Source: Candidatus Multivoraceae bacterium (GTDB lineage Bacteria; Acidobacteriota; Thermoanaerobaculia; Multivoradales; Multivoraceae). From it: 64,000 nucleotides of DNA. This document shows, in pieces, positions 1-64,000 of the stretch. Below the pieces are notes generated by a model. That model searched no databases. It was not told the origin of the DNA and saw nothing but the letters and a program-made list of their open reading frames with translations. Both the position numbers and the translations under genes were made by a program. The DNA is taken from positions 2,413,803 to 2,477,802 of the forward strand of contig CBDCWR010000007.1 of assembly GCA_965223385.1 (NCBI GenBank), read 5' to 3'. Position 1 is the first letter of the stretch; every line of letters starts with the position of its first letter.

Positions 1-684
1 CTGGGCATTCCGTTCGGCAACATCCCGGGCATCAGCCGCAAGCGCTTCCGGTTCCACAACACGCGGCCGAGTCGGAGAATCCGCGAAGGGTGTCAGGCCC
101 TGGCGGTCGACGAGCACCGCAAGGCGTACGACGCCGTCCTGTGGACGAACTTCCTCGCACGCGACCCGGAGTCGGAGCGGATCGCCGACGTCGAGCGCCG
201 CGCCGAGCTCGAGCACTCCGGCATCGAGCAGCGGTGGTTCGTCGGGGCGCATTCGGACGTCGGCGGCGGCTATACCGACCGGCGCCTCGCGCTGGCGCCG
301 CTCGCCTGGATCCAGGAGCGGGCCCACCGGGCGGGCCTGCGCTTCTCGGAGCTGCTCGAGGCCAAATCGGGAGAGCACCTGAGCGCGACCCCGGTGGACT
401 CGTATGCGCGCTTCCTCAAGGGTGCCTATCGGTTTTTTCGACTCGGCGTGCGGCACCATCGCGCCGTGGGGCGCCTGCTCCAGCGGAAGACCGGGAAGAG
501 GCCGGGCTGGGTGGAGACGGTCAACGAGTCGATCGACCCGACGGTGCTCGAGCGCTGGCGGACCGACACGACCTATCGCCCGGCGAGCCTGGTGCGCTTC
601 GAGGAGCGGCGTGGTGTGCGGCTCCGCGACGAGCCGATGGACCAACCGCTCCGGATCGACAGCAACTGGGCCGACCTGAGGTGA
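1..684 (+). CDS. DUF2235-family alpha/beta hydrolase (T6SS Tle1-like phospholipase fold), 5'-truncated by the window edge
   Basis: Frame 1 is open from base 1 to the stop at 682-684. The translation carries the DUF2235 hallmark WFVGAHSDVGGGY. The overlapping ORFs at 90..722 and 394..684 are other-frame or subset calls. Confidence 0.7.
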   Translation: MGIPFGNIPGISRKRFRFHNTRPSRRIREGCQALAVDEHRKAYDAVLWTNFLARDPESERIADVERRAELEHSGIEQRWFVGAHSDVGGGYTDRRLALAPLAWIQERAHRAGLRFSELLEAKSGEHLSATPVDSYARFLKGAYRFFRLGVRHHRAVGRLLQRKTGKRPGWVETVNESIDPTVLERWRTDTTYRPASLVRFEERRGVRLRDEPMDQPLRIDSNWADLR

Positions 685-690
685 GCGTCT

Positions 691-1140
691 CTACTGCGGT
701 TCGAGCACCACGACCGGAATGAGCCGATCGCCGGCGCGCTCCTGGTACTCGTCGTAGGGCGGGTAGATCTCGGCGAGCTGGCCCCACAGGTCCTTGCGCT
801 CGTCACCCTCGGCCACGCGGGCGGTCGCCTTCATCTTCTGCGAGGCCACCTGCACGTCGCACTGCGGCTGCGCCTCGAGGTTGAGGTACCAGGACGGGTG
901 TGCCGGAGCACCGCCTTTCGAAGCGATGATCACGTAGTTGTCGCCGACCTTCTTGTAGATCAAAGGCAGGGGCCGGGGCTCGCCCGACTTCCGCCCGACC
1001 GTGGTGAGCAGGAGGGTCGGAAGCGCGCCGATCCCGCCGCCGAGGGTCGAGTCCCACATGTGGGCCTTCTCGGGGTCCTCCTGATAGAGCTTGATGTGGT
1101 CGCTGATCCACTGCGGCAGGTAGGACGGAAGGTCGGTCAT
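691..1140 (-). CDS. Deazaflavin (F420)-dependent nitroreductase-family protein (DUF385)
   Basis: The C-terminal 149 aa of the 691..1557 ORF, from MTDLPSY, include LLLTTVGRKSGEPRPLPL...IIASKGGAPAHPSWYLNL, typical of the DUF385 F420-dependent family. The upstream part of the long ORF is low-complexity and not protein-like. Confidence 0.75.
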   Translation of the reverse strand: MTDLPSYLPQWISDHIKLYQEDPEKAHMWDSTLGGGIGALPTLLLTTVGRKSGEPRPLPLIYKKVGDNYVIIASKGGAPAHPSWYLNLEAQPQCDVQVASQKMKATARVAEGDERKDLWGQLAEIYPPYDEYQERAGDRLIPVVVLEPQ

Positions 1141-1247
1141 GTCGGCGCTCCAGGGTCGAGTGGGGTGGACCACCAGCGTATCGCGGCGGACATGGTGCCG
1201 CGGGTGAAGCGCCGGAGCGGAGGCAAGGCTCCGCTCCGGAGTCGACC

Positions 1248-1448
1248 TCAGCTGACGACGAAGGTGACCTTGAGGCGGACCTTGTAGCCCACCACCTTGC
1301 CGTCCTTGACGGCAACCTCCTGGTCGCCGACCCAGGCGCTCTTGATGTCGTTGACGGTCTTCGAGGCACGCTCGATGCCGCCCTCGATGGCGTCGTCGAA
1401 GCTCTTGGTGGATTCGGAGGTGATCTCGATCGTCTTGGCAATGCTCAT
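1248..1448 (-). CDS. Dodecin (small flavin-binding protein)
   Basis: A 66-aa product, MSIAKTIEITSESTKSFDDAIEGGIERASKTV...YKVRLKVTFVVS, with the dodecin fold signature. It forms the 3' end of the spurious 621-aa ORF 1248..3113. Confidence 0.75.
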   Translation of the reverse strand: MSIAKTIEITSESTKSFDDAIEGGIERASKTVNDIKSAWVGDQEVAVKDGKVVGYKVRLKVTFVVS

Positions 1449-1666
1449 GGGAGTCTCCTTGGCCCAGCGGGCCGGGAACCGGTTTTCTGTGGAGGCACTC
1501 CTCAGCGCGAGGCTGGGGAGCGACGGCAGGAGAAGTGCCGGCCCGAGGTGCTGCCACTGCGGTGCTCCCGGTCTGGGCGCCTGCCCCTGCGCAGAGTTCG
1601 AGGGCTGAGACCGGGAGGGTTGACCGAAGTCACCTCCCGGCCTTCGCCGGACTGCGAGCTCGCCTG

Positions 1667-4615
1667 TCAGGGGCAGTAGGTCGGGTCCGTGTCGACCCGC
1701 AGCGTGCCCGAGATTCTGGTGCCCGCCTGGAACGTGACCCGGTTGGACACCTCCACCCGCAGGTTCCCCGTCCCGGTGACCGTGAGGTTCGCTCCCAGGA
1801 CGACGTTCTGCGCCGTCTCCGTCTGCGACCCGGTGATCGACTGGTTGTCGAGGGTGATCGTCGTCGGGCAGCTGGCGCAAGCCCCCACGAGGGTGTACGT
1901 GAGGTCGTAGGAGTTGATGACTCCGGTTCCGGCGGCTTCGTCGGCGCGCACGAAGTACGTGCCGGCCGGTAGCGGGTCCGACGCGCAGGTGCGGTCGATG
2001 AACGCGTCGCGGCCATTGACGGCGCTGTTGTCGTCGATCTCGATCTGCGACAGGCCGTTGTCGTACAGCGTGAGGCGCGGATCGTCCGGGTTGGTGGAGC
2101 TCGTGCCCAAGGTGACCTCCGATTGGGCGACGAGGGTGAACGTCACCCAGTCCTGGTCGCCGGCGGGGCACAGCTTGTGGGTCTGCGCGACGCCGGTGTT
2201 GATGGAGCTCGCCGCTCCGGACGAGTTGTCCGGCTCGAACGCATCGTCCGGCGCGCAGCCGCCGCCTGAAGACAGGTCGAGGCTCCACGCTCCGCGGCCC
2301 AGCGTTCCTGCCACCAGGAGCTCGTCCGAGCCGTCGTAGTCGAGCTCCAGAACGAGTGCGTTCGGCAGGCCACTCCCGAGCGCACTCCACGAGCTGAAGT
2401 CGGTGTCGTCGGCCACGAACACGCCGCGCTGGGTTCCCACGACGATGCGGTCGTTGGTTCCCGGAACGAACTCGATGGAGCGCACCGTCCCCGGGCTGAA
2501 CGAGGTGAAGAGGTTGCCCGTGATGTCGGTCCAGTTCGATCCCGAGTTGGTGGTCTCGAACACCTGGTTCTGGTCGACCGCAAAGGCGTGGGTGGCATCC
2601 CCCGTGTCCATCACCACGCCGCGAATCAGATCGCTGGACCCGGCGCTCGGATCGGTCTGCGTGGGGGCGGTCGGAGGGGCTGCGGTGCGCACCCAGACGT
2701 CGTCGCTCGCACCGAAGTAGAGCGCGTCGTCGTTGCTGGCGATGCCGTAGGCGATGACGCCACCGCCGCCGAAGTCGTTGATCGCCGCCGCAGCCGTGCC
2801 CGAGAGCCGCGTCACCGAGTCGAGGCGATCCAGGCTTTCGTACACGCCGTTGCTGCCGCCCACGATGAGCCGGGTCGGATCGTCGGCGTTGATGGCGAGG
2901 GGGGTCGTGAACTGCGGCGAGATCGCCGGAGAGCCCCCGGCCGGCGTGAGCGACGGGAAGGCCTGCGACTGCAGCGCGTTGGCCGCGTTGTACACCCGAC
3001 GCCGAATGCCGCTGAGGAACTGGGCGCTCATGTAGCGGGTCGACTGCGTGGCCACCGGATCGTCCTCGCCCACGGTCACGTCGCCGCCGTCGCCCGAGGT
3101 CGGAATGTCCCACACGAGGTTGGACGTCGCCATCTGCTCCGAGTTGGCGTTGTCCTGGTTGCCCGAGAGGATGATGTCGGACGTGCCGTCGTACACGACG
3201 TTGTGCTGCTCGAACACCGACAGGTTGCCCACGACCGACTCCCAGTCACCCGTGGTTCCGGCAGGGTTCGTGTGGCGGTAGATGCCGCCGTCGTCGCTTT
3301 GCAGCAGGTCGCCGTTCGCGTCGAACACCATTTTGCGGGAGTCGGCGTGAGTCGCCGTGTCGTTGGCGGTCCGCGCCGAGCCGCCACAACCTGCGAGCGC
3401 GGCACTGCCACAGTTGGTGATGGGCGTGGCCTGGCTGCCGGGCGTCTGCCCGCCGTCCACCTTGAACAGGCGGCCGCCGTAGTTGGAGGCGCCAATCGAG
3501 TTCGGAAACTGCACCCCTGGCAGGCCGTTCTCGTTGTTCGCCGGCTGACGGTCTCCGCCGATGTAGACGACGTCGTCGTCGACCGGATCCGCCTGCAGCG
3601 AGAAGTGGATGCCGCACTGACCGCCGGGGTGAATGCCGTAGCTGGTGCCCTGCTCCGTGGTGGACGGCAGGTCCATCGAGGTCCAGGTCGTGCCCGCGTT
3701 CTGTGAGTGGAAGAGGCCGGCGAGCTGGCCGCTGGTGCACACGGCCGCGAAGACGTTCGCATTCGCCCCTCCGGCCTCACCCACGGAGATCTCGGCGTTG
3801 GACGGTGTCGACTGGAGGAGGGTGTCGAGGGTGCCGGAGCTCACCTGGGTCCAGTTGGCCCCGGTGTCCGTGCTGCGGTAGAGACCGTCGGAGGCGGCGG
3901 CCAGACCGGTGGCGACGGTGAACAGGCGGGTGTTGTCGGTGGGGTCCTCGGCGAGGTCCCACGCGAAGCCGCACGGCAGTCCCGTGACCCCGGCGTTGTT
4001 CGAGATCTGCGTGAAGCTGGCGCCGGTGTCCGTGCTGCGGTAGATGCCCAGCGTGGAGCACAGGTTGCCCGAGTCCGTCGTGTTCACAGCGACCACGATG
4101 ATGTTGCCGCGCGCAGCGATTCCGGTGATGTTGACCCCGGAGAGGCCGGCGCCCGCGAGCTGCGTCCAGGTGGTTCCCCCGTTGGTCGTCCGGAGCACTC
4201 CGGCCCGGCTCCCGCCGAGGCGCCCGTACGAGCTCTGGAGCCCGACTCCTGCCACGAGCGTGTTGTTCGTGCCGTCGGTGGGGTCGAGCGCAAGCGCTCC
4301 GATCGAGAGAGACAGCTCGGAGTCGGTCTGGGGCGTCCACGAGGGCGATGCGGCGGTGGCGTCGTCGGTGCGGAAGATGCCGCCGTTGACGGCTCCGATC
4401 CACAGGATGTCGGGATCGGTCGGATGTGCCGCGATCGCTTCGATGGCACCGGAGATGGGGCTGTTGGGGACGTTCTCCACCTGGCCTCCCTGGGCGGGGG
4501 ACGGGCCCTCCAGGGTCCACGTCTGGCCAAGCGCGGCCGAGGCGCAGAACGAGCTCAGGAACAGGAGCAGGAGGAGGCGGACACTGCCGGGCTTTGAGGG
4601 TCGTCGAACACTCAC
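1667..4615 (-). CDS. Secreted BNR/Asp-box repeat protein (sialidase/GH74-like beta-propeller) with C-terminal PPC-like domain
   Basis: A 982-aa product with a signal peptide (MSVRRPSKPGSVRLLLLLFLSSFCASAALGQ) and repeated S-x-D-x-G-x-T-W Asp-box motifs (RSTDTGASF, RSTDTGANW, TTNGGTTW, SQNAGTTW, TTNSGSNW). GTG start, overlapping the upstream stop in a GTGA junction. Confidence 0.75.
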   Translation of the reverse strand: MSVRRPSKPGSVRLLLLLFLSSFCASAALGQTWTLEGPSPAQGGQVENVPNSPISGAIEAIAAHPTDPDILWIGAVNGGIFRTDDATAASPSWTPQTDSELSLSIGALALDPTDGTNNTLVAGVGLQSSYGRLGGSRAGVLRTTNGGTTWTQLAGAGLSGVNITGIAARGNIIVVAVNTTDSGNLCSTLGIYRSTDTGASFTQISNNAGVTGLPCGFAWDLAEDPTDNTRLFTVATGLAAASDGLYRSTDTGANWTQVSSGTLDTLLQSTPSNAEISVGEAGGANANVFAAVCTSGQLAGLFHSQNAGTTWTSMDLPSTTEQGTSYGIHPGGQCGIHFSLQADPVDDDVVYIGGDRQPANNENGLPGVQFPNSIGASNYGGRLFKVDGGQTPGSQATPITNCGSAALAGCGGSARTANDTATHADSRKMVFDANGDLLQSDDGGIYRHTNPAGTTGDWESVVGNLSVFEQHNVVYDGTSDIILSGNQDNANSEQMATSNLVWDIPTSGDGGDVTVGEDDPVATQSTRYMSAQFLSGIRRRVYNAANALQSQAFPSLTPAGGSPAISPQFTTPLAINADDPTRLIVGGSNGVYESLDRLDSVTRLSGTAAAAINDFGGGGVIAYGIASNDDALYFGASDDVWVRTAAPPTAPTQTDPSAGSSDLIRGVVMDTGDATHAFAVDQNQVFETTNSGSNWTDITGNLFTSFSPGTVRSIEFVPGTNDRIVVGTQRGVFVADDTDFSSWSALGSGLPNALVLELDYDGSDELLVAGTLGRGAWSLDLSSGGGCAPDDAFEPDNSSGAASSINTGVAQTHKLCPAGDQDWVTFTLVAQSEVTLGTSSTNPDDPRLTLYDNGLSQIEIDDNSAVNGRDAFIDRTCASDPLPAGTYFVRADEAAGTGVINSYDLTYTLVGACASCPTTITLDNQSITGSQTETAQNVVLGANLTVTGTGNLRVEVSNRVTFQAGTRISGTLRVDTDPTYCP

Positions 4616-5721
4616 GGCGGCACCTCCCCGTAGAAGCGGGTATCTCGGATCTCTGTTTGCCAGAGCACGGCGCCGCTGCCGAGGTCGCGGACCTCGACCG
4701 TGGGCGGGGTGTGCACCAGCTGGTCCTGACTCAGCTGGCCGTGCGCGTCGATCCGGCGTACGAGGGTGCTCCCGATCACGGCAAACGGGCCGTTGGAGCG
4801 TGCGGTCTCGAAGCTGCCGAGCTCGGTTCCCGTTTCGAGCGCGAAGAGGCGCCAGGTGTACTCCGTCGGGCCCGCCCCGGTGCGCTCCGTGACGAGGAGC
4901 GTCCGGCCGTCCGCCGCGGGCAGGTCGAGGATGAACGGTGCATTCGTGAGCTGCACGTCGGGCAACGCGGTTCCCGTGGTCGGGTCCCAGCGCTTGAGCG
5001 TGATGCCCTGGCGGCCTGGCGCAACCTCCGTCGCTGCGACGACCGCGCCGCTGACCCGGGGCGGAGTGGAGACGCGGGCGCTCTGCGCGAACGCCGTGGC
5101 TGCGGCGGGGAGTGGGGCTGGAGGTGCCGGCGCGATCGACGGCCCGAAGCGCAGCACGCCGAGGTCGAGGGTGTGGCGGTTCGTGACGTCCGTGGCCGGC
5201 GGTGCGGTCGCAGCGAGGCGGGCGCCGCCTCGCGTCGTCGCGCGGTGGAGCCAGTCGAGCTCCGGGCTGCCACTGCGCGTCGAGAACGAGGCCTCGAAGT
5301 GGTGCCCCAGCTGGTCGTCGATCACCGCGCGAACGCCGTCGGGCATCGCGAGCGGAACCCGTGCGGCGGTGGCTCCGTTCTGGAGCACGTCCAGGAGAAC
5401 CACCTGCAGCGTGTCCGGGGCTCCGAGCGCCTGCGCCGCGAGGAGGTTGCCGTGCAGGCCCAGCGGCATGGCCGCGGCGGTCGAGCTCCAGAGCTGCGTT
5501 CCGCTGGTGAGATCCAGAGCACTCACGGCATCGTTCGGCGCCATCACGTACACGTGCTGACGTGCCGGCGCCAGCACGACCCCAGGAGCCACGACGACGG
5601 CGTCCTGGCTCAGCTGGAGCTGGGGCGCGGTCGGCGCGAGCTGGGCCGCGGCGGCCACCGGAAGGAAGAGAACCGCGCTCGCCACTCGGGTGACGAAAAC
5701 GGCTGTCCGACGGAACTGCAC
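4612..5721 (-). CDS. Hypothetical secreted protein
   Basis: A 369-aa ORF with a signal peptide (MQFRRTAVFVTRVASAVLFLPVAAAAQ). Its stop is translationally coupled to the downstream BNR gene and it sits immediately downstream of the tail-fibre-like gene. No recognisable motif. Confidence 0.6.
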   Translation of the reverse strand: MQFRRTAVFVTRVASAVLFLPVAAAAQLAPTAPQLQLSQDAVVVAPGVVLAPARQHVYVMAPNDAVSALDLTSGTQLWSSTAAAMPLGLHGNLLAAQALGAPDTLQVVLLDVLQNGATAARVPLAMPDGVRAVIDDQLGHHFEASFSTRSGSPELDWLHRATTRGGARLAATAPPATDVTNRHTLDLGVLRFGPSIAPAPPAPLPAAATAFAQSARVSTPPRVSGAVVAATEVAPGRQGITLKRWDPTTGTALPDVQLTNAPFILDLPAADGRTLLVTERTGAGPTEYTWRLFALETGTELGSFETARSNGPFAVIGSTLVRRIDAHGQLSQDQLVHTPPTVEVRDLGSGAVLWQTEIRDTRFYGEVPP

Positions 5722-5731
5722 TCTCGCCGCC

Positions 5732-6499
5732 TCAGTTCTGCGGCTGCGTCTTTTCGAGGGCCTCCTGCAGCGCCTCGATCTGCTTCTGCTGCTCCTGGAC
5801 GACCCGGGCGAGCAGCGCGACCACGTCCATGCTGGCGAGTGTCTTGCGCTCGGGGTCCGCGATCAGCTCGGGCACGTCTTCCGCGATGAAGCCGAGTCGG
5901 GGGTCTTCGGGCGCCGCCTTGTAGTTGAAGGTGACCGGGCGCAGGTGGAGGAGCGCGCGCAGAGCGTCTTCCGCCGAGATTGCAGCGATGTTCTCTTTGA
6001 GCGCGCGGCTGGAGGCGTTCGTCCATACGCCACCCACCGTCAGGTGGGCCCCGCTCAGCTGCGCTTCGATCGGGTGGCCCGGGTTGAAGCCGTTGCCGAA
6101 GGTCGAGTCGAGGTGGAGCCCCACGAACCCTTCGTTGTCCACCATGAAGCGCTCCACGTTTGCGGTCATGAAGTAGAACGAAGGGTTCGGCGCCACCGCG
6201 CCGGCATCCGCGCGCACGTTGACGAAGCCGGAGGAGCGTCCGAAGCTCGAGCCCGAGTAGCCGAAGTTGAACGCAGGGCCGACGTTGGGATTGGGACCCA
6301 TTCCAGCGAAGAGGTCGGCCGTACCGGAGCCGGCGATGTGGAACATGCTCAGCGGCGTGTCCGTGCGGATGCCGACGTTGTTGTTGAGCACCGTCAGGGT
6401 GTCCTGGGCGACCAGGCTCGTGGCGCCGAACAGGAGTCCAGCAACCAGGAAGATGGTGGAAGCCGTGGCCTTCGGGTGGCCTCCGGTGACGTTGTGCAT
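5732..6499 (-). CDS. Tail-fibre-domain protein with C-terminal intramolecular chaperone (peptidase S74) domain, secreted
   Basis: A 255-aa product from MHNVTGG with a signal peptide and a Gly/Asn-rich N-terminal part. The C-terminus SSRALKENIAAISAEDALRALLHLRPVTFNYK matches the endosialidase-chaperone (S74) autocleaving motif. The remainder of the 811-aa ORF 5732..8167 is antisense to the ADOP permease. Confidence 0.65.
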   Translation of the reverse strand: MHNVTGGHPKATASTIFLVAGLLFGATSLVAQDTLTVLNNNVGIRTDTPLSMFHIAGSGTADLFAGMGPNPNVGPAFNFGYSGSSFGRSSGFVNVRADAGAVAPNPSFYFMTANVERFMVDNEGFVGLHLDSTFGNGFNPGHPIEAQLSGAHLTVGGVWTNASSRALKENIAAISAEDALRALLHLRPVTFNYKAAPEDPRLGFIAEDVPELIADPERKTLASMDVVALLARVVQEQQKQIEALQEALEKTQPQN

Positions 6500-6612
6500 G
6501 GGCGATCCCCCTCGCTGCGGACGTGTGATGTCGAATCGACGTATGCCGATGGCATCATAGTGGAGGCGACGCCACAACTCCGCCTCCGCGAGGGGACGCC
6601 TCTCGAGGGCCC

Positions 6613-9201
6613 TCAGTCGGCGCGAATCGCCTGCGCGGGGTCGATGCGCAGAGCGCGCAGCGCCGGCATCAGCGACCCCAGCAGGGTCATGAGAGCGCAG
6701 AGAACTGCGACGGCTCCGAGCGTCCAGACGTCGGCCGGGGGAACACCGGCGAGGAGCGCGCGCAGTGTCCGCGCGGCGCCGAAGGCGAGGAGCGCTCCCA
6801 CCACGAGACCACCGGCCGCGAGAGCGGCCCCGCGCCCCAGCACCAGTCCGAGGATGTCGGGGCGGGCCGCCCCCAGGGCCACGCGCACGCCGATCTCGCG
6901 CTGACGCTGCGACACGAGGAAGGAGAGCAGCCCGTGGATGCCGACCGCTGCGAGCAGGAGCGCCACCACGGCGAATGCGACGACCACCCGGAGCTGCCCC
7001 GTGCGCGATGCCGTCTGGGCGTCGACGATCTGGCGGAGCGTGCGCACGTTGGACACGGGCTGGAACGGATCGGCACGCGCCACGATGTCGCGTGTGACCT
7101 CCGTCAGCGCCTCCGGGTTGATGCTGCTGCGAATGGCGAGGTCTTTTGGCACGTAGAAGCTCAGCGAGCCGTCGGGCACCTGTGCCGCCGGGAGGTACAC
7201 CTGGGGCTCGCTGGGCCGCTCGAGGCCACGCACGCGCACGTTGCCGACGACCCCCACGATCTCGCGCTCCTGGAAGGCGAACTCGAAGCGCTCTCCGAGC
7301 GGCGGCACGTCGGGGAAGAAGCGGTCGACGAACGACTGACTGACCACCGCAACCGGCGGCGCGTCCTGGCGGTCGCTCGGCTCGATGCCCCGCCCCCGCA
7401 GAAGAGGAATCTGCAGCGTGTCGAGCAGGCCGGACGTGGCAAAGCGGAGGCTGGCTGCGCTGCCGCCTTCGCGGCGCCCGGCGTTCTCTTCGGTCGCCAC
7501 CGGCCAGATGCCACCGGTCATCGTCATGGGCAGGAAGCTGATGAAGCCGGCGTCGTCCACTCCGGGGAGTGCACGGATCTCGTCGACCACCTGTTGGTAC
7601 CAGGCCACCCGCTCTTCGGTCTGGGCGTACTGGGGCATGGGTAGAGCGACGCGCAGAGTGAGCACCTGGTCGGGCTCGAAGCCGGGGTCGACCGCTTGGA
7701 CGCGCCAGAGCGCCCGCAGCAGCAGACCGGCCGAGACGAGGAGGACCACCGAGCAGACGATGCCCGCCAGAACGAGCGCCGAGCGCAGCCCCTCGCGTCG
7801 GCCGCCGCCTCCGCGGTCGTGCTCGGCGAGCGCCGAGAAGCCGCCTCGCCCGATGCGCAGCGCCGGCAGCACCCCGATGGCGACGCCGGTGAGCAGGGTG
7901 AGCGCGCCGGCGAAGGCGAGCACCGTGAGGTCGACGGACGGCCGCGTGTCCACCGGGAGGTTGTGCGGCACCATGCTGGCGAGCAGTGGGAGGGAGGCGA
8001 CGGCGACACCCACCCCGAGCGCCCCTCCGGCGCCGGCCAGCACCAGGCTCTCGGTGAGCAGCTGGCGGGCGAGGCGCTCTCGCCCCGCACCCATGACGGC
8101 CCGCACCTGCAGCTCGCGCCGGCGCGCCAGGCTGCGCGCGAGCAGCAGGTTGGCGAGGTTGATGCACGTGATCAGCAGCACGCAGAGGGCGGCTCCGGCG
8201 AGGGCGAGCACGAGCAGGCGCGCCTGCTGCGAGAACTCCTGCCGGAGTGCCACCACGTTGGCGCCCACGTCCTTGTTCAACACCGGGTTCTCCTCCTCGA
8301 CCCGCGCGGCGATGCGGTCGAGCTCCGCCTGCACCTGCGCCAGATCGGTGCCAGGGTGCATGCGCCCGACCACCTTGAGGAAGTTGTTGTTCCGATCGAG
8401 GAGGTCCTCTTCGGGAATCTGCAGCGGCGCCCAGTAGTCGACCTCGCGGTTCGGGAAGAGGAAGGTGGGCGGCATGATCCCGATCACGGTGTGATCCCGA
8501 CCGTCGAGCTGGACGACCTCGCCGAGGAGGCTGCGGTCGCCGCCGAAGCGTGCCTGCCAGAGGCGGTGGCTCAGCACCGCGACAGGGGGTGATCCCACCA
8601 CGTCGTTCTCCGGCACGAAGCCGCGCCCCAGAGCCGGCCGGACGCCGAGCGTGTCGAACAGGCCCGACCCCACCACGGCGCCCTGCAGGCGCCGGGGGCG
8701 CCCCTCGCCGCCGACGAGGTTGGCTGCCGTCTCCGTGTAGGGCGCCCAGCTCTGCAGTGTGGTGATCTGTTCCGACCAGTCCTCGTAGTTGGGGGGCGAA
8801 AGCTCCATGCGGCTGTAGCCGACCCGCTTCTCCCAGAGCTTCACCAGCTGGTCACTCTGCGGAAACGGCAGAGGCCGCAGGAGCACGTAGTCGGCGACGG
8901 AGAAGACGGCCGTGTTGGCTCCGGTGCCGAGGGCGATGATCGCGATCGCGGTGAGCGCGAATGCGGGAGCGCGTCGGTACGCACGGAGCGTGTGTCGCAC
9001 GTCTTGGCGGAGGAGGTCGGCGTGCACCGCGGCGGCGTTGCCGGCGACCTCGAAGCAGGCCGCAAGCAGCATCCAGAGCCGCGCCAACGTGCCCCTCTCG
9101 GCGCGCCACCGGTCGCGGAAGATGGCACTCATCTCGGGCCCGTACTCGTGCCGGAACGAGGCGGGGTAGAGGCGCAGGAGAAGCCGATAGAAGGCCATCA
9201 T
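6613..9201 (-). CDS. ADOP-family ABC transporter permease (FtsX-like, MacB-type periplasmic domain, permease-prefix domain)
   Basis: An 862-aa product with an N-terminal prefix MMAFYRLLLRLYPASFRHEYG and duplicated FtsX permease halves. Its start overlaps the PadR stop (ATGA). Confidence 0.8.
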   Translation of the reverse strand: MMAFYRLLLRLYPASFRHEYGPEMSAIFRDRWRAERGTLARLWMLLAACFEVAGNAAAVHADLLRQDVRHTLRAYRRAPAFALTAIAIIALGTGANTAVFSVADYVLLRPLPFPQSDQLVKLWEKRVGYSRMELSPPNYEDWSEQITTLQSWAPYTETAANLVGGEGRPRRLQGAVVGSGLFDTLGVRPALGRGFVPENDVVGSPPVAVLSHRLWQARFGGDRSLLGEVVQLDGRDHTVIGIMPPTFLFPNREVDYWAPLQIPEEDLLDRNNNFLKVVGRMHPGTDLAQVQAELDRIAARVEEENPVLNKDVGANVVALRQEFSQQARLLVLALAGAALCVLLITCINLANLLLARSLARRRELQVRAVMGAGRERLARQLLTESLVLAGAGGALGVGVAVASLPLLASMVPHNLPVDTRPSVDLTVLAFAGALTLLTGVAIGVLPALRIGRGGFSALAEHDRGGGGRREGLRSALVLAGIVCSVVLLVSAGLLLRALWRVQAVDPGFEPDQVLTLRVALPMPQYAQTEERVAWYQQVVDEIRALPGVDDAGFISFLPMTMTGGIWPVATEENAGRREGGSAASLRFATSGLLDTLQIPLLRGRGIEPSDRQDAPPVAVVSQSFVDRFFPDVPPLGERFEFAFQEREIVGVVGNVRVRGLERPSEPQVYLPAAQVPDGSLSFYVPKDLAIRSSINPEALTEVTRDIVARADPFQPVSNVRTLRQIVDAQTASRTGQLRVVVAFAVVALLLAAVGIHGLLSFLVSQRQREIGVRVALGAARPDILGLVLGRGAALAAGGLVVGALLAFGAARTLRALLAGVPPADVWTLGAVAVLCALMTLLGSLMPALRALRIDPAQAIRAD

Positions 9202-9557
9202 GCCCCCTCCTTCGCAAGGCCCGCGCGTCGGGCGAGAGCGACCAGGTCCGCCAGGCGTCCCATTTCGGCCTGGGCGACGGAGCGGCCGAAGCTGGTGAGG
9301 CCGTAGTAGCGCCGTCGCTCGTCGTCCAGCTCGGGCGCGGGCCGTTCGCGCAGCTCGCGGATGAGCCCCTGCTCGAGCATGCGCTGGATGGAGCGGTAGA
9401 GCGTTCCCGCGCTCATGCGCACCTTGCCGCCGGTGTTCGCTTCGACGGTCTGCAGGATCGCGTAGCCGTGCAGATCGGAGTCGGAGAGTGCCACCAGAAT
9501 GTGAAAGGTGGACGTGGGCAGGGGAAGGAGTGCGTCGGGGGATGGGTCTCGCGTCAT
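9198..9557 (-). CDS. PadR-family transcriptional regulator
   Basis: A 119-aa product with LPLPTSTFHILVALSDSDLHGYAILQTVE... typical of the PadR winged HTH. It is co-transcribed with the ADOP permease. Confidence 0.8.
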   Translation of the reverse strand: MTRDPSPDALLPLPTSTFHILVALSDSDLHGYAILQTVEANTGGKVRMSAGTLYRSIQRMLEQGLIRELRERPAPELDDERRRYYGLTSFGRSVAQAEMGRLADLVALARRAGLAKEGA

Positions 9558-9799
9558 TGTCGGCTCCTGGTGCCTGCGGAGGCCGTCAGTTCGCCTCGAC
9601 CGGAGCTCGAAGGGGAGCTCGCTCGCGGCAGAATCTCTCCGCTCTGGCTATATCCGCACTGGCTATAGATGTACGAGGCATCGGGCCGCGGGTTGCAGGG
9701 GCGACCCCGCCAAGGGATCGCCCGCGATCTCGCTTAGGATCGCTGGATCCGAACCGCCTCGGTCTGCGCGTCCGCGACCGACCTCGAAGAGGGAACCCC

Positions 9800-12700
9800 A
9801 TGCCGACCATCCTCCCGGGCTCCGGCCCCGCGCTGCGTGTGCTCGCAGCAACGCTGCTCCTCCTCGTCCTCTTGCCACGGGACCTGACCGGTCAGCAGGG
9901 CCGGAAGGGCTACTACCGACAGCCGGCCCTCTGGGGCGACACGGTGGTCTTCGCCGCGGAGGGTGACCTGTGGGTCGCGACCACGGCCGGAGGCGTTGCC
10001 GAGCGACTGACGGCCCACGCCGGCGCCGAGAGCCACCCCGCGATCTCACCCGACGGCCGACAGGTGGCGTTCACCGCGGCCTACGACGGCCCACCCGACG
10101 TCTACGTGATGCCGCTCGCCGGCGGTCGTCCGCAGCGGCTGACCTGGGACAACGATCCGTCCACCGTGGTCGGCTGGACTCCCCAGGGAGAAGTGCTCTA
10201 CACGTCGCCGCGCTACTCGACCCTGCCCGGTCCGGAGCTCCTGGCGATCGCGCCGGAGAGTGGGGCGTGGCGTCGCATTCCGCTGGCACAGGCGAGCGAC
10301 GGTAGCTTCTCGGACGACGGTCGGACGCTGGTGTTCGCGCGCCCCGGCTTTCACCGCAACAACACCCGGCGGTACGAAGGCGGCACCGCCCGCAACCTCT
10401 GGCGCTTCACGGACGGCGACGCCGAGGCGGTCAACGTCACTCCGGACCACGCGGGAGAAGACCACTCGCCGATGGTGTCGGCCGGAACCCTCACCTGGGT
10501 GAACGACGCGAGCGGCATGATGAACCTCTGGTCGATGCCCCTCGAAGGGGGCGCCAAGACCCAGCTCACCGACCACGAAGAGTGGGACGTGAAGTCGCCG
10601 GCGCAGGACGCCTCCCGCCGCACCCAGCGCATCGTGTACCGCCTCGGCGCAGACCTCCGCCTGTTCGACCCCGCCACGGGAGACGACCGCGAGATCGACC
10701 TCTTCCTCCGCTCCGACTTCGACCAGCTCGCCGAACGCTGGGAGGACACGCCCGGGCGTCAGATCACCGCCATGGCGTTGGACCACACCGGAGAGCGGGT
10801 GGCGCTCACGTCGCGCGGGCGCGTCTTCGTCTTCCCGGCGAAGCACGGGCGTCGCCTCCAGGTGGACCGTCAGCCGGGAGTGCGCTACCGCAGCGCCACC
10901 TTCCTCGACGAGGATCACATCCTGCTCGCCTCGGACGCCACCCGCGAGGTGGAGTTCGTGGCCGTGCCGGCCAACGGCATCGGTGAGCGCCGGCAGATCA
11001 CGCGCGGCGCGACCACGCTGCGCTTCGCCGGCATTCCGTCTCCCGACGGCTCCCGGATCGCGTTCACCGACAAGAACAACGACCTGCGCATCGCCGTTGT
11101 CGAGACCGGCGACGAGCGCGTCGTCTCGCAGAATCGCGAGGGTGTGCAGAGCTTCGAGTGGTCGCCCGACGGCAAGTTCCTCGCGTACTCGGGCGCGGCG
11201 CTCAACACGTTCGTCCAGATCTTCCTCTACGAGCTGGCGACGGGCGACCAGATCCAGGTGACGAGCGACCGCGTCAACTCGTACTCGCCGTCGTGGTCGC
11301 CCGACGGCAGGTGGCTCTACTTCCTCTCCGACCGCAACCTGCGGTCGCTCGTGGGCAGCCCGTGGGGCCCGCGCCAGCCGGAGCCGTACTTCGACCACGC
11401 CATCGAGATCTACCAGGTGGGCCTCGAGGAGGACGCGCGCCCGACCTTCTGGTCCGACGACGAGCTCGTGCGCGAGGCGAAGAAGGCGGAAGCCGAGGCC
11501 AAGAAGGAGGCGGCCGATGGGGCGGAGGAATCGGAAGGGAAGAGCGAGAGCCAGGGCAAAGGCGACGAGAAAGACGAGGTGAAGGTCACCGTCGACCGCC
11601 ACGGCCTCGAGAGCCGCGTGTGGAAGCTGCCCGTCGACTCGGGCAACTACTTCGGGTTGAGCGCCGTGCACGATGCCCTGCTGTACTTCTCGCGCGACAG
11701 CGGCCCCGACGCGGAGATGCACCTCGTGGGCCTCTCGACGAAGCCGGACTCGAAGCCCGTGACGATGGTGTCCGACGTGCGCGGGTTTCAGATCTCAGGC
11801 GATCGCAAGAAGGCGCTCGTGCGCAAGGGCCAGGCCCTGCACGTGGTGGACGCGGCGCCCCGCAAGGCCGATCTCGGTGAGACGAAGGTCGATCTGTCGG
11901 GCTGGCGCTTCCCGGTGTCGCTCGCGGAAGACTACGAGCAGATTTTCGTGGACGCGTGGCGTCTCGAGCGCGACTACTTCTACGACCCCGGCATGCACGG
12001 TCTCGACTGGGAGGCCGTGCTCGAGAAGTACCAGGCGCTGCTGGAGCGGGTGACCACGCGCGACGAGCTGTCCGACCTCATCGGCGAGGTGGTCGCCGAG
12101 CTCGCGGCGCTCCACGTCAGCGTGCGCGGCGGGGAGCACCGCGAAGCGGAGGACGACATCAACGTGGCGAACCTCGGTGCGCGGCTGCGACGCAGCGAGG
12201 GTGATGGCGGCTACGTGATCGAGCACCTCTACCGCACCGACCCCGACTATCCCGAGTGGCGCGGCCCTCTCGCCGATCCGTACCACCGCGTGGACAATGG
12301 CGACGTTCTGGTGGCGCTCAACGGCACTTCGCTGCTGAGCGTGCGTGCGCCGGGTGAGCTGCTGCGCAACGAGGCCGGCCAGCAGGTGCGGCTCACCCTG
12401 CGCGACGCGGGCGAGAAGGAGACCCGCGACATCTTGGTGCGACCGCAGGCGCGCGAGTCGAGTCTGCGTTACCACGACTGGCAGTACAGCCGCCGGCTCG
12501 AGGTGGAGGAGCGTGGCGAGGGTCGGATCGGCTACGTGCACCTCCGCGCCATGGGCAGCAGCAACCTCTCCGAGTGGTACCGCAACTTCTACCCGGTCTT
12601 CGACCGCCAAGGTCTGATCATCGACGCGCGTCACAACCGCGGCGGCAACATCGACAGCATCATCCTCGAGAAGCTGCTGCGCCGGGCGTGGTTCTACTGG

Positions 12701-13132
12701 AAGGGCCGCACCGGAATCCCGACCTGGAACATGCAGTACGCCTTCCGAGGGCACATGGTGGTGCTGGTCGACGAGAACACCGCCTCCGACGGCGAGGCGT
12801 TTGCCGAGGGGTTTCGGCGGTTGGGCCTCGGCCCCGTGATCGGCACGCGGACCTGGGGCGGCGAGATCTGGCTGAGCAACAACAACCGCCTCACCGACGG
12901 CGGCATCGCCCGCGCTCCACAGACCGGCGTGTACGGGCCGGAGCGCGAGTGGCTGATCGAAGGGTGGGGCGTCGAGCCCGACATCGTGGTGGACAACCTG
13001 CCCCACGAGACCTTCAAGGGCCGCGACCGCCAGCTCGAAAAGGCCGTGGAGGTGCTGCTCGAGAAGATCGCGGAAGACCCGCGCGAGGTGCCGGCGCCTC
13101 CCGAGTACCCGGACAAGTCTTGGAAGCCGTGA
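9800..13132 (+). CDS. Tricorn protease homologue (S41B peptidase with beta-propeller and PDZ domains)
   Basis: ATG at 9800 is preceded by GAGGGA and followed by a signal peptide (MPTILPGSGPALRVLAATLLLLVLLP). The 1110-aa product has propeller repeats and a C-terminal S41 domain. The upstream part of ORF 9488..13132 lacks an RBS and is likely not translated. Confidence 0.8.
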   Translation: MPTILPGSGPALRVLAATLLLLVLLPRDLTGQQGRKGYYRQPALWGDTVVFAAEGDLWVATTAGGVAERLTAHAGAESHPAISPDGRQVAFTAAYDGPPDVYVMPLAGGRPQRLTWDNDPSTVVGWTPQGEVLYTSPRYSTLPGPELLAIAPESGAWRRIPLAQASDGSFSDDGRTLVFARPGFHRNNTRRYEGGTARNLWRFTDGDAEAVNVTPDHAGEDHSPMVSAGTLTWVNDASGMMNLWSMPLEGGAKTQLTDHEEWDVKSPAQDASRRTQRIVYRLGADLRLFDPATGDDREIDLFLRSDFDQLAERWEDTPGRQITAMALDHTGERVALTSRGRVFVFPAKHGRRLQVDRQPGVRYRSATFLDEDHILLASDATREVEFVAVPANGIGERRQITRGATTLRFAGIPSPDGSRIAFTDKNNDLRIAVVETGDERVVSQNREGVQSFEWSPDGKFLAYSGAALNTFVQIFLYELATGDQIQVTSDRVNSYSPSWSPDGRWLYFLSDRNLRSLVGSPWGPRQPEPYFDHAIEIYQVGLEEDARPTFWSDDELVREAKKAEAEAKKEAADGAEESEGKSESQGKGDEKDEVKVTVDRHGLESRVWKLPVDSGNYFGLSAVHDALLYFSRDSGPDAEMHLVGLSTKPDSKPVTMVSDVRGFQISGDRKKALVRKGQALHVVDAAPRKADLGETKVDLSGWRFPVSLAEDYEQIFVDAWRLERDYFYDPGMHGLDWEAVLEKYQALLERVTTRDELSDLIGEVVAELAALHVSVRGGEHREAEDDINVANLGARLRRSEGDGGYVIEHLYRTDPDYPEWRGPLADPYHRVDNGDVLVALNGTSLLSVRAPGELLRNEAGQQVRLTLRDAGEKETRDILVRPQARESSLRYHDWQYSRRLEVEERGEGRIGYVHLRAMGSSNLSEWYRNFYPVFDRQGLIIDARHNRGGNIDSIILEKLLRRAWFYWKGRTGIPTWNMQYAFRGHMVVLVDENTASDGEAFAEGFRRLGLGPVIGTRTWGGEIWLSNNNRLTDGGIARAPQTGVYGPEREWLIEGWGVEPDIVVDNLPHETFKGRDRQLEKAVEVLLEKIAEDPREVPAPPEYPDKSWKP

Positions 13133-13157
13133 CGGTTCGCGACGTCACTCCAGGGTT

Positions 13158-14789
13158 TCAGGGCCCCGCTGCCCGTCGCAGCGCGAGCGTGCCACCCCTG
13201 CGCCGATCGTCGACGTACCCGACGAGCTCGTCTCCCCGCGCCTCCGCTTCGATGCGAAAGCTCTGGGAGCCCAGCGCGACGGTGAAGCCGAGCCGCTCCC
13301 CGCGGCGCTCGACGTCGCGCACCGCCCTCTGACGCAGGCCAAGCTCGGGGACGTCGAGGAAGATGCGACCGTCTTCGACGGTGATGGCCATGGCGTACTC
13401 CGCCCGCAGGTACGTCAGGCGCCCTTCGAAGCGGCCTTCCGCGATTCCAGGGGCAGCGGCCGCGAAGCGAACGACCCAGTCGAGCGCAGGGTCGCGACCC
13501 TGGAGGACACTCTCGACGGTTTGTGGGGCGTCGACCGTGGGCACGATCGCGGTCCTCTGGTCGAGCGGGTGAGAGTACTGCCACTGCCGGGTCGAGATCC
13601 TCACCGTGAGCCCCGAGTAGGGCAGCTGCCTCTTGGAGGCGTCGCCGTGGTGGTTCGGGGACGACCCCGTGGGCTCGCCCACGAAGATGGCGCGCGTGTG
13701 CCGCTCGAGGTCGACGGCGAGCATCATGGCGGCGGAGAAGGTGGCTCGGCCCGTCAGAACAAAAAGCGACCCTGCCTCGCGGAGTGCAGGGCTGCGAATC
13801 AGCGCGTGCACGAGGGGCTGGCTCAGGGAGTTGTCGCCGCCCCGGTTGTGACGCAGGTCGATCACGAGTCGCTCGAACCCGGGGTTTCCCAGAGCCTGCT
13901 CGAGGCGTTCCGAGAGAGCGGCCAGTGTCTCGCCTGGTCCGTCCCCGATCTCGTCGATGCGTAGGTAGAGGATGCCGCCGTCGATCTGCGTCATCAGGAA
14001 GGGAGACGGAAGGGGTCGCATCGAGACGGGCTGGTCGACCGTCAGGTCCCTCCACTCCACGGCCTGCCCCTGGGGAACGACCTGGAGCTGCAGGCTTTCG
14101 TCTCCCGTTTCCGTGGCGACGCGAAGCTCCAAGGTCTCCCGCTGGTCGATGACGCCACGGGCATGAAGGAGGTCCGGGAGCACCAGTCGCTCGGGGAGGT
14201 GGTACCGAAGCTGCCACTCGTTGTCGCGCTGGATGGTCGCACTCACCGCTTCGATCGCATCCTCGGTCGTGAGACCGCCGATCTGGATCACTTCGCGGCC
14301 GAGCACGCGCTCCCCGCCCGAAACACCTTGGCCGATGGCCGTGATCAAGAGGCGATCGTCGTGCGAGCCGAAGCGCACGGGAAACTGGCGCATGACGAGG
14401 TCCGGGAGCGAGGGCCTGGTGGGCGTGTGGCCCCGGAAGAACTCGATCTCGGAGTCCAGCGGCAGCGTGAGACGGGTGTGTCCGTCGCCGAGAAGGGCCA
14501 CGATGCGGGCGAGATCGACCACGATCTCGTGCGGCTCGAGGCTCTTCAGCCGGCGCTCGAGCTCCAGGAGCTCTCGCTCGAAGGTCGCGCGGTCGATCTT
14601 CGTGAACGGTTCCGGATGGACCCGAGGCAGCTCGACCTGGAGATGGCGCAGATCACAGCGCCAGCCGTCGACCTCCGAGGGCGAGAGCGCGCCGGCTCTC
14701 GAGCTTGCGAGTGAGGGGAGGATGCCGAGGAGCATCGCCAAGGGAAGGGTCAGGAACAGGGCGGACGCTCGGTGTCGAGGAACAGGCAC
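13158..14789 (-). CDS. S41-family peptidase (C-terminal processing protease-like), secreted
   Basis: A 543-aa product with a signal peptide and DLRHNRGGDNSLSQ plus a TGSSPNHHGD region, typical of S41. It is convergent with the tricorn protease. Confidence 0.75.
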   Translation of the reverse strand: MPVPRHRASALFLTLPLAMLLGILPSLASSRAGALSPSEVDGWRCDLRHLQVELPRVHPEPFTKIDRATFERELLELERRLKSLEPHEIVVDLARIVALLGDGHTRLTLPLDSEIEFFRGHTPTRPSLPDLVMRQFPVRFGSHDDRLLITAIGQGVSGGERVLGREVIQIGGLTTEDAIEAVSATIQRDNEWQLRYHLPERLVLPDLLHARGVIDQRETLELRVATETGDESLQLQVVPQGQAVEWRDLTVDQPVSMRPLPSPFLMTQIDGGILYLRIDEIGDGPGETLAALSERLEQALGNPGFERLVIDLRHNRGGDNSLSQPLVHALIRSPALREAGSLFVLTGRATFSAAMMLAVDLERHTRAIFVGEPTGSSPNHHGDASKRQLPYSGLTVRISTRQWQYSHPLDQRTAIVPTVDAPQTVESVLQGRDPALDWVVRFAAAAPGIAEGRFEGRLTYLRAEYAMAITVEDGRIFLDVPELGLRQRAVRDVERRGERLGFTVALGSQSFRIEAEARGDELVGYVDDRRRGGTLALRRAAGP

Positions 14790-14837
14790 GTGAAGCTCCT
14801 TGGAGAAAGGCGTCGTGAGTGAGGTGAGCTCGGTTGG

Positions 14838-14866
14838 TCTAGTGGTCTATAATACTAGACCATCAC
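14838..14866. promoter_or_regulatory. Candidate GntR operator: inverted repeat TGGTCTAGT-N10-ACTAGACCA with embedded TATAAT
   Basis: The sequence tggtctagtggtctataatactagacca lies about 40 bp upstream of the GntR start. Half-sites resemble the dre-like GntR/HutC-type GGTCTAGACC motif. A TATAAT -10-like hexamer lies in the spacer. Confidence 0.4.
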
Positions 14867-14903
14867 TTCAGTCGCCGCTGCAGGGTTGCGCAGGAGACCA
14901 AGA

Positions 14904-15857
14904 ATGAAAGAGCGACTCGACCGCTCGAGTCCGGTTCCCCTCTTCCACCAGATCGTGCAGGCCGTCCGTTGGGCCGTCTCGAGCGGCGAGCTGGCCCCGG
15001 GAGACGAGCTCCCGTCGAGCCGGGAGGGTGGAGCGGAGTGGGGTGTCAACCGGCACACCGTGCGCCGTGCGTACCAGGAGCTGCAGTCCATGGGCCTCGT
15101 GCGGGCTCAGAAGGCGGGGAGGCTGGTGGTCACGGACCCCGTCGCAGGCGGCGACGCGTCCGAGCCACCGAGCCCACAGGAGATGGCCGCCCTGGTCGAC
15201 CGCTTCGTCGCCGACGCGAGGGACCGCTTTGGGCTCACTGCGGGCGAGGCGGCCGCCCTGGTCGCGGAACGGCAGCATGCCGGAGCGCGTCCAGGGACGA
15301 TGGGCCACCTTACGGTCGTGGAGTGCAACCTCGCCCAGTGCGCCGACCTCGCCCATCAGGTCGAGGCGCGCTGGAAGGTGGACGCGGAGCTTCGGGTCCT
15401 CGGCGACGGCGACGAGCCGCCGGAGGGGCAGGTCGTGGCGACCCTGTACCACTTCGAAGAGGTCCGCGAGCGCTGGCCCGAGGTCGCGGCGGACGCGCAC
15501 TTCGTCGGTCTCCTCGCGGACCCGGCCGTCGGTCGCCTGGTCGAGCATCTGACCAAGACCTACGACGGCAAGGCGCCCGCTCTGGTGGCGGACCGTGCCG
15601 GCCGCAACATGGCGGCCGACCTCCTCCCGCTCCTGCCCCAGGGAGCTCAGCTCGAGGTTCTCGACTGGGATCCGGAGCGGTCGGACGAGCTGTTGAACAG
15701 CCTCGAAGGACGGGTCACCCTGGTGAGCCAGCGGGTCTGGTCACAGCTCGATGCCGAGCAGAGGCGCTCGCCCCACCTCGTCGAGGTGCGCTACCTGATT
15801 CCCCGGCGCGATCTCGAGGTGCTGGGGGCCGTGTTCGACTGGGAGGGGCGTTCCTGA
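14904..15857 (+). CDS. GntR-family transcriptional regulator
   Basis: ATG at 14904 has AGGAGA 8 nt upstream. The N-terminus PLFHQIVQAVRWAVSSGELAPGDELPSSRE is a GntR HTH. The C-terminal domain is of unknown type. The stop overlaps the downstream amidohydrolase start (ATGA). Confidence 0.75.
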   Translation: MKERLDRSSPVPLFHQIVQAVRWAVSSGELAPGDELPSSREGGAEWGVNRHTVRRAYQELQSMGLVRAQKAGRLVVTDPVAGGDASEPPSPQEMAALVDRFVADARDRFGLTAGEAAALVAERQHAGARPGTMGHLTVVECNLAQCADLAHQVEARWKVDAELRVLGDGDEPPEGQVVATLYHFEEVRERWPEVAADAHFVGLLADPAVGRLVEHLTKTYDGKAPALVADRAGRNMAADLLPLLPQGAQLEVLDWDPERSDELLNSLEGRVTLVSQRVWSQLDAEQRRSPHLVEVRYLIPRRDLEVLGAVFDWEGRS

Positions 15858-17698
15858 TGCCGAGCTTCTGCCGTCGCGCCTCCCTTCGGCTGGTCGCCGT
15901 GCTGGCCGCGCTGTCTGCGAGTGTCGGCGACGCGCGCCAGGAGGACGTCGTCCTCTCGCCCGTCACAGTCCTGTCGATGGTCGAAGGCAGTGCTGATCTG
16001 CGACCTGAGCAGGCGGTCTGGATCCGCGGGGAGGTCATCGTGCAGGTTGGCCCGTCGGAACGAATCCTGGAGCGAGCGCGCGCCGAGTCCGCTGCACTCA
16101 CCGTGGTCGACGGGCGCGGAGGGACGGTACTGCCGGGGCTCGTCGACGCCCACGTGCACGTGCAGCACGAGGGTGACCTGCTGTCGCTGCTCGCACACGG
16201 AGTCACGACCGTCTTTCATCTCGGGGCGCCGACGTCTGCGCACGCGAGCCTGCTCCGCTGGCGTCGTGAGATCGCCAGCGGGCAGCGTCTGGGCCCCACG
16301 CTCTACGTGGCGGGGCCGTCGCTCGACGGGCCACGTCCGGCTCACCCCGCCTGGTCGCGTGCGACGGCGAGCGTGGAGGAGGTGAGCTCCGCAGTGGCCG
16401 AGCAGGCGAAGCGCGGGTTCGACCTCGTCAAGATCTACTCGCGGCTCGAGCGCGAGACCTACGACGCCGTCGCCAGCGAAGCGGCGAAGTTCGGCCTGAC
16501 GACCGTGGGTCACATTCCGCGGCACCTCGGGATCGAGACGGTGACGCAGCTTCGCCAGCAGATGGTGGCGCACGGTGAAGAGTTCTTCTTCACGATGCTC
16601 GATGGCCCGCGCGACGGCGAGCCCGTCGACGGCTGGTCCGTCGCCTCGGCGCGCCTCGAGAGAATCGCGCGGGCCTGTGCCGAGCGCGGCATCGTGGTGA
16701 CCCCCAATCTCTCGTTCATCGCGGCTCATCTGGCATTGCTCGAGCGTGAGGAGCCCGTGCCGGACGATCCGGAGGTGGCCTTCCTTCATCCACTGGTGCG
16801 CCAGCAGTGGCGCTTCGCGCGGCTCGGGGAGACGCGCGACTCCAGGTGGCTTCGGGCACGAGAGGTGCTGAAGCTGGAGGCCGTGCGTGACCTCACCCTC
16901 GCCATGGACGAGGCGGGCGTCCTGCTGCTCCTTGGAACCGACACGCCACTCGCGGGCCTCTTTCCCGGTGCCTCTGCGCATCTGGAGCTGCGCGAGCTCA
17001 TGGCATCGGGCCTCAGCGCACGCCGCGCCCTGGCCGCCGCGACCTACAACGCCGGCGTCTTCGTGCGCGAGCACGTCGACGCCGACGCTCGGATCGGAAC
17101 GGTGAGCGCGGGCTCGCGCGCCGACCTGCTGCTCGTGGCCGGCAACCCGCTCGGGGACATCTCGGTGCTCGAGCGACCTCGAGGCGTCATGGCTCGCGGA
17201 AGGTGGCTCCCTGCGGAGGAGCTCGACGAGCTCCGTTCCCAGCATCGCGCGCGCTTGCGCGAAGCCCAGGAGCGGCTCGGCGCAATCGTCGCGATGACTC
17301 GCCGCGATGCGCCGCCGAGCGTGCGGGAGCTCCGTCGCGCGAGTCGCGCGGCGCTTCGCAAGCTCGACTGGGCGGAGCGGTGGATGGTCCAGGAGATCAA
17401 TGCGCGCGCGCTGGCTCTCGCCTCACGAGGGCAGCTCGAACGAGCGATCTCCTGGATCGAAGCCGCGATCCAGGTTCTGCCTCACAGCGCCTCACTTCAC
17501 TACAGCCTCGGCGAGGGCCACCGACTGCGCGCCGCGCAGCTCGAAGGCGCGGCGCGGGCCGCCACACTCGAGCGTGCGCGCTCCTCCTATCGCCGTGCCG
17601 ACGACCTCGGCTCAGGGACGACAGAAGGTGGTTTGGCGAGGGCGCGGCTCCGCGAGATGCGTGGGGCAGGCGGCAGCGAGGGAGCGCTGCCGCCGTAG
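15857..17698 (+). CDS. Amidohydrolase-family metal-dependent hydrolase, secreted/periplasmic
   Basis: A 613-aa product with a signal peptide and VLPGLVDAHVHV, the metal-binding HxH motif of the amidohydrolase superfamily. It is in an operon with GntR. Confidence 0.75.
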   Translation: MPSFCRRASLRLVAVLAALSASVGDARQEDVVLSPVTVLSMVEGSADLRPEQAVWIRGEVIVQVGPSERILERARAESAALTVVDGRGGTVLPGLVDAHVHVQHEGDLLSLLAHGVTTVFHLGAPTSAHASLLRWRREIASGQRLGPTLYVAGPSLDGPRPAHPAWSRATASVEEVSSAVAEQAKRGFDLVKIYSRLERETYDAVASEAAKFGLTTVGHIPRHLGIETVTQLRQQMVAHGEEFFFTMLDGPRDGEPVDGWSVASARLERIARACAERGIVVTPNLSFIAAHLALLEREEPVPDDPEVAFLHPLVRQQWRFARLGETRDSRWLRAREVLKLEAVRDLTLAMDEAGVLLLLGTDTPLAGLFPGASAHLELRELMASGLSARRALAAATYNAGVFVREHVDADARIGTVSAGSRADLLLVAGNPLGDISVLERPRGVMARGRWLPAEELDELRSQHRARLREAQERLGAIVAMTRRDAPPSVRELRRASRAALRKLDWAERWMVQEINARALALASRGQLERAISWIEAAIQVLPHSASLHYSLGEGHRLRAAQLEGAARAATLERARSSYRRADDLGSGTTEGGLARARLREMRGAGGSEGALPP

Positions 17699-17741
17699 CA
17701 GCAAGAGCGGTCGCGGCCTGCGCCGGGCCACCCGCGGATCG

Positions 17742-20375
17742 CTAGTCTCCCGCCAGAGCCTGTGCCGGATCGATCTTTCCGGTGCGGCGAGCGGGGACGA
17801 GCAGGGCAAGCAGAGCAACCCCTCCCAGCACGGCTGCCACGCCGGCGAGCGTCAGAGGGTCGCTCGGCTCCACCTCGTACAGGTAGGAAGAGAGGAACCT
17901 GCCGCCTGCGAGGCCGAGGAGCGCACCGCCGAGAAAGCCGACGAGGATGGGGGGCGCCTGCGACACCACCGCGGCCCGAAGCACTCCCCCCTGGGTCGCC
18001 CCCAGTGCGAGCCGCACCCCGTACTCTGCGCGCCGGCGTGCCACCGAATACGACGCCACGCCGTAGATGCCGATGGCCCCGAGCGTGACTCCGAGCAGGC
18101 TGAACGCTCCCAGGAGGAGGGTCACGAAGCTGGTGTCGCTGGCCGAGCGCGCCAGCACGACATGCAGGTCTTCGACGGCGGAGATCGGTGTGTTGGGGTC
18201 GACCCGGTCCACCAGATGCCGCACCTCCGAGCGGAGCAGCTCCGGCTGGTCGGAGCGAGCGACGACCCAGGCGGACATCTCCCACGGCCAGGAGACGTAC
18301 GGCACGTAGATCTCGGGCCGCGGCTCGAGGTAGAGGGCGTGCTGACGGATGTCGCCGACGACGCCGACGACGCGCATCCACTCGGCTCCGCCCATGGCGA
18401 CGCGGAGTCGCTTGCCCAAGGGATCTTCGCCGGGCCAGTGGGTGCGGCCGAACGCCTCGTTGACGACGACCACCGGCGCGCTGTCTTCCCGATCCTGTGC
18501 GGTGAGGGTCCGTCCGCGGAGCAGCGGAATGCGAAGGGTCTCGAAGTACCCAGGGAAGACGGCGTGGAAGTTGACGTCCGGAAGCGCCCCGCTCGGTGGG
18601 GGCTCGAAGCCTTCCGGCTCGGTGGGAAAGCTCCAGTTCTCCCGAGTTCCTGTGAGCAGCTGCACCGCACTCGCCTCGCGAACTCCGGGGGTTGCGCGCA
18701 CCTCTTCGAGGAGGGCGCCGTAGAACTGCCGGAACTCGGTCGCACCTTCTCGACCGGAGCCGAGTGGGTTCGGCCGGAAGGCCACCACCCCCTGCGGCTC
18801 GAAGCCGCTGGGCTCGCTGAGCACGCGATCGAGCGAGCGGATCATCAGCCCCGACCAGAGTGCGACGACGGCGGCCAGGGCGACCTCGACTGCAACGAGG
18901 GCCCTGCTCATGCCCCGCGATGTCTTGCGACTCGCCCGGGATCGGCCTTGTCCGGCGAGCTCCCGGCTCGTGCGGAGCGCTGGCCAGAGTCCGGAGAGCA
19001 GGGTGGCGGCGAGGGTGACCGACAGCGCGAAGAGGAGCACGGTCCAGTCGAGGCGAACGTCGTCGATCCGGGGCACATCTGCTGGAGACCAACGTGCCAC
19101 GGCCTCGATGAGACCCACGGCCAGGGCAATTCCCAGGCAGCCTCCGAGGAGCCCCAACCCCAGTGACTCGACCAGCAACAGTCGAACGATGTCGCCTCGA
19201 CCGGCCCCGAGGGCGGCGCGGATGTCGAGGTCGCGACGCCGGCTCTCGCCGCGAAAGAGAAGGAGGTTGGCGACGTTCGCGCACGCGATGACGAGCACGA
19301 GGCCCACGGCACCCAGGAGCAGGAGAAGGGCACCCTTCGCCTTGCGCACGAGCTGCGACTGGAGCCGAACCACCCCGGCGGCGGCAACCTGCTGCTCGTC
19401 GTACTGATTGGGCACCAGAGGCGCGAAGTCGCGGGCCACCTGCGCCACCTGCTGCGTTGCCTGCTCGACCGTGGCGCCCGGAGCCAGCCGCGCGATGCGC
19501 GAGTTCACGTACCACGAGCTGTCCTCGGCGATGCCCAGCGCCCGGTTGTCCACCAGCGGCACCCAGGCGACGGCCTTCTCCGGAGGATCGAAGCTCTCCG
19601 GCAGCACGCCGACGACGGTGTGGGCGTGACTGCCCGCGACGCTCAGATCGATCGACGTTCCGATCAGGTCCGGGTCGCCGCCGAAGCGAGACGCCCACAA
19701 GGAGTGGCTGAGGATCACGACCGCGGCCTTGCCCTCCTGGTCTTCGGAGGCGAGGAAGGTGCGCCCCAGGGCTGGTGTCGCGCGCAGAACGTCGAAGTAC
19801 GACGGCGAGACGCGACTCACGTCGATCTCTTCGGGGTTCCCCCGGGCCGACAGCACGGCGGTCCACACCGAGATTCCCGCGACGTCGGAGAGCGCCGGAA
19901 CGCGCTCCCGCATCTCGCGGACGCCGGCGACGTTGAAATTCGCCTCGGGCCACACGGCGACGATCCGGTCGGGCTGGGAGTGGGGCAAGGGCTCGAGCAG
20001 GACGGTGTCGATGACGCTGAACATCGTGGTGCTCGCCCCGACACCCAGGGCCAGCGTTGTGACCGCGAGAGCACTGACACCGGGCGACTGGCGCAGAGCA
20101 CGGAGGCCGTGCCGAAGATCCGTCGGGTACAGCTTCGAGGGCACCGGGCCGCTTCTGCGCCTCGCCTGCCAGCGCTCGGCCGCAGCTCCGCGCAGAAGGT
20201 CGAACAGGAGGTGCGGCCAGACGTGCACGAGGCGCTGGGTCCGCGACGGCGCCGAGCGCAGGCGCTCGAGCGCGACGGACTCCATTTCCCCTCCCCATCG
20301 GTCGCGGAAGGCGGTTGGTAGGAGCCGGAGGAGAACGCGGTAGGCCCAGAGGGTGTGCTCGAAACGGTCAGACAT
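17742..20375 (-). CDS. ADOP-family ABC transporter permease (second copy)
   Basis: Starts at MSDRFEHTLWAYRVLLRLLPTAFRDRWGGEM (permease prefix), with MacB-like periplasmic domain and FtsX halves. Same architecture as 6613..9201. Confidence 0.8.
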   Translation of the reverse strand: MSDRFEHTLWAYRVLLRLLPTAFRDRWGGEMESVALERLRSAPSRTQRLVHVWPHLLFDLLRGAAAERWQARRRSGPVPSKLYPTDLRHGLRALRQSPGVSALAVTTLALGVGASTTMFSVIDTVLLEPLPHSQPDRIVAVWPEANFNVAGVREMRERVPALSDVAGISVWTAVLSARGNPEEIDVSRVSPSYFDVLRATPALGRTFLASEDQEGKAAVVILSHSLWASRFGGDPDLIGTSIDLSVAGSHAHTVVGVLPESFDPPEKAVAWVPLVDNRALGIAEDSSWYVNSRIARLAPGATVEQATQQVAQVARDFAPLVPNQYDEQQVAAAGVVRLQSQLVRKAKGALLLLLGAVGLVLVIACANVANLLLFRGESRRRDLDIRAALGAGRGDIVRLLLVESLGLGLLGGCLGIALAVGLIEAVARWSPADVPRIDDVRLDWTVLLFALSVTLAATLLSGLWPALRTSRELAGQGRSRASRKTSRGMSRALVAVEVALAAVVALWSGLMIRSLDRVLSEPSGFEPQGVVAFRPNPLGSGREGATEFRQFYGALLEEVRATPGVREASAVQLLTGTRENWSFPTEPEGFEPPPSGALPDVNFHAVFPGYFETLRIPLLRGRTLTAQDREDSAPVVVVNEAFGRTHWPGEDPLGKRLRVAMGGAEWMRVVGVVGDIRQHALYLEPRPEIYVPYVSWPWEMSAWVVARSDQPELLRSEVRHLVDRVDPNTPISAVEDLHVVLARSASDTSFVTLLLGAFSLLGVTLGAIGIYGVASYSVARRRAEYGVRLALGATQGGVLRAAVVSQAPPILVGFLGGALLGLAGGRFLSSYLYEVEPSDPLTLAGVAAVLGGVALLALLVPARRTGKIDPAQALAGD

Positions 20376-20709
20376 CTTCGAGGAGGTCCAGGCTTTGGGC
20401 GTCGCGCACCATCGTGTGGAGCCGGGAGGCCTCGGCTCGAAGCACGGACTCGCCGAGCGCCGTGAGCCGCACGTACGACCTCCGCGGGTCGCAGCCCGTG
20501 GGGCCGCTGCACTCCTCGAGCAGCTCGTCGGCAAGGAGGTCGCGAATGCGGCGAAACAGGTTGGCGGGGTAGATGCGCAGAGTCGTTTCCGCCTTCTCGA
20601 TCCTGCGCACGATCTCGGTGCCGTAGCTCGGACCCTCGGTGAGCACCAGCAGGACCCGGAAGGCGAGTGGATGAAGCGGGAGATGCCGCGTTGGTTTCGT
20701 GTGTCTCAA
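20368..20709 (-). CDS. PadR-family transcriptional regulator (probable TTG start; the in-frame ORF extends to 20799)
   Basis: HLPLHPLAFRVLLVLTEGPSYGTEIVRRIE is a PadR HTH. TTG at 20709 has GAGAGA upstream and gives a PadR-typical short N-terminus. The stop overlaps the ADOP permease start. Confidence 0.7.
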   Translation of the reverse strand: MRHTKPTRHLPLHPLAFRVLLVLTEGPSYGTEIVRRIEKAETTLRIYPANLFRRIRDLLADELLEECSGPTGCDPRRSYVRLTALGESVLRAEASRLHTMVRDAQSLDLLEDV

Positions 20710-20724
20710 GTGTGTCTCTCGAAA

Positions 20725-20741
20725 ACTGTCGAAATGACAGT
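20725..20741. promoter_or_regulatory. Palindrome ACTGTC-GAAAT-GACAGT in the PadR / PQQ-ADH divergent intergenic region (candidate PadR operator)
   Basis: A perfect 6-bp inverted repeat with 5-bp spacer lies just upstream of the PadR TTG start. GTGTCTC and GACAGT are also directly repeated nearby. Confidence 0.3.
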
Positions 20742-20831
20742 ATCGGGCGGACAGTTTGGGGTCAAGCGGCCCCCGTCGCAGGAAGTCTCGAAGGGGCATA
20801 GAGTCGGCGCACTTTCACCGGAAGCTCGATC

Positions 20832-23099
20832 GTGACGAGGAGTTGGTCCCCCGTGTCGTTGCAGCGAAGTCGGAAGAGGCGCGGGAGCGCCCGCGCTCGA
20901 CTGGCGTCGAGCCTCGTGGCTCTCGCCGCCTTCTCGATCGTCGTTGCCGTCTCTGCCCAGGAGGAGGCGAAGCGGGGGTCGCGGCAGGAGGGGTCGAAGG
21001 AGCTCGGAGCGATCGACACCGAGCGCCTCGTCAACGTCGCCAGCGAGCCCGGCGAGTGGCTCACCGGCGGCCGCGACCTCGATCAGACGTACTACTCGCC
21101 TCTCTCTCGCATCCATCGCGGCAACGTGGGCCGGCTCGGCTACGCCTGGCACTTCGAGACGGACGCGACGCACGGGTTCGAGGCCACCCCGATCGTGGTG
21201 GACAGCGTCTTGTACTCGAGCGGTCCCTGGGGTGTGGTGTATGCGCTCGACGCCAAGACCGGCGAGAAGCTCTGGGAGTTCGACCCGCAGGTGGACGGCC
21301 AGTGGGGGCGCTACGCCTGCTGCGGCATCGTCAACCGCGGAGTAGCCGTGCACAGCGGCAGGGTCTTCGTGGCGTCGCTCGACGGCCGCCTGCACGCGCT
21401 CGACGCTCAGCTCGGGGAGCCCACGTGGCAGGCGGAGACGCTCTTCGACGACAGCCGCGGCTACAGCGTCACCGGTGCTCCGTACCTCGCGGGCGACGTC
21501 GTCGTCGTCGGCAACAGCGGCGGCGACTACGACGCGCGCGGCTACGTGTCGGGCTACTCCATCGAGACGGGTGAGTTGCGCTGGCGCTTTTTCACGGTGC
21601 CGGCCTCGGCCGAGGGGCCTCACGAGCACCCGGAGCTGGAGGTGGCTGCCCGGACGTGGGACCCGAACAGCCGCTGGGAGGCGGGCCTCGGTGGCACCGT
21701 ATGGGACGCGATGGCCTACGACCCCGAGCTCGATCTGCTCTACGTCGGCGTGGGCAACGCGACGCCCTACGCCCGCAAGGTGAGGAGCCCCGCGGGAGGC
21801 GACAACCTCTACCTCGCCTCGATCCTGGCGCTGCGTCCGGCGACCGGAAGGCTCGTGTGGCACTACCAGACCACGCCGGCAGAGAACTGGGACTACACGG
21901 CGACGCAGAAGATGATCCTCGCCGACCTGGAGATCGGCGGCCGCGAGCGCCGGGTCCTGCTGCAGGCGCCCAAGAACGGCTTCTTCTACGTTCTCGACCG
22001 CGCCACCGGTGAGCTCATCTCCGCCGAGCCCTACGTTCCCGTCAACTGGGCCTCCCATGTCGACAAGGCCACCGGGCGGCCGGTCGAGAACGGACAGGGC
22101 GAGTACTTCGACGAGCCCAGGCTGGTCTTCCCCTCGCCGGCCGGCGGACACAACTGGCAGCCGATGGCGTTCAACCCGAACCAGGGTCTGGTTTATGTCC
22201 CCGCCATCGAGATGGGTGCCGTGTTCCAGATTCCGGAGCGTCCGTTCGAGCGCGCACCGAAGGCGCTCAACTACTACTCGCTCTACACGATGACCATCGA
22301 CGGGCCGATCGGCACGGACAGCCTGGCGGCCCGAGGCCTCGACTGGGCTGCACTGCGGCGCGGCCAGCCGGATCCGACCGCGCGCGGCATCCTCCGGGCC
22401 TGGGATCCGGTGCGCCAGGTGCAGGCGTGGCAGGTGGACACGTCCGGTCCATTCGAAGGGCAGCTCGCGGCCACGTGGAACGGCGGCGGCGTCATGACCA
22501 CGGGTGGCGGCCTCGTCTTCCAGGGGCGCTCCACGGGCGAGCTGTTCGTCTACGCGGCAGACGACGGCGAGCTGCTGCACGTGGTGGACCTCGGCACCTC
22601 GATCATCGCTGCACCGATGACCTACGAGATCGACGGGCAGCAGTACGTGGCGGTGATGGCCGGTCTCGGTGGCGCCGGCGGCCGAGCCCACTTTCCAGGG
22701 ACGGCCGCGGCCGCGCGAGGCAACGCGGGCCGCATCGTCGCTCTCAGGCTCGACGGAGGAGAGGTGCCGCTGCCGCCTCTGAAGCGCCCGGCACCCCCTC
22801 CGGGTCGACCCGCCGTGGACCGTCGCGGCACTCCGGAGGAAGTGCGCACGGGCCGCGACCTCTTCGACCAGCACTGCACGCGGTGCCACGCCACGAGCGG
22901 AGTGGGAGGGGTGCCCGATCTCGGACAGATGAGCTCCCGCGTGCACGAGCGCTTCGCGGACATTCTCCTCGACGGTGCGCTGGCAGAGCGCGGCATGGGC
23001 AGCTTCGCGGACGTGCTCGGCGCGGACGACGTGCGCGCGCTGCACGCCTTCCTGATCGACCGCTCGTGGCGCGCGTTCGAAGCTGCCGAAGAGCCCTGA
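20832..23099 (+). CDS. PQQ-dependent quinohemoprotein alcohol dehydrogenase (type II ADH, C-terminal cytochrome c domain)
   Basis: A 755-aa product with a signal peptide, eight-bladed PQQ propeller motifs, the vicinal disulfide YACCGIVNRG and a C-terminal haem-binding CTRCH (CxxCH). GTG start. Confidence 0.8.
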   Translation: MTRSWSPVSLQRSRKRRGSARARLASSLVALAAFSIVVAVSAQEEAKRGSRQEGSKELGAIDTERLVNVASEPGEWLTGGRDLDQTYYSPLSRIHRGNVGRLGYAWHFETDATHGFEATPIVVDSVLYSSGPWGVVYALDAKTGEKLWEFDPQVDGQWGRYACCGIVNRGVAVHSGRVFVASLDGRLHALDAQLGEPTWQAETLFDDSRGYSVTGAPYLAGDVVVVGNSGGDYDARGYVSGYSIETGELRWRFFTVPASAEGPHEHPELEVAARTWDPNSRWEAGLGGTVWDAMAYDPELDLLYVGVGNATPYARKVRSPAGGDNLYLASILALRPATGRLVWHYQTTPAENWDYTATQKMILADLEIGGRERRVLLQAPKNGFFYVLDRATGELISAEPYVPVNWASHVDKATGRPVENGQGEYFDEPRLVFPSPAGGHNWQPMAFNPNQGLVYVPAIEMGAVFQIPERPFERAPKALNYYSLYTMTIDGPIGTDSLAARGLDWAALRRGQPDPTARGILRAWDPVRQVQAWQVDTSGPFEGQLAATWNGGGVMTTGGGLVFQGRSTGELFVYAADDGELLHVVDLGTSIIAAPMTYEIDGQQYVAVMAGLGGAGGRAHFPGTAAAARGNAGRIVALRLDGGEVPLPPLKRPAPPPGRPAVDRRGTPEEVRTGRDLFDQHCTRCHATSGVGGVPDLGQMSSRVHERFADILLDGALAERGMGSFADVLGADDVRALHAFLIDRSWRAFEAAEEP

Positions 23100-23119
23100 G
23101 CCGCGCTCGGACGTGAGCT

Positions 23120-23491
23120 CTAGAGCGCGCGCTTCCTTCGGCGCGCGAGAACCAAGGCGTAGACCGCGACGTTGATCGCGATCACCAGGAGCCCGAGCAC
23201 GATCTGCACGTTGCGGGTCAGCCCCTCGGGGTAGAGAACGGGGAGCACGTAGTGCTCGACGAAGCCGGCGTCGTAGCCCTGCTCGCCGGCCGCCCGGCGC
23301 CAGCGGTTCTCGAGGTGCGTGAGCGGGCAGATCCAGCCTCCGAACTCGATGAGTGCACCCCAGAGCGCGGCCGGCAGATGCAGCCAGACGATCCACCTCC
23401 AGCGGAGCAGCAGCAGCCCGCCGAAGACGACGAAGAGCACGAAGCCGAAGTGCAGCAGCACCGCGAGGTCGGCGAGTTGCGAGTAAAACAC
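23120..23491 (-). CDS. DUF2784-family small membrane protein
   Basis: A 123-aa product with three to four predicted TM helices (LAVLLHFGFVLFVVFGGLLLL...). It is convergent with the PQQ-ADH gene. Confidence 0.6.
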   Translation of the reverse strand: MFYSQLADLAVLLHFGFVLFVVFGGLLLLRWRWIVWLHLPAALWGALIEFGGWICPLTHLENRWRRAAGEQGYDAGFVEHYVLPVLYPEGLTRNVQIVLGLLVIAINVAVYALVLARRRKRAL

Positions 23492-23507
23492 CGCAGGCGC
23501 AGCGCAG

Positions 23508-24686
23508 TCAGCCCGCCCAGATCTCGGTGAGCACGCGCTGGAAGTTGCCGCCGAGAATGCCCCGGATGTGGTCGTCGGTGTAGCCGCGGCGCAGCAGGGC
23601 TTCGGTGAGGTCGAACATCCGTTTCGGGTGGTCGACGCCTTCGATGTCGATCTTGCCGCGGAACGCGTACGAGGCCTTGTAGGCGCTCTTGAGCGCCTCG
23701 TACTCGTCGGCCGGCATGTCGTCGTAGCCGTGCAGGTCCACGTCGCTGCCCACGCCGAGGTGCTCCACGCCGATCAGGTCGCGCACGTGGTCGAAGTGGT
23801 CGACGTAGTGCTCGATGGTGGTCGGCTCGCGGTCGCGCACGAACATGCGCACTCCCGTGATGCCCATCACGCCGCCGGTCTTCGCCATGGCCTGGATCGC
23901 TTCGTCGGTCTTCGTGCGCGGATGGCCGCCCGAGAGGACGCGACTGTTCGAGTGCGTGAAGAGCACGGGGCGCTTGGAGACCTCGCAGGCGTCGAGCGTG
24001 GTGCGGTCGCCGGAGTGGGAGACGTCGACCGCCATGCCGATCTCGTTCATGCGCTCGACGATGGAAACCCCGAAGTCGGAGATGCCGCCGTCGTTCCTCT
24101 CGGTGGCGCCGCTGCCGATGAGGTTGCGCGAGTTGTAGGTGAGCTGCGACACGCGCTGGCCGAGGCCGTAGAAGGCCGTCACGTCGTCGGGTGTGCGGAA
24201 GTGGGAGGCGGTCTGCGTGCCGATGAGGATGCCGGCGCGGCCCGAGCCGTGCACTGCGGCGAGATCTTCGGCCGAGTCGATGCGCACGAAGAGGTCCGGC
24301 CGGTTCGCGATGATGGAGTTGTAGCCGGCCACGAACATCAGGGTGTTGTGGTAGAGGTCGTCGAAGTCGCGCCCGCCGACCCCGACCGCGATGTGGAACA
24401 CGTCGATCTCCGAGTCGCGGAACTCCTGCTCTTCTGCGTCGGTCAGGCCGTCGAGGGAAGGCCCCCACCGCTCCTGGACCGATCTCGAGATCGCAAGCGG
24501 CGAGAGCATGTCGATCACGAGCGACCCGGCCACGAGGTCGATGCAGCGCGTGCTGTACTCGGTGGCCGACTGCGCAAACAGGCGCGACCGGCCGAGGTTG
24601 AGCATGGGCGAGGCCAGGCCCAGCGCGGCGGTGCCTGCCGCACCGCGGAGCACCGAGCGGCGCGACATGTGGCTCGAAGCGTTCAT
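23508..24686 (-). CDS. Membrane dipeptidase (peptidase M19, renal dipeptidase family), Tat-type signal
   Basis: A 392-aa product with SRRSVLRGAAGTAALG, a Tat-like signal. It carries M19 motifs (VDVSHSGDRT, FTHSNSR, GVGSDVD). Confidence 0.8.
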   Translation of the reverse strand: MNASSHMSRRSVLRGAAGTAALGLASPMLNLGRSRLFAQSATEYSTRCIDLVAGSLVIDMLSPLAISRSVQERWGPSLDGLTDAEEQEFRDSEIDVFHIAVGVGGRDFDDLYHNTLMFVAGYNSIIANRPDLFVRIDSAEDLAAVHGSGRAGILIGTQTASHFRTPDDVTAFYGLGQRVSQLTYNSRNLIGSGATERNDGGISDFGVSIVERMNEIGMAVDVSHSGDRTTLDACEVSKRPVLFTHSNSRVLSGGHPRTKTDEAIQAMAKTGGVMGITGVRMFVRDREPTTIEHYVDHFDHVRDLIGVEHLGVGSDVDLHGYDDMPADEYEALKSAYKASYAFRGKIDIEGVDHPKRMFDLTEALLRRGYTDDHIRGILGGNFQRVLTEIWAG

Positions 24687-24776
24687 GGAGTCCCTTCCTT
24701 GCTTGCCCCGATCTCGTGACGTCGAGGCGTGATGGCTGCGGTCAGGCTATCGTGCGCCCAACGAGGGGGAGCGGAC

Positions 24777-25748
24777 ATGGGAAAGCGTCTGATTCGATTC
24801 AGCAAGGGCGACGAAGCCCGCTGGGGTCTCGTGGAGGGGCCCGTTGCCTACGAGCTGACGGCGCAACCGGGCAGCCTCGGCGAGCTGCTCCGGGATCTCG
24901 AAACGAGCCTGCGCCTGTGCTCGGCCGAGGCGCAGCAGATCGAAGATCTCGAGGTGCTGAGCCCGGTGACGGCGCCCTGCCAGATCGTCTGCCAGGGGCT
25001 CAACTACTCCTCCCACCGTGAGGAGTCGGGGCAGGTGGCGAGAGCTCCGTACAACCTCGTGTTCAGCAAACCTGCGTCCACGTTGTGCGGGGCCCACGCG
25101 GACGTCGTCCGGCCCCACGGCGTGCGCCTGCTCGACTACGAGCTCGAGCTGGGTCTCGTCATCGGCCGCGAGATCCGGCAGAAGACCGAGATCACCGACT
25201 CGAACCTGCACGAGTTCGTGGCCGGGATCGTGCTCACGAACGACGTCTCGGCCCGCGACGTGCAGATCCCGCAACAGCAGTGGTTCAAGGGCAAAGGCTT
25301 CCGCACGTTCTGCCCCGTGGGGCCGTTCCTCTACCTCCTCGACGAAGACGACGTTCCGAGACTCCACGATCTCGACATCGAGCTCCGGGTGAACGGAGAG
25401 GTGCGCCAGCAGGCGAGCACCTCGCAGCTGCTGTACGGCCCGGCCGAGACGCTCGCGGAGCTTTCCGGGATCATGGATCTCCACCCGGGTGATCTCGTCC
25501 AGACCGGAACGCCCGGCGGCGTGGCGCTCCAGGCGCCGTCTGCGCTCCAGCAGCGGATCGCCCGAGCCCTGTTCAGCGAGGAGAAGCTCTTCGAGATGTT
25601 CGTCGAGCGCCAGGCGAAAAATCCGCGCTATCTCCAGGACGGCGACGTGATGGAGCTGCGCGCCACGAGCTCGGACGGCGTGATCGACCTCGGGCTGATG
25701 CGCACCCGCGTCGTCGCGGAGGCATCCCGACACACCACCGACACGTAA
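24777..25748 (+). CDS. Fumarylacetoacetate hydrolase (FAH)-family protein
   Basis: ATG at 24777 is preceded by GAGGGGGAG. The product has LDYELELGLVIGR and GTPGGVA motifs of the FAH fold. Confidence 0.8.
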   Translation: MGKRLIRFSKGDEARWGLVEGPVAYELTAQPGSLGELLRDLETSLRLCSAEAQQIEDLEVLSPVTAPCQIVCQGLNYSSHREESGQVARAPYNLVFSKPASTLCGAHADVVRPHGVRLLDYELELGLVIGREIRQKTEITDSNLHEFVAGIVLTNDVSARDVQIPQQQWFKGKGFRTFCPVGPFLYLLDEDDVPRLHDLDIELRVNGEVRQQASTSQLLYGPAETLAELSGIMDLHPGDLVQTGTPGGVALQAPSALQQRIARALFSEEKLFEMFVERQAKNPRYLQDGDVMELRATSSDGVIDLGLMRTRVVAEASRHTTDT

Positions 25749-25800
25749 GTGCTCCTCGGGGAGGCTCCCTCCTCGAGATCGAACGACCCGGAGAGACGAG

Positions 25801-27147
<1,347 letters not shown>

Positions 27148-27153
27148 GCGGCT

Positions 27154-27753
27154 CTACGCACGTGGGCGGGGCCAGAAGCGGCCCGTGCGCGCCATGTACT
27201 CGCGGTAGTCGTCGCCGAAGTGCTCGATGAGCGCCTCCTCTTCGGTGCGCAGACGAAAGACCACCACCAGGAAGAGGAGCGCGAGGAAGCTTCCCCCGAC
27301 GCCCCAGTGGTCGGTGAAGAGCAGCACGGTCACGCCCCACGCGAACGAGCCGGTGTACATCGGATGGCGAATGCGCGCGTAGGGCCCGGTGGTCACCAGC
27401 TCCTGCTCGTCGAACGTGATCACGTACTTGGCGCCGGCCTTGCCGATGGTCTTGAACACCCAGCACAAGAAACCGAGGCACAGCAGAGACGCGGCGAAAC
27501 CGGCCCAGCGCACCGCGACGGGCAGCCCGATGTGCATCCACGGCGGGTCCCAGGAGAAGAGGTAGGCGAAGAACGCGGAGTAGAACGCCAGGCCCGCAAC
27601 GCCCATGACGACGAAGACGACCTTCTTCTCCTGGACCCGGCGGCCCTCCTTCTTTCCCACCGCCATGCCGGCGTACGCGCCCCGCACGACGCCCATGCCG
27701 AGCATCTCGACCACGAGGGCCAGGCGCATGAAGAGATCCAGGTCAATCGGCAA
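27154..27753 (-). CDS. Isoprenylcysteine carboxyl methyltransferase (ICMT/PEMT)-family membrane methyltransferase
   Basis: A 199-aa multi-TM protein with the RIRHPMYTG and EEALIEHFGDDYREY C-terminal motifs of the ICMT family. Confidence 0.65.
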   Translation of the reverse strand: MPIDLDLFMRLALVVEMLGMGVVRGAYAGMAVGKKEGRRVQEKKVVFVVMGVAGLAFYSAFFAYLFSWDPPWMHIGLPVAVRWAGFAASLLCLGFLCWVFKTIGKAGAKYVITFDEQELVTTGPYARIRHPMYTGSFAWGVTVLLFTDHWGVGGSFLALLFLVVVFRLRTEEEALIEHFGDDYREYMARTGRFWPRPRA

Positions 27754-27873
27754 GGCTGCTTTCGGCTCGCGGAGGGTTTGGGAACGGTCTCGCAGGGCAC
27801 ATCGCTCGCCTCGATGCTACAGGTCGAGAGGCGCGCTCGTCGGGCTATCGTGTGAGCCCACGGGAGGTGTGCG

Positions 27874-29568
27874 ATGAGTGCGAACCGCAGGGCCCTGACG
27901 ATCTTCCAGATCACGCCTTCGATCGACGGTGCCGACGTGTCGAGCTTCGACCAGGTCGTGCAGGCCTCCGCTCTCACCGACCCTCAGCTGCAGACGACGG
28001 AGCTCCCGGCGGGCTTCGACTTCGACGGCCGGCTGTATGTGATCGCCCCGGCCCCCGAGGAGCCGCGCTGGGGGGCGTTCCTGCGCGAGGGTTTCGGCGA
28101 CACGTTCAACCTGTCCGCCACGGCGACCAACCGCGCACTGCTCGTGATCCGTTTTCGCTACTACAACGCCGACCGCTACTTCGCGGTTGCGTTCGGCGCG
28201 GGCCGCCACCTGATGCGTCGTGACGCCTACGTGCGCTCGTTCGGGCTGAAGGCGGCGCTCAACCTGATTTACGAAGACGACGTCCTCGACGGCAGCGCGT
28301 CGAGCGATCGCGTGCGCCAGGTCGATTCGCGGACCGTCGCGGGTAACACGTTCCGGACGCGGCGCCAGGCGAACCGCGACACCACCTTCGAGCAGTTCGG
28401 CTTGGACACCGAGCGCGATCTGCTGAGCACGGTCACCGGGGAGCCGAGTGATCGGACCGAGCTGGGCTCCCGCGTCTTTGGTGCCGATCACGTCGGCGTC
28501 AATCTGCCGATCGACTTCTCCGGCCTCGTCGGCCTCTGCAAGAGGCTCTGGCGGGCGGGGCGTGCCGACGACTACGAGACGCACTTCAGCTGGATCGACA
28601 ACCTGTCGGCGATCGCGGAGCCCGCGCGCCTCGAGGCGCTGCGCTCCGCGGTGGTGCAGCAGCTGCGCGATGGTGCCGTGGGCGCCTTCGAACTGGCACC
28701 ACCGGAACTGGTCGACTTCGACGCGATCGAGACCTTCCGGATCGAGGTCGGCGCCAACGACGTCTCGGTGGCCGACCTCACTCTCAGCGCGTACCTCGCA
28801 CTGTTCGACGCTGGCGGACTCGCGGCGCTCACCTGGGACCGCATGAAGTCGCACCGTGTCGCCGCGCTGTCGGCCCAAGGTGAGCTCCTCCACAGGTGGC
28901 CCGTCTCCGACTGCCTGTTCGGCGAGCTGGACGACGACGGCGAGACCGTGCTGCTCGACGCGGCCGAGTTCTTCGCCGTCGCCGCCGACTTTCTGGCCGA
29001 CCTCGACGCGTTCGTCGCGGCGATCCCGGAGTCCGACGTCGACCTTCCCGACTCACGCATCGACGCGAACGGCCGGGAGATCAGCGAGGGGGTCTACAAC
29101 GTGGAGGCAGCGCAACACCTTCCCACGCATCTGCTGCTCGACAAGCGCACCGTCAGGGTGGCACCCAACACGAGCTCGATCGAGATCTGTGACGTGCTCA
29201 CGACGGACCGCAAGTTCGTGCACGTGAAGCGCAAGCTGGGCTCCGCGTCGCTGAGCCATCTCTTCTCGCAGGGCTACGTGTCGGGCGACCTGTTCGTGAC
29301 CAGCCACGAGTACCGCACGGCCGTTGCCGCCGAGATTGCAGCTGCCGAGGCAGACAAGGGCTCCGGGCCGATCTTCACGAACGCGCTCGACTTCCAGGCC
29401 CCCGACCCGGCTGCGATCGAAGTGGTCTACGCGGTGGTGGCCAACTGGAACGGCGACAGCGTGGTCGACCGCCTGCCGTTCTTCTCGAAGGTCAACCTGC
29501 GCCGCCACGCCACCGACCTGAGACGCCTCGGCTACGAGGTGACGTTCAAGCGCATCGACATTGCGTGA
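27874..29568 (+). CDS. DUF6119 / TIGR04141-like sporadically distributed protein (function unknown)
   Basis: ATG at 27874 has a GGGAGGTG RBS. The 564-aa product has a C-terminal region KFVHVKRKLGSASLSHLFSQGYVSGDLF that resembles, from memory, the TIGR04141 family. It abuts the left end of the low-GC island. Family assignment is tentative. Confidence 0.55.
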   Translation: MSANRRALTIFQITPSIDGADVSSFDQVVQASALTDPQLQTTELPAGFDFDGRLYVIAPAPEEPRWGAFLREGFGDTFNLSATATNRALLVIRFRYYNADRYFAVAFGAGRHLMRRDAYVRSFGLKAALNLIYEDDVLDGSASSDRVRQVDSRTVAGNTFRTRRQANRDTTFEQFGLDTERDLLSTVTGEPSDRTELGSRVFGADHVGVNLPIDFSGLVGLCKRLWRAGRADDYETHFSWIDNLSAIAEPARLEALRSAVVQQLRDGAVGAFELAPPELVDFDAIETFRIEVGANDVSVADLTLSAYLALFDAGGLAALTWDRMKSHRVAALSAQGELLHRWPVSDCLFGELDDDGETVLLDAAEFFAVAADFLADLDAFVAAIPESDVDLPDSRIDANGREISEGVYNVEAAQHLPTHLLLDKRTVRVAPNTSSIEICDVLTTDRKFVHVKRKLGSASLSHLFSQGYVSGDLFVTSHEYRTAVAAEIAAAEADKGSGPIFTNALDFQAPDPAAIEVVYAVVANWNGDSVVDRLPFFSKVNLRRHATDLRRLGYEVTFKRIDIA

Positions 29569-29784
29569 GGACGGGGTTCGGTTGGTCAAGATGCGCCGAG
29601 GCGCTCGTAGCGGCGAGGTCCGCGGGGGGCTGACCTAGCGACTCGAGTCGGTAGCGCGGAGGATTACGGAACCGCGTCCGTCTGGAGGCGAAAGAGCAAC
29701 GCTCCGTTCGCGCATCGACGACGTCTCGGCGCATCGGGCTCCGGCCTTTCTCCGACCGCCCAGCCCCATTGAGGGAGAATCAAG

Positions 29785-30036
29785 GTGTCATTTCAAGAAC
29801 TCTATGTGCGACTGAAGAGGACTCTTGGGCAACTGACGGGCCGGGACTGGCGAGAGGTCTTCGCACACCAGAACCTCAGCGAGGACCTTGGGTTCAGCGG
29901 CTCTGGCAAGCGTGCCCTTGCCTCCGACCTCAACCAGGAGTTCGCCGCGGAAGAGTTGCAGCTGACACCTGACGAAACGGGAGCCGCGGAGACGGTTCGG
30001 GACCTTGCCCGGCTCATTCAAGAGGAGCTTGGCTAG
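29785..30036 (+). CDS. Small hypothetical protein (83 aa), weakly acyl-carrier-protein-like
   Basis: GTG start with GAGGGAG 7 nt upstream. SEDLGFSGSGKRALASDL...TVRDLARLIQEEL loosely resembles an ACP 4-helix bundle but lacks the DSL phosphopantetheine serine motif. Its stop is 2 nt before the next gene. Confidence 0.45.
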   Translation: MSFQELYVRLKRTLGQLTGRDWREVFAHQNLSEDLGFSGSGKRALASDLNQEFAAEELQLTPDETGAAETVRDLARLIQEELG

Positions 30037-30038
30037 GT

Positions 30039-31229
30039 TTGGCCATGGACCTTCTACGAACAGGGCTCCTTCTCTCCTTGGCTTTTGCCGCAGCGAGTGC
30101 CGCAAGAGCTGCAGATCTCGCTGATGTCCGCGCCTGTGATCAGGATGGCAGTGGCCTGGTCGAGGAGGACGAGCTGCGCTTCTGCCTTTTGAGCGTTCTC
30201 GAGCCCGAGGCCGCGGACCTCGATACGAACAAAGATGGAGCGATCTCTGCGAAAGAAGCTCGGGTCTACTGGGAGCCCGATCTGCTCGACCTAAGAGAGC
30301 GCTACGGTCCGCCACCGTACACGGTGAAACAGCTAGCTGACTTCTTCCCTCTCGAGGGCGAGTTGTCGCTTGGCGGAGTCTTGATCCGGAGGAGCTATCA
30401 GCAGGTCACGCTCAGTGAGCCGGCGAAGTCCTTCAAGAAGGCCGAAGGGGCGCTGTTCTCTTTCTCGGACGACCAGGCCAACGACGTGGAGTCGTGGCAG
30501 GCAAAGGGTGCCGTTATCGGCGTGCTCAAACTTCGTGAGAAGTCAGACAAGGCGCTCACAGCGATTGGTTTCGTTCCAAGCCTAGAGTTCGAAAGGAACG
30601 GAGTAGATGGCCCGGACGAAACGCAGGCCGCCGGTGACTCAGGAGAGAGTCCGGATCCTCCTGAGGACGCTCAAGAGGAAGTCGACCGACTCGTTCTCCG
30701 GGCAGGCTTCGACTTCGAGGTCATCGGGAAAGGCCCGGGTCTGCAGAACTTTCGCATCTTTGTGGCGCACGCGACGGACTTCGACTTCGATAGCGGAGTC
30801 AACGCGATTCAGCTGCAGTGGGAACCCACTCACAACCAGTGGGGGCTTGGGGTGTTCCGACCGGTTGGAGGGATCAGACTGGACTACCGCCTGCGCTTTC
30901 TCGTTCACGCTGAGCTTGGGGAGATTGGTGAGGCTGGCGAGAAGCTGGCGTTGGAGGAAGACGACACGTTTTCCCGATTGGGACCGGAGGTCCAACTCGA
31001 GCTTCAGCCGAGTGGCTTCAGAAGGCTCACGCTGAAAGCCCAGTGGAGAAACTTCTATCGCGTGGGCGGGGACGGCCCAGACCACGTCGAGATGTTCATC
31101 GCCGGTGCCGCTCTCTCACTTGACCGAGACGGCCACTTCTCCCTTGAAGCGGAGTACCAGAACGGGAGGGCCGAGTTGACCCTCGAGGACACAGACCTGC
31201 GAAAGGTCGGTCTGGCGATCAAGTTCTGA
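30039..31229 (+). CDS. Secreted EF-hand calcium-binding protein (two canonical EF loops) with a large uncharacterised C-terminal domain
   Basis: Signal peptide (MAMDLLRTGLLLSLAFAAASAARA), then DQDGSGLVEEDE and DTNKDGAISAKE, both perfect 12-residue EF-hand loops. The roughly 300-aa C-terminal domain is unknown. TTG at 30039 or ATG at 30045. Confidence 0.65.
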   Translation: MAMDLLRTGLLLSLAFAAASAARAADLADVRACDQDGSGLVEEDELRFCLLSVLEPEAADLDTNKDGAISAKEARVYWEPDLLDLRERYGPPPYTVKQLADFFPLEGELSLGGVLIRRSYQQVTLSEPAKSFKKAEGALFSFSDDQANDVESWQAKGAVIGVLKLREKSDKALTAIGFVPSLEFERNGVDGPDETQAAGDSGESPDPPEDAQEEVDRLVLRAGFDFEVIGKGPGLQNFRIFVAHATDFDFDSGVNAIQLQWEPTHNQWGLGVFRPVGGIRLDYRLRFLVHAELGEIGEAGEKLALEEDDTFSRLGPEVQLELQPSGFRRLTLKAQWRNFYRVGGDGPDHVEMFIAGAALSLDRDGHFSLEAEYQNGRAELTLEDTDLRKVGLAIKF

Positions 31230-31660
31230 GAAGACCGCTTCGGTCCGCCGTCTGGACGGTGCCTAAATGACAGTGAAGGAACGTACGTCCTGGTCCGCGC
31301 CTCAGCGCCGACCTTCTCGGCGAGTCATGTCCTTCCTTCTTGCGGTCAAATCGGGCGTTGGCGCCATCTCGAGATCCTCCTGGAAGACTCACGCTGGCTT
31401 TCGGCTCGGACGCGAGGATCACGCAGGCCGACGGAGCGTTTCCCGGCCTTTCGGTTGGGTCGACTCAGGAGCGGGTCTGGCGCCTTATCCGGCCAGCAGC
31501 CTCATGTAAGTTCGTACTACGGCACGAAGGAGACTCGTCCAGCGGGTGGGCGCCGCTTTCGGCATCGCTCCTCAGACCTCGATGCAGACGGGGGTTCTGC
31601 GGACCGTGAGATCCGAGTCCTGGATCTGCTGACAGACCTCCTCTCCTGGCCCTTGCGAAA

Positions 31661-31710
31661 TGGAGCCGATGAGCGGACTTGAACCGCTGACCTGCTGATT
31701 ACGAATCAGT
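31661..31710 (-). other. tRNA-Thr(CGU)-derived 3' half (anticodon arm to CCA), probable integrase att-core remnant, not a functional tRNA
   Basis: The minus strand reads CTGATTCGTAATCAG-CAGGTC-AGCGGTTCAAGTCCGCT-CATCGGCT-CCA, with a UUCGUAA anticodon loop, T-arm, acceptor 3' strand and CCA. No matching 5' acceptor or D-arm follows. A P4-type int N-terminus starts 125 bp away. Confidence 0.55.
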
Positions 31711-31835
31711 GATCGTCTGTTTGTGGGCCTTTGCGCGTGTTTGCGAACCCGCGTTGCTGCTGAATTCTAGGGGAAGCATGGGGTGTGCTCTATGTCGCGG
31801 TTTGCGTGTCGTGGATGGTACAGTGATGGTACGGT

Positions 31836-32231
31836 ATGCGAGGGAGAATCACCAAGAAGGCTGTCGATGGATTGGCTCCGCGAATGGGTGCCGATGGTGC
31901 CCTTCGTGCTGAGCGGTTGTGGGATACGGATGTCACTGGCTTTGGGTGCCTGGTGACGAAGTCCGGGCACAAGAGCTACATCTTTCAGTACCGAACGCGG
32001 CAGCAGGCAAGCAGGACGCCCAAGCGGCTGACGATTGGGGCGCATGGCGAGCTCACCCCGGATGAAGCGCGCACCATTGCTCGAGAACTCCTGTTCAAGG
32101 TCCGCTCCGGAGAGGATCCGGCTCTTGAGTGGAGAAGGGTCAAAGGTGAGACGTTCGGAGACCTCGCGGATCACTTCATGCGCACGTACCTGCCGGCGAA
32201 GAAGCGGCCTCCGAGGGCATCCACCAGAAGT
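31836..32231 (+). pseudogene. P4-type tyrosine integrase, N-terminal (DUF4102 arm-binding) fragment truncated by IS insertion
   Basis: ITKKAVDGLAPRMGADGALRAERLWDTDVTGFGCLVTKSGHKSYIFQYR...GELTPDEARTIARELLFKVRSGEDP is a typical arm-DNA-binding domain. The ORF reads through into the IS terminal repeat at about 32231. No catalytic domain lies downstream. Confidence 0.65.
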
Positions 32232-32260
32232 GAATCGCTCCGAGTTTCCCGGAGACCTTT

Positions 32261-33495
<1,235 letters not shown>

Positions 33496-33649
33496 GACTC
33501 CGATTCTCCCAAGGAATGGAGTCTCCGGGATTCCCGGTGCGGTTCAGTAGTGATTCTGCGCCATCTCGATACCAACGTTGAGCGCATGCTTGGGAGAGTG
33601 CCGCGACACAGAGAGCTGCGTGAGTTAATCAGGACTTTCATCGAGACTG

Positions 33650-34105
33650 GTGGCGCACCTCTCGGTTGATCACCCGGCCGGGGAGGACTTCGTGAGTCTG
33701 AAAGTAGTTGAGCCGTCCGAGAATCTCCATCGCGCTGTGGCTAATGTCACAAGGAGACTCAACGAAATGGGCTACGAGGGTCCAACGCCACGCGACGCGA
33801 CTGGAGTGGTCATCGTTGGGCGCGAGGTTGTCGGTGCGTTTTGTCTCAGCGACTTCACGGCCCCGCCGGGCGCGACGAGACTGAAGTGGATGGGCTCCAC
33901 AGAAACGGCAGAACGGAACAAACTCAGGGTTGGTACCTTCATCGTCCGGCACGCCGTGGCCGAAGCTAGAGCTGATGGGTTCGAAGAGATCCTCCTCTCG
34001 GTACGAGGGACCAACGAGCGCGCCATTCGCCTATACACGAGGGAGGGCTTCCGCCTCACCGGGAAAGGCAACGAGCAAGAGCTGGAAATGCGCCGTACGC
34101 TCTAG
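33650..34105 (+). CDS. GNAT-family N-acetyltransferase
   Basis: A 151-aa product with GTNERAIRLYTREGFRLTG (GNAT motif A/B region). GTG start. Confidence 0.65.
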   Translation: MAHLSVDHPAGEDFVSLKVVEPSENLHRAVANVTRRLNEMGYEGPTPRDATGVVIVGREVVGAFCLSDFTAPPGATRLKWMGSTETAERNKLRVGTFIVRHAVAEARADGFEEILLSVRGTNERAIRLYTREGFRLTGKGNEQELEMRRTL

Positions 34106-34173
34106 GCGTCCCGTCCGAGGATCCCGATTGCTGCCCTCATTCGTACAGGTCGATGATGATCTTTGATGAGCCC

Positions 34174-35898
34174 CTAGAGGTTCCCGAGCACGGTAGCCAT
34201 GGCTCGTTTCTCGGCCTCCTGCTGCTCGAATTCGCCGGAGTGCTGCATGATCGCCGCTCGCTCTTCGAACTCCTCTCGAAGGTCCGGAGACAGCTGATCG
34301 CCTAGCTGGCGAGCCGACAGAGGGTCGGGCGCCTCGAGTTGCAGCGGTGGGCGATCGGTCTCCCTAGATATCTCTTGTCCCCTAGTAGTACCTAGGGACT
34401 CCGAATGGTCGCAAGGGTCGCAAGAACCCTGACGAGAGCGGGGTTCTGAGCCGTTCAAGGTCGCAAGGTCTTGCGGGTTGGCGGTGTTGGCCAAGTCGCA
34501 AGGTCGCAAGGAGCTATACGTGCATGGGGAGGATTGGGGGTCGAGGCCGCGTTCGTGAGCAACTCGGAGAACGGCAGCAATCGAGCGGCGCTTCAGGCTA
34601 GCGTTGTTGTGCCAGACGGACTCTGAAGGAATCCCTAGCCGCTTGAGGGTAGTTCCAAGCTTCGCAATGCTGATAGGCCTGCCTTCCTTGTAGTTGCCCC
34701 AGCGCTCGGGGGCTTCGCCGATCATGTGCTGCTGCAGCTCTTTGGTACTGAAGGAGTCGCTCGGGTGTGCCTCCGCGAAAGAAAGGGCCGCCTCGAGAAT
34801 CTCCGTCTCGACGCTCTTGATTGGGCCTTGGCTTCGCTCCTGTAGCCAGCTGAGGAATGGGTGTCGTTCGCCAACAGCATCAGTCCTTTGCCGTAGCTCC
34901 TTGGCCAGCACCGTCATGGCGTTTCGTCCACCCGGTAGGTCCGTGAGTTTCTCGAGGTGCGGCCCAAGACCGTGAAATGGCCTGTTCCGCACGTACTCGG
35001 CAGCCCATTCGCCAAACGGCCTCCGAATCAAGTGGATCGCCTCCTCGAGTTGCTCTTGGGTGGGTGAGCGTTCTTCGACGAGGTCGGCCAGGTCCTCTCC
35101 GCCGCTACGGGCAGCAAAGAACTCGACAACGAGGACCGATTGCGCGACGTCCTCTAGAACTCGACCAGCGCCGAGAGCGTAGTCTCGCCCCACTCGATCG
35201 GCGTCAGGCCAGATCAGAACCCGGCTCGCTCCATCGAACGACGCTAGATGACGCTCATCGAGGTCTGTGCCGTTCGGAGCAGTTGTGGCGTTGAGCCCCA
35301 GTTTGACGGCAGCATCTGCCACTTTGCAGCCTTCCACCAAGTGAACATCTTCCCGGCGCTCAACTGCTCGACGTATCCGCTCTTCGCGATAGAGCTTGGG
35401 AGACAGATCGTCTAGCGCTGCGCGCCATTTGGGGCCGTCCTGACGCTGCCACATGAACCTCTTCTTGCCGCTCTCCAGGTCGTAGCGGAGAAGCCGTAGT
35501 GCTGGTCCTTCAATGGAGTCAAAGGCGTACTCGGTGACCCTAGCGTACGAGGTTGATGGCGGTGTGAGACCGTAGCAGGAGGCGAGGGCCACGATCGCAG
35601 CGAACCGTTCCTTTCCTACGGGTTCAACCCCGTAGCCAGCAGCAAGCTCAAGCCAGGTCCCTCCAGGCCGGTCGGGCAGAACGAGCGGCCCTAGCTTTCC
35701 GGGCTTGTAGATGATCCGGTCGGCGTGACGATGAAGGCGCCAGGGCTGATTGGGTGGAAGCTTGGTCGCTTGCCACTTGCCGTCCTTCCGGCGCTTCCAG
35801 CCGAGGTCCATGCCGATCACGCCAGCGATCGCGTTTGGATCTCGACCGATCGCCGGAAGTACGAACTGGTCGTAGAAGCTACCTGCTGAGGTGAGCAT
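34174..35898 (-). CDS. Primase-like replication protein with Toprim domain (integrative-element/satellite-type)
   Basis: About 574 aa from MLTSAGSFYD. SRVLIWPDADRVGRDYALGAG is a Toprim DxD motif. It sits in an int-alpA-primase arrangement. The in-frame ORF extends to 35985. Confidence 0.6.
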   Translation of the reverse strand: MLTSAGSFYDQFVLPAIGRDPNAIAGVIGMDLGWKRRKDGKWQATKLPPNQPWRLHRHADRIIYKPGKLGPLVLPDRPGGTWLELAAGYGVEPVGKERFAAIVALASCYGLTPPSTSYARVTEYAFDSIEGPALRLLRYDLESGKKRFMWQRQDGPKWRAALDDLSPKLYREERIRRAVERREDVHLVEGCKVADAAVKLGLNATTAPNGTDLDERHLASFDGASRVLIWPDADRVGRDYALGAGRVLEDVAQSVLVVEFFAARSGGEDLADLVEERSPTQEQLEEAIHLIRRPFGEWAAEYVRNRPFHGLGPHLEKLTDLPGGRNAMTVLAKELRQRTDAVGERHPFLSWLQERSQGPIKSVETEILEAALSFAEAHPSDSFSTKELQQHMIGEAPERWGNYKEGRPISIAKLGTTLKRLGIPSESVWHNNASLKRRSIAAVLRVAHERGLDPQSSPCTYSSLRPCDLANTANPQDLATLNGSEPRSRQGSCDPCDHSESLGTTRGQEISRETDRPPLQLEAPDPLSARQLGDQLSPDLREEFEERAAIMQHSGEFEQQEAEKRAMATVLGNL

Positions 35899-36130
35899 CG
35901 TCGTCGTGCCTCGCGACCGTCTCGGGCTCGTCGATGGCTGGCAGCGACTCGAGGTATTCCTCGATCTCGCGTCGAAGCCAGGCACTTACTCTTGGGCCGA
36001 GTCTTCTAGGAGCGGGGAAGGTGCCGTTCTTGACCCATCGATAGAGAGTTGGGACAGAGACGCCGAGAAGTTTGGCTGCCGCGGAGGGCCTCAACATCAA
36101 CGAGAGGTCTGCGGAATCGTGAGTCATCAA
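35879..36130 (-). CDS. AlpA-family phage regulatory protein / excisionase (HTH)
   Basis: MLRPSAAAKLLGVSVPTLYRWVKNGTFPAPRRLGPRVSAWLRREIEEYL has the AlpA/Xis MerR-like HTH signature. The likely true start is the internal Met at 36097. Confidence 0.7.
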   Translation of the reverse strand: MMTHDSADLSLMLRPSAAAKLLGVSVPTLYRWVKNGTFPAPRRLGPRVSAWLRREIEEYLESLPAIDEPETVARHDDDAHLSR

Positions 36131-36421
36131 AGTCTCCTGGCGGTGGGGCTGGCGCCGTCACCACCGCTCTCCGTTGGACGTGTCTTTCGACCACGCGACG
36201 ACGCACAACCTATTGTCGTAGGCCATGGAAGTACTTAGCGATGCATCACGTCTCAAGACGCTTCGGAGTGCCTTCGGAGGTCGCTGAGTGCGGGGCGGCT
36301 GCGAGTGGAGCCCGGAAGGGGCTTCTCGAGTCGGGATGAGCTTTCTGAACGACTCCAGTCGGTCAGAACCTGATCGCCGTGCCGCGAAAAGAGGGCTCAA
36401 GGCGATCTTGGGCTTGCGGCG

Positions 36422-37636
36422 CTAGGCTCCTTGGCTGAACGGGACCACAGACGCAAGCCCTGAGCCGCTAGCGATACCCCTGACGCGCTCGCCCCAAAGC
36501 TCGAGGGCCGCCCTCTTCTCGTCGTCGTAGGCGTGACGGTTGTAGATGGCAGTTATCGAATGGTCCGCGTGATTGAGGATGCGGCTGATGATCGGTGGCT
36601 CGACGCCAAGCCGAGCCATGTGCGTGGCCGCGGTCCGTCGAAAGTCATGGGGTGTCCAGTCACGTGTGCCACTTCGCTGGCGTAGACGGCTAGTCGCTCG
36701 AGTGAGACGGCCGATAGGGCGACCAGGGTTTACGGGACTCTCGAACACGAACTCGTTGTGGCCTGTCGTGTCCTCCAGTCGGAGGATCGACTCCATGGCT
36801 AGCTCCGACAATGGAACGCGGCTCGCTCTAGCACTCTTCGTGTCAGCCGCGGGAATTGTCCACCAGGCGCCCTCGATGTCTACCCATCGCATCGTCCGGA
36901 CCTCACCAGGCCGTTGGGCGGTGAGGAGCAGGACGCGGTACATCGCCGCGGTGACGGGCTGCTCGTCGTTGAGGGCGCTCCAGACAGCTTCGATCTCCTC
37001 CTCGGAAAGTCGGCGCTCCTTTGGAGTCTCCTTCGCTGGCCTGTCCACCAGCAAGGCGGGGTTCGTGTCCGCGTAGCCTCGCTGTAGGCCGAAGTTGAAC
37101 ATCTTCGAGATGAGCGCTCGAAGCCGATTTGCCGCTACGGGTGCTCTCTTGGCCTTCTCATCGAGGAGGCGAGCGACCTCGACTCGCCCGATTTCGGCCA
37201 CGGGGATGCCTGACCACGCAGGCAGTAAGTCGGACCGGAGATAGCGTTCGTCTTCGCGCCAGGACGATTCGCGCTTTTCTCTGCGGGCGTAGTTGTCGAG
37301 GTAGTCGGAGGCAAGAGCCTCGAAGGTGCGGCCAGCGGCAAGCGCAGCGGCGCGCTGAGCGCTCTTCTGCTCCGCTACGGGGTCGAGGCCATCGGCGACG
37401 TCCTGGCGGAGCCTGCGGGCCCGTTTGCGAGCGTCTGAGAGGCTCAGGTCAGGGTAGTTGCCGAGCTTCTTGCGACGCTGCCCGCCATCAGGTCGTCGGA
37501 AACGGAGCATGAACGCCTTGGAGCCGTCGCAATTGACTCGGAGGACCAGGCCTGGAACTTCGCCGTCTCGGATCTCATAGCGCCGTGTTCGAGGCAGGAG
37601 GGATCGAATAGTCCTGTCCTGGAGGATTGTGGCCAT
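36422..37636 (-). CDS. Tyrosine-type site-specific integrase (P4-like, DUF4102 N-terminus), apparently intact
   Basis: Starts at MATILQDRTIRSLLPRTRRYEIRDGEVPGLVLRV. The catalytic region has HDFRRTAATHMARLG...ILNHADHSITAIYNRH (R..H..R..Y). The in-frame ORF extends to 37810. Confidence 0.85.
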   Translation of the reverse strand: MATILQDRTIRSLLPRTRRYEIRDGEVPGLVLRVNCDGSKAFMLRFRRPDGGQRRKKLGNYPDLSLSDARKRARRLRQDVADGLDPVAEQKSAQRAAALAAGRTFEALASDYLDNYARREKRESSWREDERYLRSDLLPAWSGIPVAEIGRVEVARLLDEKAKRAPVAANRLRALISKMFNFGLQRGYADTNPALLVDRPAKETPKERRLSEEEIEAVWSALNDEQPVTAAMYRVLLLTAQRPGEVRTMRWVDIEGAWWTIPAADTKSARASRVPLSELAMESILRLEDTTGHNEFVFESPVNPGRPIGRLTRATSRLRQRSGTRDWTPHDFRRTAATHMARLGVEPPIISRILNHADHSITAIYNRHAYDDEKRAALELWGERVRGIASGSGLASVVPFSQGA

Positions 37637-37820
37637 GTTTGCGAATGCCTCCTCCGCGACTCGGGACACGTGGGGGACGCGCCGACATCGCGATTTGGTG
37701 AGGCAGCATGCTACATCATGGAGTCTCTTGAGACCAGCTGTAACCCATACAAAATGTATTGTTTGGGCGCCATGACTCAGTTTGAACCCTTCCGTGCGGG
37801 ACTCGTTCAAGAGAGCGGGA

Positions 37821-37871
37821 CACTGACTGAAAATCAGGGTGTCGGTGGTTCAAATCCGCCTCTGGGCACCA
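37821..37871 (+). other. tRNA-Phe(GAA)-like 3' half (anticodon arm to CCA), att-core remnant, not an intact tRNA
   Basis: ACTGA-CTGAAAA-TCAGG GTGTC GGTGG-TTCAAAT-CCGCC TCTGGGC-A-CCA is canonical tRNA-Phe from the anticodon loop onward. No 5' acceptor (GCCCAGA) or D-arm lies upstream. It is 185 bp from the int start codon. Confidence 0.5.
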
Positions 37872-37980
37872 GCAACTCAAGGGTTTCGAGCGACCGAAAA
37901 CACGCTGCGTCTCGTAGGTCACCGATAGGTCACCTCGACGCGTCGTTTGAGAGCCGGGGGCAGACGAGAAGGGGAGGGAC

Positions 37981-39123
37981 GTGAACGCTGAGCGACTGCA
38001 TGCGTTGGCTCTGGTGCTGAGGGAACACCTGAAAGAGCTGAACCTGCCCGCCTCACTGGCTGCACTCGAGTCCGAACTAAGTACGCTGGTCTCAAGTCCC
38101 TCCGACGAGACTGCGCAGCTTCAGGTAAGTCTGAAGCGGAACGAGCTGATCGCCGGCTTGGAGTCTTCGCTTCGGGACGAAGGTCCCTTGTTTGCCGATG
38201 GCATTCAAGAGCTTGGAGTGGATGGCCTGGTAGGACCAGGACTTGCCGGTGCGCTTCGTAGCGCGCTTGCGGGCGAGGATCTCACTCCAGCGGCGGCACA
38301 GGCGGGGGTTGAGCGGCTGCGTTCAGAGGTCGCAATGCTCGAAGGGCACCTCAAGAGCTTGGTAAATGCTCTTGAGAGTTTCCATGTTGGCCACGAGTTG
38401 CTCGGCCCTGGGGAAGCTGAACTCGCCGTCGTAATCCCACGGTCAGCCGTGAAGAACGAGGTGGGAGAGCTCGCAGATGATCTCGAGGGGCTGGACAAGA
38501 TCTTCGGCTGCCTGGCTGAGGTTGCGACTGGCCAGAGGGCCGACCTCAAGATCCGGACGATCTCCTCGTCCGATCTCACCTTCCTCCTGGAGGTGCTTCC
38601 GGAGGTTGGTGCGGCTATTGCCTTCTCGGTGCGGTGGCTGGTGCAGACGTACAAGGACGTCTTGGAGATCAAGAAGAACCGCCAAGATCTGGCGAACAAG
38701 GAGATCCCTCAGGAGGTGCTGGACGACCTCGATGCGCACATTCAGGAGCGGGTCGATGCTGCGATAGCGGATGGCGTTGAGGAACTGTTCAAGGAATTCG
38801 ACAAGCGCCGGCCGGCGGGCAGAAAGGAAGAGCTAAGGAACGAGCTCCGACGCTGGCTCGGAGAGCTGATGAAGCGCATCGACCACGGCTACCATGTCGA
38901 AGTTCGAGCTGCGCCGAGAGAGGACGGAGAGGAGGAAGAGGAGAGGGACGAGTCCGCTGAACACCTCGAGAAGATCTCCGAGCTAGCGGCTCAGACCCCC
39001 TACGTCGCCATCGCTGGGAGGCCCGTTCTCTATCTGCCGGGACCCGACGATCAAGAGGACGCTGATGGCGCCGCGGACGAAAGTCCAGACGAGCCCGACG
39101 AGAGCGAAGATTCCGAACCCTAG
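37981..39123 (+). CDS. Hypothetical protein (380 aa, predicted alpha-helical, acidic C-terminal tail), orphan island cargo
   Basis: GTG start with a GGGGAGGG RBS. No recognisable motif. The C-terminus is DEPDESEDSEP. Its stop TAG is the first triplet of a 36-bp direct repeat. Confidence 0.6.
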   Translation: MNAERLHALALVLREHLKELNLPASLAALESELSTLVSSPSDETAQLQVSLKRNELIAGLESSLRDEGPLFADGIQELGVDGLVGPGLAGALRSALAGEDLTPAAAQAGVERLRSEVAMLEGHLKSLVNALESFHVGHELLGPGEAELAVVIPRSAVKNEVGELADDLEGLDKIFGCLAEVATGQRADLKIRTISSSDLTFLLEVLPEVGAAIAFSVRWLVQTYKDVLEIKKNRQDLANKEIPQEVLDDLDAHIQERVDAAIADGVEELFKEFDKRRPAGRKEELRNELRRWLGELMKRIDHGYHVEVRAAPREDGEEEEERDESAEHLEKISELAAQTPYVAIAGRPVLYLPGPDDQEDADGAADESPDEPDESEDSEP

Positions 39124-39156
39124 ACACCGCCCGCACGATCGGCCCAAGCGACCGGG
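39121..39156. repeat. 36-bp direct repeat, copy 1 (TAGACACCGCCCGCACGATCGGCCCAAGCGACCGGG)
   Basis: 35/36 identical to copy 2 at 40427..40462. It starts at the stop codon of gene 37981..39123. Confidence 0.6.
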
Positions 39157-39448
39157 CACGTAGCTAGGCGGCATCCTCTTCTGCGAGCGAAGCCCAGAAG
39201 AAGCCTCGCGGCGCGCGCTTGATCTTGGCCAGCACCTCGACCGCGTCCCCGAGGGCCTGCTACTCGTCCGGGGTCGCGATCGCGACCCTCTGGCCGTGGC
39301 GCGGCGCCCTCGGCGACTCCGCCATGCGTTGCATCGCAGGACGACGGTGAGCGCTAGCATTGGGCTACGCAAGCGCGGCGAAAGCCGCGGCTGCTCGGGG
39401 CGCAGGCGCTTGGCCGGGGGCCAGACGAGATAAGGAGGAACCCAAACG

Positions 39449-40363
39449 ATGGTCAGTAGCCGACGACTGGCCGTGACCGTACTGATCGTCGTGACGCTGG
39501 GCCAGCCCAGTGCCGGCTGGTCCAGCGAGGCTGCGTTTCCAACGGGAAGCCGAGGAGCTTGGACGCGGAACAGCGGCGAAGAGCGTCTGAACGTCACCGA
39601 GTCTCACATTGTCCACCACCACAACGGCCTGCTCAAAGTCCGGAAGCTGCTCAGCATCGACCGGCTGCAGGCCAAGCTCCGATTCAACGGTACCGAGTCT
39701 TGGGTTGCCTTCTATGTCCAAGATGAGCATCTGTACTTCGCGGATCGGAGCTTCGAGAGAGTGTCGCCGATACCTGACGATCTCCAAGTCCTTACTCCAT
39801 TCCAAATCCCTCAGCCGTCCGCCGCTGCCGCCAGCGACATCGAGGCCGCACAGGGGCTTCTGAGGCTCATGATCCGGAATGACCAACGGCTCCGAAAGGA
39901 GCGGCGTCCGCCAGACGAGCTGCGGCGCGCAGGCAAGAGGCATGCCGAAAAACTAAAAGGGATCCTAAGAAACCAGGGCTGGATCGACATCCACAGATTC
40001 GGCCCTGAGGCAGCGATGAACGCGTTTCTGGTCGTTCAGCACAGCAATGACCTGCCGCTGATGCTCTCCGCACTGCCGCTGATCAAGAGTGATCTCGAGA
40101 ATCTCGGAGGTCGAGAGGCAGGGGACATGTTTGCGCTGCTCTTCGATCGCATAAGAGTGCGAACAGGCGAGCTTCAACGCTACGGCAGTCAGCTCAACGA
40201 AGACGCCACAGGTCCATACGTTCTCCCCTTAGAAGATCCGTGCAGCATTGACGACCTTCGCCAAGCTATCGGCCTTGAGCCTCTGCAGGAATACGTAGCG
40301 ATCGCATCGAAGGAGTTCTATGCAGGACGCCCAGTGCGCCTTCTCACCCCCTGCGAGCATTAG
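39449..40363 (+). CDS. Hypothetical secreted protein (304 aa), orphan island cargo
   Basis: A perfect AAGGAGG RBS lies 9 nt upstream of the ATG. Signal peptide-like MVSSRRLAVTVLIVVTLGQPSAG. No recognisable catalytic motif. The gene is bracketed by the 36-bp direct repeats. Confidence 0.6.
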   Translation: MVSSRRLAVTVLIVVTLGQPSAGWSSEAAFPTGSRGAWTRNSGEERLNVTESHIVHHHNGLLKVRKLLSIDRLQAKLRFNGTESWVAFYVQDEHLYFADRSFERVSPIPDDLQVLTPFQIPQPSAAAASDIEAAQGLLRLMIRNDQRLRKERRPPDELRRAGKRHAEKLKGILRNQGWIDIHRFGPEAAMNAFLVVQHSNDLPLMLSALPLIKSDLENLGGREAGDMFALLFDRIRVRTGELQRYGSQLNEDATGPYVLPLEDPCSIDDLRQAIGLEPLQEYVAIASKEFYAGRPVRLLTPCEH

Positions 40364-40426
40364 CTCTGGAGAATACTCGGTGGCCACCTAGATCGCCCCT
40401 TATCGGCGAGCCTCCAAGACCGCCTG

Positions 40427-40462
40427 TAGACACCGCCCGCACCATCGGCCCAAGCGACCGGG
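40427..40462. repeat. 36-bp direct repeat, copy 2 (TAGACACCGCCCGCACCATCGGCCCAAGCGACCGGG)
   Basis: One mismatch to copy 1. It lies immediately upstream of the ATG at 40469. Confidence 0.6.
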
Positions 40463-40468
40463 GGTGCG

Positions 40469-41083
40469 ATGGCGGCTCACAACTCGAGGTTCCGGGTGCA
40501 GTCCTACACGGGCGACTCGGAGTGGCTCCAGCCGGTGGAGGTTTTCCTCTTCCGCGGCTACCAGAAGGTGGGGCAGACGCGGCACCTCGGCCCGAATCGC
40601 TACTGCCCGACCACCCTGGCCACGCTCCAGACGAACGCGGACCGGCTCTTCCTCTCGCCTGAGACGCGCACGCTGGCAGCCTCTGAAGGCTGCCCGAGCT
40701 CGCCTCTGCTCCTCTGGGTCGAGAGCGCCTTTGACTCAGCTCTGAGCGGCTTCAGCGGCGCTGTGGTGCCTCTTCTCGAGCAGGGCGTGGGCGACGACGA
40801 CCCGAGGCTTGCGCTGGCGCTCAGGAACGTGTCAGGGCGCCTGAAGACAGCCTCCGAGGAGGAGAAGCAGGCCGTCATGGACTGGCTTGAGGACTCAGGC
40901 ATGCGCGAGCAGGTGCCCGAGACGTTGAAGACCTCCCCGAGGTGCTTTTGGGCGTCGCTGGCGGTGGCCGAAGAGGCCGCCACTAGAGAGCGCTACCCCG
41001 TCGCCTCGGGATCCCAGTCGCGAGCCCAGCCACCATTTCGGATCTCCTTGGCTAGTTCGAGGATCTCCGGGTGCTTTGCGTAG
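40469..41083 (+). CDS. Hypothetical protein (204 aa), uncertain
   Basis: ATG follows a GGGGG stretch. The central part is protein-like (EEEKQAVMDWLEDSGMREQVPETLK). The 3' 90 nt overlap the convergent TPR gene, so the true end is uncertain. Confidence 0.35.
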   Translation: MAAHNSRFRVQSYTGDSEWLQPVEVFLFRGYQKVGQTRHLGPNRYCPTTLATLQTNADRLFLSPETRTLAASEGCPSSPLLLWVESAFDSALSGFSGAVVPLLEQGVGDDDPRLALALRNVSGRLKTASEEEKQAVMDWLEDSGMREQVPETLKTSPRCFWASLAVAEEAATRERYPVASGSQSRAQPPFRISLASSRISGCFA

Positions 41084-41511
41084 GGGCAAGGTGGATCCAA
41101 GCTCGCAAGCGCACGCTCCGGCTGGTTTAGCTCAGCGAGAACCCGGGCGCGTCCGAAGTGCGCTTCGTGGTCACCTCCCAGGTCGACGGCACGCTCGAAG
41201 TAGCTGAGCGCCAGCTCCAGCTGCTCGTCCCAGACGTCGTACCAGTACCCGAGCTCGTTGTGTGGCTCGGGGTCGTCGGGCGCAATTTCGAGAGCACGCT
41301 CGTAGCTTTGACGCGCATCCTCCAGTTCCCGACGAGGGTCATCGTCCCCCAACAGGATCAGATGGCCACGCAGGAGCCAGAGCTCCATGGACCTCGGGAA
41401 GGCGTCCAGCGCCTGATCCGCTACCGCAACCAGGGCACCTGGGACGTCTCCCTCTTCAGGTATCTGCTGGCGGATCCGCTCCAACCAGGCTTCCTCGGAT
41501 ACTGGAGCCAC
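40993..41511 (-). CDS. TPR-repeat protein
   Basis: A 172-aa product with TPR-like helical repeats (ARQSYERALEIAPDDPEPHNELGYWY, ALSYFERAVDLGGDHEAHFGRARVL). Confidence 0.55.
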   Translation of the reverse strand: MAPVSEEAWLERIRQQIPEEGDVPGALVAVADQALDAFPRSMELWLLRGHLILLGDDDPRRELEDARQSYERALEIAPDDPEPHNELGYWYDVWDEQLELALSYFERAVDLGGDHEAHFGRARVLAELNQPERALASLDPPCPYAKHPEILELAKEIRNGGWARDWDPEATG

Positions 41512-41787
41512 CCGTTTCTCCCTTCAGTTCCTGATACCTAATGCAGCAACACTGCCAGTCCACCGGATCCGACGGCCGGAAATCCGGAACGCTCCTGTCG
41601 CAGCAGCGAACCGCCGCTCGCCTCCGGGACGAACGTCAGAGACAGGCTCGAACGCGGCCGTCTCTGAGCTGACGTGCTCCCCGTTTCGTACCACGGACTT
41701 CTGGACATTCGGGCAAGTTGGCTACCTGCGGCTGCGGTGCGCGGGTCGAGTCCAGAAACACACCAAAGGCGTCAGGATTGGTTCACG

Positions 41788-42042
41788 ATGAGAGCAATTG
41801 CCGGAGGCCTTCTGCTTGCAGCATGGATCGCGCTCCCGACCGTGGTGCAGTCTCAGTCCGTCTTCTGTGACAACTTCGCTCTCGCCCCGTTGCATCCCCA
41901 ACCAGCAATTCAGGGGAGCTCGCTCTCCGTGAGGGTCTACGGAAGTTGGCCGACGACCAACGTCCCTGATCTCGTCGGAGCATCTGTCACCGGGAACACG
42001 ATCCGAGTGCAACTGGAAGGGCCTACACACTCGCAATCCTGA
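41788..42042 (+). CDS. Small hypothetical secreted protein (84 aa)
   Basis: Signal peptide MRAIAGGLLLAAWIALPTVVQS. No similarity recognised. Low confidence. Confidence 0.3.
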   Translation: MRAIAGGLLLAAWIALPTVVQSQSVFCDNFALAPLHPQPAIQGSSLSVRVYGSWPTTNVPDLVGASVTGNTIRVQLEGPTHSQS

Positions 42043-42343
42043 TTTCACTTGTCGCGACTCTTGGTGTCCATCATCTCCGCTAGCGACGCCACGGATCGGA
42101 GGCTGATCTCGGACCGGCCTGCAGGAGCGGGGGCGCAGCTTCGAGGGAGTCTTTCCGACGGAACGGGGGAGCGCTCATCGCCATCGCGAGACGGGCACCC
42201 GAGTTCGTCCGGCGTCAGGCATACTTCACCCGCGAAGCGATCTCGGCGCATACGTCGCCGTGTTGGACGAGGGCCGCGAAGCGACGCGGCTCATCCAGGG
42301 GAGGCGTCTCCTGCAACGGGTCGCTCCTGCTTGAGTTGACGAA

Positions 42344-43660
42344 ATGAGAGTCCTCCTCCTCTTGGCTGTGTTTCTCGGCTCGCTGTCGTGTGCGACCCGG
42401 GTCCCGGTTGCCGAGCAGCTCGGTCTTGCCGTACCGACGCGCGTGTTCCTCATCTCCATCGACACGCTGCGCGCCGACCACCTCGGCTCCTACGGGTACG
42501 AGCGGGACACGAGCCCTCACCTCGACGTGTTCCGTCAAGAAGCCGTGCTGTTTCGCGAGGTCATCTCGCACGCTCCGTCGACCCTTCCCGCCCATGCGTC
42601 GATTCTGACCTCGCTGCTGCCGCAACATCATCTGGCCTCCGTCGCCGAGGACACGGCGCTGGCGGACGAGGCGCTGACGCTTGCAGAGGTGTTTTCTGCA
42701 GCCGGGTTCAAGACCGTCGCCGTGACGGGTGGCGGCCAGCTCGACCCCGCCTACGGTGTGGACCAGGGGTTCGACACGTACCGGATTCCCAAGAACAACC
42801 AGCAGTTCCGGACGGTTGCGCGGCAGACATCCAACTGGCTCCGGAAAAACCGAGACCGCGCGTTCCTGTTCCTGCACACCTACCAGGTACATGCGCCCTA
42901 CGTGTCACCTTCGGAGCTCCTCGACGTTCTGGGCAACGACTACACCGGCAGCTTGCCCGACCAGATCGACACCTCGATCCTCGACGCCATCAACGGAGGC
43001 GAGCTTGCAATCGACGACGAGGACCTCGCGCACATCGTCCGCACATACGACGCCGACATCCGGCGCATGGACCAGCAGCTCGCGCGGTTCTTCGGGTGGC
43101 TGAAGGGTGAGGGCCTCTACGACGACAGCCTCATCGTGATCACGTCGGACCATGGCGAAGAGTTCGGGGAACGAGGTCAGGTCGGCCGACACTCCTACAC
43201 GCTCCACGATGAGCTCCTTCACGTGCCCCTGCTCATCCGCTTCCCCGACGGGGCTTTTGGTGGCTCCGAGGTCTCGTCCCAGGTGCGCGGCATCGACATC
43301 GCACCGACGATCCTCGAGGCCCTTCGTCTTCCTGTGCCGGAGGAGTTCCAGGGGACATCACTTCTGGGACATCTCGAGCAGACGAGACCCTCACTTCCTG
43401 CTGTGAGCAGTCTGGACAAGTTCACGGCGCGGATGTGGTCGCTCCGAGACGGCGGTTGGAAGCTCTATGGCCCAGCGCTTTACGACCTGGCCAACGACCC
43501 CGGCGAGCTGGAGGACGTGGCGATGACGCAGCGCGAACGGTACGAGGACCTCCGCCGCACGCTCCGCGAGCAGGTTCAGGCTCGGGAGCCGCTGCCCCTG
43601 AATCAGGTGACCCCCGACGAACAGCTCATTGAGCAGCTCAAGGCGCTCGGCTACCTGTAG
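42344..43660 (+). CDS. Sulfatase-like hydrolase/transferase (alkaline-phosphatase superfamily), secreted
   Basis: A 438-aa product with a signal peptide and LISIDTLRADHLGSYGY (sulfatase N-terminal metal-site region) plus ITSDHGEEFGERG (sulfatase signature II-like). Confidence 0.75.
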   Translation: MRVLLLLAVFLGSLSCATRVPVAEQLGLAVPTRVFLISIDTLRADHLGSYGYERDTSPHLDVFRQEAVLFREVISHAPSTLPAHASILTSLLPQHHLASVAEDTALADEALTLAEVFSAAGFKTVAVTGGGQLDPAYGVDQGFDTYRIPKNNQQFRTVARQTSNWLRKNRDRAFLFLHTYQVHAPYVSPSELLDVLGNDYTGSLPDQIDTSILDAINGGELAIDDEDLAHIVRTYDADIRRMDQQLARFFGWLKGEGLYDDSLIVITSDHGEEFGERGQVGRHSYTLHDELLHVPLLIRFPDGAFGGSEVSSQVRGIDIAPTILEALRLPVPEEFQGTSLLGHLEQTRPSLPAVSSLDKFTARMWSLRDGGWKLYGPALYDLANDPGELEDVAMTQRERYEDLRRTLREQVQAREPLPLNQVTPDEQLIEQLKALGYL

Positions 43661-43756
43661 TACACCCGAAGCTCCTTTGGCTGGGCCTCTGCCGGGCAGC
43701 TCCGGAGGCTGAGCTAGGGAACTGGGCGGTCGCTCCGTGGCACGACGGCCTCGACT

Positions 43757-44197
43757 TCAGGTCGCCGGCTCGCCCTCTTCCACCTGGGCGCGGGCTCGAT
43801 GTACGGTCACCACGTTACGGCCCGCCTCGCGTCGGTAGTCGATCGAGTCGACCCACTGCCGCACGAGGTGAACGCCGAGGCCGCCGGGCCGACGCTCTTC
43901 CACGGGTGCGTCGAGCTCGGTCGGTGGTTCGAGGCAGAGCGGGTCGAAGGCCTCCGCGCCGTCCGAGACCACGAGACCCCACCGGACCTCGTCCAGCATG
44001 AAGGTCACCTCGATCTCGTCGCGATCACTCAAGCCGCCGTGCCGGATCACGTTCGACACGAGCTCGTCGAGAACCAGCTCCATGGCGAAGCGGTCCTGGG
44101 CCACGAGGCCCTGCTCGGCGCAGAGCCGGTCGAGCGTGGCCTCGAATCGGCCGAGAACCGGTGGAGCCGCCGGAACGGTCACGCGGAAGCTGTCCAT
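43757..44197 (-). CDS. Anti-sigma regulatory factor, RsbW-like Ser/Thr kinase (HATPase_c)
   Basis: A 146-aa product with ELVSNVIRHG...RRPGGLGVHLVRQWVDSIDY, GHKL-ATPase motifs typical of RsbW/SpoIIAB. Confidence 0.75.
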   Translation of the reverse strand: MDSFRVTVPAAPPVLGRFEATLDRLCAEQGLVAQDRFAMELVLDELVSNVIRHGGLSDRDEIEVTFMLDEVRWGLVVSDGAEAFDPLCLEPPTELDAPVEERRPGGLGVHLVRQWVDSIDYRREAGRNVVTVHRARAQVEEGEPAT

Positions 44198-44207
44198 CGG
44201 ACCGAGA

Positions 44208-44564
44208 CTAACGGGAGGCGATCGCGCGAAGCGCTTCCTCGGCCCGCTGGCACTCCGACTGGATGTCGAGGATCCTGGTGAAGCCCGAGACGTTCAGCAC
44301 GTCCAGCACGCCGCCCTGGGGCCCGAAGAAGGCCACGTTGCCTCCCTCGAGGCGCGCTCTCTTGACCAGCCACAGAAACACACGCAGGCCGGCGCTGCTC
44401 AGGAACTCCAGGCCCGAGAGGTCGAGCGCCATCACGTTGTGCCCCTGGCGCAGCAGTGCTTCCAGCTCGGTCTCCGCCCGCTTCGACGTGTCGGTGTCGA
44501 GACGTCCTCCGAGCTCGAGCACCAGCCCTTCTTCGGCCTGGAGTGTGTTCATCTTCAATGACAT
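44208..44564 (-). CDS. STAS-domain anti-sigma-factor antagonist
   Basis: A 118-aa product from MSLKMN, with DLSGLEFLSSAGLRVFL, the SpoIIAA/RsbV motif with the phosphorylatable Ser. The rest of the 316-aa ORF is spurious. Confidence 0.75.
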   Translation of the reverse strand: MSLKMNTLQAEEGLVLELGGRLDTDTSKRAETELEALLRQGHNVMALDLSGLEFLSSAGLRVFLWLVKRARLEGGNVAFFGPQGGVLDVLNVSGFTRILDIQSECQRAEEALRAIASR

Positions 44565-45772
44565 GGCAGCTCCTCTCGATCTTCGTGACGGTCTTTCCTT
44601 GCGAGCCGTTCCACGGCCATGAGGGTGATGTCGTCCGACTGCGGCACGCCGCTCGAGTGGCGGTCGACCGCCTCGGAGATGTGATCGATCACCTCGCGGA
44701 CGTTGCGCGCCGGCTCGCCGAGCGTGGCGTGGAGACGATCCACGCCGAAGGCCTCTCCTGCCCCGTCGAAGGCCTCGCAGATGCCGTCGGTGACGAGGAC
44801 GAGGGAGTCGCCCACCTCCAGCTCGACCTCGCCGGTCTCGAACGTGAGCCCTGGGAGCATGCCCACGGCGGGCCCTGTCGTCTGCAGCTGGGCGCGGAGT
44901 GAACCGTCCCGTGCGCGCAGGAGGCCCGCATCCTGGCCGGCGTTCGCGTAGCGGAGGCGGTCGCTCTCCGGCTCGAGCAGGAGCATGAAGGCAGTCGCGA
45001 ACATCGACAGCTCGTCGTGGTGCACGGCGATGTAGTCGCTGGTGCGCCGGATCGCGTCGAAGGGATCGCTGCCGGTCTTGTGCGCTTCGTGGGCGAAGAG
45101 TCGGATCAGGCTGCGCGTGAGCGCCATGAAGAACGCGGCCCCGAACCCCTTGCCACACACGTCACCCATGACCAGAACCACCGACCCGTCGGAGAGAGCG
45201 AAGCTGTCGTAGAAGTCTCCTGCCACCTGCTTGGCGGGCCGGAAGAAGACCTCGCAGCGCCATCCGGGAGCTCCCCCGACGTCCTTCGGAAGGAACTGGC
45301 TCTGCATCCTGCGCGCCGCGTCGAGCTCACTGTCGACCGTCTGCGCATACCCCTCGAGAAGCTCGAGATGGTGCTTCTCGATACGTTGCATGCGGCGTCG
45401 CTCCAGCCCGTTCCTGACGCGGGCGAGGAGCAGCTCGGGATCAAGCGGCAGGCTGAGGACGTCTTCCGCACCGAGGTCGAGCGCCCGCACCAGAGCCGCC
45501 CGATCGGAGTGATCCGCCACCATCACGACGGGAACGTCGCGCGTTGCGGGCTCCCGCTTGAGCGCAGCCAGGGTCTCGCCCCCACCCCAGCCGATCGAAG
45601 GCAAGGCGAGGAGGACCAGGTCGGCCTCGGAGCTGGCGCACGCTTCGAGCGTCTGCTCGGCCGAGGTCACCTGCACGACCTCCCCGAAGGCCTCGGCGAG
45701 CGCCTCCAGCCCCTCGTTGGAGCTGGACAGGTCGGCTGCAACCAGAACCGACTCTCGTGTGCCAACGATCAT
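44555..45772 (-). CDS. Response-regulator receiver + PP2C (SpoIIE/RsbU-type) phosphatase
   Basis: A 405-aa product with an N-terminal REC (DLVLLALPSIGWGG, phospho-Asp region) and C-terminal PP2C motifs (GDFYDSF, LVMGDVCGKG, TDGICEAFD). Confidence 0.8.
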   Translation of the reverse strand: MIVGTRESVLVAADLSSSNEGLEALAEAFGEVVQVTSAEQTLEACASSEADLVLLALPSIGWGGGETLAALKREPATRDVPVVMVADHSDRAALVRALDLGAEDVLSLPLDPELLLARVRNGLERRRMQRIEKHHLELLEGYAQTVDSELDAARRMQSQFLPKDVGGAPGWRCEVFFRPAKQVAGDFYDSFALSDGSVVLVMGDVCGKGFGAAFFMALTRSLIRLFAHEAHKTGSDPFDAIRRTSDYIAVHHDELSMFATAFMLLLEPESDRLRYANAGQDAGLLRARDGSLRAQLQTTGPAVGMLPGLTFETGEVELEVGDSLVLVTDGICEAFDGAGEAFGVDRLHATLGEPARNVREVIDHISEAVDRHSSGVPQSDDITLMAVERLARKDRHEDREELPCH

Positions 45773-46174
45773 CCCGTCATTCCCCGACTGCCTCGCTTCG
45801 ATCGACCCGCGCCACGACGCGTCGCCGACGTGCCTGGCTTCCGCCAGCTCTGCCCCGGTTGCGTGCGCCGAACGGTCCGATGTGTCTCCGATGACCGGGA
45901 GCGGCCTTCGGAGAGCCCAGCTTGCCGAGCCGTGAAGGGAATGAAACTCAGACGGCGATGAGGGAGGCCGTAGGAATCGGCAGACAGGCCCTGTCGGAAG
46001 AGGACGACACCTGCTCTGATGCGGGCGAGGTCATCGCCCCGGAGTCGGAGCGACCTCCGCTGCTCACTCTCGCTCCAGTATCCTGCTTGCGAGGAGGGAG
46101 CCCATGTGTGGCTCAGCAAAAGGACCCCGCTCGCCGGCCACGGAACAGTTTCGACCCGGCGGACCTGGGTGCGT

Positions 46175-46753
46175 GTGAAGCGGCTCTTCCTGGCACTCTT
46201 TCCGCCGCCCGACCTCGCACGGAGAGTCGTCCGTCGCCTCGAGCCGGCGCGCGCAGGCCTGCCGCGCGCGAGCTGGGTGCCGGCCGAGCGATTGCACCTG
46301 ACCCTGCACTTCTTCGGGGATCGGACGCAGAGCCGAGCCGAGGAGATTGCGACCGCCCTCTCCGCGTCGGTCGCGGAGGTTGGCGCGATGCGACTCACCC
46401 TCCAGACCGTCGGCGCGTTTGGTGGGCGCAGGCCCCGCGTGATCTGGGTGGGAGTGGCTCCGTTCCGAGAGAGCGAAGGTGCCTGGGCGGAGCTCTCACT
46501 GCGGGTGCGGAGCGCGCTCCAGGCCGCGGAGGAGCCGGTGGACCCGCGGCCGCTTCGCCCTCACCTGACGGTGGCGCGCTGCAGAGGCTCGTGGACCCGG
46601 AGCCACGTCCGTGAGCTCCGCGAACGGGCGGCCGCCGTCGACGGGTGCATGTGGGAGGTCTCTTTCGCCTGCCTCACGACGAGTGAGCGACGACCCGATG
46701 GCCCCCGGTACCACGTGGCCTGGAAGCTGCCTCTCGCCGAGGCCCGAGGCTGA
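46175..46753 (+). CDS. thpR: RNA 2',3'-cyclic phosphodiesterase (ThpR/LigT family 2H phosphoesterase)
   Basis: Two H-x-T-x motifs (LHLTLHFFGD and PHLTVARC). Probable GTG start at 46175 (VKRLFLALFPP). The in-frame ORF begins at 46019. Confidence 0.7.
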   Translation: MKRLFLALFPPPDLARRVVRRLEPARAGLPRASWVPAERLHLTLHFFGDRTQSRAEEIATALSASVAEVGAMRLTLQTVGAFGGRRPRVIWVGVAPFRESEGAWAELSLRVRSALQAAEEPVDPRPLRPHLTVARCRGSWTRSHVRELRERAAAVDGCMWEVSFACLTTSERRPDGPRYHVAWKLPLAEARG

Positions 46754-46847
46754 CACGCGGAGGCCAAGGACAAAACGAAAGACGGCGCCCGGATCACTCC
46801 GGGCGCCGCCGCAACCAAGCTCCGCGGAGAGCGGAGCCTCACGGTCT

Positions 46848-48089
46848 CTAGTTGCCGCAGTTTCCGTCCGCGTCGCACAGAACGATCGCGGTCGGACCCG
46901 AACCGCCGGAGGCCGGCGGCGCGGCAAACGGGTCCTGCATGTGGATGTTGAACCCGGCCTGCTCCGCACCGGGCGGAAGCACGATGATCGTGGCGAAGTT
47001 CCAGATGTCCGTGGTGGGGTCGTTGCTCTCGTTGACACCGTTCCAGAACTCCTCCTCACCCGGAATCGGCTGAAGCGGAGTCGTACTGAAACCGCCGGGG
47101 CCGATCTCGTCCACGTAGATCACGTAGGGAGCCCCCGGGGTCAGCCCGTGGAGACGGAACGTGCCGTCGCCACGGCCCTGGCCGGAGAACGCCTGGTTGA
47201 AGCCCGTGATCGCCGACACCGCGTCGAAGAAGGGCTCGTTGATGTTGCGCGCGATCACGTTGACACCGTTGATCGGCTTGCCGTTCGGGTCGAACACCTT
47301 GCCGATGATCTTCGAGCGCTGGCGGCGATAGCCCCGCGCCGGGTAGAGCTCGGAGAAGTAGGTGATGTCGTCCATTCCCGGCGAGTCCGTCCCGAGGAAG
47401 ATCCCGGCGGAGTTCCCGAAGTAGAACGGGTACATCGTGGCGACCGAGGTCAGGTCGTTGATGCTGGTGACCGGGAACAGATCCGCCTGCGGGCCGGTGC
47501 CGTCGCCGATCAGCCAGAAGCCGTTCGTCTGAGTGTGGGCGAGGTTCGAGTAGTGCCCGAACTCGTGCACGCTCACGTCGAGGGCGGCGCGGAGGGTGTC
47601 CGGCGACACCGGGTTGTCGGAGAATGCCGCGCCGTTGAGGACCGCGAGACCCTCGATCAGCGTACAGCCGATCGCCCAGTCGGGGCCCGCGAAGCCGAGG
47701 ACTCCCGAGCCGGGTCCGAACAGGAAGTCGGTGACCGAGCCGTCCTCGTCGAAGACGATCTCGGAGAGGCCGTTCGGGCCGGCCGCGGTGAAGATCGCCA
47801 GCACTTCGGCGAGCCCGTGGTCGGTGGGCAGTGCGCCCGCGTTCTTGTACGTGGCGCCCGCGGTGGCGATGTTCTGCCACGCACCAAACGCAGAGTCGAC
47901 GAGGGCCACGGCGGCCGCATTGTCGAGCGTTCCGAGGTTGCCGATGTCCGGGTTGTAGGGAATGTTCTTCGGCGCCCAGCGATACGGGACGTTGTTGAAG
48001 CAGTTGATCAACGGGCCCGCGGCGAGTGCAACCTGGCTTCCGACCAGGAGGAGAACGAGTGCGAGAAGGGTCGTCTTGCGAAGGTTCAT
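46848..48089 (-). CDS. Secreted metzincin-like zinc metalloprotease (HEFGHYSNLAH)
   Basis: A 413-aa product with a signal peptide and the zinc motif VHEFGHYSNLAH (HExxHxxNxxH). Confidence 0.65.
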   Translation of the reverse strand: MNLRKTTLLALVLLLVGSQVALAAGPLINCFNNVPYRWAPKNIPYNPDIGNLGTLDNAAAVALVDSAFGAWQNIATAGATYKNAGALPTDHGLAEVLAIFTAAGPNGLSEIVFDEDGSVTDFLFGPGSGVLGFAGPDWAIGCTLIEGLAVLNGAAFSDNPVSPDTLRAALDVSVHEFGHYSNLAHTQTNGFWLIGDGTGPQADLFPVTSINDLTSVATMYPFYFGNSAGIFLGTDSPGMDDITYFSELYPARGYRRQRSKIIGKVFDPNGKPINGVNVIARNINEPFFDAVSAITGFNQAFSGQGRGDGTFRLHGLTPGAPYVIYVDEIGPGGFSTTPLQPIPGEEEFWNGVNESNDPTTDIWNFATIIVLPPGAEQAGFNIHMQDPFAAPPASGGSGPTAIVLCDADGNCGN

Positions 48090-48099
48090 CTCATGCCTC

Positions 48100-48705
48100 C
48101 TAGCGGTTCACCGACCGACGGATCTCGGCGGTCAGGACGTCGACGGGAAGGCGGATGCCGGAAGCAGAGGCCGACGACTCCATGCCCTCGAAGAGACCGG
48201 CGTTGCCCGCCTCGTTGATGGCGACGCGACGGCCGGCGATCTCACGGATGGCGAAAAGGCCCTGGCCGAGGCCGACGAAGTTCGAGAGACCGGCAACGCT
48301 GTTGGCCGTCTTGAAGACGATGTACTCGCCGCCCTCACGAACCTGGGGCAGATGCGCGAACATGCCAATGCGATGCACCTTGGCGAAGGCAGGGCTCTCG
48401 GCGCGGAACGGCGCGAGCATGGTCATCTCCATGGTGCGCGTTTCGATGCCGCCACCGCGGCGCTGCAGGGCTCCGCTGCCCTTGAAGCTGTCGGTCACGG
48501 CGAACGTGACGACGTGGACGGGGAGCGAGACTCCCTGCACGTCGAGCTGCGACTCGCGGACCTCGAGAACTTTGCCTTGAATGATGGCGTCGGCGTTTCC
48601 GGCGAGCGCGTCCAGGTTCATCGACTTGACGAACGTGGCACCCGTCGGGAGCGCGAGGAAAAGACAGGCGACCGCAAGCGCGGCGAACCATCTCCTCTGG
48701 TTCAT
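48100..48705 (-). CDS. Hypothetical secreted protein
   Basis: About 201 aa from MNQRRWFAALAVACLFLALPTGA (signal peptide). It is immediately upstream of, and co-directional with, the metalloprotease. Confidence 0.5.
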   Translation of the reverse strand: MNQRRWFAALAVACLFLALPTGATFVKSMNLDALAGNADAIIQGKVLEVRESQLDVQGVSLPVHVVTFAVTDSFKGSGALQRRGGGIETRTMEMTMLAPFRAESPAFAKVHRIGMFAHLPQVREGGEYIVFKTANSVAGLSNFVGLGQGLFAIREIAGRRVAINEAGNAGLFEGMESSASASGIRLPVDVLTAEIRRSVNR

Positions 48706-49273
48706 GAACACTCTCCTTGTGAGGGATGCGGCTCGGGCAGCCAACCTCCCCCGGTTAGCTCAGCGCGATGCCCGTTGCCTCGCCGCGCTCGGGAACGTCT
48801 CCCGAAACAACGGCCAGGGCGCGTCCACGGACATCGCTCCATTCAAGCTGGCTTTGAGAGCCAGGGTAGTCGATGTGCGCCCACTTTTCGAGAGGTCGCT
48901 CGGCGACGATTTGTGTCGGTTGGACACATTTCGGGAGTTGGTGCCGGGATGCCGGGACGGGGCGCCGTCAAGGGCGAGCTCGAGCGCCCCCCGGGGACGC
49001 GCGCGGCGCTTCGACGCGAGCGCCGCGGATCTCCCTGAACCAGCTGGAGCTTCGCCCCAGCACCGCTGGTGCACAGGGAGAGCGACGGACCGCGGGCCCG
49101 GCGCGGGTCGCGGCCCGAGGAGCCTCCGCACGGCCTCGTGACAAAAAGTCGACCTCTGAAAAGTTGCCGCAGGATTTCTTGACAACATTCGGGCCGGCAA
49201 GCGGAGAGCCGTGCCCGGCGGACCCGCCGGACCATCCGATGCGACCTCACCGCGCGAACCTCCACGTCAGACG

Positions 49274-50263
49274 ATGAACGCTCGACAACCCACCATTGCC
49301 GTCGTGGGAGCCGGCCTCAGCGGCCTCACGTGTGCCCGCGCACTGTCGCGTCGCGGCGTGGTCGTGCGCGTCTTCGACAAGGCGCGAGGCCCGGGCGGCC
49401 GCATGGCGACGCGTCGCCAGGGGGAGGCGCAGTTCGATCATGGCGCGCAGTACTTCACGGTGCGCCACCCGTCGTTTCGTCAGCAGGTCGACCGCTGGAT
49501 CGCGTCCGGTGTCGCCGCGGCGTGGAACGGCGTGGTCGCCGTGCTCGAGCGAGGGGCCGTCTCGCCGACGGCGAACGCGACCGAGCGCTTCGTGGGTGTG
49601 CCCCGCATGAGTGCGATCACGCGCGCGCAGGCGGCTGGGCTGGACCTGGTGCTCGAGGCGCGCGTCGTGGAGCTGCGCCGGGGCGAGCGCGGCTGGAGCT
49701 TGCGCACCGAAGCGGGCGACGAGGGGCCGTTCGACGAGGTCGTGCTCACGGTTCCCGCACCGCAGGCTGTGGGGCTTCTGGCTGTCGCCCCGTCGCTCGA
49801 GGCGCGGGCTCGCGCCGTCGACATCGCTCCGTGCTGGGCCGCGATGGTCGAGCTGGCGACGCCTCTCGACGTTCCGTTCGACGGCGCCTTCGTCCACCGC
49901 TCGGGCCTCTCATGGATCGCCCGCGACTCCAGCAAGCCGGGCCGTCCTCCGGGGGAGCGGTGGGTGCTGCACGCGGCCCCGGGGTGGTCGAGGCAGCGGC
50001 TGCAGCTCGAGCGGGATCAGGCTCTCCCCCTGCTCCTCGAAGAGCTCGCGAGTGCTCTCGGGCGCCCCCTGCCGACGGTCTCACACGCTGCAGCCCACCG
50101 CTGGCGCTTCGCGCTGCCGGAGGAGCCGCTCGACGAAGGTCTGCTGCACGCGCCCGAGCGCGGCATCACCGTGTGTGGCGACTGGTGTGCGGGTGCGCGG
50201 GTGGAGGGCGCCTACCTGAGCGGTGTGGCGGCGGCGGAGCAGCTCCTCGCACGCCTCGCTTGA
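49274..50263 (+). CDS. FAD/NAD(P)-binding oxidoreductase (renalase/amine-oxidase-like)
   Basis: TIAVVGAGLSGLTCARAL Rossmann dinucleotide motif at the N-terminus. About 329 aa. Confidence 0.7.
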   Translation: MNARQPTIAVVGAGLSGLTCARALSRRGVVVRVFDKARGPGGRMATRRQGEAQFDHGAQYFTVRHPSFRQQVDRWIASGVAAAWNGVVAVLERGAVSPTANATERFVGVPRMSAITRAQAAGLDLVLEARVVELRRGERGWSLRTEAGDEGPFDEVVLTVPAPQAVGLLAVAPSLEARARAVDIAPCWAAMVELATPLDVPFDGAFVHRSGLSWIARDSSKPGRPPGERWVLHAAPGWSRQRLQLERDQALPLLLEELASALGRPLPTVSHAAAHRWRFALPEEPLDEGLLHAPERGITVCGDWCAGARVEGAYLSGVAAAEQLLARLA

Positions 50264-50284
50264 AGCCGCAGCGCGCCCGCACGC

Positions 50285-50917
50285 CTACAGCTCGAGCTCT
50301 CGCTCCAGCTCGTCTTCGCTGACGCTCACGTTGCCAGTTGTCGTCGCCTCCGGGGCGATCTCCTGGTGCGCGGGCATCTCGGCCAGGGTCAGCCAGCGCT
50401 CGCCCACCGCGCGACACTCGCCGGGAGACACCTGGCGGTGGAAGCGGTTCTGCTCGTCGAGGCGGGTCATGATCCCCTTGCACTGCTGCCCGCGGGGGAT
50501 GTCGCGCAGGCCGAGGACGTGGCCGAGCTCGTGGGCCAGATTCAGGTGGCGAAAGCCGCACGACACGCGCTCGCCGCTCGCGCGGGTGGCAAAGCGGTAG
50601 ATGCGGACCTCGCGACCGCGAAACTCTGCGCAGCGTCGGTCGCCGCTCGATCCGTTCTTGAACACGACGCGGATCGTCTGGTCACCCGGACCGTCCGCTA
50701 CGAACTCGGGGAAGTCGCGCCCATAGTTCTCGCACTGCTTCCAGGCCTGGATCGCTCCCCGAATCCATCGCGCGCGGCCACCCTCGCGGATGAGGCCGAT
50801 CGATCCCGAGCGCAGGCGACTGTCGTTGTGCGTCTGCACGCAGGCCTCGGGCTCGGTCGCAACCGCCGGCTCTTCGCTGCCGGCGAGGATCGCGAAAAGG
50901 AGCAGAGCGTGGAGCAT
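50285..50917 (-). CDS. Small secreted snapalysin-like (M7) zinc metalloprotease
   Basis: A 210-aa product from MLHALLLFAILAGS with the zinc motif AHELGHVLGLRD (HExxHxxGxxD, as in snapalysin). The upstream 200 codons of ORF 50285..51526 are low-complexity. Confidence 0.6.
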   Translation of the reverse strand: MLHALLLFAILAGSEEPAVATEPEACVQTHNDSRLRSGSIGLIREGGRARWIRGAIQAWKQCENYGRDFPEFVADGPGDQTIRVVFKNGSSGDRRCAEFRGREVRIYRFATRASGERVSCGFRHLNLAHELGHVLGLRDIPRGQQCKGIMTRLDEQNRFHRQVSPGECRAVGERWLTLAEMPAHQEIAPEATTTGNVSVSEDELERELEL

Positions 50918-51125
50918 GTCGGACCTCCGATCTCTCGGCGCTTCCGAGACGGTGCGGAGGTCCATCCACCGTTGCCTCGACGGTGCGCGCGAAAGGAAAG
51001 AAACTGAGCGTGTTGGCCGTTGGTACGCCGCAGGCAGGCCGACGTTGCCTGTGACGAGCGCGCCCGTGACGGCTGGGAGGCGACGTGGGACCGGTGGGGG
51101 TCCTCGCGCGACCGGCGGTCGCGCC

Positions 51126-52493
51126 TCAACGCCCGAGGTGAGGCTCGAGGAGGAGGCGGACCTTGTCTCCCCAGTAGTCGTCGTCTGCGAGCGGCGCGTA
51201 GGTGGTTGCGATGCGTTGGAGCGTTTCGCCGGCGAGTGGGCGCGCGGCGAGGGGACGGTTGCTGCGCAGCACGTCGTCCAACATCGGGACCAGGGGCAGC
51301 TGCATCTGCAGCCGATCCGTGTCGACGCCGCGCGCGATCTCCTGCAGCACACGGTCCGCGTCGTCGTCGTCGAGCTGGCGCATTCCCTCGACCAGCCGGG
51401 AGCTGACGATCTCGAGCACCTCGAGATCGCTCGTCGGCAAGGAGGAGGGCGGCTCGAAGAGGTCGAAGGCGGAGAAGAGCGCAGCATCCGTCGAGGTGTC
51501 GGGTGTCCAGGCGACGCCCACGTCACCGAGCTCTCCGAGCGCGACCCGGCTCTGCTCGACCGGGTAGACGCGTGCCGTTCCGGTCACCTGGCCGACGACG
51601 GTGTCGCGCACCGACGTGAGGAGGTGGCCCGGAGGGCCCGGCAGACGGAGGAGGAGCGGCCCCCCCACGAAGCACAGGAAGGCCAGTGCGAGCGACAGGG
51701 GAGCGCGGAGGAGCCACGGGAACGGAAGGCCGGCGGGAGCACCCGCCGCCACGAGCACGGGGATCGCGAGCAGCACCCACGGAACGATGCGGGGCCAGGT
51801 GACCTGCGGCAGGAGGAGCTCCTGCTGGCGCACGGGGATCCGAAGGGTCGAGCCCGTCTCGGCGCCGACGGTGGGGATCGGGCCCCGATGAGACCAAGCT
51901 GCACGAACGCGATCGGCAGGCGCGTCGATCTGCAGACCGAGCACGTCCAGTGCGGACGCATCCGGCTGCCAGGCGGGAATGTCGAGCATGAGCCGGGGTG
52001 GGTGCGATGCGAGCCAGTCGCGCGTGGCAGCGCTCATGTAGACGTCGACGCGCGGATTTCCCCGCGCATCGAGCCAAGGGAGCTGCGGCCCCCAATCGCT
52101 CAGGAACGAAGAGAACGTCGCCTCGCGGACCGGCTCGATCCTCTGGCAGTAGCCCGTGCCGTCGCTGAACGTGGCGCAGAGGTCGGCGCGCGCCGCGGTG
52201 ATCCAGTTGGTGCTCGCGGTGGGCGCTTCGGTGTCGAGATCGAGCTCCCACCACGACCGGGTGACCTGGGCGTCGCCAACGACTCGCAGCTCCTCGAGGG
52301 TCGACCGTGCCGACTGCAGCTCCTGCGCCACCGGGCGGGCGAGGGCCATCAAGACGAGGGCAAACGACGCAGACACGACCATGGCCGCGCATCCGGTCGT
52401 GGTGCGCAGCAGAAGTCGGGCCCCCTGGGCCTGGGTCGGGTGCGCGCTGTCGTTTCGTAGGATCATGCTCAGCTCCGGCGGGCCGGGGTTCAC
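51126..52493 (-). CDS. Hypothetical membrane protein
   Basis: A 455-aa ORF with central TM segments (WPRIVPWVLLAIPVLVAAGAP..., LALAFLCFVGGPLLL). No motif recognised. The start is uncertain (possibly MILRND or MVVSAS). Confidence 0.5.
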   Translation of the reverse strand: MNPGPPELSMILRNDSAHPTQAQGARLLLRTTTGCAAMVVSASFALVLMALARPVAQELQSARSTLEELRVVGDAQVTRSWWELDLDTEAPTASTNWITAARADLCATFSDGTGYCQRIEPVREATFSSFLSDWGPQLPWLDARGNPRVDVYMSAATRDWLASHPPRLMLDIPAWQPDASALDVLGLQIDAPADRVRAAWSHRGPIPTVGAETGSTLRIPVRQQELLLPQVTWPRIVPWVLLAIPVLVAAGAPAGLPFPWLLRAPLSLALAFLCFVGGPLLLRLPGPPGHLLTSVRDTVVGQVTGTARVYPVEQSRVALGELGDVGVAWTPDTSTDAALFSAFDLFEPPSSLPTSDLEVLEIVSSRLVEGMRQLDDDDADRVLQEIARGVDTDRLQMQLPLVPMLDDVLRSNRPLAARPLAGETLQRIATTYAPLADDDYWGDKVRLLLEPHLGR

Positions 52494-52634
52494 CTCATTT
52501 CACGACAAATGGAGTCGGCCTCCGTCATGCGGGGCCCGGACACACTCTCTCAGAGCCGGAGGGTGGTGGGGTGGGTGTCGATAGACTCGGCTTTCGTCGT
52601 GCACCCGAGATCGCAGCGCGACGGAGGGGGAAGA

Positions 52635-53240
52635 TTGGCTCGCGAGACGAAAGACCGGGACGACGTGACGACGCTCCTTGCCGCTTGGCAGGAGGGCGAC
52701 GAAACGGCTCGGAACCAGCTGCTCGACGCGGTGTATGCGCAGCTGCGTCGTCTGGCGGCGGGCCAGCTCCGGCGCCACGGCGCTGCGGCCACCCTGCAGC
52801 CGACCGAGCTCGTGCACGAGGCCTTCTTTCGGCTCGAGCGTGCGGGCGGCATCCAGGACCGGGATCACTTCATGGCGATCTGCGCGACGGCCATGCGGCA
52901 CATCCTGATCGACGCCGCAAAGCGGCGCGCGCGCCTCAAGCGCGGAGGTGGGCAGAAGGACGTCACGCTGGAGGAGGCTCTGCTGCCCCACGACGAGGAC
53001 GTGGAGCGGGTGCTGGCGGTGGGCGAAGCTCTCGACCGCCTCCGCGCGATCGACGAACGGCTCGTCCAGGTGCTCGAGTGCCGCTTCTTCAGCGGGCTGA
53101 CGGAAGCGGAGACCGCAAGGGCCCTGGGGGTTTCCAGTCGCACGGTCACGCGCGACTGGGTGCGCGCGCGGGCCTGGCTCGCGCGCACACTCGGGGACCG
53201 CTTCGGAGCCCAGGGCGAAGGGGCTGATGTCGCCCACTGA
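52635..53240 (+). CDS. ECF-type sigma factor (PF07638-like sigma-70 family)
   Basis: TTG at 52635 has a GGAGGGGG RBS 6 nt upstream. DVTTLLAAWQEGDETARNQLLDAVYAQLRRLAA...LTEAETARALGVSSRTVTRDW shows the sigma2 and sigma4 regions. The in-frame ATG ORF starts at 52509. The stop overlaps the kinase start. Confidence 0.7.
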   Translation: MARETKDRDDVTTLLAAWQEGDETARNQLLDAVYAQLRRLAAGQLRRHGAAATLQPTELVHEAFFRLERAGGIQDRDHFMAICATAMRHILIDAAKRRARLKRGGGQKDVTLEEALLPHDEDVERVLAVGEALDRLRAIDERLVQVLECRFFSGLTEAETARALGVSSRTVTRDWVRARAWLARTLGDRFGAQGEGADVAH

Positions 53241-55788
53241 TCCCGGCTTCGATCGCAGGGTGGACGAGATCTTCTCGCGCCTGCTGGACGCGGCGGAGGC
53301 CGAGCGCGAGGGTCTTCTGCGGCACGAATGCGGGGGCGACGCCGACCTCGAGCGTGAGGTGCGGCTGCTCCTCGAGGCGGCGGAGAGGCAGTCGGCGGGC
53401 GACACGGAGACCTGGATGCGACCGGTCACGTGGCTGGCTGCCGACGGATCACCTCCAGAGCGCGTCGGAGCGTTCGAGGTGCTGCGCGAGATCGGGCGCG
53501 GTGGCATGGGGGTCGTCTACCTGGCCGAGCGCACGGACGGCACGTACGAGCAGAAGGTGGCCCTCAAGGTGCTTCACGAGGCTTCGCAGGAGCGCGAGCG
53601 CTTCGTGCACGAGCGTCAGATCCTCGCCCAGCTCGACCACCCGGGGATCGCCCGCATTCTCGACGGAGGCGTGCTCGACGACGGTCGCCCGTACTTCGCC
53701 ATGGAGTACGTCGTGGGGCGCACGATCGAGCGCTACGCGGAGGAGGAGCGGCTCGACCTCGAGGCCCGGCTCCAGCTCGTGCTGGACCTCTGTGGCGCGG
53801 TCGACGCCGCGCACCGTGCCCTCGTGGTGCACCGCGACATCAAACCGTCCAACGTGCTCATCGACGAAGAGCGTCGCGTGCGGCTCCTCGACTTCGGCAT
53901 TGCGAAGTCGCTCGGAGTCGAGGGCGAGCTGACGAAGACCGGACACCGCGCGATGACTCCCCAGTACGCGTCGCCGGAGCAGTACCTCGGTCAGGCGGTC
54001 ACCGTGGCGTCCGACGTGTACCAGCTGGGCCTCCTCGCCTACGAGCTCGTCGCGCGCAAGCGTCCCTACGAGCTGGGTGGGACGACGCCGGTCGAGTCGG
54101 TGCGGCTCGTGTGTGAGCAGGTGCCCCAGCCGCCGAGCATGGCGCGCGTGGAGGGTGCGGCGCCGCTCGACATCTCGCCCGACCTCGATCTCGTGCTGAT
54201 GAAGGCGCTCCACAAAGATCCCGAGAGGCGCTACACGACGGCCGCGAGCTTCGCCGACGACCTGCGGCGTTTCCTTCAGAGCGAGCCCGTCACCGCGCGC
54301 CCCGACTCCCTGCTCTACAGAGCGCGCCTCTTCGCTCGGCGAAACGTGGCCGCGGTGTCGATGGCGCTCTTGATGCTCGCGACGCTCCTGGGCTCCGGGT
54401 GGTGGTACCTCCACCAGATCGGAGTGGAGCGCCGCGCCACCGAGGCGGCCGCCGAGCTCGCCGAAGAGCAGCGGGACCGGGCGCGCCAGACGGTCTCCTT
54501 CCTGATCGACATCTTCGGCGACGTGGATCCGATCTTCGGCACGGATCCCAACGCGACCGTGCGCGAGATCGTCGAGCGCAGTGCTGCGCGTCTCGAAGGC
54601 GACTTCTCCGGCAGCGCGCACGACCGGGCCTCGCTTCTCGATGCGCTCTCGGTGATCGAGAGGCGCCAGGGGATGTTGGACGTTTCCATCGCGCACGGTC
54701 GGACGGCACTCGAGCTGGTCCGCAACGAAGAGGGGCACGCGGGCTCCGACGAGGTGATCCGGTTTGCGCTCAACCTGTCGCGCTCCCTCCATGCGGCCGG
54801 CGGATCGGAGGAAGCCAAGGAGGTGCTCGAAGGCGTGGTACCCGACCCGGACCTTTCTTCTGTCCGCGACCCCGATCTGCGCGCGACCTACTTCGCCGAG
54901 CTCTCCAAACCGGTCGCCCGTCTCGGTGACCTCGAGGCTGCGGAAGAGCTGCTGCTCGCCGCCCTCGAAGAGCCCGGGGGCCCGCGACCCGTCGTGCGGA
55001 CGCTCCTCGGGAACGTCTACCGGATCCAGGGGCGCTACGAGGAGGCGGTGACTCAGGCGGAGCTCGCTCTCGAGGGGCGCAAGCAGGAGCTCGGTGAGAC
55101 CCACCCGATGGTGGGCGACACGCACCGCGAGCTCGGTGTCGTGCTCATCGAAGCGGGGAGGCCGGCCGAGGCGATCCCCCACCTCGAACGGTCGCAGGAG
55201 ATGGCTTTGGGGAGATTCGAGGGCGATCACCGCATGCTGGCGAACAGCCTCTCGGTTCTGGGAGTCGCCTACTACGAGTCGGATCGACTGGTGGAGGCGG
55301 AGCGCGTTCATCGCGAGAGCCTGGCCATGATGCGGCGCCTTGCGATGCCTGAGCTCGGCCCCGGGCTCTCGAACCTCGCGAACACCCTCTTCAAGGCGGA
55401 TCGGAGCTCCCGCGAGGCGGTCGACCTGCATCGTGCTGCGCTCGCGTCGTTCGAAGCCCACGACGGCGAGCGCCACTGGAACGTGGGGATGGCGCTCAAC
55501 AACCTCGGAGAGGTGCTGGAGGCGCAGGGCGCTGTCGTGGAGGCGCGCACCGCGCTCGAGCGCGCCGACTCGATCTTCCGGGAGGTGTTCGGCGACGCAC
55601 ATCCCTTCGTGTCGCATCCCCTGGTCACGCTGGCGCGGCTGGCGGTGCGGGAGGGCGATCTCGCGACGGCGCAGCATCTTTATGCCGAGGCGCTCCGCAT
55701 TCGCGAGGGCACCTACGGACCGGACGCCCCCGAGACCCAAGAGGTGCGCGTCGCGATGTCGGACCTCGAGGCGCAGCCTTCGCCCTGA
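53227..55788 (+). CDS. Serine/threonine protein kinase with C-terminal TPR repeats
   Basis: An 853-aa product with GRGGMGVVYLA, VALKVL, HRDIKPSNVLI, DFGIAKS and APE kinase motifs, a TM segment, then TPR repeats. It is translationally coupled to the ECF sigma. Confidence 0.8.
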   Translation: MSPTDPGFDRRVDEIFSRLLDAAEAEREGLLRHECGGDADLEREVRLLLEAAERQSAGDTETWMRPVTWLAADGSPPERVGAFEVLREIGRGGMGVVYLAERTDGTYEQKVALKVLHEASQERERFVHERQILAQLDHPGIARILDGGVLDDGRPYFAMEYVVGRTIERYAEEERLDLEARLQLVLDLCGAVDAAHRALVVHRDIKPSNVLIDEERRVRLLDFGIAKSLGVEGELTKTGHRAMTPQYASPEQYLGQAVTVASDVYQLGLLAYELVARKRPYELGGTTPVESVRLVCEQVPQPPSMARVEGAAPLDISPDLDLVLMKALHKDPERRYTTAASFADDLRRFLQSEPVTARPDSLLYRARLFARRNVAAVSMALLMLATLLGSGWWYLHQIGVERRATEAAAELAEEQRDRARQTVSFLIDIFGDVDPIFGTDPNATVREIVERSAARLEGDFSGSAHDRASLLDALSVIERRQGMLDVSIAHGRTALELVRNEEGHAGSDEVIRFALNLSRSLHAAGGSEEAKEVLEGVVPDPDLSSVRDPDLRATYFAELSKPVARLGDLEAAEELLLAALEEPGGPRPVVRTLLGNVYRIQGRYEEAVTQAELALEGRKQELGETHPMVGDTHRELGVVLIEAGRPAEAIPHLERSQEMALGRFEGDHRMLANSLSVLGVAYYESDRLVEAERVHRESLAMMRRLAMPELGPGLSNLANTLFKADRSSREAVDLHRAALASFEAHDGERHWNVGMALNNLGEVLEAQGAVVEARTALERADSIFREVFGDAHPFVSHPLVTLARLAVREGDLATAQHLYAEALRIREGTYGPDAPETQEVRVAMSDLEAQPSP

Positions 55789-55792
55789 GCCG

Positions 55793-56599
55793 TCAGCGCC
55801 CGGACGCGTCGAGGCTCTGCAGCAGCTCGCTCAGGAGCTCGGCGGTCCTCTCCGGCTTCTCGGTGGGAATGCCGTGGCCGCAGTCTTCGATCAGCTCGAG
55901 GCGGGAGCCTCGGATCTGACGCGACATGATGACGCTGCCTCCGGGGGGCGTCAGCCTGTCTTCGAGCCCCTGCAGGATGAGCGTGGGGCAGCGGACCGCG
56001 GCGAGCTCGTCGGTGTAGTCGTACCGCGCGACGGCGCGGCATGCGGCGGCGTAGCTCCGCGGGTCGTTGCTCTCGGCGGTGAGCGCCGCCGCTTCGGCGA
56101 TCTCCTCCGCGTGACTCGCGCGGAACGACGGTGCGTACGACAGAGCCGGCCCGCCGGAGGCTTCGAAGACGCGGGCGAGTCCGACGCGCTCGACCTCGTC
56201 GGCGCGCGCGAGCCACGACGCCGCGGCCGCCTCGCCGACCATCGACGACGTGCTGATCGGCACGAGCGCCTGCGTGCGCTCGGGGTAGTCGAGTGCAAAG
56301 CGCTGGGCGATGACGCCGCCCATCGAGATGCCGCAGATCACCGCCTGCTCGATGGCGAGGTGGTCGAGGAGGTCGCAGAGCGCGCGCGCCCAGCCCGCCG
56401 GCGTCGGCGACTCCAGCGCCGGCGAGCTCCCGAAGCCCGGGACATCCCATCGGACGATGCGCGCCGTGCCTTCGAGGCGCGCGCAGAGGTCGTCCCAGTT
56501 CGCGAGGCTGCCTCCCAGACCGTGTGTCAGGACGAGTGTCGTCGCCTCGCCTCCGGTGTCTTCGAAGTGCAGCGTTCCGGACGGTGTCTCGAGGTGCAT
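55793..56599 (-). CDS. Alpha/beta-fold hydrolase
   Basis: A 268-aa product with a GISMGG nucleophile elbow and a C-terminal DCGHGIPTEKP His motif. Confidence 0.75.
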   Translation of the reverse strand: MHLETPSGTLHFEDTGGEATTLVLTHGLGGSLANWDDLCARLEGTARIVRWDVPGFGSSPALESPTPAGWARALCDLLDHLAIEQAVICGISMGGVIAQRFALDYPERTQALVPISTSSMVGEAAAASWLARADEVERVGLARVFEASGGPALSYAPSFRASHAEEIAEAAALTAESNDPRSYAAACRAVARYDYTDELAAVRCPTLILQGLEDRLTPPGGSVIMSRQIRGSRLELIEDCGHGIPTEKPERTAELLSELLQSLDASGR

Positions 56600-56670
56600 C
56601 GCGGTCTCCCGTGGAGGCGGTTCCGAGGCAGTCTAGCGACGCCCATGCGACCGACGTTCAGAATTCCGGT

Positions 56671-56700
56671 TTGACATCGGCTTCCTGCTCTCTCCATAAT
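56671..56700 (+). promoter_or_regulatory. Candidate sigma-70-type promoter (TTGACA - 18 nt - CATAAT) upstream of the Oar-like receptor gene
   Basis: Exact -35 hexamer and a near-consensus -10, about 80 bp upstream of the ATG at 56782, which has a GAGGAGGAG RBS. Confidence 0.3.
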
Positions 56701-56781
56701 CTGGCCACTAACTAAGGGTTACAGCGCCGCCCCCTCCCACCGTTCCGTGAGAGGTGCGGACTCCCCACTCGAGGAGGAGAG

Positions 56782-59700
56782 ATGAATCGAGCTTGGCTTT
56801 TGCTGGCCGTGTTGGGCCTCGTAGGGATTCCTGCGTTTGCAGATGGTCCCGAGACCGGCATCGTGCAGGGCACCGTCTCCGAGGCTTCTGGAAGCGCGCT
56901 TCCCGGAGTTCTCGTCACTCTTTCAGGCGACCGCGGAGAGCGCTCCGGAGTCACCGACGCCTCGGGGCAGTACCGCTTCGCCGGTATCGTCCCGGGCAAC
57001 TACAACGTCAAGGCCGTCCTCGAGGGTTTCCAGGAGGCGGCGGGTGAGGCGACGGTCACGGCCGGGCGGCGGACGACCATCGACCTGAAGCTCACGCTGG
57101 GGACATCGGAGGAGATCACGGTCACCTCCGAGGCTCCGATGGTCGACAAGTTCTCGGTCACGGCCGGAACGACCATTCAGGCGGAAGTCGGCGAGCAGAC
57201 TGCAGGCACGACGCGCACGTACTACGGCGTGATCAATGCCCTGCCTGGCGTCACGGCTGACGCGCAGAACGACGACATCCAGCAGACGCGTCCCTCCGTC
57301 AACGGCACGCACTTCGCTGACCAGGCCGTCTACATCGACGGCGTGGACACGACCTTCGCGAAGTTCGGCGGCAGCCGCGTGTACCTGCCGACGACGGCGG
57401 TCACCGAGGTCTCCATGGAGGCCGGTGGCTCCTCGGCGGAGTACGGTCGCTACATCGGCTCCTCGACGAACGTCATCGTCAAGTCGGGCACGAACAGGTT
57501 CCACGCCGACGCTCTCTGGCAGCGCCAGGAGGTCAGCTGGGGTGCCGACTACGACATCCAGCCGTCGATCGCGGACCGGCAGTCGGTGCCGTACCCGACC
57601 GACTGGTTCCAGCGCTGCCGCGGCGACGAGCGCGACAACCAGCGTCAGACGCTCACTCTCGGCTCCGGTCTGACCCGGCAGGGATGCGTGGGTGGCGACG
57701 AGGAGGCCGGCGGCAGCAACGGCTACGAGTTCTCGTTCGGCGGCCCGCTCGCCAAGGACAAGGCGTGGTTCTTCGTGGGCTGGAGCGATTTCGACGACGC
57801 CTTCCAGGAACGCCTCCTCGGCGGCGACCCGTACGACGTGTCGCTGCAGAACGAAGCACGCATCTTCAAGTTCAACTTCCAGCCCGCGCAGTCGCACTCG
57901 CTGGCGGCGTCGTTCATCGACACCCCCGCGTTTCGCAACTACTTCGATCAGACCTCGTTCGACTACTGGGTGCCCACGCCCCACGAGAACGACAGCGAGC
58001 TGAGCACGGTCAACTGGAACTGGTCGCTCTCGAGCAACTTCTTCCTCGAGACGAAGATCGCCCAGCAGGAGAGTCAGGAGAACAAGTTCCTGGCCTGCAA
58101 CAGCGTCGACGTGCAGACCTGCATCGACCTGAAGGCGCAGGATCGGGGTCCGCAGGCGGGGCATTCGGCCACCGATGTGTCGGCACCCAGTGATCTGCCG
58201 CTTCGCTTCCCGAGCGATCCGAGCCAGGGCACCTTCTGGCCGGGCAACAACTACAACGTGTACGTGGACAGCGAGAACCTGGGCGCGTGGCACAACGGCT
58301 GGATCCTGTCCGACGGCTTTGGCTTCAACGCCTTCCCGCGCGACCAGGCCAACATTGCGCTGACGCAGTTCGCCGGCGCCAACCACGAGATCAAGTACGG
58401 CATCGACTACCAGTCCACGAAGTGGGAGGGCGACAACTCGCGGACGTCGTTCCACTCGGGCTTCGGCTTCGACGCGCTGAACCCGTTCGGGTATGTCGGG
58501 GCCGGTGGTCTGGGAGACGACACCTGCTCGCTGCTGCGGGTCGTGTCGACCTCCCCGAGCAACCCGGATGCCTTCGGACGCACGACGCGCGGTCGGAGCT
58601 GCGTCTGGGTCGACTACAACTCGCCGCTCCTCTCCGACCCGAACGTGGTCGGCCGTGGCTCCGGCGACGCCGAGATGCGCGACACGGGCTTCTACGTCCG
58701 CGACCGCTTCACGGTGGGGGATCACTGGACCTTCAACCTCGGCTTCCGCGCCGAGCTGCAGGAAGGCTTCAACGATGTGCGTCGCCAGGTCGTGGACGAC
58801 ACCTATGTCGATCCGCGGATCAACGCCACCTACGACGTGAAGGGTGACGGCAAGCTGCTCTTCTCGCTCAGCGCCGGTCACTACCACGCCATGCTGAATC
58901 AGGCCTGGATCGCTGGTGGCGGCGGGACCGCGGGTGGCATGCACGACCTCTGGAACGGCTACGAGGGCTACGAAGTGTGGCTCTTCTGCGATCCGATCGA
59001 GGCTCTGGTCTTCTGCCCGCGTCCGACGCGGCCGGACACCATCGCCGACGGCACCGCAGGCCTGCCGCTTCCGGGCTACAACTTCCCTTGGAGCACGCTG
59101 CTTCCGGGTCGGATGTGGGACGCGGTCGATGCGGGTGTTTTCGAGCACGACCTCGACACGTACTACAAGGAGGAGATCATCCTCGGCATGGAGTGGCAGT
59201 TCGCACGCAACTGGGCACTCGATGTGAAGTACATCGACTGGGAGATCGACGATCTGATGTTCTCGAACACGCAGATCGATCAGCAGGGCCGGAACATCTT
59301 CATCACGGCGAACTACAAGAACCTGCCTGAGATCACCAGGGCCATGGCGAATGCACGCGAGGCTGCGGGGATCGATCGTCTCATCGACGATGCGACCATC
59401 GACGCCATCGAGCCGGCGCGCAATCAGTACCGTGGCCTGCAGGTGCAGCTGAACCGGAGATTCCAGAACGGCTGGTCGCTCTACAACAACATCTCCTGGT
59501 CCGAGACCGACACGACGGGCGCCGGGGACTGGTGGAACAACACCAACAGCTCCTACGGCGAGAACATCACGGCGGTCCTGGACGAGACGATGATCCTCAA
59601 CTGTGACGCGTCGCAGGCCGTTCCGGACCGGGTCACGGGTCGGGCGCGGACGCTGCCGGTCGACTGCAACGACGCGCTGGGCTCGTTCCTCGGGCAGCCG

Positions 59701-60168
59701 GTGTCCACGATCAACCGTCGGGGCCCGAACCACGCGTACGACCGTTCCATCATCTACAACTCCTTCGGGTTCAAGACGTGGACGTTCGGCAAGCAGAACT
59801 TCACCCTCGGTGGGCACTTCACCTACCAGACGGGCACCCCGTGGGCCCGGAACGAGGGCATCTCGATCGTCAACATCGACCCGAACGACCCGAAGGGTGG
59901 TACGGCCAACGATGGCGTCAGCCTGCAGCTCTACCAGAACGGCAGGCGCGGCGGTCGCACACAGGACGAGTACACGATCAACCTGAGCACGGCCTACGGC
60001 TTCCCCACGGGATACAAGGCGGTGCGCGGTGAGATCCGAGTGGAGGTTCTCAACCTGACCGACCAGCAGCGGCGACGCGACTGGGACGGGCGGGGCGAGG
60101 TCTTCCCGGCACGGCGCTTCTTCCAGCGCCCGCGCCAGGTGCGCGCGTCCATCAAGTTCGGCTTCTAG
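56782..60168 (+). CDS. Oar-like TonB-dependent outer-membrane receptor with N-terminal carboxypeptidase-regulatory-like domain
   Basis: An 1128-aa product with a signal peptide and GIVQGTVSEASGSALPGVLVTL...QYRFAGIVPGNYNVKAV (CarbopepD_reg). It has a long beta-barrel region ending in a C-terminal aromatic (F). Confidence 0.8.
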   Translation: MNRAWLLLAVLGLVGIPAFADGPETGIVQGTVSEASGSALPGVLVTLSGDRGERSGVTDASGQYRFAGIVPGNYNVKAVLEGFQEAAGEATVTAGRRTTIDLKLTLGTSEEITVTSEAPMVDKFSVTAGTTIQAEVGEQTAGTTRTYYGVINALPGVTADAQNDDIQQTRPSVNGTHFADQAVYIDGVDTTFAKFGGSRVYLPTTAVTEVSMEAGGSSAEYGRYIGSSTNVIVKSGTNRFHADALWQRQEVSWGADYDIQPSIADRQSVPYPTDWFQRCRGDERDNQRQTLTLGSGLTRQGCVGGDEEAGGSNGYEFSFGGPLAKDKAWFFVGWSDFDDAFQERLLGGDPYDVSLQNEARIFKFNFQPAQSHSLAASFIDTPAFRNYFDQTSFDYWVPTPHENDSELSTVNWNWSLSSNFFLETKIAQQESQENKFLACNSVDVQTCIDLKAQDRGPQAGHSATDVSAPSDLPLRFPSDPSQGTFWPGNNYNVYVDSENLGAWHNGWILSDGFGFNAFPRDQANIALTQFAGANHEIKYGIDYQSTKWEGDNSRTSFHSGFGFDALNPFGYVGAGGLGDDTCSLLRVVSTSPSNPDAFGRTTRGRSCVWVDYNSPLLSDPNVVGRGSGDAEMRDTGFYVRDRFTVGDHWTFNLGFRAELQEGFNDVRRQVVDDTYVDPRINATYDVKGDGKLLFSLSAGHYHAMLNQAWIAGGGGTAGGMHDLWNGYEGYEVWLFCDPIEALVFCPRPTRPDTIADGTAGLPLPGYNFPWSTLLPGRMWDAVDAGVFEHDLDTYYKEEIILGMEWQFARNWALDVKYIDWEIDDLMFSNTQIDQQGRNIFITANYKNLPEITRAMANAREAAGIDRLIDDATIDAIEPARNQYRGLQVQLNRRFQNGWSLYNNISWSETDTTGAGDWWNNTNSSYGENITAVLDETMILNCDASQAVPDRVTGRARTLPVDCNDALGSFLGQPVSTINRRGPNHAYDRSIIYNSFGFKTWTFGKQNFTLGGHFTYQTGTPWARNEGISIVNIDPNDPKGGTANDGVSLQLYQNGRRGGRTQDEYTINLSTAYGFPTGYKAVRGEIRVEVLNLTDQQRRRDWDGRGEVFPARRFFQRPRQVRASIKFGF

Positions 60169-60206
60169 GCCAAGGCGAGCCCTGGCTCGCGTTGGCCCAG
60201 GTGTCG

Positions 60207-60233
60207 CTTTCCGCGGGCATGGCCCGCGGAAAG
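60207..60233. other. Perfect 12-bp-stem hairpin CTTTCCGCGGGC-ATG-GCCCGCGGAAAG
   Basis: Seen directly in the sequence 39 nt after the receptor stop codon. Confidence 0.6.
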
Positions 60234-60290
60234 CAGACCACTGGTCGACGGTTCTAGACCCATCGGTCCTTCGCGGCCGATGCATGGAAA

Positions 60291-60316
60291 GAGGAGGCTT
60301 CGGCCTCCTCTTTTCT
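60291..60316 (+). terminator. Rho-independent terminator GAGGAGGC-TTCG-GCCTCCTC-TTTTCT
   Basis: An 8-bp GC-rich stem with a TTCG tetraloop followed by a U-tract, downstream of the gene ending at 60168. A further hairpin CATCGG...CCGATG lies at 60261..60282. Confidence 0.6.
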
Positions 60317-60397
60317 GTAGGCGACCTTCGTCGGGGATCGTGAACCGCAGCACGTGGGTTGCCTGCTAGCCTCGCTCGGCACACTCGAGGAGACCCC

Positions 60398-61477
60398 ATG
60401 CGTCGACGAATCGCCTGCTCTCTTGCTCTCCTGCTGGCGGCGGCCGCGGCAAACGCCCAGTCCGCCGATCCCAGAACACCGGGGGGCCATCCGGACTTCT
60501 CGGGCACCTACGATGTCGCGACGCTGACGCCCACGCAGCGTCCGGAACAACTGGGGGAGCGCCTCGCGCTCAGCGACGAGGAGGCGGCCGCGGTGGCGGA
60601 GCGGGCCCGGCGCACCAGCGATCTCACTTCGCAGGCGAGCGACCCAGATCGCAGCGCGCCGCGGGAAGGGGGCAATGTCGGCGGCTACAACTACTTCTGG
60701 CTCGACCCCGGTCAGGGGTCCTTCCAGCTCGACGGCAAGTGGCGCACCTCCATCCTGACCGACCCGCCGAACGGAAGGTACCCGCCGTACACGGCCCACG
60801 GTGAAGAGGCGGTGCAGGCACGGCTCGACCGCTGGGGCCGCTCGAACGACCCCGTGCTCAACCAGAACAACCCCGAGGCGTGGTGGCTCGACCGGCAGGT
60901 GGGGCCGTTCGACGCCGCCGAGCTGCGGCCGATGGGGGAGCGGTGCGTGCTCGGCTTCGGCTCGGCGGGTGGACCGCCGATGCTTCCCGTGCTCTACAAC
61001 AACCTCAAGCGCATCGTGCAGACCGACGACGTGCTCATGATCCTGTCGGAGATGATCCACGACGTTCGGGTGATTCCGATCGGAGGCGAGCGCGCTCCCG
61101 AGCACGTTCGCCGCTGGCTCGGAGACTCGGTCGGCCGCTGGGAGGGTGACACCCTGGTCGTGGAGTCGACCCACTTCCGGGCGGGTGAGTCGGCGCTCTC
61201 CACGCCGGGGACGCGGCAGAACTTCCTGACCAGCGAGGAGCTCCGCGTGACGGAGCGCTTCAGCCGCATCGACGGCGCGACCCTGCGGTACCAGTTCACG
61301 GTCGAAGACCCGAAGATCTGGACGGCATCGTGGAGCGGCGAGTATCCGTGGCCCGTCACCGAAGAGAAGGTGTACGAGTACGCGTGCCACGAGGCCAACT
61401 ACGCCATGGGCAACATTCTGCGGGGAGCACGCCTCGCCGAGCGCGAAGCGGAGGAGCGCGGCGGCTCCGAGCCGTAG
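60398..61477 (+). CDS. Hypothetical secreted protein
   Basis: About 359 aa from MRRRIACSLALLLAAAAANAQS (signal peptide). No motif recognised. It lies between two TonB-dependent receptor genes. Confidence 0.55.
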   Translation: MRRRIACSLALLLAAAAANAQSADPRTPGGHPDFSGTYDVATLTPTQRPEQLGERLALSDEEAAAVAERARRTSDLTSQASDPDRSAPREGGNVGGYNYFWLDPGQGSFQLDGKWRTSILTDPPNGRYPPYTAHGEEAVQARLDRWGRSNDPVLNQNNPEAWWLDRQVGPFDAAELRPMGERCVLGFGSAGGPPMLPVLYNNLKRIVQTDDVLMILSEMIHDVRVIPIGGERAPEHVRRWLGDSVGRWEGDTLVVESTHFRAGESALSTPGTRQNFLTSEELRVTERFSRIDGATLRYQFTVEDPKIWTASWSGEYPWPVTEEKVYEYACHEANYAMGNILRGARLAEREAEERGGSEP

Positions 61478-61480
61478 CGG

Positions 61481-63835
61481 CTAGCGCCGGAAGCGCAGGC
61501 CGGCGAGGAACGTCCTGGGGGCGCCGGGGGAGAGGAAGCGGGGGTCTTCCGCGTCGGGGGCTTCGCGGAGCTCCAGCTCCACCTCGGCGAGCACGCCGAA
61601 GGTCTCGTAGTCGCGGCCTGTGAGATTGTCGACCCTGCCGAAGAGCTCGAGCCCGGGCCGGAGCTCGAACGAGGCGCGCAGACCGAAGACGGCGTAGCCG
61701 GACACCTCGTCCTGATCGTTGCCTTCGTCGCCGACGAACACCCGGCTCGAAGACGCGGCGCCCAGCGCCGCGAGCCGCAGGCGCTGGGTAGGCTGGAAGG
61801 TGAACCGCGCGTCGAGGCTGTGCTCCGGAATGCCGGGGAGCCGGTCGCCCGGCTGCACGAGAACGCTGTCGTCGACGGCGGCCGGGTTCACCTCCTCGTC
61901 GCCCGGAAGGGCGAGGGGGGTCTCGAAGGTGGCCTCGAGGTAGCCGTAGCTCAGCGACCAGGAGGTCCGCCGGGTTCTGCCGGCGAGATCGAGGTCCAGG
62001 CCGGTCCGCAGGGTCTCGCCAGCGTTCTGGAAGAAGCCGCTGCCGAGGAGGCGAGTCGAAGCGATGAACAGAATGTCGTCCTGATTGCGCGTGCGGTAGG
62101 CCGCAGCTCCCCAGTGGATCTCGGCGTCGCCGACGCCCCAGGCTCCGCGGCCCCCGAGCTCGAGCGAGCGCGCGACGACCTGCAGGAGGGGTGGGTCCGC
62201 GACGAAGGCGTTCGGAACACGGCAGGGCGCCTCCGGATCGGCGCAGCTGAGCTCGGCGACGGTGGGAGCGCGGCTTGCCTCCCCCCAGCGGAAGAAGACC
62301 TGCGTCTCCTCGCCGGTCTCGAAGACCACACCAAGCGACGGGTTGAGGCGCTCGAAGTCGTGGCTGCCGTCGAGTGAGGTTCCCAACCGGTCGTCGATGT
62401 CGATCGAGGTCTCGTTGTAGCGCGCGCTGGCGCTCAGGTGGACGCGATCAGTGAGCGACAGGGTCTCGCTCACAAAGAGCCCCCACGTCTCCTTGTCGGC
62501 GCGCAGCGACGTGCTGAGCAGGTCGTCCGGCGCACTGCCGAAGAACCCGGCCAGCCGCCCGGAGCCGGCGACACTCCTGTCGGGGGTGAGGGAGCCGAGC
62601 TCGGTCGTGAGGCCGAAGTCCACGTCGGCCTGGTCTGCGGACACACCGGCGACGAGGTGGCTCGCTCGGCCTCCCAGTGACGCGGTGTGGGTCACCTGCG
62701 CGGTGAGCGCGAGGCTCTCGGCCTCGGTGGTCGTGCGGTTGAGCGCACCGTCACCCTCGGCGTCGTCCTCGGTGAGAAAGCCCCCGGCCAGATCGACGAG
62801 CACGTCGTCGTCGTCACACAGCACGTTGGTCGGGGCACCCAGGGGCACGTCCCCTTCGCACTCCTCGAAGTCGGCCTCGTCGCCGTTGAGCGTGCCGCGG
62901 TCGAGCTCCCGCCACGCGACGGACGCTTCGAGCGTCGTGTTCTCCAGGAGCTCCAGCTCGAGCCGCCCCTGCAGGAGCTGCATCTCGTTCTCGGTGGTGT
63001 CCGGGAAGGTGAACACGGCGCTGCGATCGGCCGCGAGCAGCTCGATCGGTGCCGGGCCGTTGCCGTTGATGCGGGTGTCGGCGCCGACCCAGGTGAAGCT
63101 CGCGGCGAGGCGCTCGGCACGGTAGCCGAGGTCGAAGACGACCTGGTCGATCTCGGAGCCGGACGCGGTGCGCCAACCGTCGTCCTCGAAGTGGCGGGCG
63201 CCCAGGTACGTGGTCCAGGCCCCGCGGCGTGCACCCCACTCGACCGTGGCCGCGCCCCGGCCGTAGGAGCCGCCGAGCAGCTCGAGCCCGAGGCCTTCGT
63301 GGGTGCCGCCCGTCTTGGTGCGCATCGCCAGGGACCCGCCCAGCGCGTTGAGGCCAAAGACGGGGTCCGTTCCGAGGAGGAGCTGCGCACGCTGCAGCGC
63401 GAACTCGGGGATCAGGTCGAACTGCACGGTGTCGCCGAAAGGCTCGTTGATGCGGACGCCGTTCTGGTACACGGCGACTCCCTGCGGCAGGCCGAGAAGC
63501 GGAGAGGCGACGAAGCCGCGGAAGCGCAGGGTCGGCTGCACGGGGCTCCCGGTGGTCTCTTCGCTGGAGACCGAGCCGAACGTGGAGTCGAGACTCTCGC
63601 CGAGGGTGCTGGCCCCCGCCTGTGCGAGCTGGTCGTCGCCGAGCACGCGCGCCAGCGCCGGGAGCCGGCGCTCGTCGAGGCCCTGCCCCTCCAGAGGGCT
63701 CACGGCGACCACCGTGATCTCCTCCCGGACGGCACTGTCCGAGCCCACGGAGCCACCGGATGTGGCGTCACTCGGAGAGCTCGATTGGGCTGCCGTCACG
63801 CTCGCGGCGCACAGGAAGACGATGACGCTGCGCAT
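61481..63835 (-). CDS. TonB-dependent receptor (plug + beta-barrel)
   Basis: Signal peptide MRSVIVFLCAASVTAAQ, a plug-domain region and a C-terminal barrel ending in ...FLAGLRFRR. The in-frame ORF extends to 63937. Confidence 0.75.
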   Translation of the reverse strand: MRSVIVFLCAASVTAAQSSSPSDATSGGSVGSDSAVREEITVVAVSPLEGQGLDERRLPALARVLGDDQLAQAGASTLGESLDSTFGSVSSEETTGSPVQPTLRFRGFVASPLLGLPQGVAVYQNGVRINEPFGDTVQFDLIPEFALQRAQLLLGTDPVFGLNALGGSLAMRTKTGGTHEGLGLELLGGSYGRGAATVEWGARRGAWTTYLGARHFEDDGWRTASGSEIDQVVFDLGYRAERLAASFTWVGADTRINGNGPAPIELLAADRSAVFTFPDTTENEMQLLQGRLELELLENTTLEASVAWRELDRGTLNGDEADFEECEGDVPLGAPTNVLCDDDDVLVDLAGGFLTEDDAEGDGALNRTTTEAESLALTAQVTHTASLGGRASHLVAGVSADQADVDFGLTTELGSLTPDRSVAGSGRLAGFFGSAPDDLLSTSLRADKETWGLFVSETLSLTDRVHLSASARYNETSIDIDDRLGTSLDGSHDFERLNPSLGVVFETGEETQVFFRWGEASRAPTVAELSCADPEAPCRVPNAFVADPPLLQVVARSLELGGRGAWGVGDAEIHWGAAAYRTRNQDDILFIASTRLLGSGFFQNAGETLRTGLDLDLAGRTRRTSWSLSYGYLEATFETPLALPGDEEVNPAAVDDSVLVQPGDRLPGIPEHSLDARFTFQPTQRLRLAALGAASSSRVFVGDEGNDQDEVSGYAVFGLRASFELRPGLELFGRVDNLTGRDYETFGVLAEVELELREAPDAEDPRFLSPGAPRTFLAGLRFRR

Positions 63836-64000
63836 CGCGAGCCGGAGAAGCGGAGCGGAGGCGCTGCCAAGCGGGTGAGCTGCCGAGGTGAGGAGACCCG
63901 CCCGAGGTGCGCCGGAGTCGTTCTGCATGCGGCGCATCCTAACGGCAGCGCCAGGGCCAGCGACCGCTACGAGGCCCCGCTCGCGGCGGCCTCTTCGAGG

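Follow-up and report, generated by a model that had tools for sequence, protein, structure and literature searches.

Single-gene integron cassettes are a current source of new defence and stress functions. The presence of defence genes in integron cassettes was recently demonstrated in a preprint (bioRxiv 10.1101/2024.07.02.601719). All that has been reported of the domain DUF6624 is its co-occurrence with some graspetide clusters (PMC13097080). The described systems that come closest to the locus analyzed here are P4-type tRNA islands with CIME-type tandem accretion, integron gcu cassettes and CALINs, single-gene defence of the Abi type or the integron-borne 'BRiC' type, and the Pfam family DUF6624 itself.

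The locus consists of four reading frames, A to D, in a 64,000-nucleotide stretch of a 4.4-Mb chromosome; this whole stretch is referred to as the window. The original prediction placed A-D in one cargo operon, possibly for defence, beside an intact integrase. The interval is instead probably a mosaic: its four accessory genes, near a tRNA-Phe hotspot, would have been acquired independently and be unrelated in function, and would not form a multi-gene system. Gene A alone stands out among the four, because it belongs to a widespread mobile family of single genes that has not been described.

Layout of the locus and its tRNA-Phe boundary

All four reading frames were found by an ORF check where they had been predicted (Table 1). 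The GC contents at the three codon positions (GC1/GC2/GC3) of gene A (.74/.39/.69), gene B (.67/.43/.68) and gene D (.78/.42/.72) support the conclusion that these are coding sequences. ORF C, which is annotated in the source genome, has values of.62/.53/.85 and a strong periodicity. GGAGG-type ribosome-binding sites were seen upstream of A, B and D, whereas the site upstream of C is weak.

The GC content of A-D is 59-66%, compared to about 69% for the host and 0.68-0.72 in the flanking host DNA, in agreement with the lower GC that had been noted, and the description of A-D as accessory, compositionally foreign and orphan-like stands. The low-GC tract extends to about 42.3 kb. The GC3 of ORF C and of the sulfatase is intermediate and more host-like, and at 0.85 that of ORF C is above that of A or B. 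The GC content of A and B (0.59-0.61) matches that of the integrase element (0.60-0.62), a similarity that is compatible with co-acquisition and would speak against a mosaic.

Table 1. Features in and beside the A-D interval (positions in the window)
Feature	Position	Strand	Remarks
tRNA-Thr 3' half	31661-31711	-	left of integrase
Truncated second integrase	31836-32264	+	left of intact integrase
IS3	32231-33546		left of integrase
GNAT	33650-34105	+	left of integrase
Toprim primase-like gene	34174-35985	-	left of integrase
AlpA	35879-36130	-	left of integrase
P4-type tyrosine integrase	36422-37636	-	intact; Arm-DNA-bind_3 + Phage_int_M + Phage_integrase
tRNA-Phe(GAA) 3' half	37825-37871	+	anticodon loop to CCA; 5' half absent or degenerate
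Gene A	37981-39123	+	380 aa, GTG start, predicted cytoplasmic
36-nt direct repeat, copy 1	39121-39156		TAGACACCGCCCGCACGATCGGCCCAAGCGACCGGG; starts with the stop codon of A
Gene B	39449-40363	+	304 aa, signal peptide and DUF6624
36-nt direct repeat, copy 2	40427-40462		35/36 identical; ends 6 nt before the ATG of ORF C
ORF C	40469-41083	+	204 aa, ORFan
Gene D	40993-41511	-	172 aa, small cytoplasmic TPR protein, convergent with A-C

The integrase reading frame is open to 37810, but its likely start is the ATG at 37636. The tRNA-Phe fragment gave no ARAGORN call and no Rfam call and aligns to the tRNA-Phe of another locus (L029). Judging from the sequence, the fragment is an att-type boundary, with the integrase element on its left and gene A on its right. 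The order is int (-), tRNA-Phe 3' half (+), A (+). Since int and A are separated by the tRNA-Phe fragment, A-D would be located beyond the att boundary as now drawn, contrary to the proposal that they are cargo of the island of the intact integrase. A search for a second att copy showed that the 28-nt 3' end of the tRNA-Phe is unique in the 64-kb window when up to 3 mismatches are allowed, and blastn-short of 37810-37990 against the window returned only matches of 12 nt or less with E >= 0.5.

Gene A and its relatives

The GTG start at 37981, which gives a protein of 380 aa, is taken to be correct because the N-terminal sequence MNAERLH is conserved in nearly all homologues. It is invariant in the first 14 family members of the alignment, and M1, N2, E4 and L6 are at least 90% conserved among 138 members. 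Synonymous sites vary in 30 gene A loci. The database annotation of the source genome places the start too late and gives a protein of 262 aa.

An exhaustive profile search showed that the family comprises 2,381 clusters at 50% identity, spread over more than 10 bacterial phyla and one archaeal MAG contig. The length is always about 365 aa and the architecture is fixed, with no fusions. The C-terminal motif G-x-P-[IV]-L-x-L-P is conserved, and the family has invariant charged residues that could form an active site. The acidic tail mentioned in the original prediction is present in gene A, but it is specific to the present lineage and is not conserved across the family. The AF2 model (pLDDT 79) consists of an N-terminal helical bundle followed by an alpha/beta region with a 4-stranded sheet and then a disordered linker.

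Gene A had no match in Pfam, NCBIfam, PHROGs or PADLOC, and when 120 family members were scanned one by one only scattered noise was obtained. Comparison with PDB sequence profiles gave E >= 0.003, over a 40-residue helix only. The structure search that had been suggested was carried out with Foldseek and gave no fold match for the gene A model in the PDB (E >= 0.18) or in BFVD (E >= 0.06); the AF2 model of gene B (pLDDT 50) was unusable. Homologues of A were absent from IMG/VR, the INPHARED phages and the PLSDB plasmids.

The genomic context was surveyed in 34 genome loci and 3 metagenome contigs with a gene A homologue, and the association of A with mobile elements was upheld. Of the 34 loci, 10 have a tyrosine recombinase at a distance of 10 kb or less. 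At least 5 loci are integron cassettes, and in several more the flanking direct repeats are pieces of a tRNA gene. Since the relaxed attC scan had a background of 14%, sites were counted only if they had canonical boxes. The homologue is flanked by attC-type sites in L010, L019, L034, L012 and L024, and in the cassette loci the attC begins a few to about 40 nt past the stop codon. In L010, attC sites are located at 7857-7941, 9846-9933, 11120-11206 and 12323-12385, and there is an intI remnant at 6730-6906 with TIGR02249 as its best NCBIfam match (5.5e-24). Elements bounded by tRNA halves include one of 4.7 kb (L001) with genes for A, Rep, HigB and int, and one of 10.3 kb (L028) that carries A and a RES toxin. 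Repeat-flanked islets were found at tRNA-Ser, tRNA-Arg and tRNA-Met; the one in Dyella lacks an integrase and lies at the 3' end of tRNA-Ser. The family thus seems to be a self-contained mobile cassette gene, present either as an integron cassette or as the att-adjacent gene of small tRNA-integrated elements. In the circular form of the L001 element the order is int / att / A, as in the window, and A may belong to an L001-type element, as a tandem copy or an attP-like junction, rather than to 'host' DNA.

One operon or separate acquisitions

Gene B, for which no motif had been recognized, matches Pfam DUF6624 (PF20329) over residues 164-286 (E 2e-18, 66.9 bits vs. a gathering cut-off of 27); A and C have no family match. 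A beta-rich N-domain precedes the helical DUF6624 domain, in which the VQHS-DLPLM, LFDRI and QR-GSQ motifs conserved in the family are present. The proposed secretion is plausible, as a Sec signal peptide can be read in the sequence. A word search found only 2 clusters of gene B homologues, and the closest homologue (L007-L009) has an unrelated chromosomal context beside an S41 peptidase, an ABM monooxygenase and an Fe-ADH.

The two copies of a 36-nt direct repeat bracket a 1306-bp unit in which B is the sole gene, preceded by a leader of 292 nt after copy 1. The repeat has sharp edges, is present as two copies in the window without an identified recombinase, and none of 100 shuffles yielded two matches. 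The repeat around B suggests that B is a separate insertion. The 325-nt spacer between A and B also contains an 18-nt perfect palindrome at 39271-39288 (core GGTCGCGATCGCGACC; self reverse-complement match), which could be a hairpin or an operator.

ORF C had no match to Pfam or any other family model, and a search of 5.8 billion protein clusters returned no homologue but ORF C itself. The final 91 nt of the frame are shared with the 3' end of gene D on the opposite strand. Gene D matches TPR_16, TPR_17, TPR_14, TPR_2, TPR_1, TPR_19 and TPR_11, all above the Pfam cut-offs, so its designation as a TPR protein was correct.

Co-occurrence was tested from the side of A and, more weakly, from that of B. 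When B, C, D and E were compared by tblastn with the 34 genome loci and 3 metagenome contigs, zero matches were obtained. An all-against-all comparison of the neighbours across these loci revealed no cluster in common, and the genes directly beside the A homologues differ from locus to locus, with housekeeping genes often among them (DnaK, GuaA, TGT, QueA, LpxK). The loci of the nearest B homologues have no relative of A, C or D, a weaker test given the two homologue clusters of B.

The possibility was considered that A-B-C, perhaps with D, form one co-functional cargo operon that encodes a novel multi-gene anti-phage or competition system on the island of the integrase. The genes are adjacent, A-C are on the same strand with ribosome-binding sites, the low GC resembles that of the integrase element, and the family searches revealed no housekeeping homology. 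However, the lack of co-occurrence largely refutes this interpretation, and A-D are separated from int by the att fragment. The long A-B spacer, the repeat around B, the Sec-secreted DUF6624 product with its homologue in an unrelated setting, the ORFan C overlapping D and the zero PADLOC matches also argue against it. A single operon is extremely unlikely.

Another interpretation is that A-D are what is left of a second integrative element, or of a cis-mobilisable islet, arranged in tandem with the one that carries the integrase, A being the first gene beside attL as in L001; provided that a distal att has survived, this second unit could still be mobilised by the adjoining integrase. The int / att / A order of circularised L001, the integrase-less islets in Dyella and the continuation of the low-GC tract to the right are consistent with this arrangement, but within the window the att region is not repeated in direct orientation and the tRNA-Phe fragment has no second copy, the DNA on the right of A lacks genes for replication, toxin-antitoxin pairs or recombinases, and the GC3 of C and the sulfatase is closer to that of the host. 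A second element is therefore judged somewhat unlikely. A further interpretation, which is very unlikely, is that an integron-like array has decayed here and left A and B as two fossil cassettes, the 36-nt repeat being the conserved body of the sites at which they recombined. In its favour, at least 5 other loci have A as a true integron cassette with attC close to its stop, the repeat in the window begins at the stop codon of A and brackets a single ORF, and copy 1 folds as a 51-nt imperfect hairpin closed by CCTAG/CTAGG. The attC sites sought were imperfect palindromes (R''/L''...L'/R') that contain RYYYAAC and GTTRRRY boxes and are located where an ORF ends (3' side), and three scans of the 37.7-41.5 kb interval found no attC-like site near A-D. 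Both boxes are missing from the 36-nt repeat, the fold z-scores are not significant, the identity of the repeats ends before any R'-like box, intI was not found in the window and the leader of B is long.

The mosaic remains the probable explanation. A-D would have gathered on the downstream side of a hotspot for integration at tRNA-Phe, immediately beyond the present boundary of a P4-type integrative element that has been rearranged. Gene A may be what survives of an older islet, now decayed, in which it was the first gene; tandem accretion would have pushed this islet downstream when the integrase-bearing element integrated. Gene B would have come separately as a 1.3-kb insert bracketed by the 36-bp duplication, ORF C would be a lineage-specific orphan ORF and gene D a generic small TPR protein. 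The locus would then illustrate how accretion, IS3 disruption and a 36-bp duplication make unrelated genes resemble an operon beside an integrase.

Possible function and comparison with known systems

The suggestion of a defence role for A-D as a group was not borne out. No family of the PADLOC-DB v2.0.0 system HMMs matched A, B, C or D at E <= 0.1, and A also had no match to the candidate PDC families. Among 101 neighbours (within 2 genes) of A homologues, defence-like genes were few (a type I MTase, an OLD/GajA-like ATPase, a HEPN/RES protein and PDC-S45, counted with no matched background set) and housekeeping genes were many. The region is not worth pursuing as a multi-gene defence system, and to treat 37.9-41.6 kb as one unit would be to follow the wrong hypothesis.

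A defence role for A alone is possible. Gene A would then be a single-gene anti-phage protein of the abortive-infection type, or another conflict protein, with B, C and D as bystanders. A is solitary and autonomous, has been transferred across more than 10 phyla with its architecture unchanged, is carried as an integron cassette and occupies an att-proximal 'moron' position in small elements. Its conflict-gene neighbours include an OLD nuclease (Dyella), a HEPN/RES-NTD1+RES protein (L028), HigB (L001) and the type I MTase, and the invariant charged residues are suggestive of an active site. However, no PADLOC model, candidate PDC families included, matches A, most of its immediate neighbours are not defence genes, it is absent from the viral, phage and plasmid collections, and no recognisable effector fold was found. 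This role is rather unlikely. Our best guess, equally tentative, is that A acts alone as a protein of the conflict or defence type in which a sensor-like helical bundle is combined with an effector domain, a guess based only on single-gene autonomy and mobile contexts. The fuller proposition is distinctly unlikely: that A founds an undescribed family with no known fold relative and acts as a stand-alone anti-phage or conflict effector, spread both in the form of integron cassettes and on miniature tRNA-integrating elements, in which it is the att-proximal gene. If it is true, the near-invariant MNAERLH N-terminus and the G-x-P-[IV]-L-x-L-P motif would be functional handles. Gene A marks a sizeable family that is missing from Pfam, recurs as an integron cassette and lacks a structural relative, and the fixed architecture and invariant residues make this family a clean experimental target.

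Compared with the described systems, gene B shares the DUF6624 domain, above the gathering score and with the conserved motifs, but none of the graspetide clusters tied to this domain is present around it in the window. Like Abi-type and 'BRiC' single-gene defence, A is stand-alone, mobile and cassette-borne, with occasional defence or toxin neighbours; in contrast, it has no sequence or structure similarity to catalogued defence proteins and its defence-island enrichment seems weak. The A family resembles integron gcu cassettes and CALINs in being a single ORF of about 1.1-1.3 kb with attC directly after it, in lying within an array beside an intI remnant in L010, and in its sporadic distribution across phyla with no conserved partner. 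Unlike these cassettes, the family also occurs on tRNA-integrating elements, and the copy in the window has no attC or IntI and adjoins a tRNA fragment and a P4-type integrase. P4-type tRNA islands with CIME-type tandem accretion differ from the window in that it shows neither an intact tRNA nor a second att repeat, the polarity is unusual, with the tRNA 3' half pointing away from int, and A-D lie outside the demonstrable element. The window nevertheless shares with these islands a P4-type integrase, AlpA and a primase-like gene beside a tRNA fragment, low-GC DNA on both sides and IS-mediated decay, and the repeat-flanked islets of A homologues at three other tRNA genes are a further likeness.

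Genes of the interval beside the integrase

The original prediction held that the four ORFs at 37981-41511 (A to D) form an orphan cargo operon, possibly a defence module, next to an intact integrase (int). The ORFs are real, as the ORF listing and codon-position GC agree, and the GC content of the tract (59-66%) is, as had been claimed, below the ~69% of the flanking host DNA. The coding pattern is as expected in A, B and D, with high GC1 and low GC2. Third-position periodicity is strong in ORF C (GC3 0.85), whose final 91 nt overlap D.

Features of the window around gene A
Feature	Position	Strand	Description
DUF6119 gene	27874-29568	+	564 aa, E 4e-123; left edge of low-GC tract
EF-hand-like ORF	30039-31229		396 aa; between DUF6119 gene and tRNA-Thr fragment
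tRNA-Thr(CGT) 3' half	31661-31711	-	Precedes truncated integrase, points away from it
Second P4-type integrase	31836-32264	+	N-terminal stump (Arm-DNA-bind_3 alone left), cut by IS3 element
IS3-family element	32231-33546		26-nt terminal inverted repeats
IS3 orfB	32261-33178	-	
IS3 pseudoknot	33101-33217		ALIL programmed-frameshift pseudoknot, 108 bits
IS3 orfA	33175-33495	-	
GNAT	33650-34105	+	Decayed P4-type element left of A
Primase-like gene	34174-35985	-	Toprim/DUF3631, 603 aa; same P4-type element
AlpA	35879-36130	-	Same P4-type element
P4-type integrase (int)	36422-37636	-	Same P4-type element
tRNA-Phe(GAA) 3' half	37825-37871	+	Anticodon loop to CCA; between int and A
Gene A	37981-39123	+	380 aa, GTG start
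36-nt direct repeat	39121-39156, 40427-40462		35/36 identical; flanks B
Palindrome	39271-39288		18 nt, perfect
Gene B	39449-40363	+	304 aa; signal peptide, Pfam DUF6624 (E 2e-18)
ORF C	40469-41083	+	204 aa; ORFan
Gene D	40993-41511	-	172 aa; small TPR protein
Partner-switching cluster	43757-45772	-	Host; HATPase_c_2 anti-sigma kinase, STAS-like ORF, response-regulator-SpoIIE (PP2C) phosphatase

Searches of A, B, C and D against PADLOC, PHROGs, NCBIfam and Pfam returned only DUF6624 for B and TPR for D. The statement that the genes carry no recognisable motif is therefore correct for A and C, but it fails for B and equally for D, which had already been called a TPR protein. None of the four has a PADLOC match, in agreement with the claim that nothing here matches a named system. 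B and D are members of described families, and C, with no homologue among 5.8 billion clusters, is an ORFan. ARAGORN called a 96-nt tRNA-Thr within ORF C (40607-40702), which was discarded as a false positive for want of Rfam support; a lenient scan (E <= 1), confined to 40607-40702, also came up empty. ARAGORN also calls an 82-nt tRNA-Cys at 8640-8721. In a whole-window scan both calls were below the Rfam gathering score, and both are probably false positives.

The public annotation of A in the source genome (database protein P0001) begins at an internal Met and, at 262 aa, is too short. Judged from the sequences, the GTG at 37981 is the correct start, because the MNAERLH terminus is conserved against a background of synonymous variation among 30 loci: the first 14 homologues share it unchanged, and M1, N2, E4 and L6 hold at 90% or more in 138. 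Conservation of the A 5' end at the DNA level, as an att site or RNA element, was considered and discarded, since the synonymous sites vary freely. The same GTG-start problem led to a spurious 182-aa N-terminal extension in the homologue P0111. A fused domain in this 554-aa protein was rejected, as the start is mis-called and VNAERLH is present internally.

The integrase element and the proposed unity of the interval

The 6.2-kb segment at 31661-37871 is bounded by two outward-pointing tRNA 3' halves, which were identified by direct reading and one alignment; Rfam scores neither. The 5' half at the tRNA-Phe fragment is not tRNA, and the 64-kb window contains neither a further copy of one of the halves nor an intact tRNA-Phe or tRNA-Thr. 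The tRNA-Thr half and truncated integrase are a mirror image of int and the tRNA-Phe half at 36.4-37.9 kb, and we infer that two elements were rearranged via IS3. The integrase-bearing element does not extend to the right of the tRNA-Phe 3' end, no matter which half it supplies. Genes A-D, located beyond this end, are thus outside the element as now bounded, and their reading as cargo of the intact integrase's island is not supported.

The primase-like protein gave a weak PADLOC match to 'RTasDnaG-like (DRT)' (2e-6), which most likely stems from the DnaG/Toprim core common to both and not from a role in defence. GC in the partner-switching cluster is at the host level, a sign that the foreign tract has ended. 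When metagenomes were scanned with the flanking SpoIIE regulator, no relatives turned up.

The proposal that A-D form one operon was weighed against the surroundings of A elsewhere. Genome loci with an A homologue were fetched from more than 10 phyla (34 loci), together with three metagenome contigs; one further locus, a Nitrosopumilaceae MAG contig of just 4.4 kb, may be misbinned. When B, C, D, E, the primase and AlpA were compared by tblastn with all fetched A-homologue loci, there were zero matches, and all-against-all BLAST of the ORFs within 5 kb of A homologues found no neighbour family common to the loci. The 101 immediate neighbours, classified with Pfam, are mixed, with many housekeeping genes (DnaK, GuaA, TGT, QueA, LpxK) and a few conflict genes. 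The nearest B homologue (33% identity) is set among PadR, a MacB-type transporter, an S41 peptidase, an ABM monooxygenase and Fe-ADH. In the window, the palindrome, around GGTCGCGATCGCGACC, is contained in a 325-nt gap between A and B. The 36-nt repeat around B has sharp edges, from the stop codon of A to 6 nt short of the ATG of C. Two matches were obtained in 0/100 shuffles, and neither the window nor the JGI metagenome contigs contain a third copy. The repeat resembles the footprint of a 1.3-kb insertion that occurred separately. Its identity as attC was rejected, as integron R boxes are absent and folding is not significant. Given that B, C and D do not co-occur with A homologues in the fetched loci, that C is an ORFan, that B is separately bracketed and that 325 nt separate A from B, a single operon or module is not supported.

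The locus would instead be a hotspot of integration at tRNA-Phe, where unrelated pieces of accessory DNA have collected. An older islet may have had A as its first gene, with the same int, att, A order as the circular form of the L001 element; B would have been brought by the separate insertion. ORF C is an orphan and D a small TPR gene. The P4-type element probably came in later, and IS3 would then have broken it. A may nevertheless once have been part of an element of this design, a reading compatible with the L001 parallel and with the resemblance in GC between the integrase element and both A and B. A locus of this type, with island accretion and orphan cargo, is ordinary.

Carriage of gene A in other genomes

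The context of the homologues indicates that A is a self-contained mobile gene. In a Tabrizicola MAG (L010), four canonical, closely similar attC sites of the GTCTAAC...GTTAGAT type (7857-7941, 9846-9933, 11120-11206 and 12323-12385) separate cassettes of one ORF each, among them the A homologue. A C-terminal intI remnant (6730-6906) has the integron integrase model TIGR02249 as its best NCBIfam match and is 61% identical over 59 aa to an IntI1 query sequence. The region 6730-12385 is a degenerate integron, with the intI remnant followed by at least four attC sites. Canonical attC sites are directly 3' of A in two more loci (L019, L034), another (L012) has complementary GCATAAC and GTTATGC boxes with a bulged stem, and a fourth (L024) has a multi-copy GCCTAAC...GTTAGGC array.

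Other copies are found in elements integrated at tRNA genes. The 4.7-kb element of L001 (7779-12513) is flanked by a 38-41-nt repeat of the tRNA-Arg(CCT) 5' half and contains A, a G2P-type Rep, HigB, an integrase and a possible antitoxin (an unannotated ORF with no family match). The intact tRNA-Arg adjoins this integrase, so that the 5' portion of the tRNA gene comes from the element, an unusual polarity. A 10.3-kb tRNA-Met element (L028) holds A and a HEPN/RES-NTD1+RES protein. In Dyella jiangningensis (CP007444, L023), A is in a 2.2-kb islet without an integrase between tRNA-Ser 3'-end repeats, followed by an OLD-family nuclease. At this tRNA-Ser hotspot (8472-13822) the tRNA 5' region is duplicated and there are three copies of the tRNA 3' end with downstream sequence; the islet includes a DUF4823 ORF, and the nuclease consists of AAA_15 and an OLD-like TOPRIM. 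Direct repeats of 80-109 nt flank A in three further loci (L020, L031, L033), and a tyrosine recombinase is within 10 kb of A in 10 of the 34. A was absent from IMG/VR, INPHARED and PLSDB. The suggestion that A is itself a recombinase mobilising its repeat-flanked islets was discarded, as its model showed no sign of a recombinase fold.

The gene A family and its possible role

A word-indexed search gave 14 clusters of the family, and an exhaustive profile search gave 2,381 at 50% identity; for 1,141 the E-value is < 1e-30. Members, which include proteins of Dyella jiangningensis SBZ 3-12 and Aquihabitans sp. G128, are all ~360-400 aa long and free of fused domains. The acidic tail noted in A is present but is restricted to this lineage. 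The AF2 model (pLDDT 79, pTM 0.62) starts with a helical bundle at the N-terminus (residues 1-133), followed by an alpha/beta region (140-310) with a four-stranded sheet and long helices, and by a low-confidence linker leading to a short conserved C-terminal motif (G346, L350, L352). Positions that are invariant or reach at least 90% conservation across 138 sequences include E147, P153, R154, E167, E180, S196, Y224, R281, E284, R299, D301 and R309, a pattern that would fit an active site or a network of salt bridges.

The structure search that had been recommended was possible for A, where Foldseek gave nothing specific in the PDB (E >= 0.18) or BFVD (E >= 0.06), but not for B, whose AF2 model (pLDDT 50) is too poor. 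Profile searches of PDB sequences with A returned nothing credible, 120 members run individually against Pfam gave scattered noise only, and a literature search on the N-terminal motif found no match. As no fold or profile search gave a specific match, the role of A is inferred from context. A is autonomous and has been captured repeatedly by integrons and small integrative elements, sometimes adjoining toxin or defence genes. This context makes a stand-alone defence or conflict protein possible, though less likely than not; the larger share of the probability is spread over other niche-adaptive or element-benefiting roles.

The tests run place A in no named defence system. What remains of interest is the A family, which is large and broad, has a fixed architecture and conserved termini, and lacks a fold relative; the 36-bp duplication is of interest too. 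A is a new, uncatalogued family of a known kind, the integron or island gene cassette: the window copy differs in having no attC-like site, whereas elsewhere the gene is carried in the same way as such cassettes.
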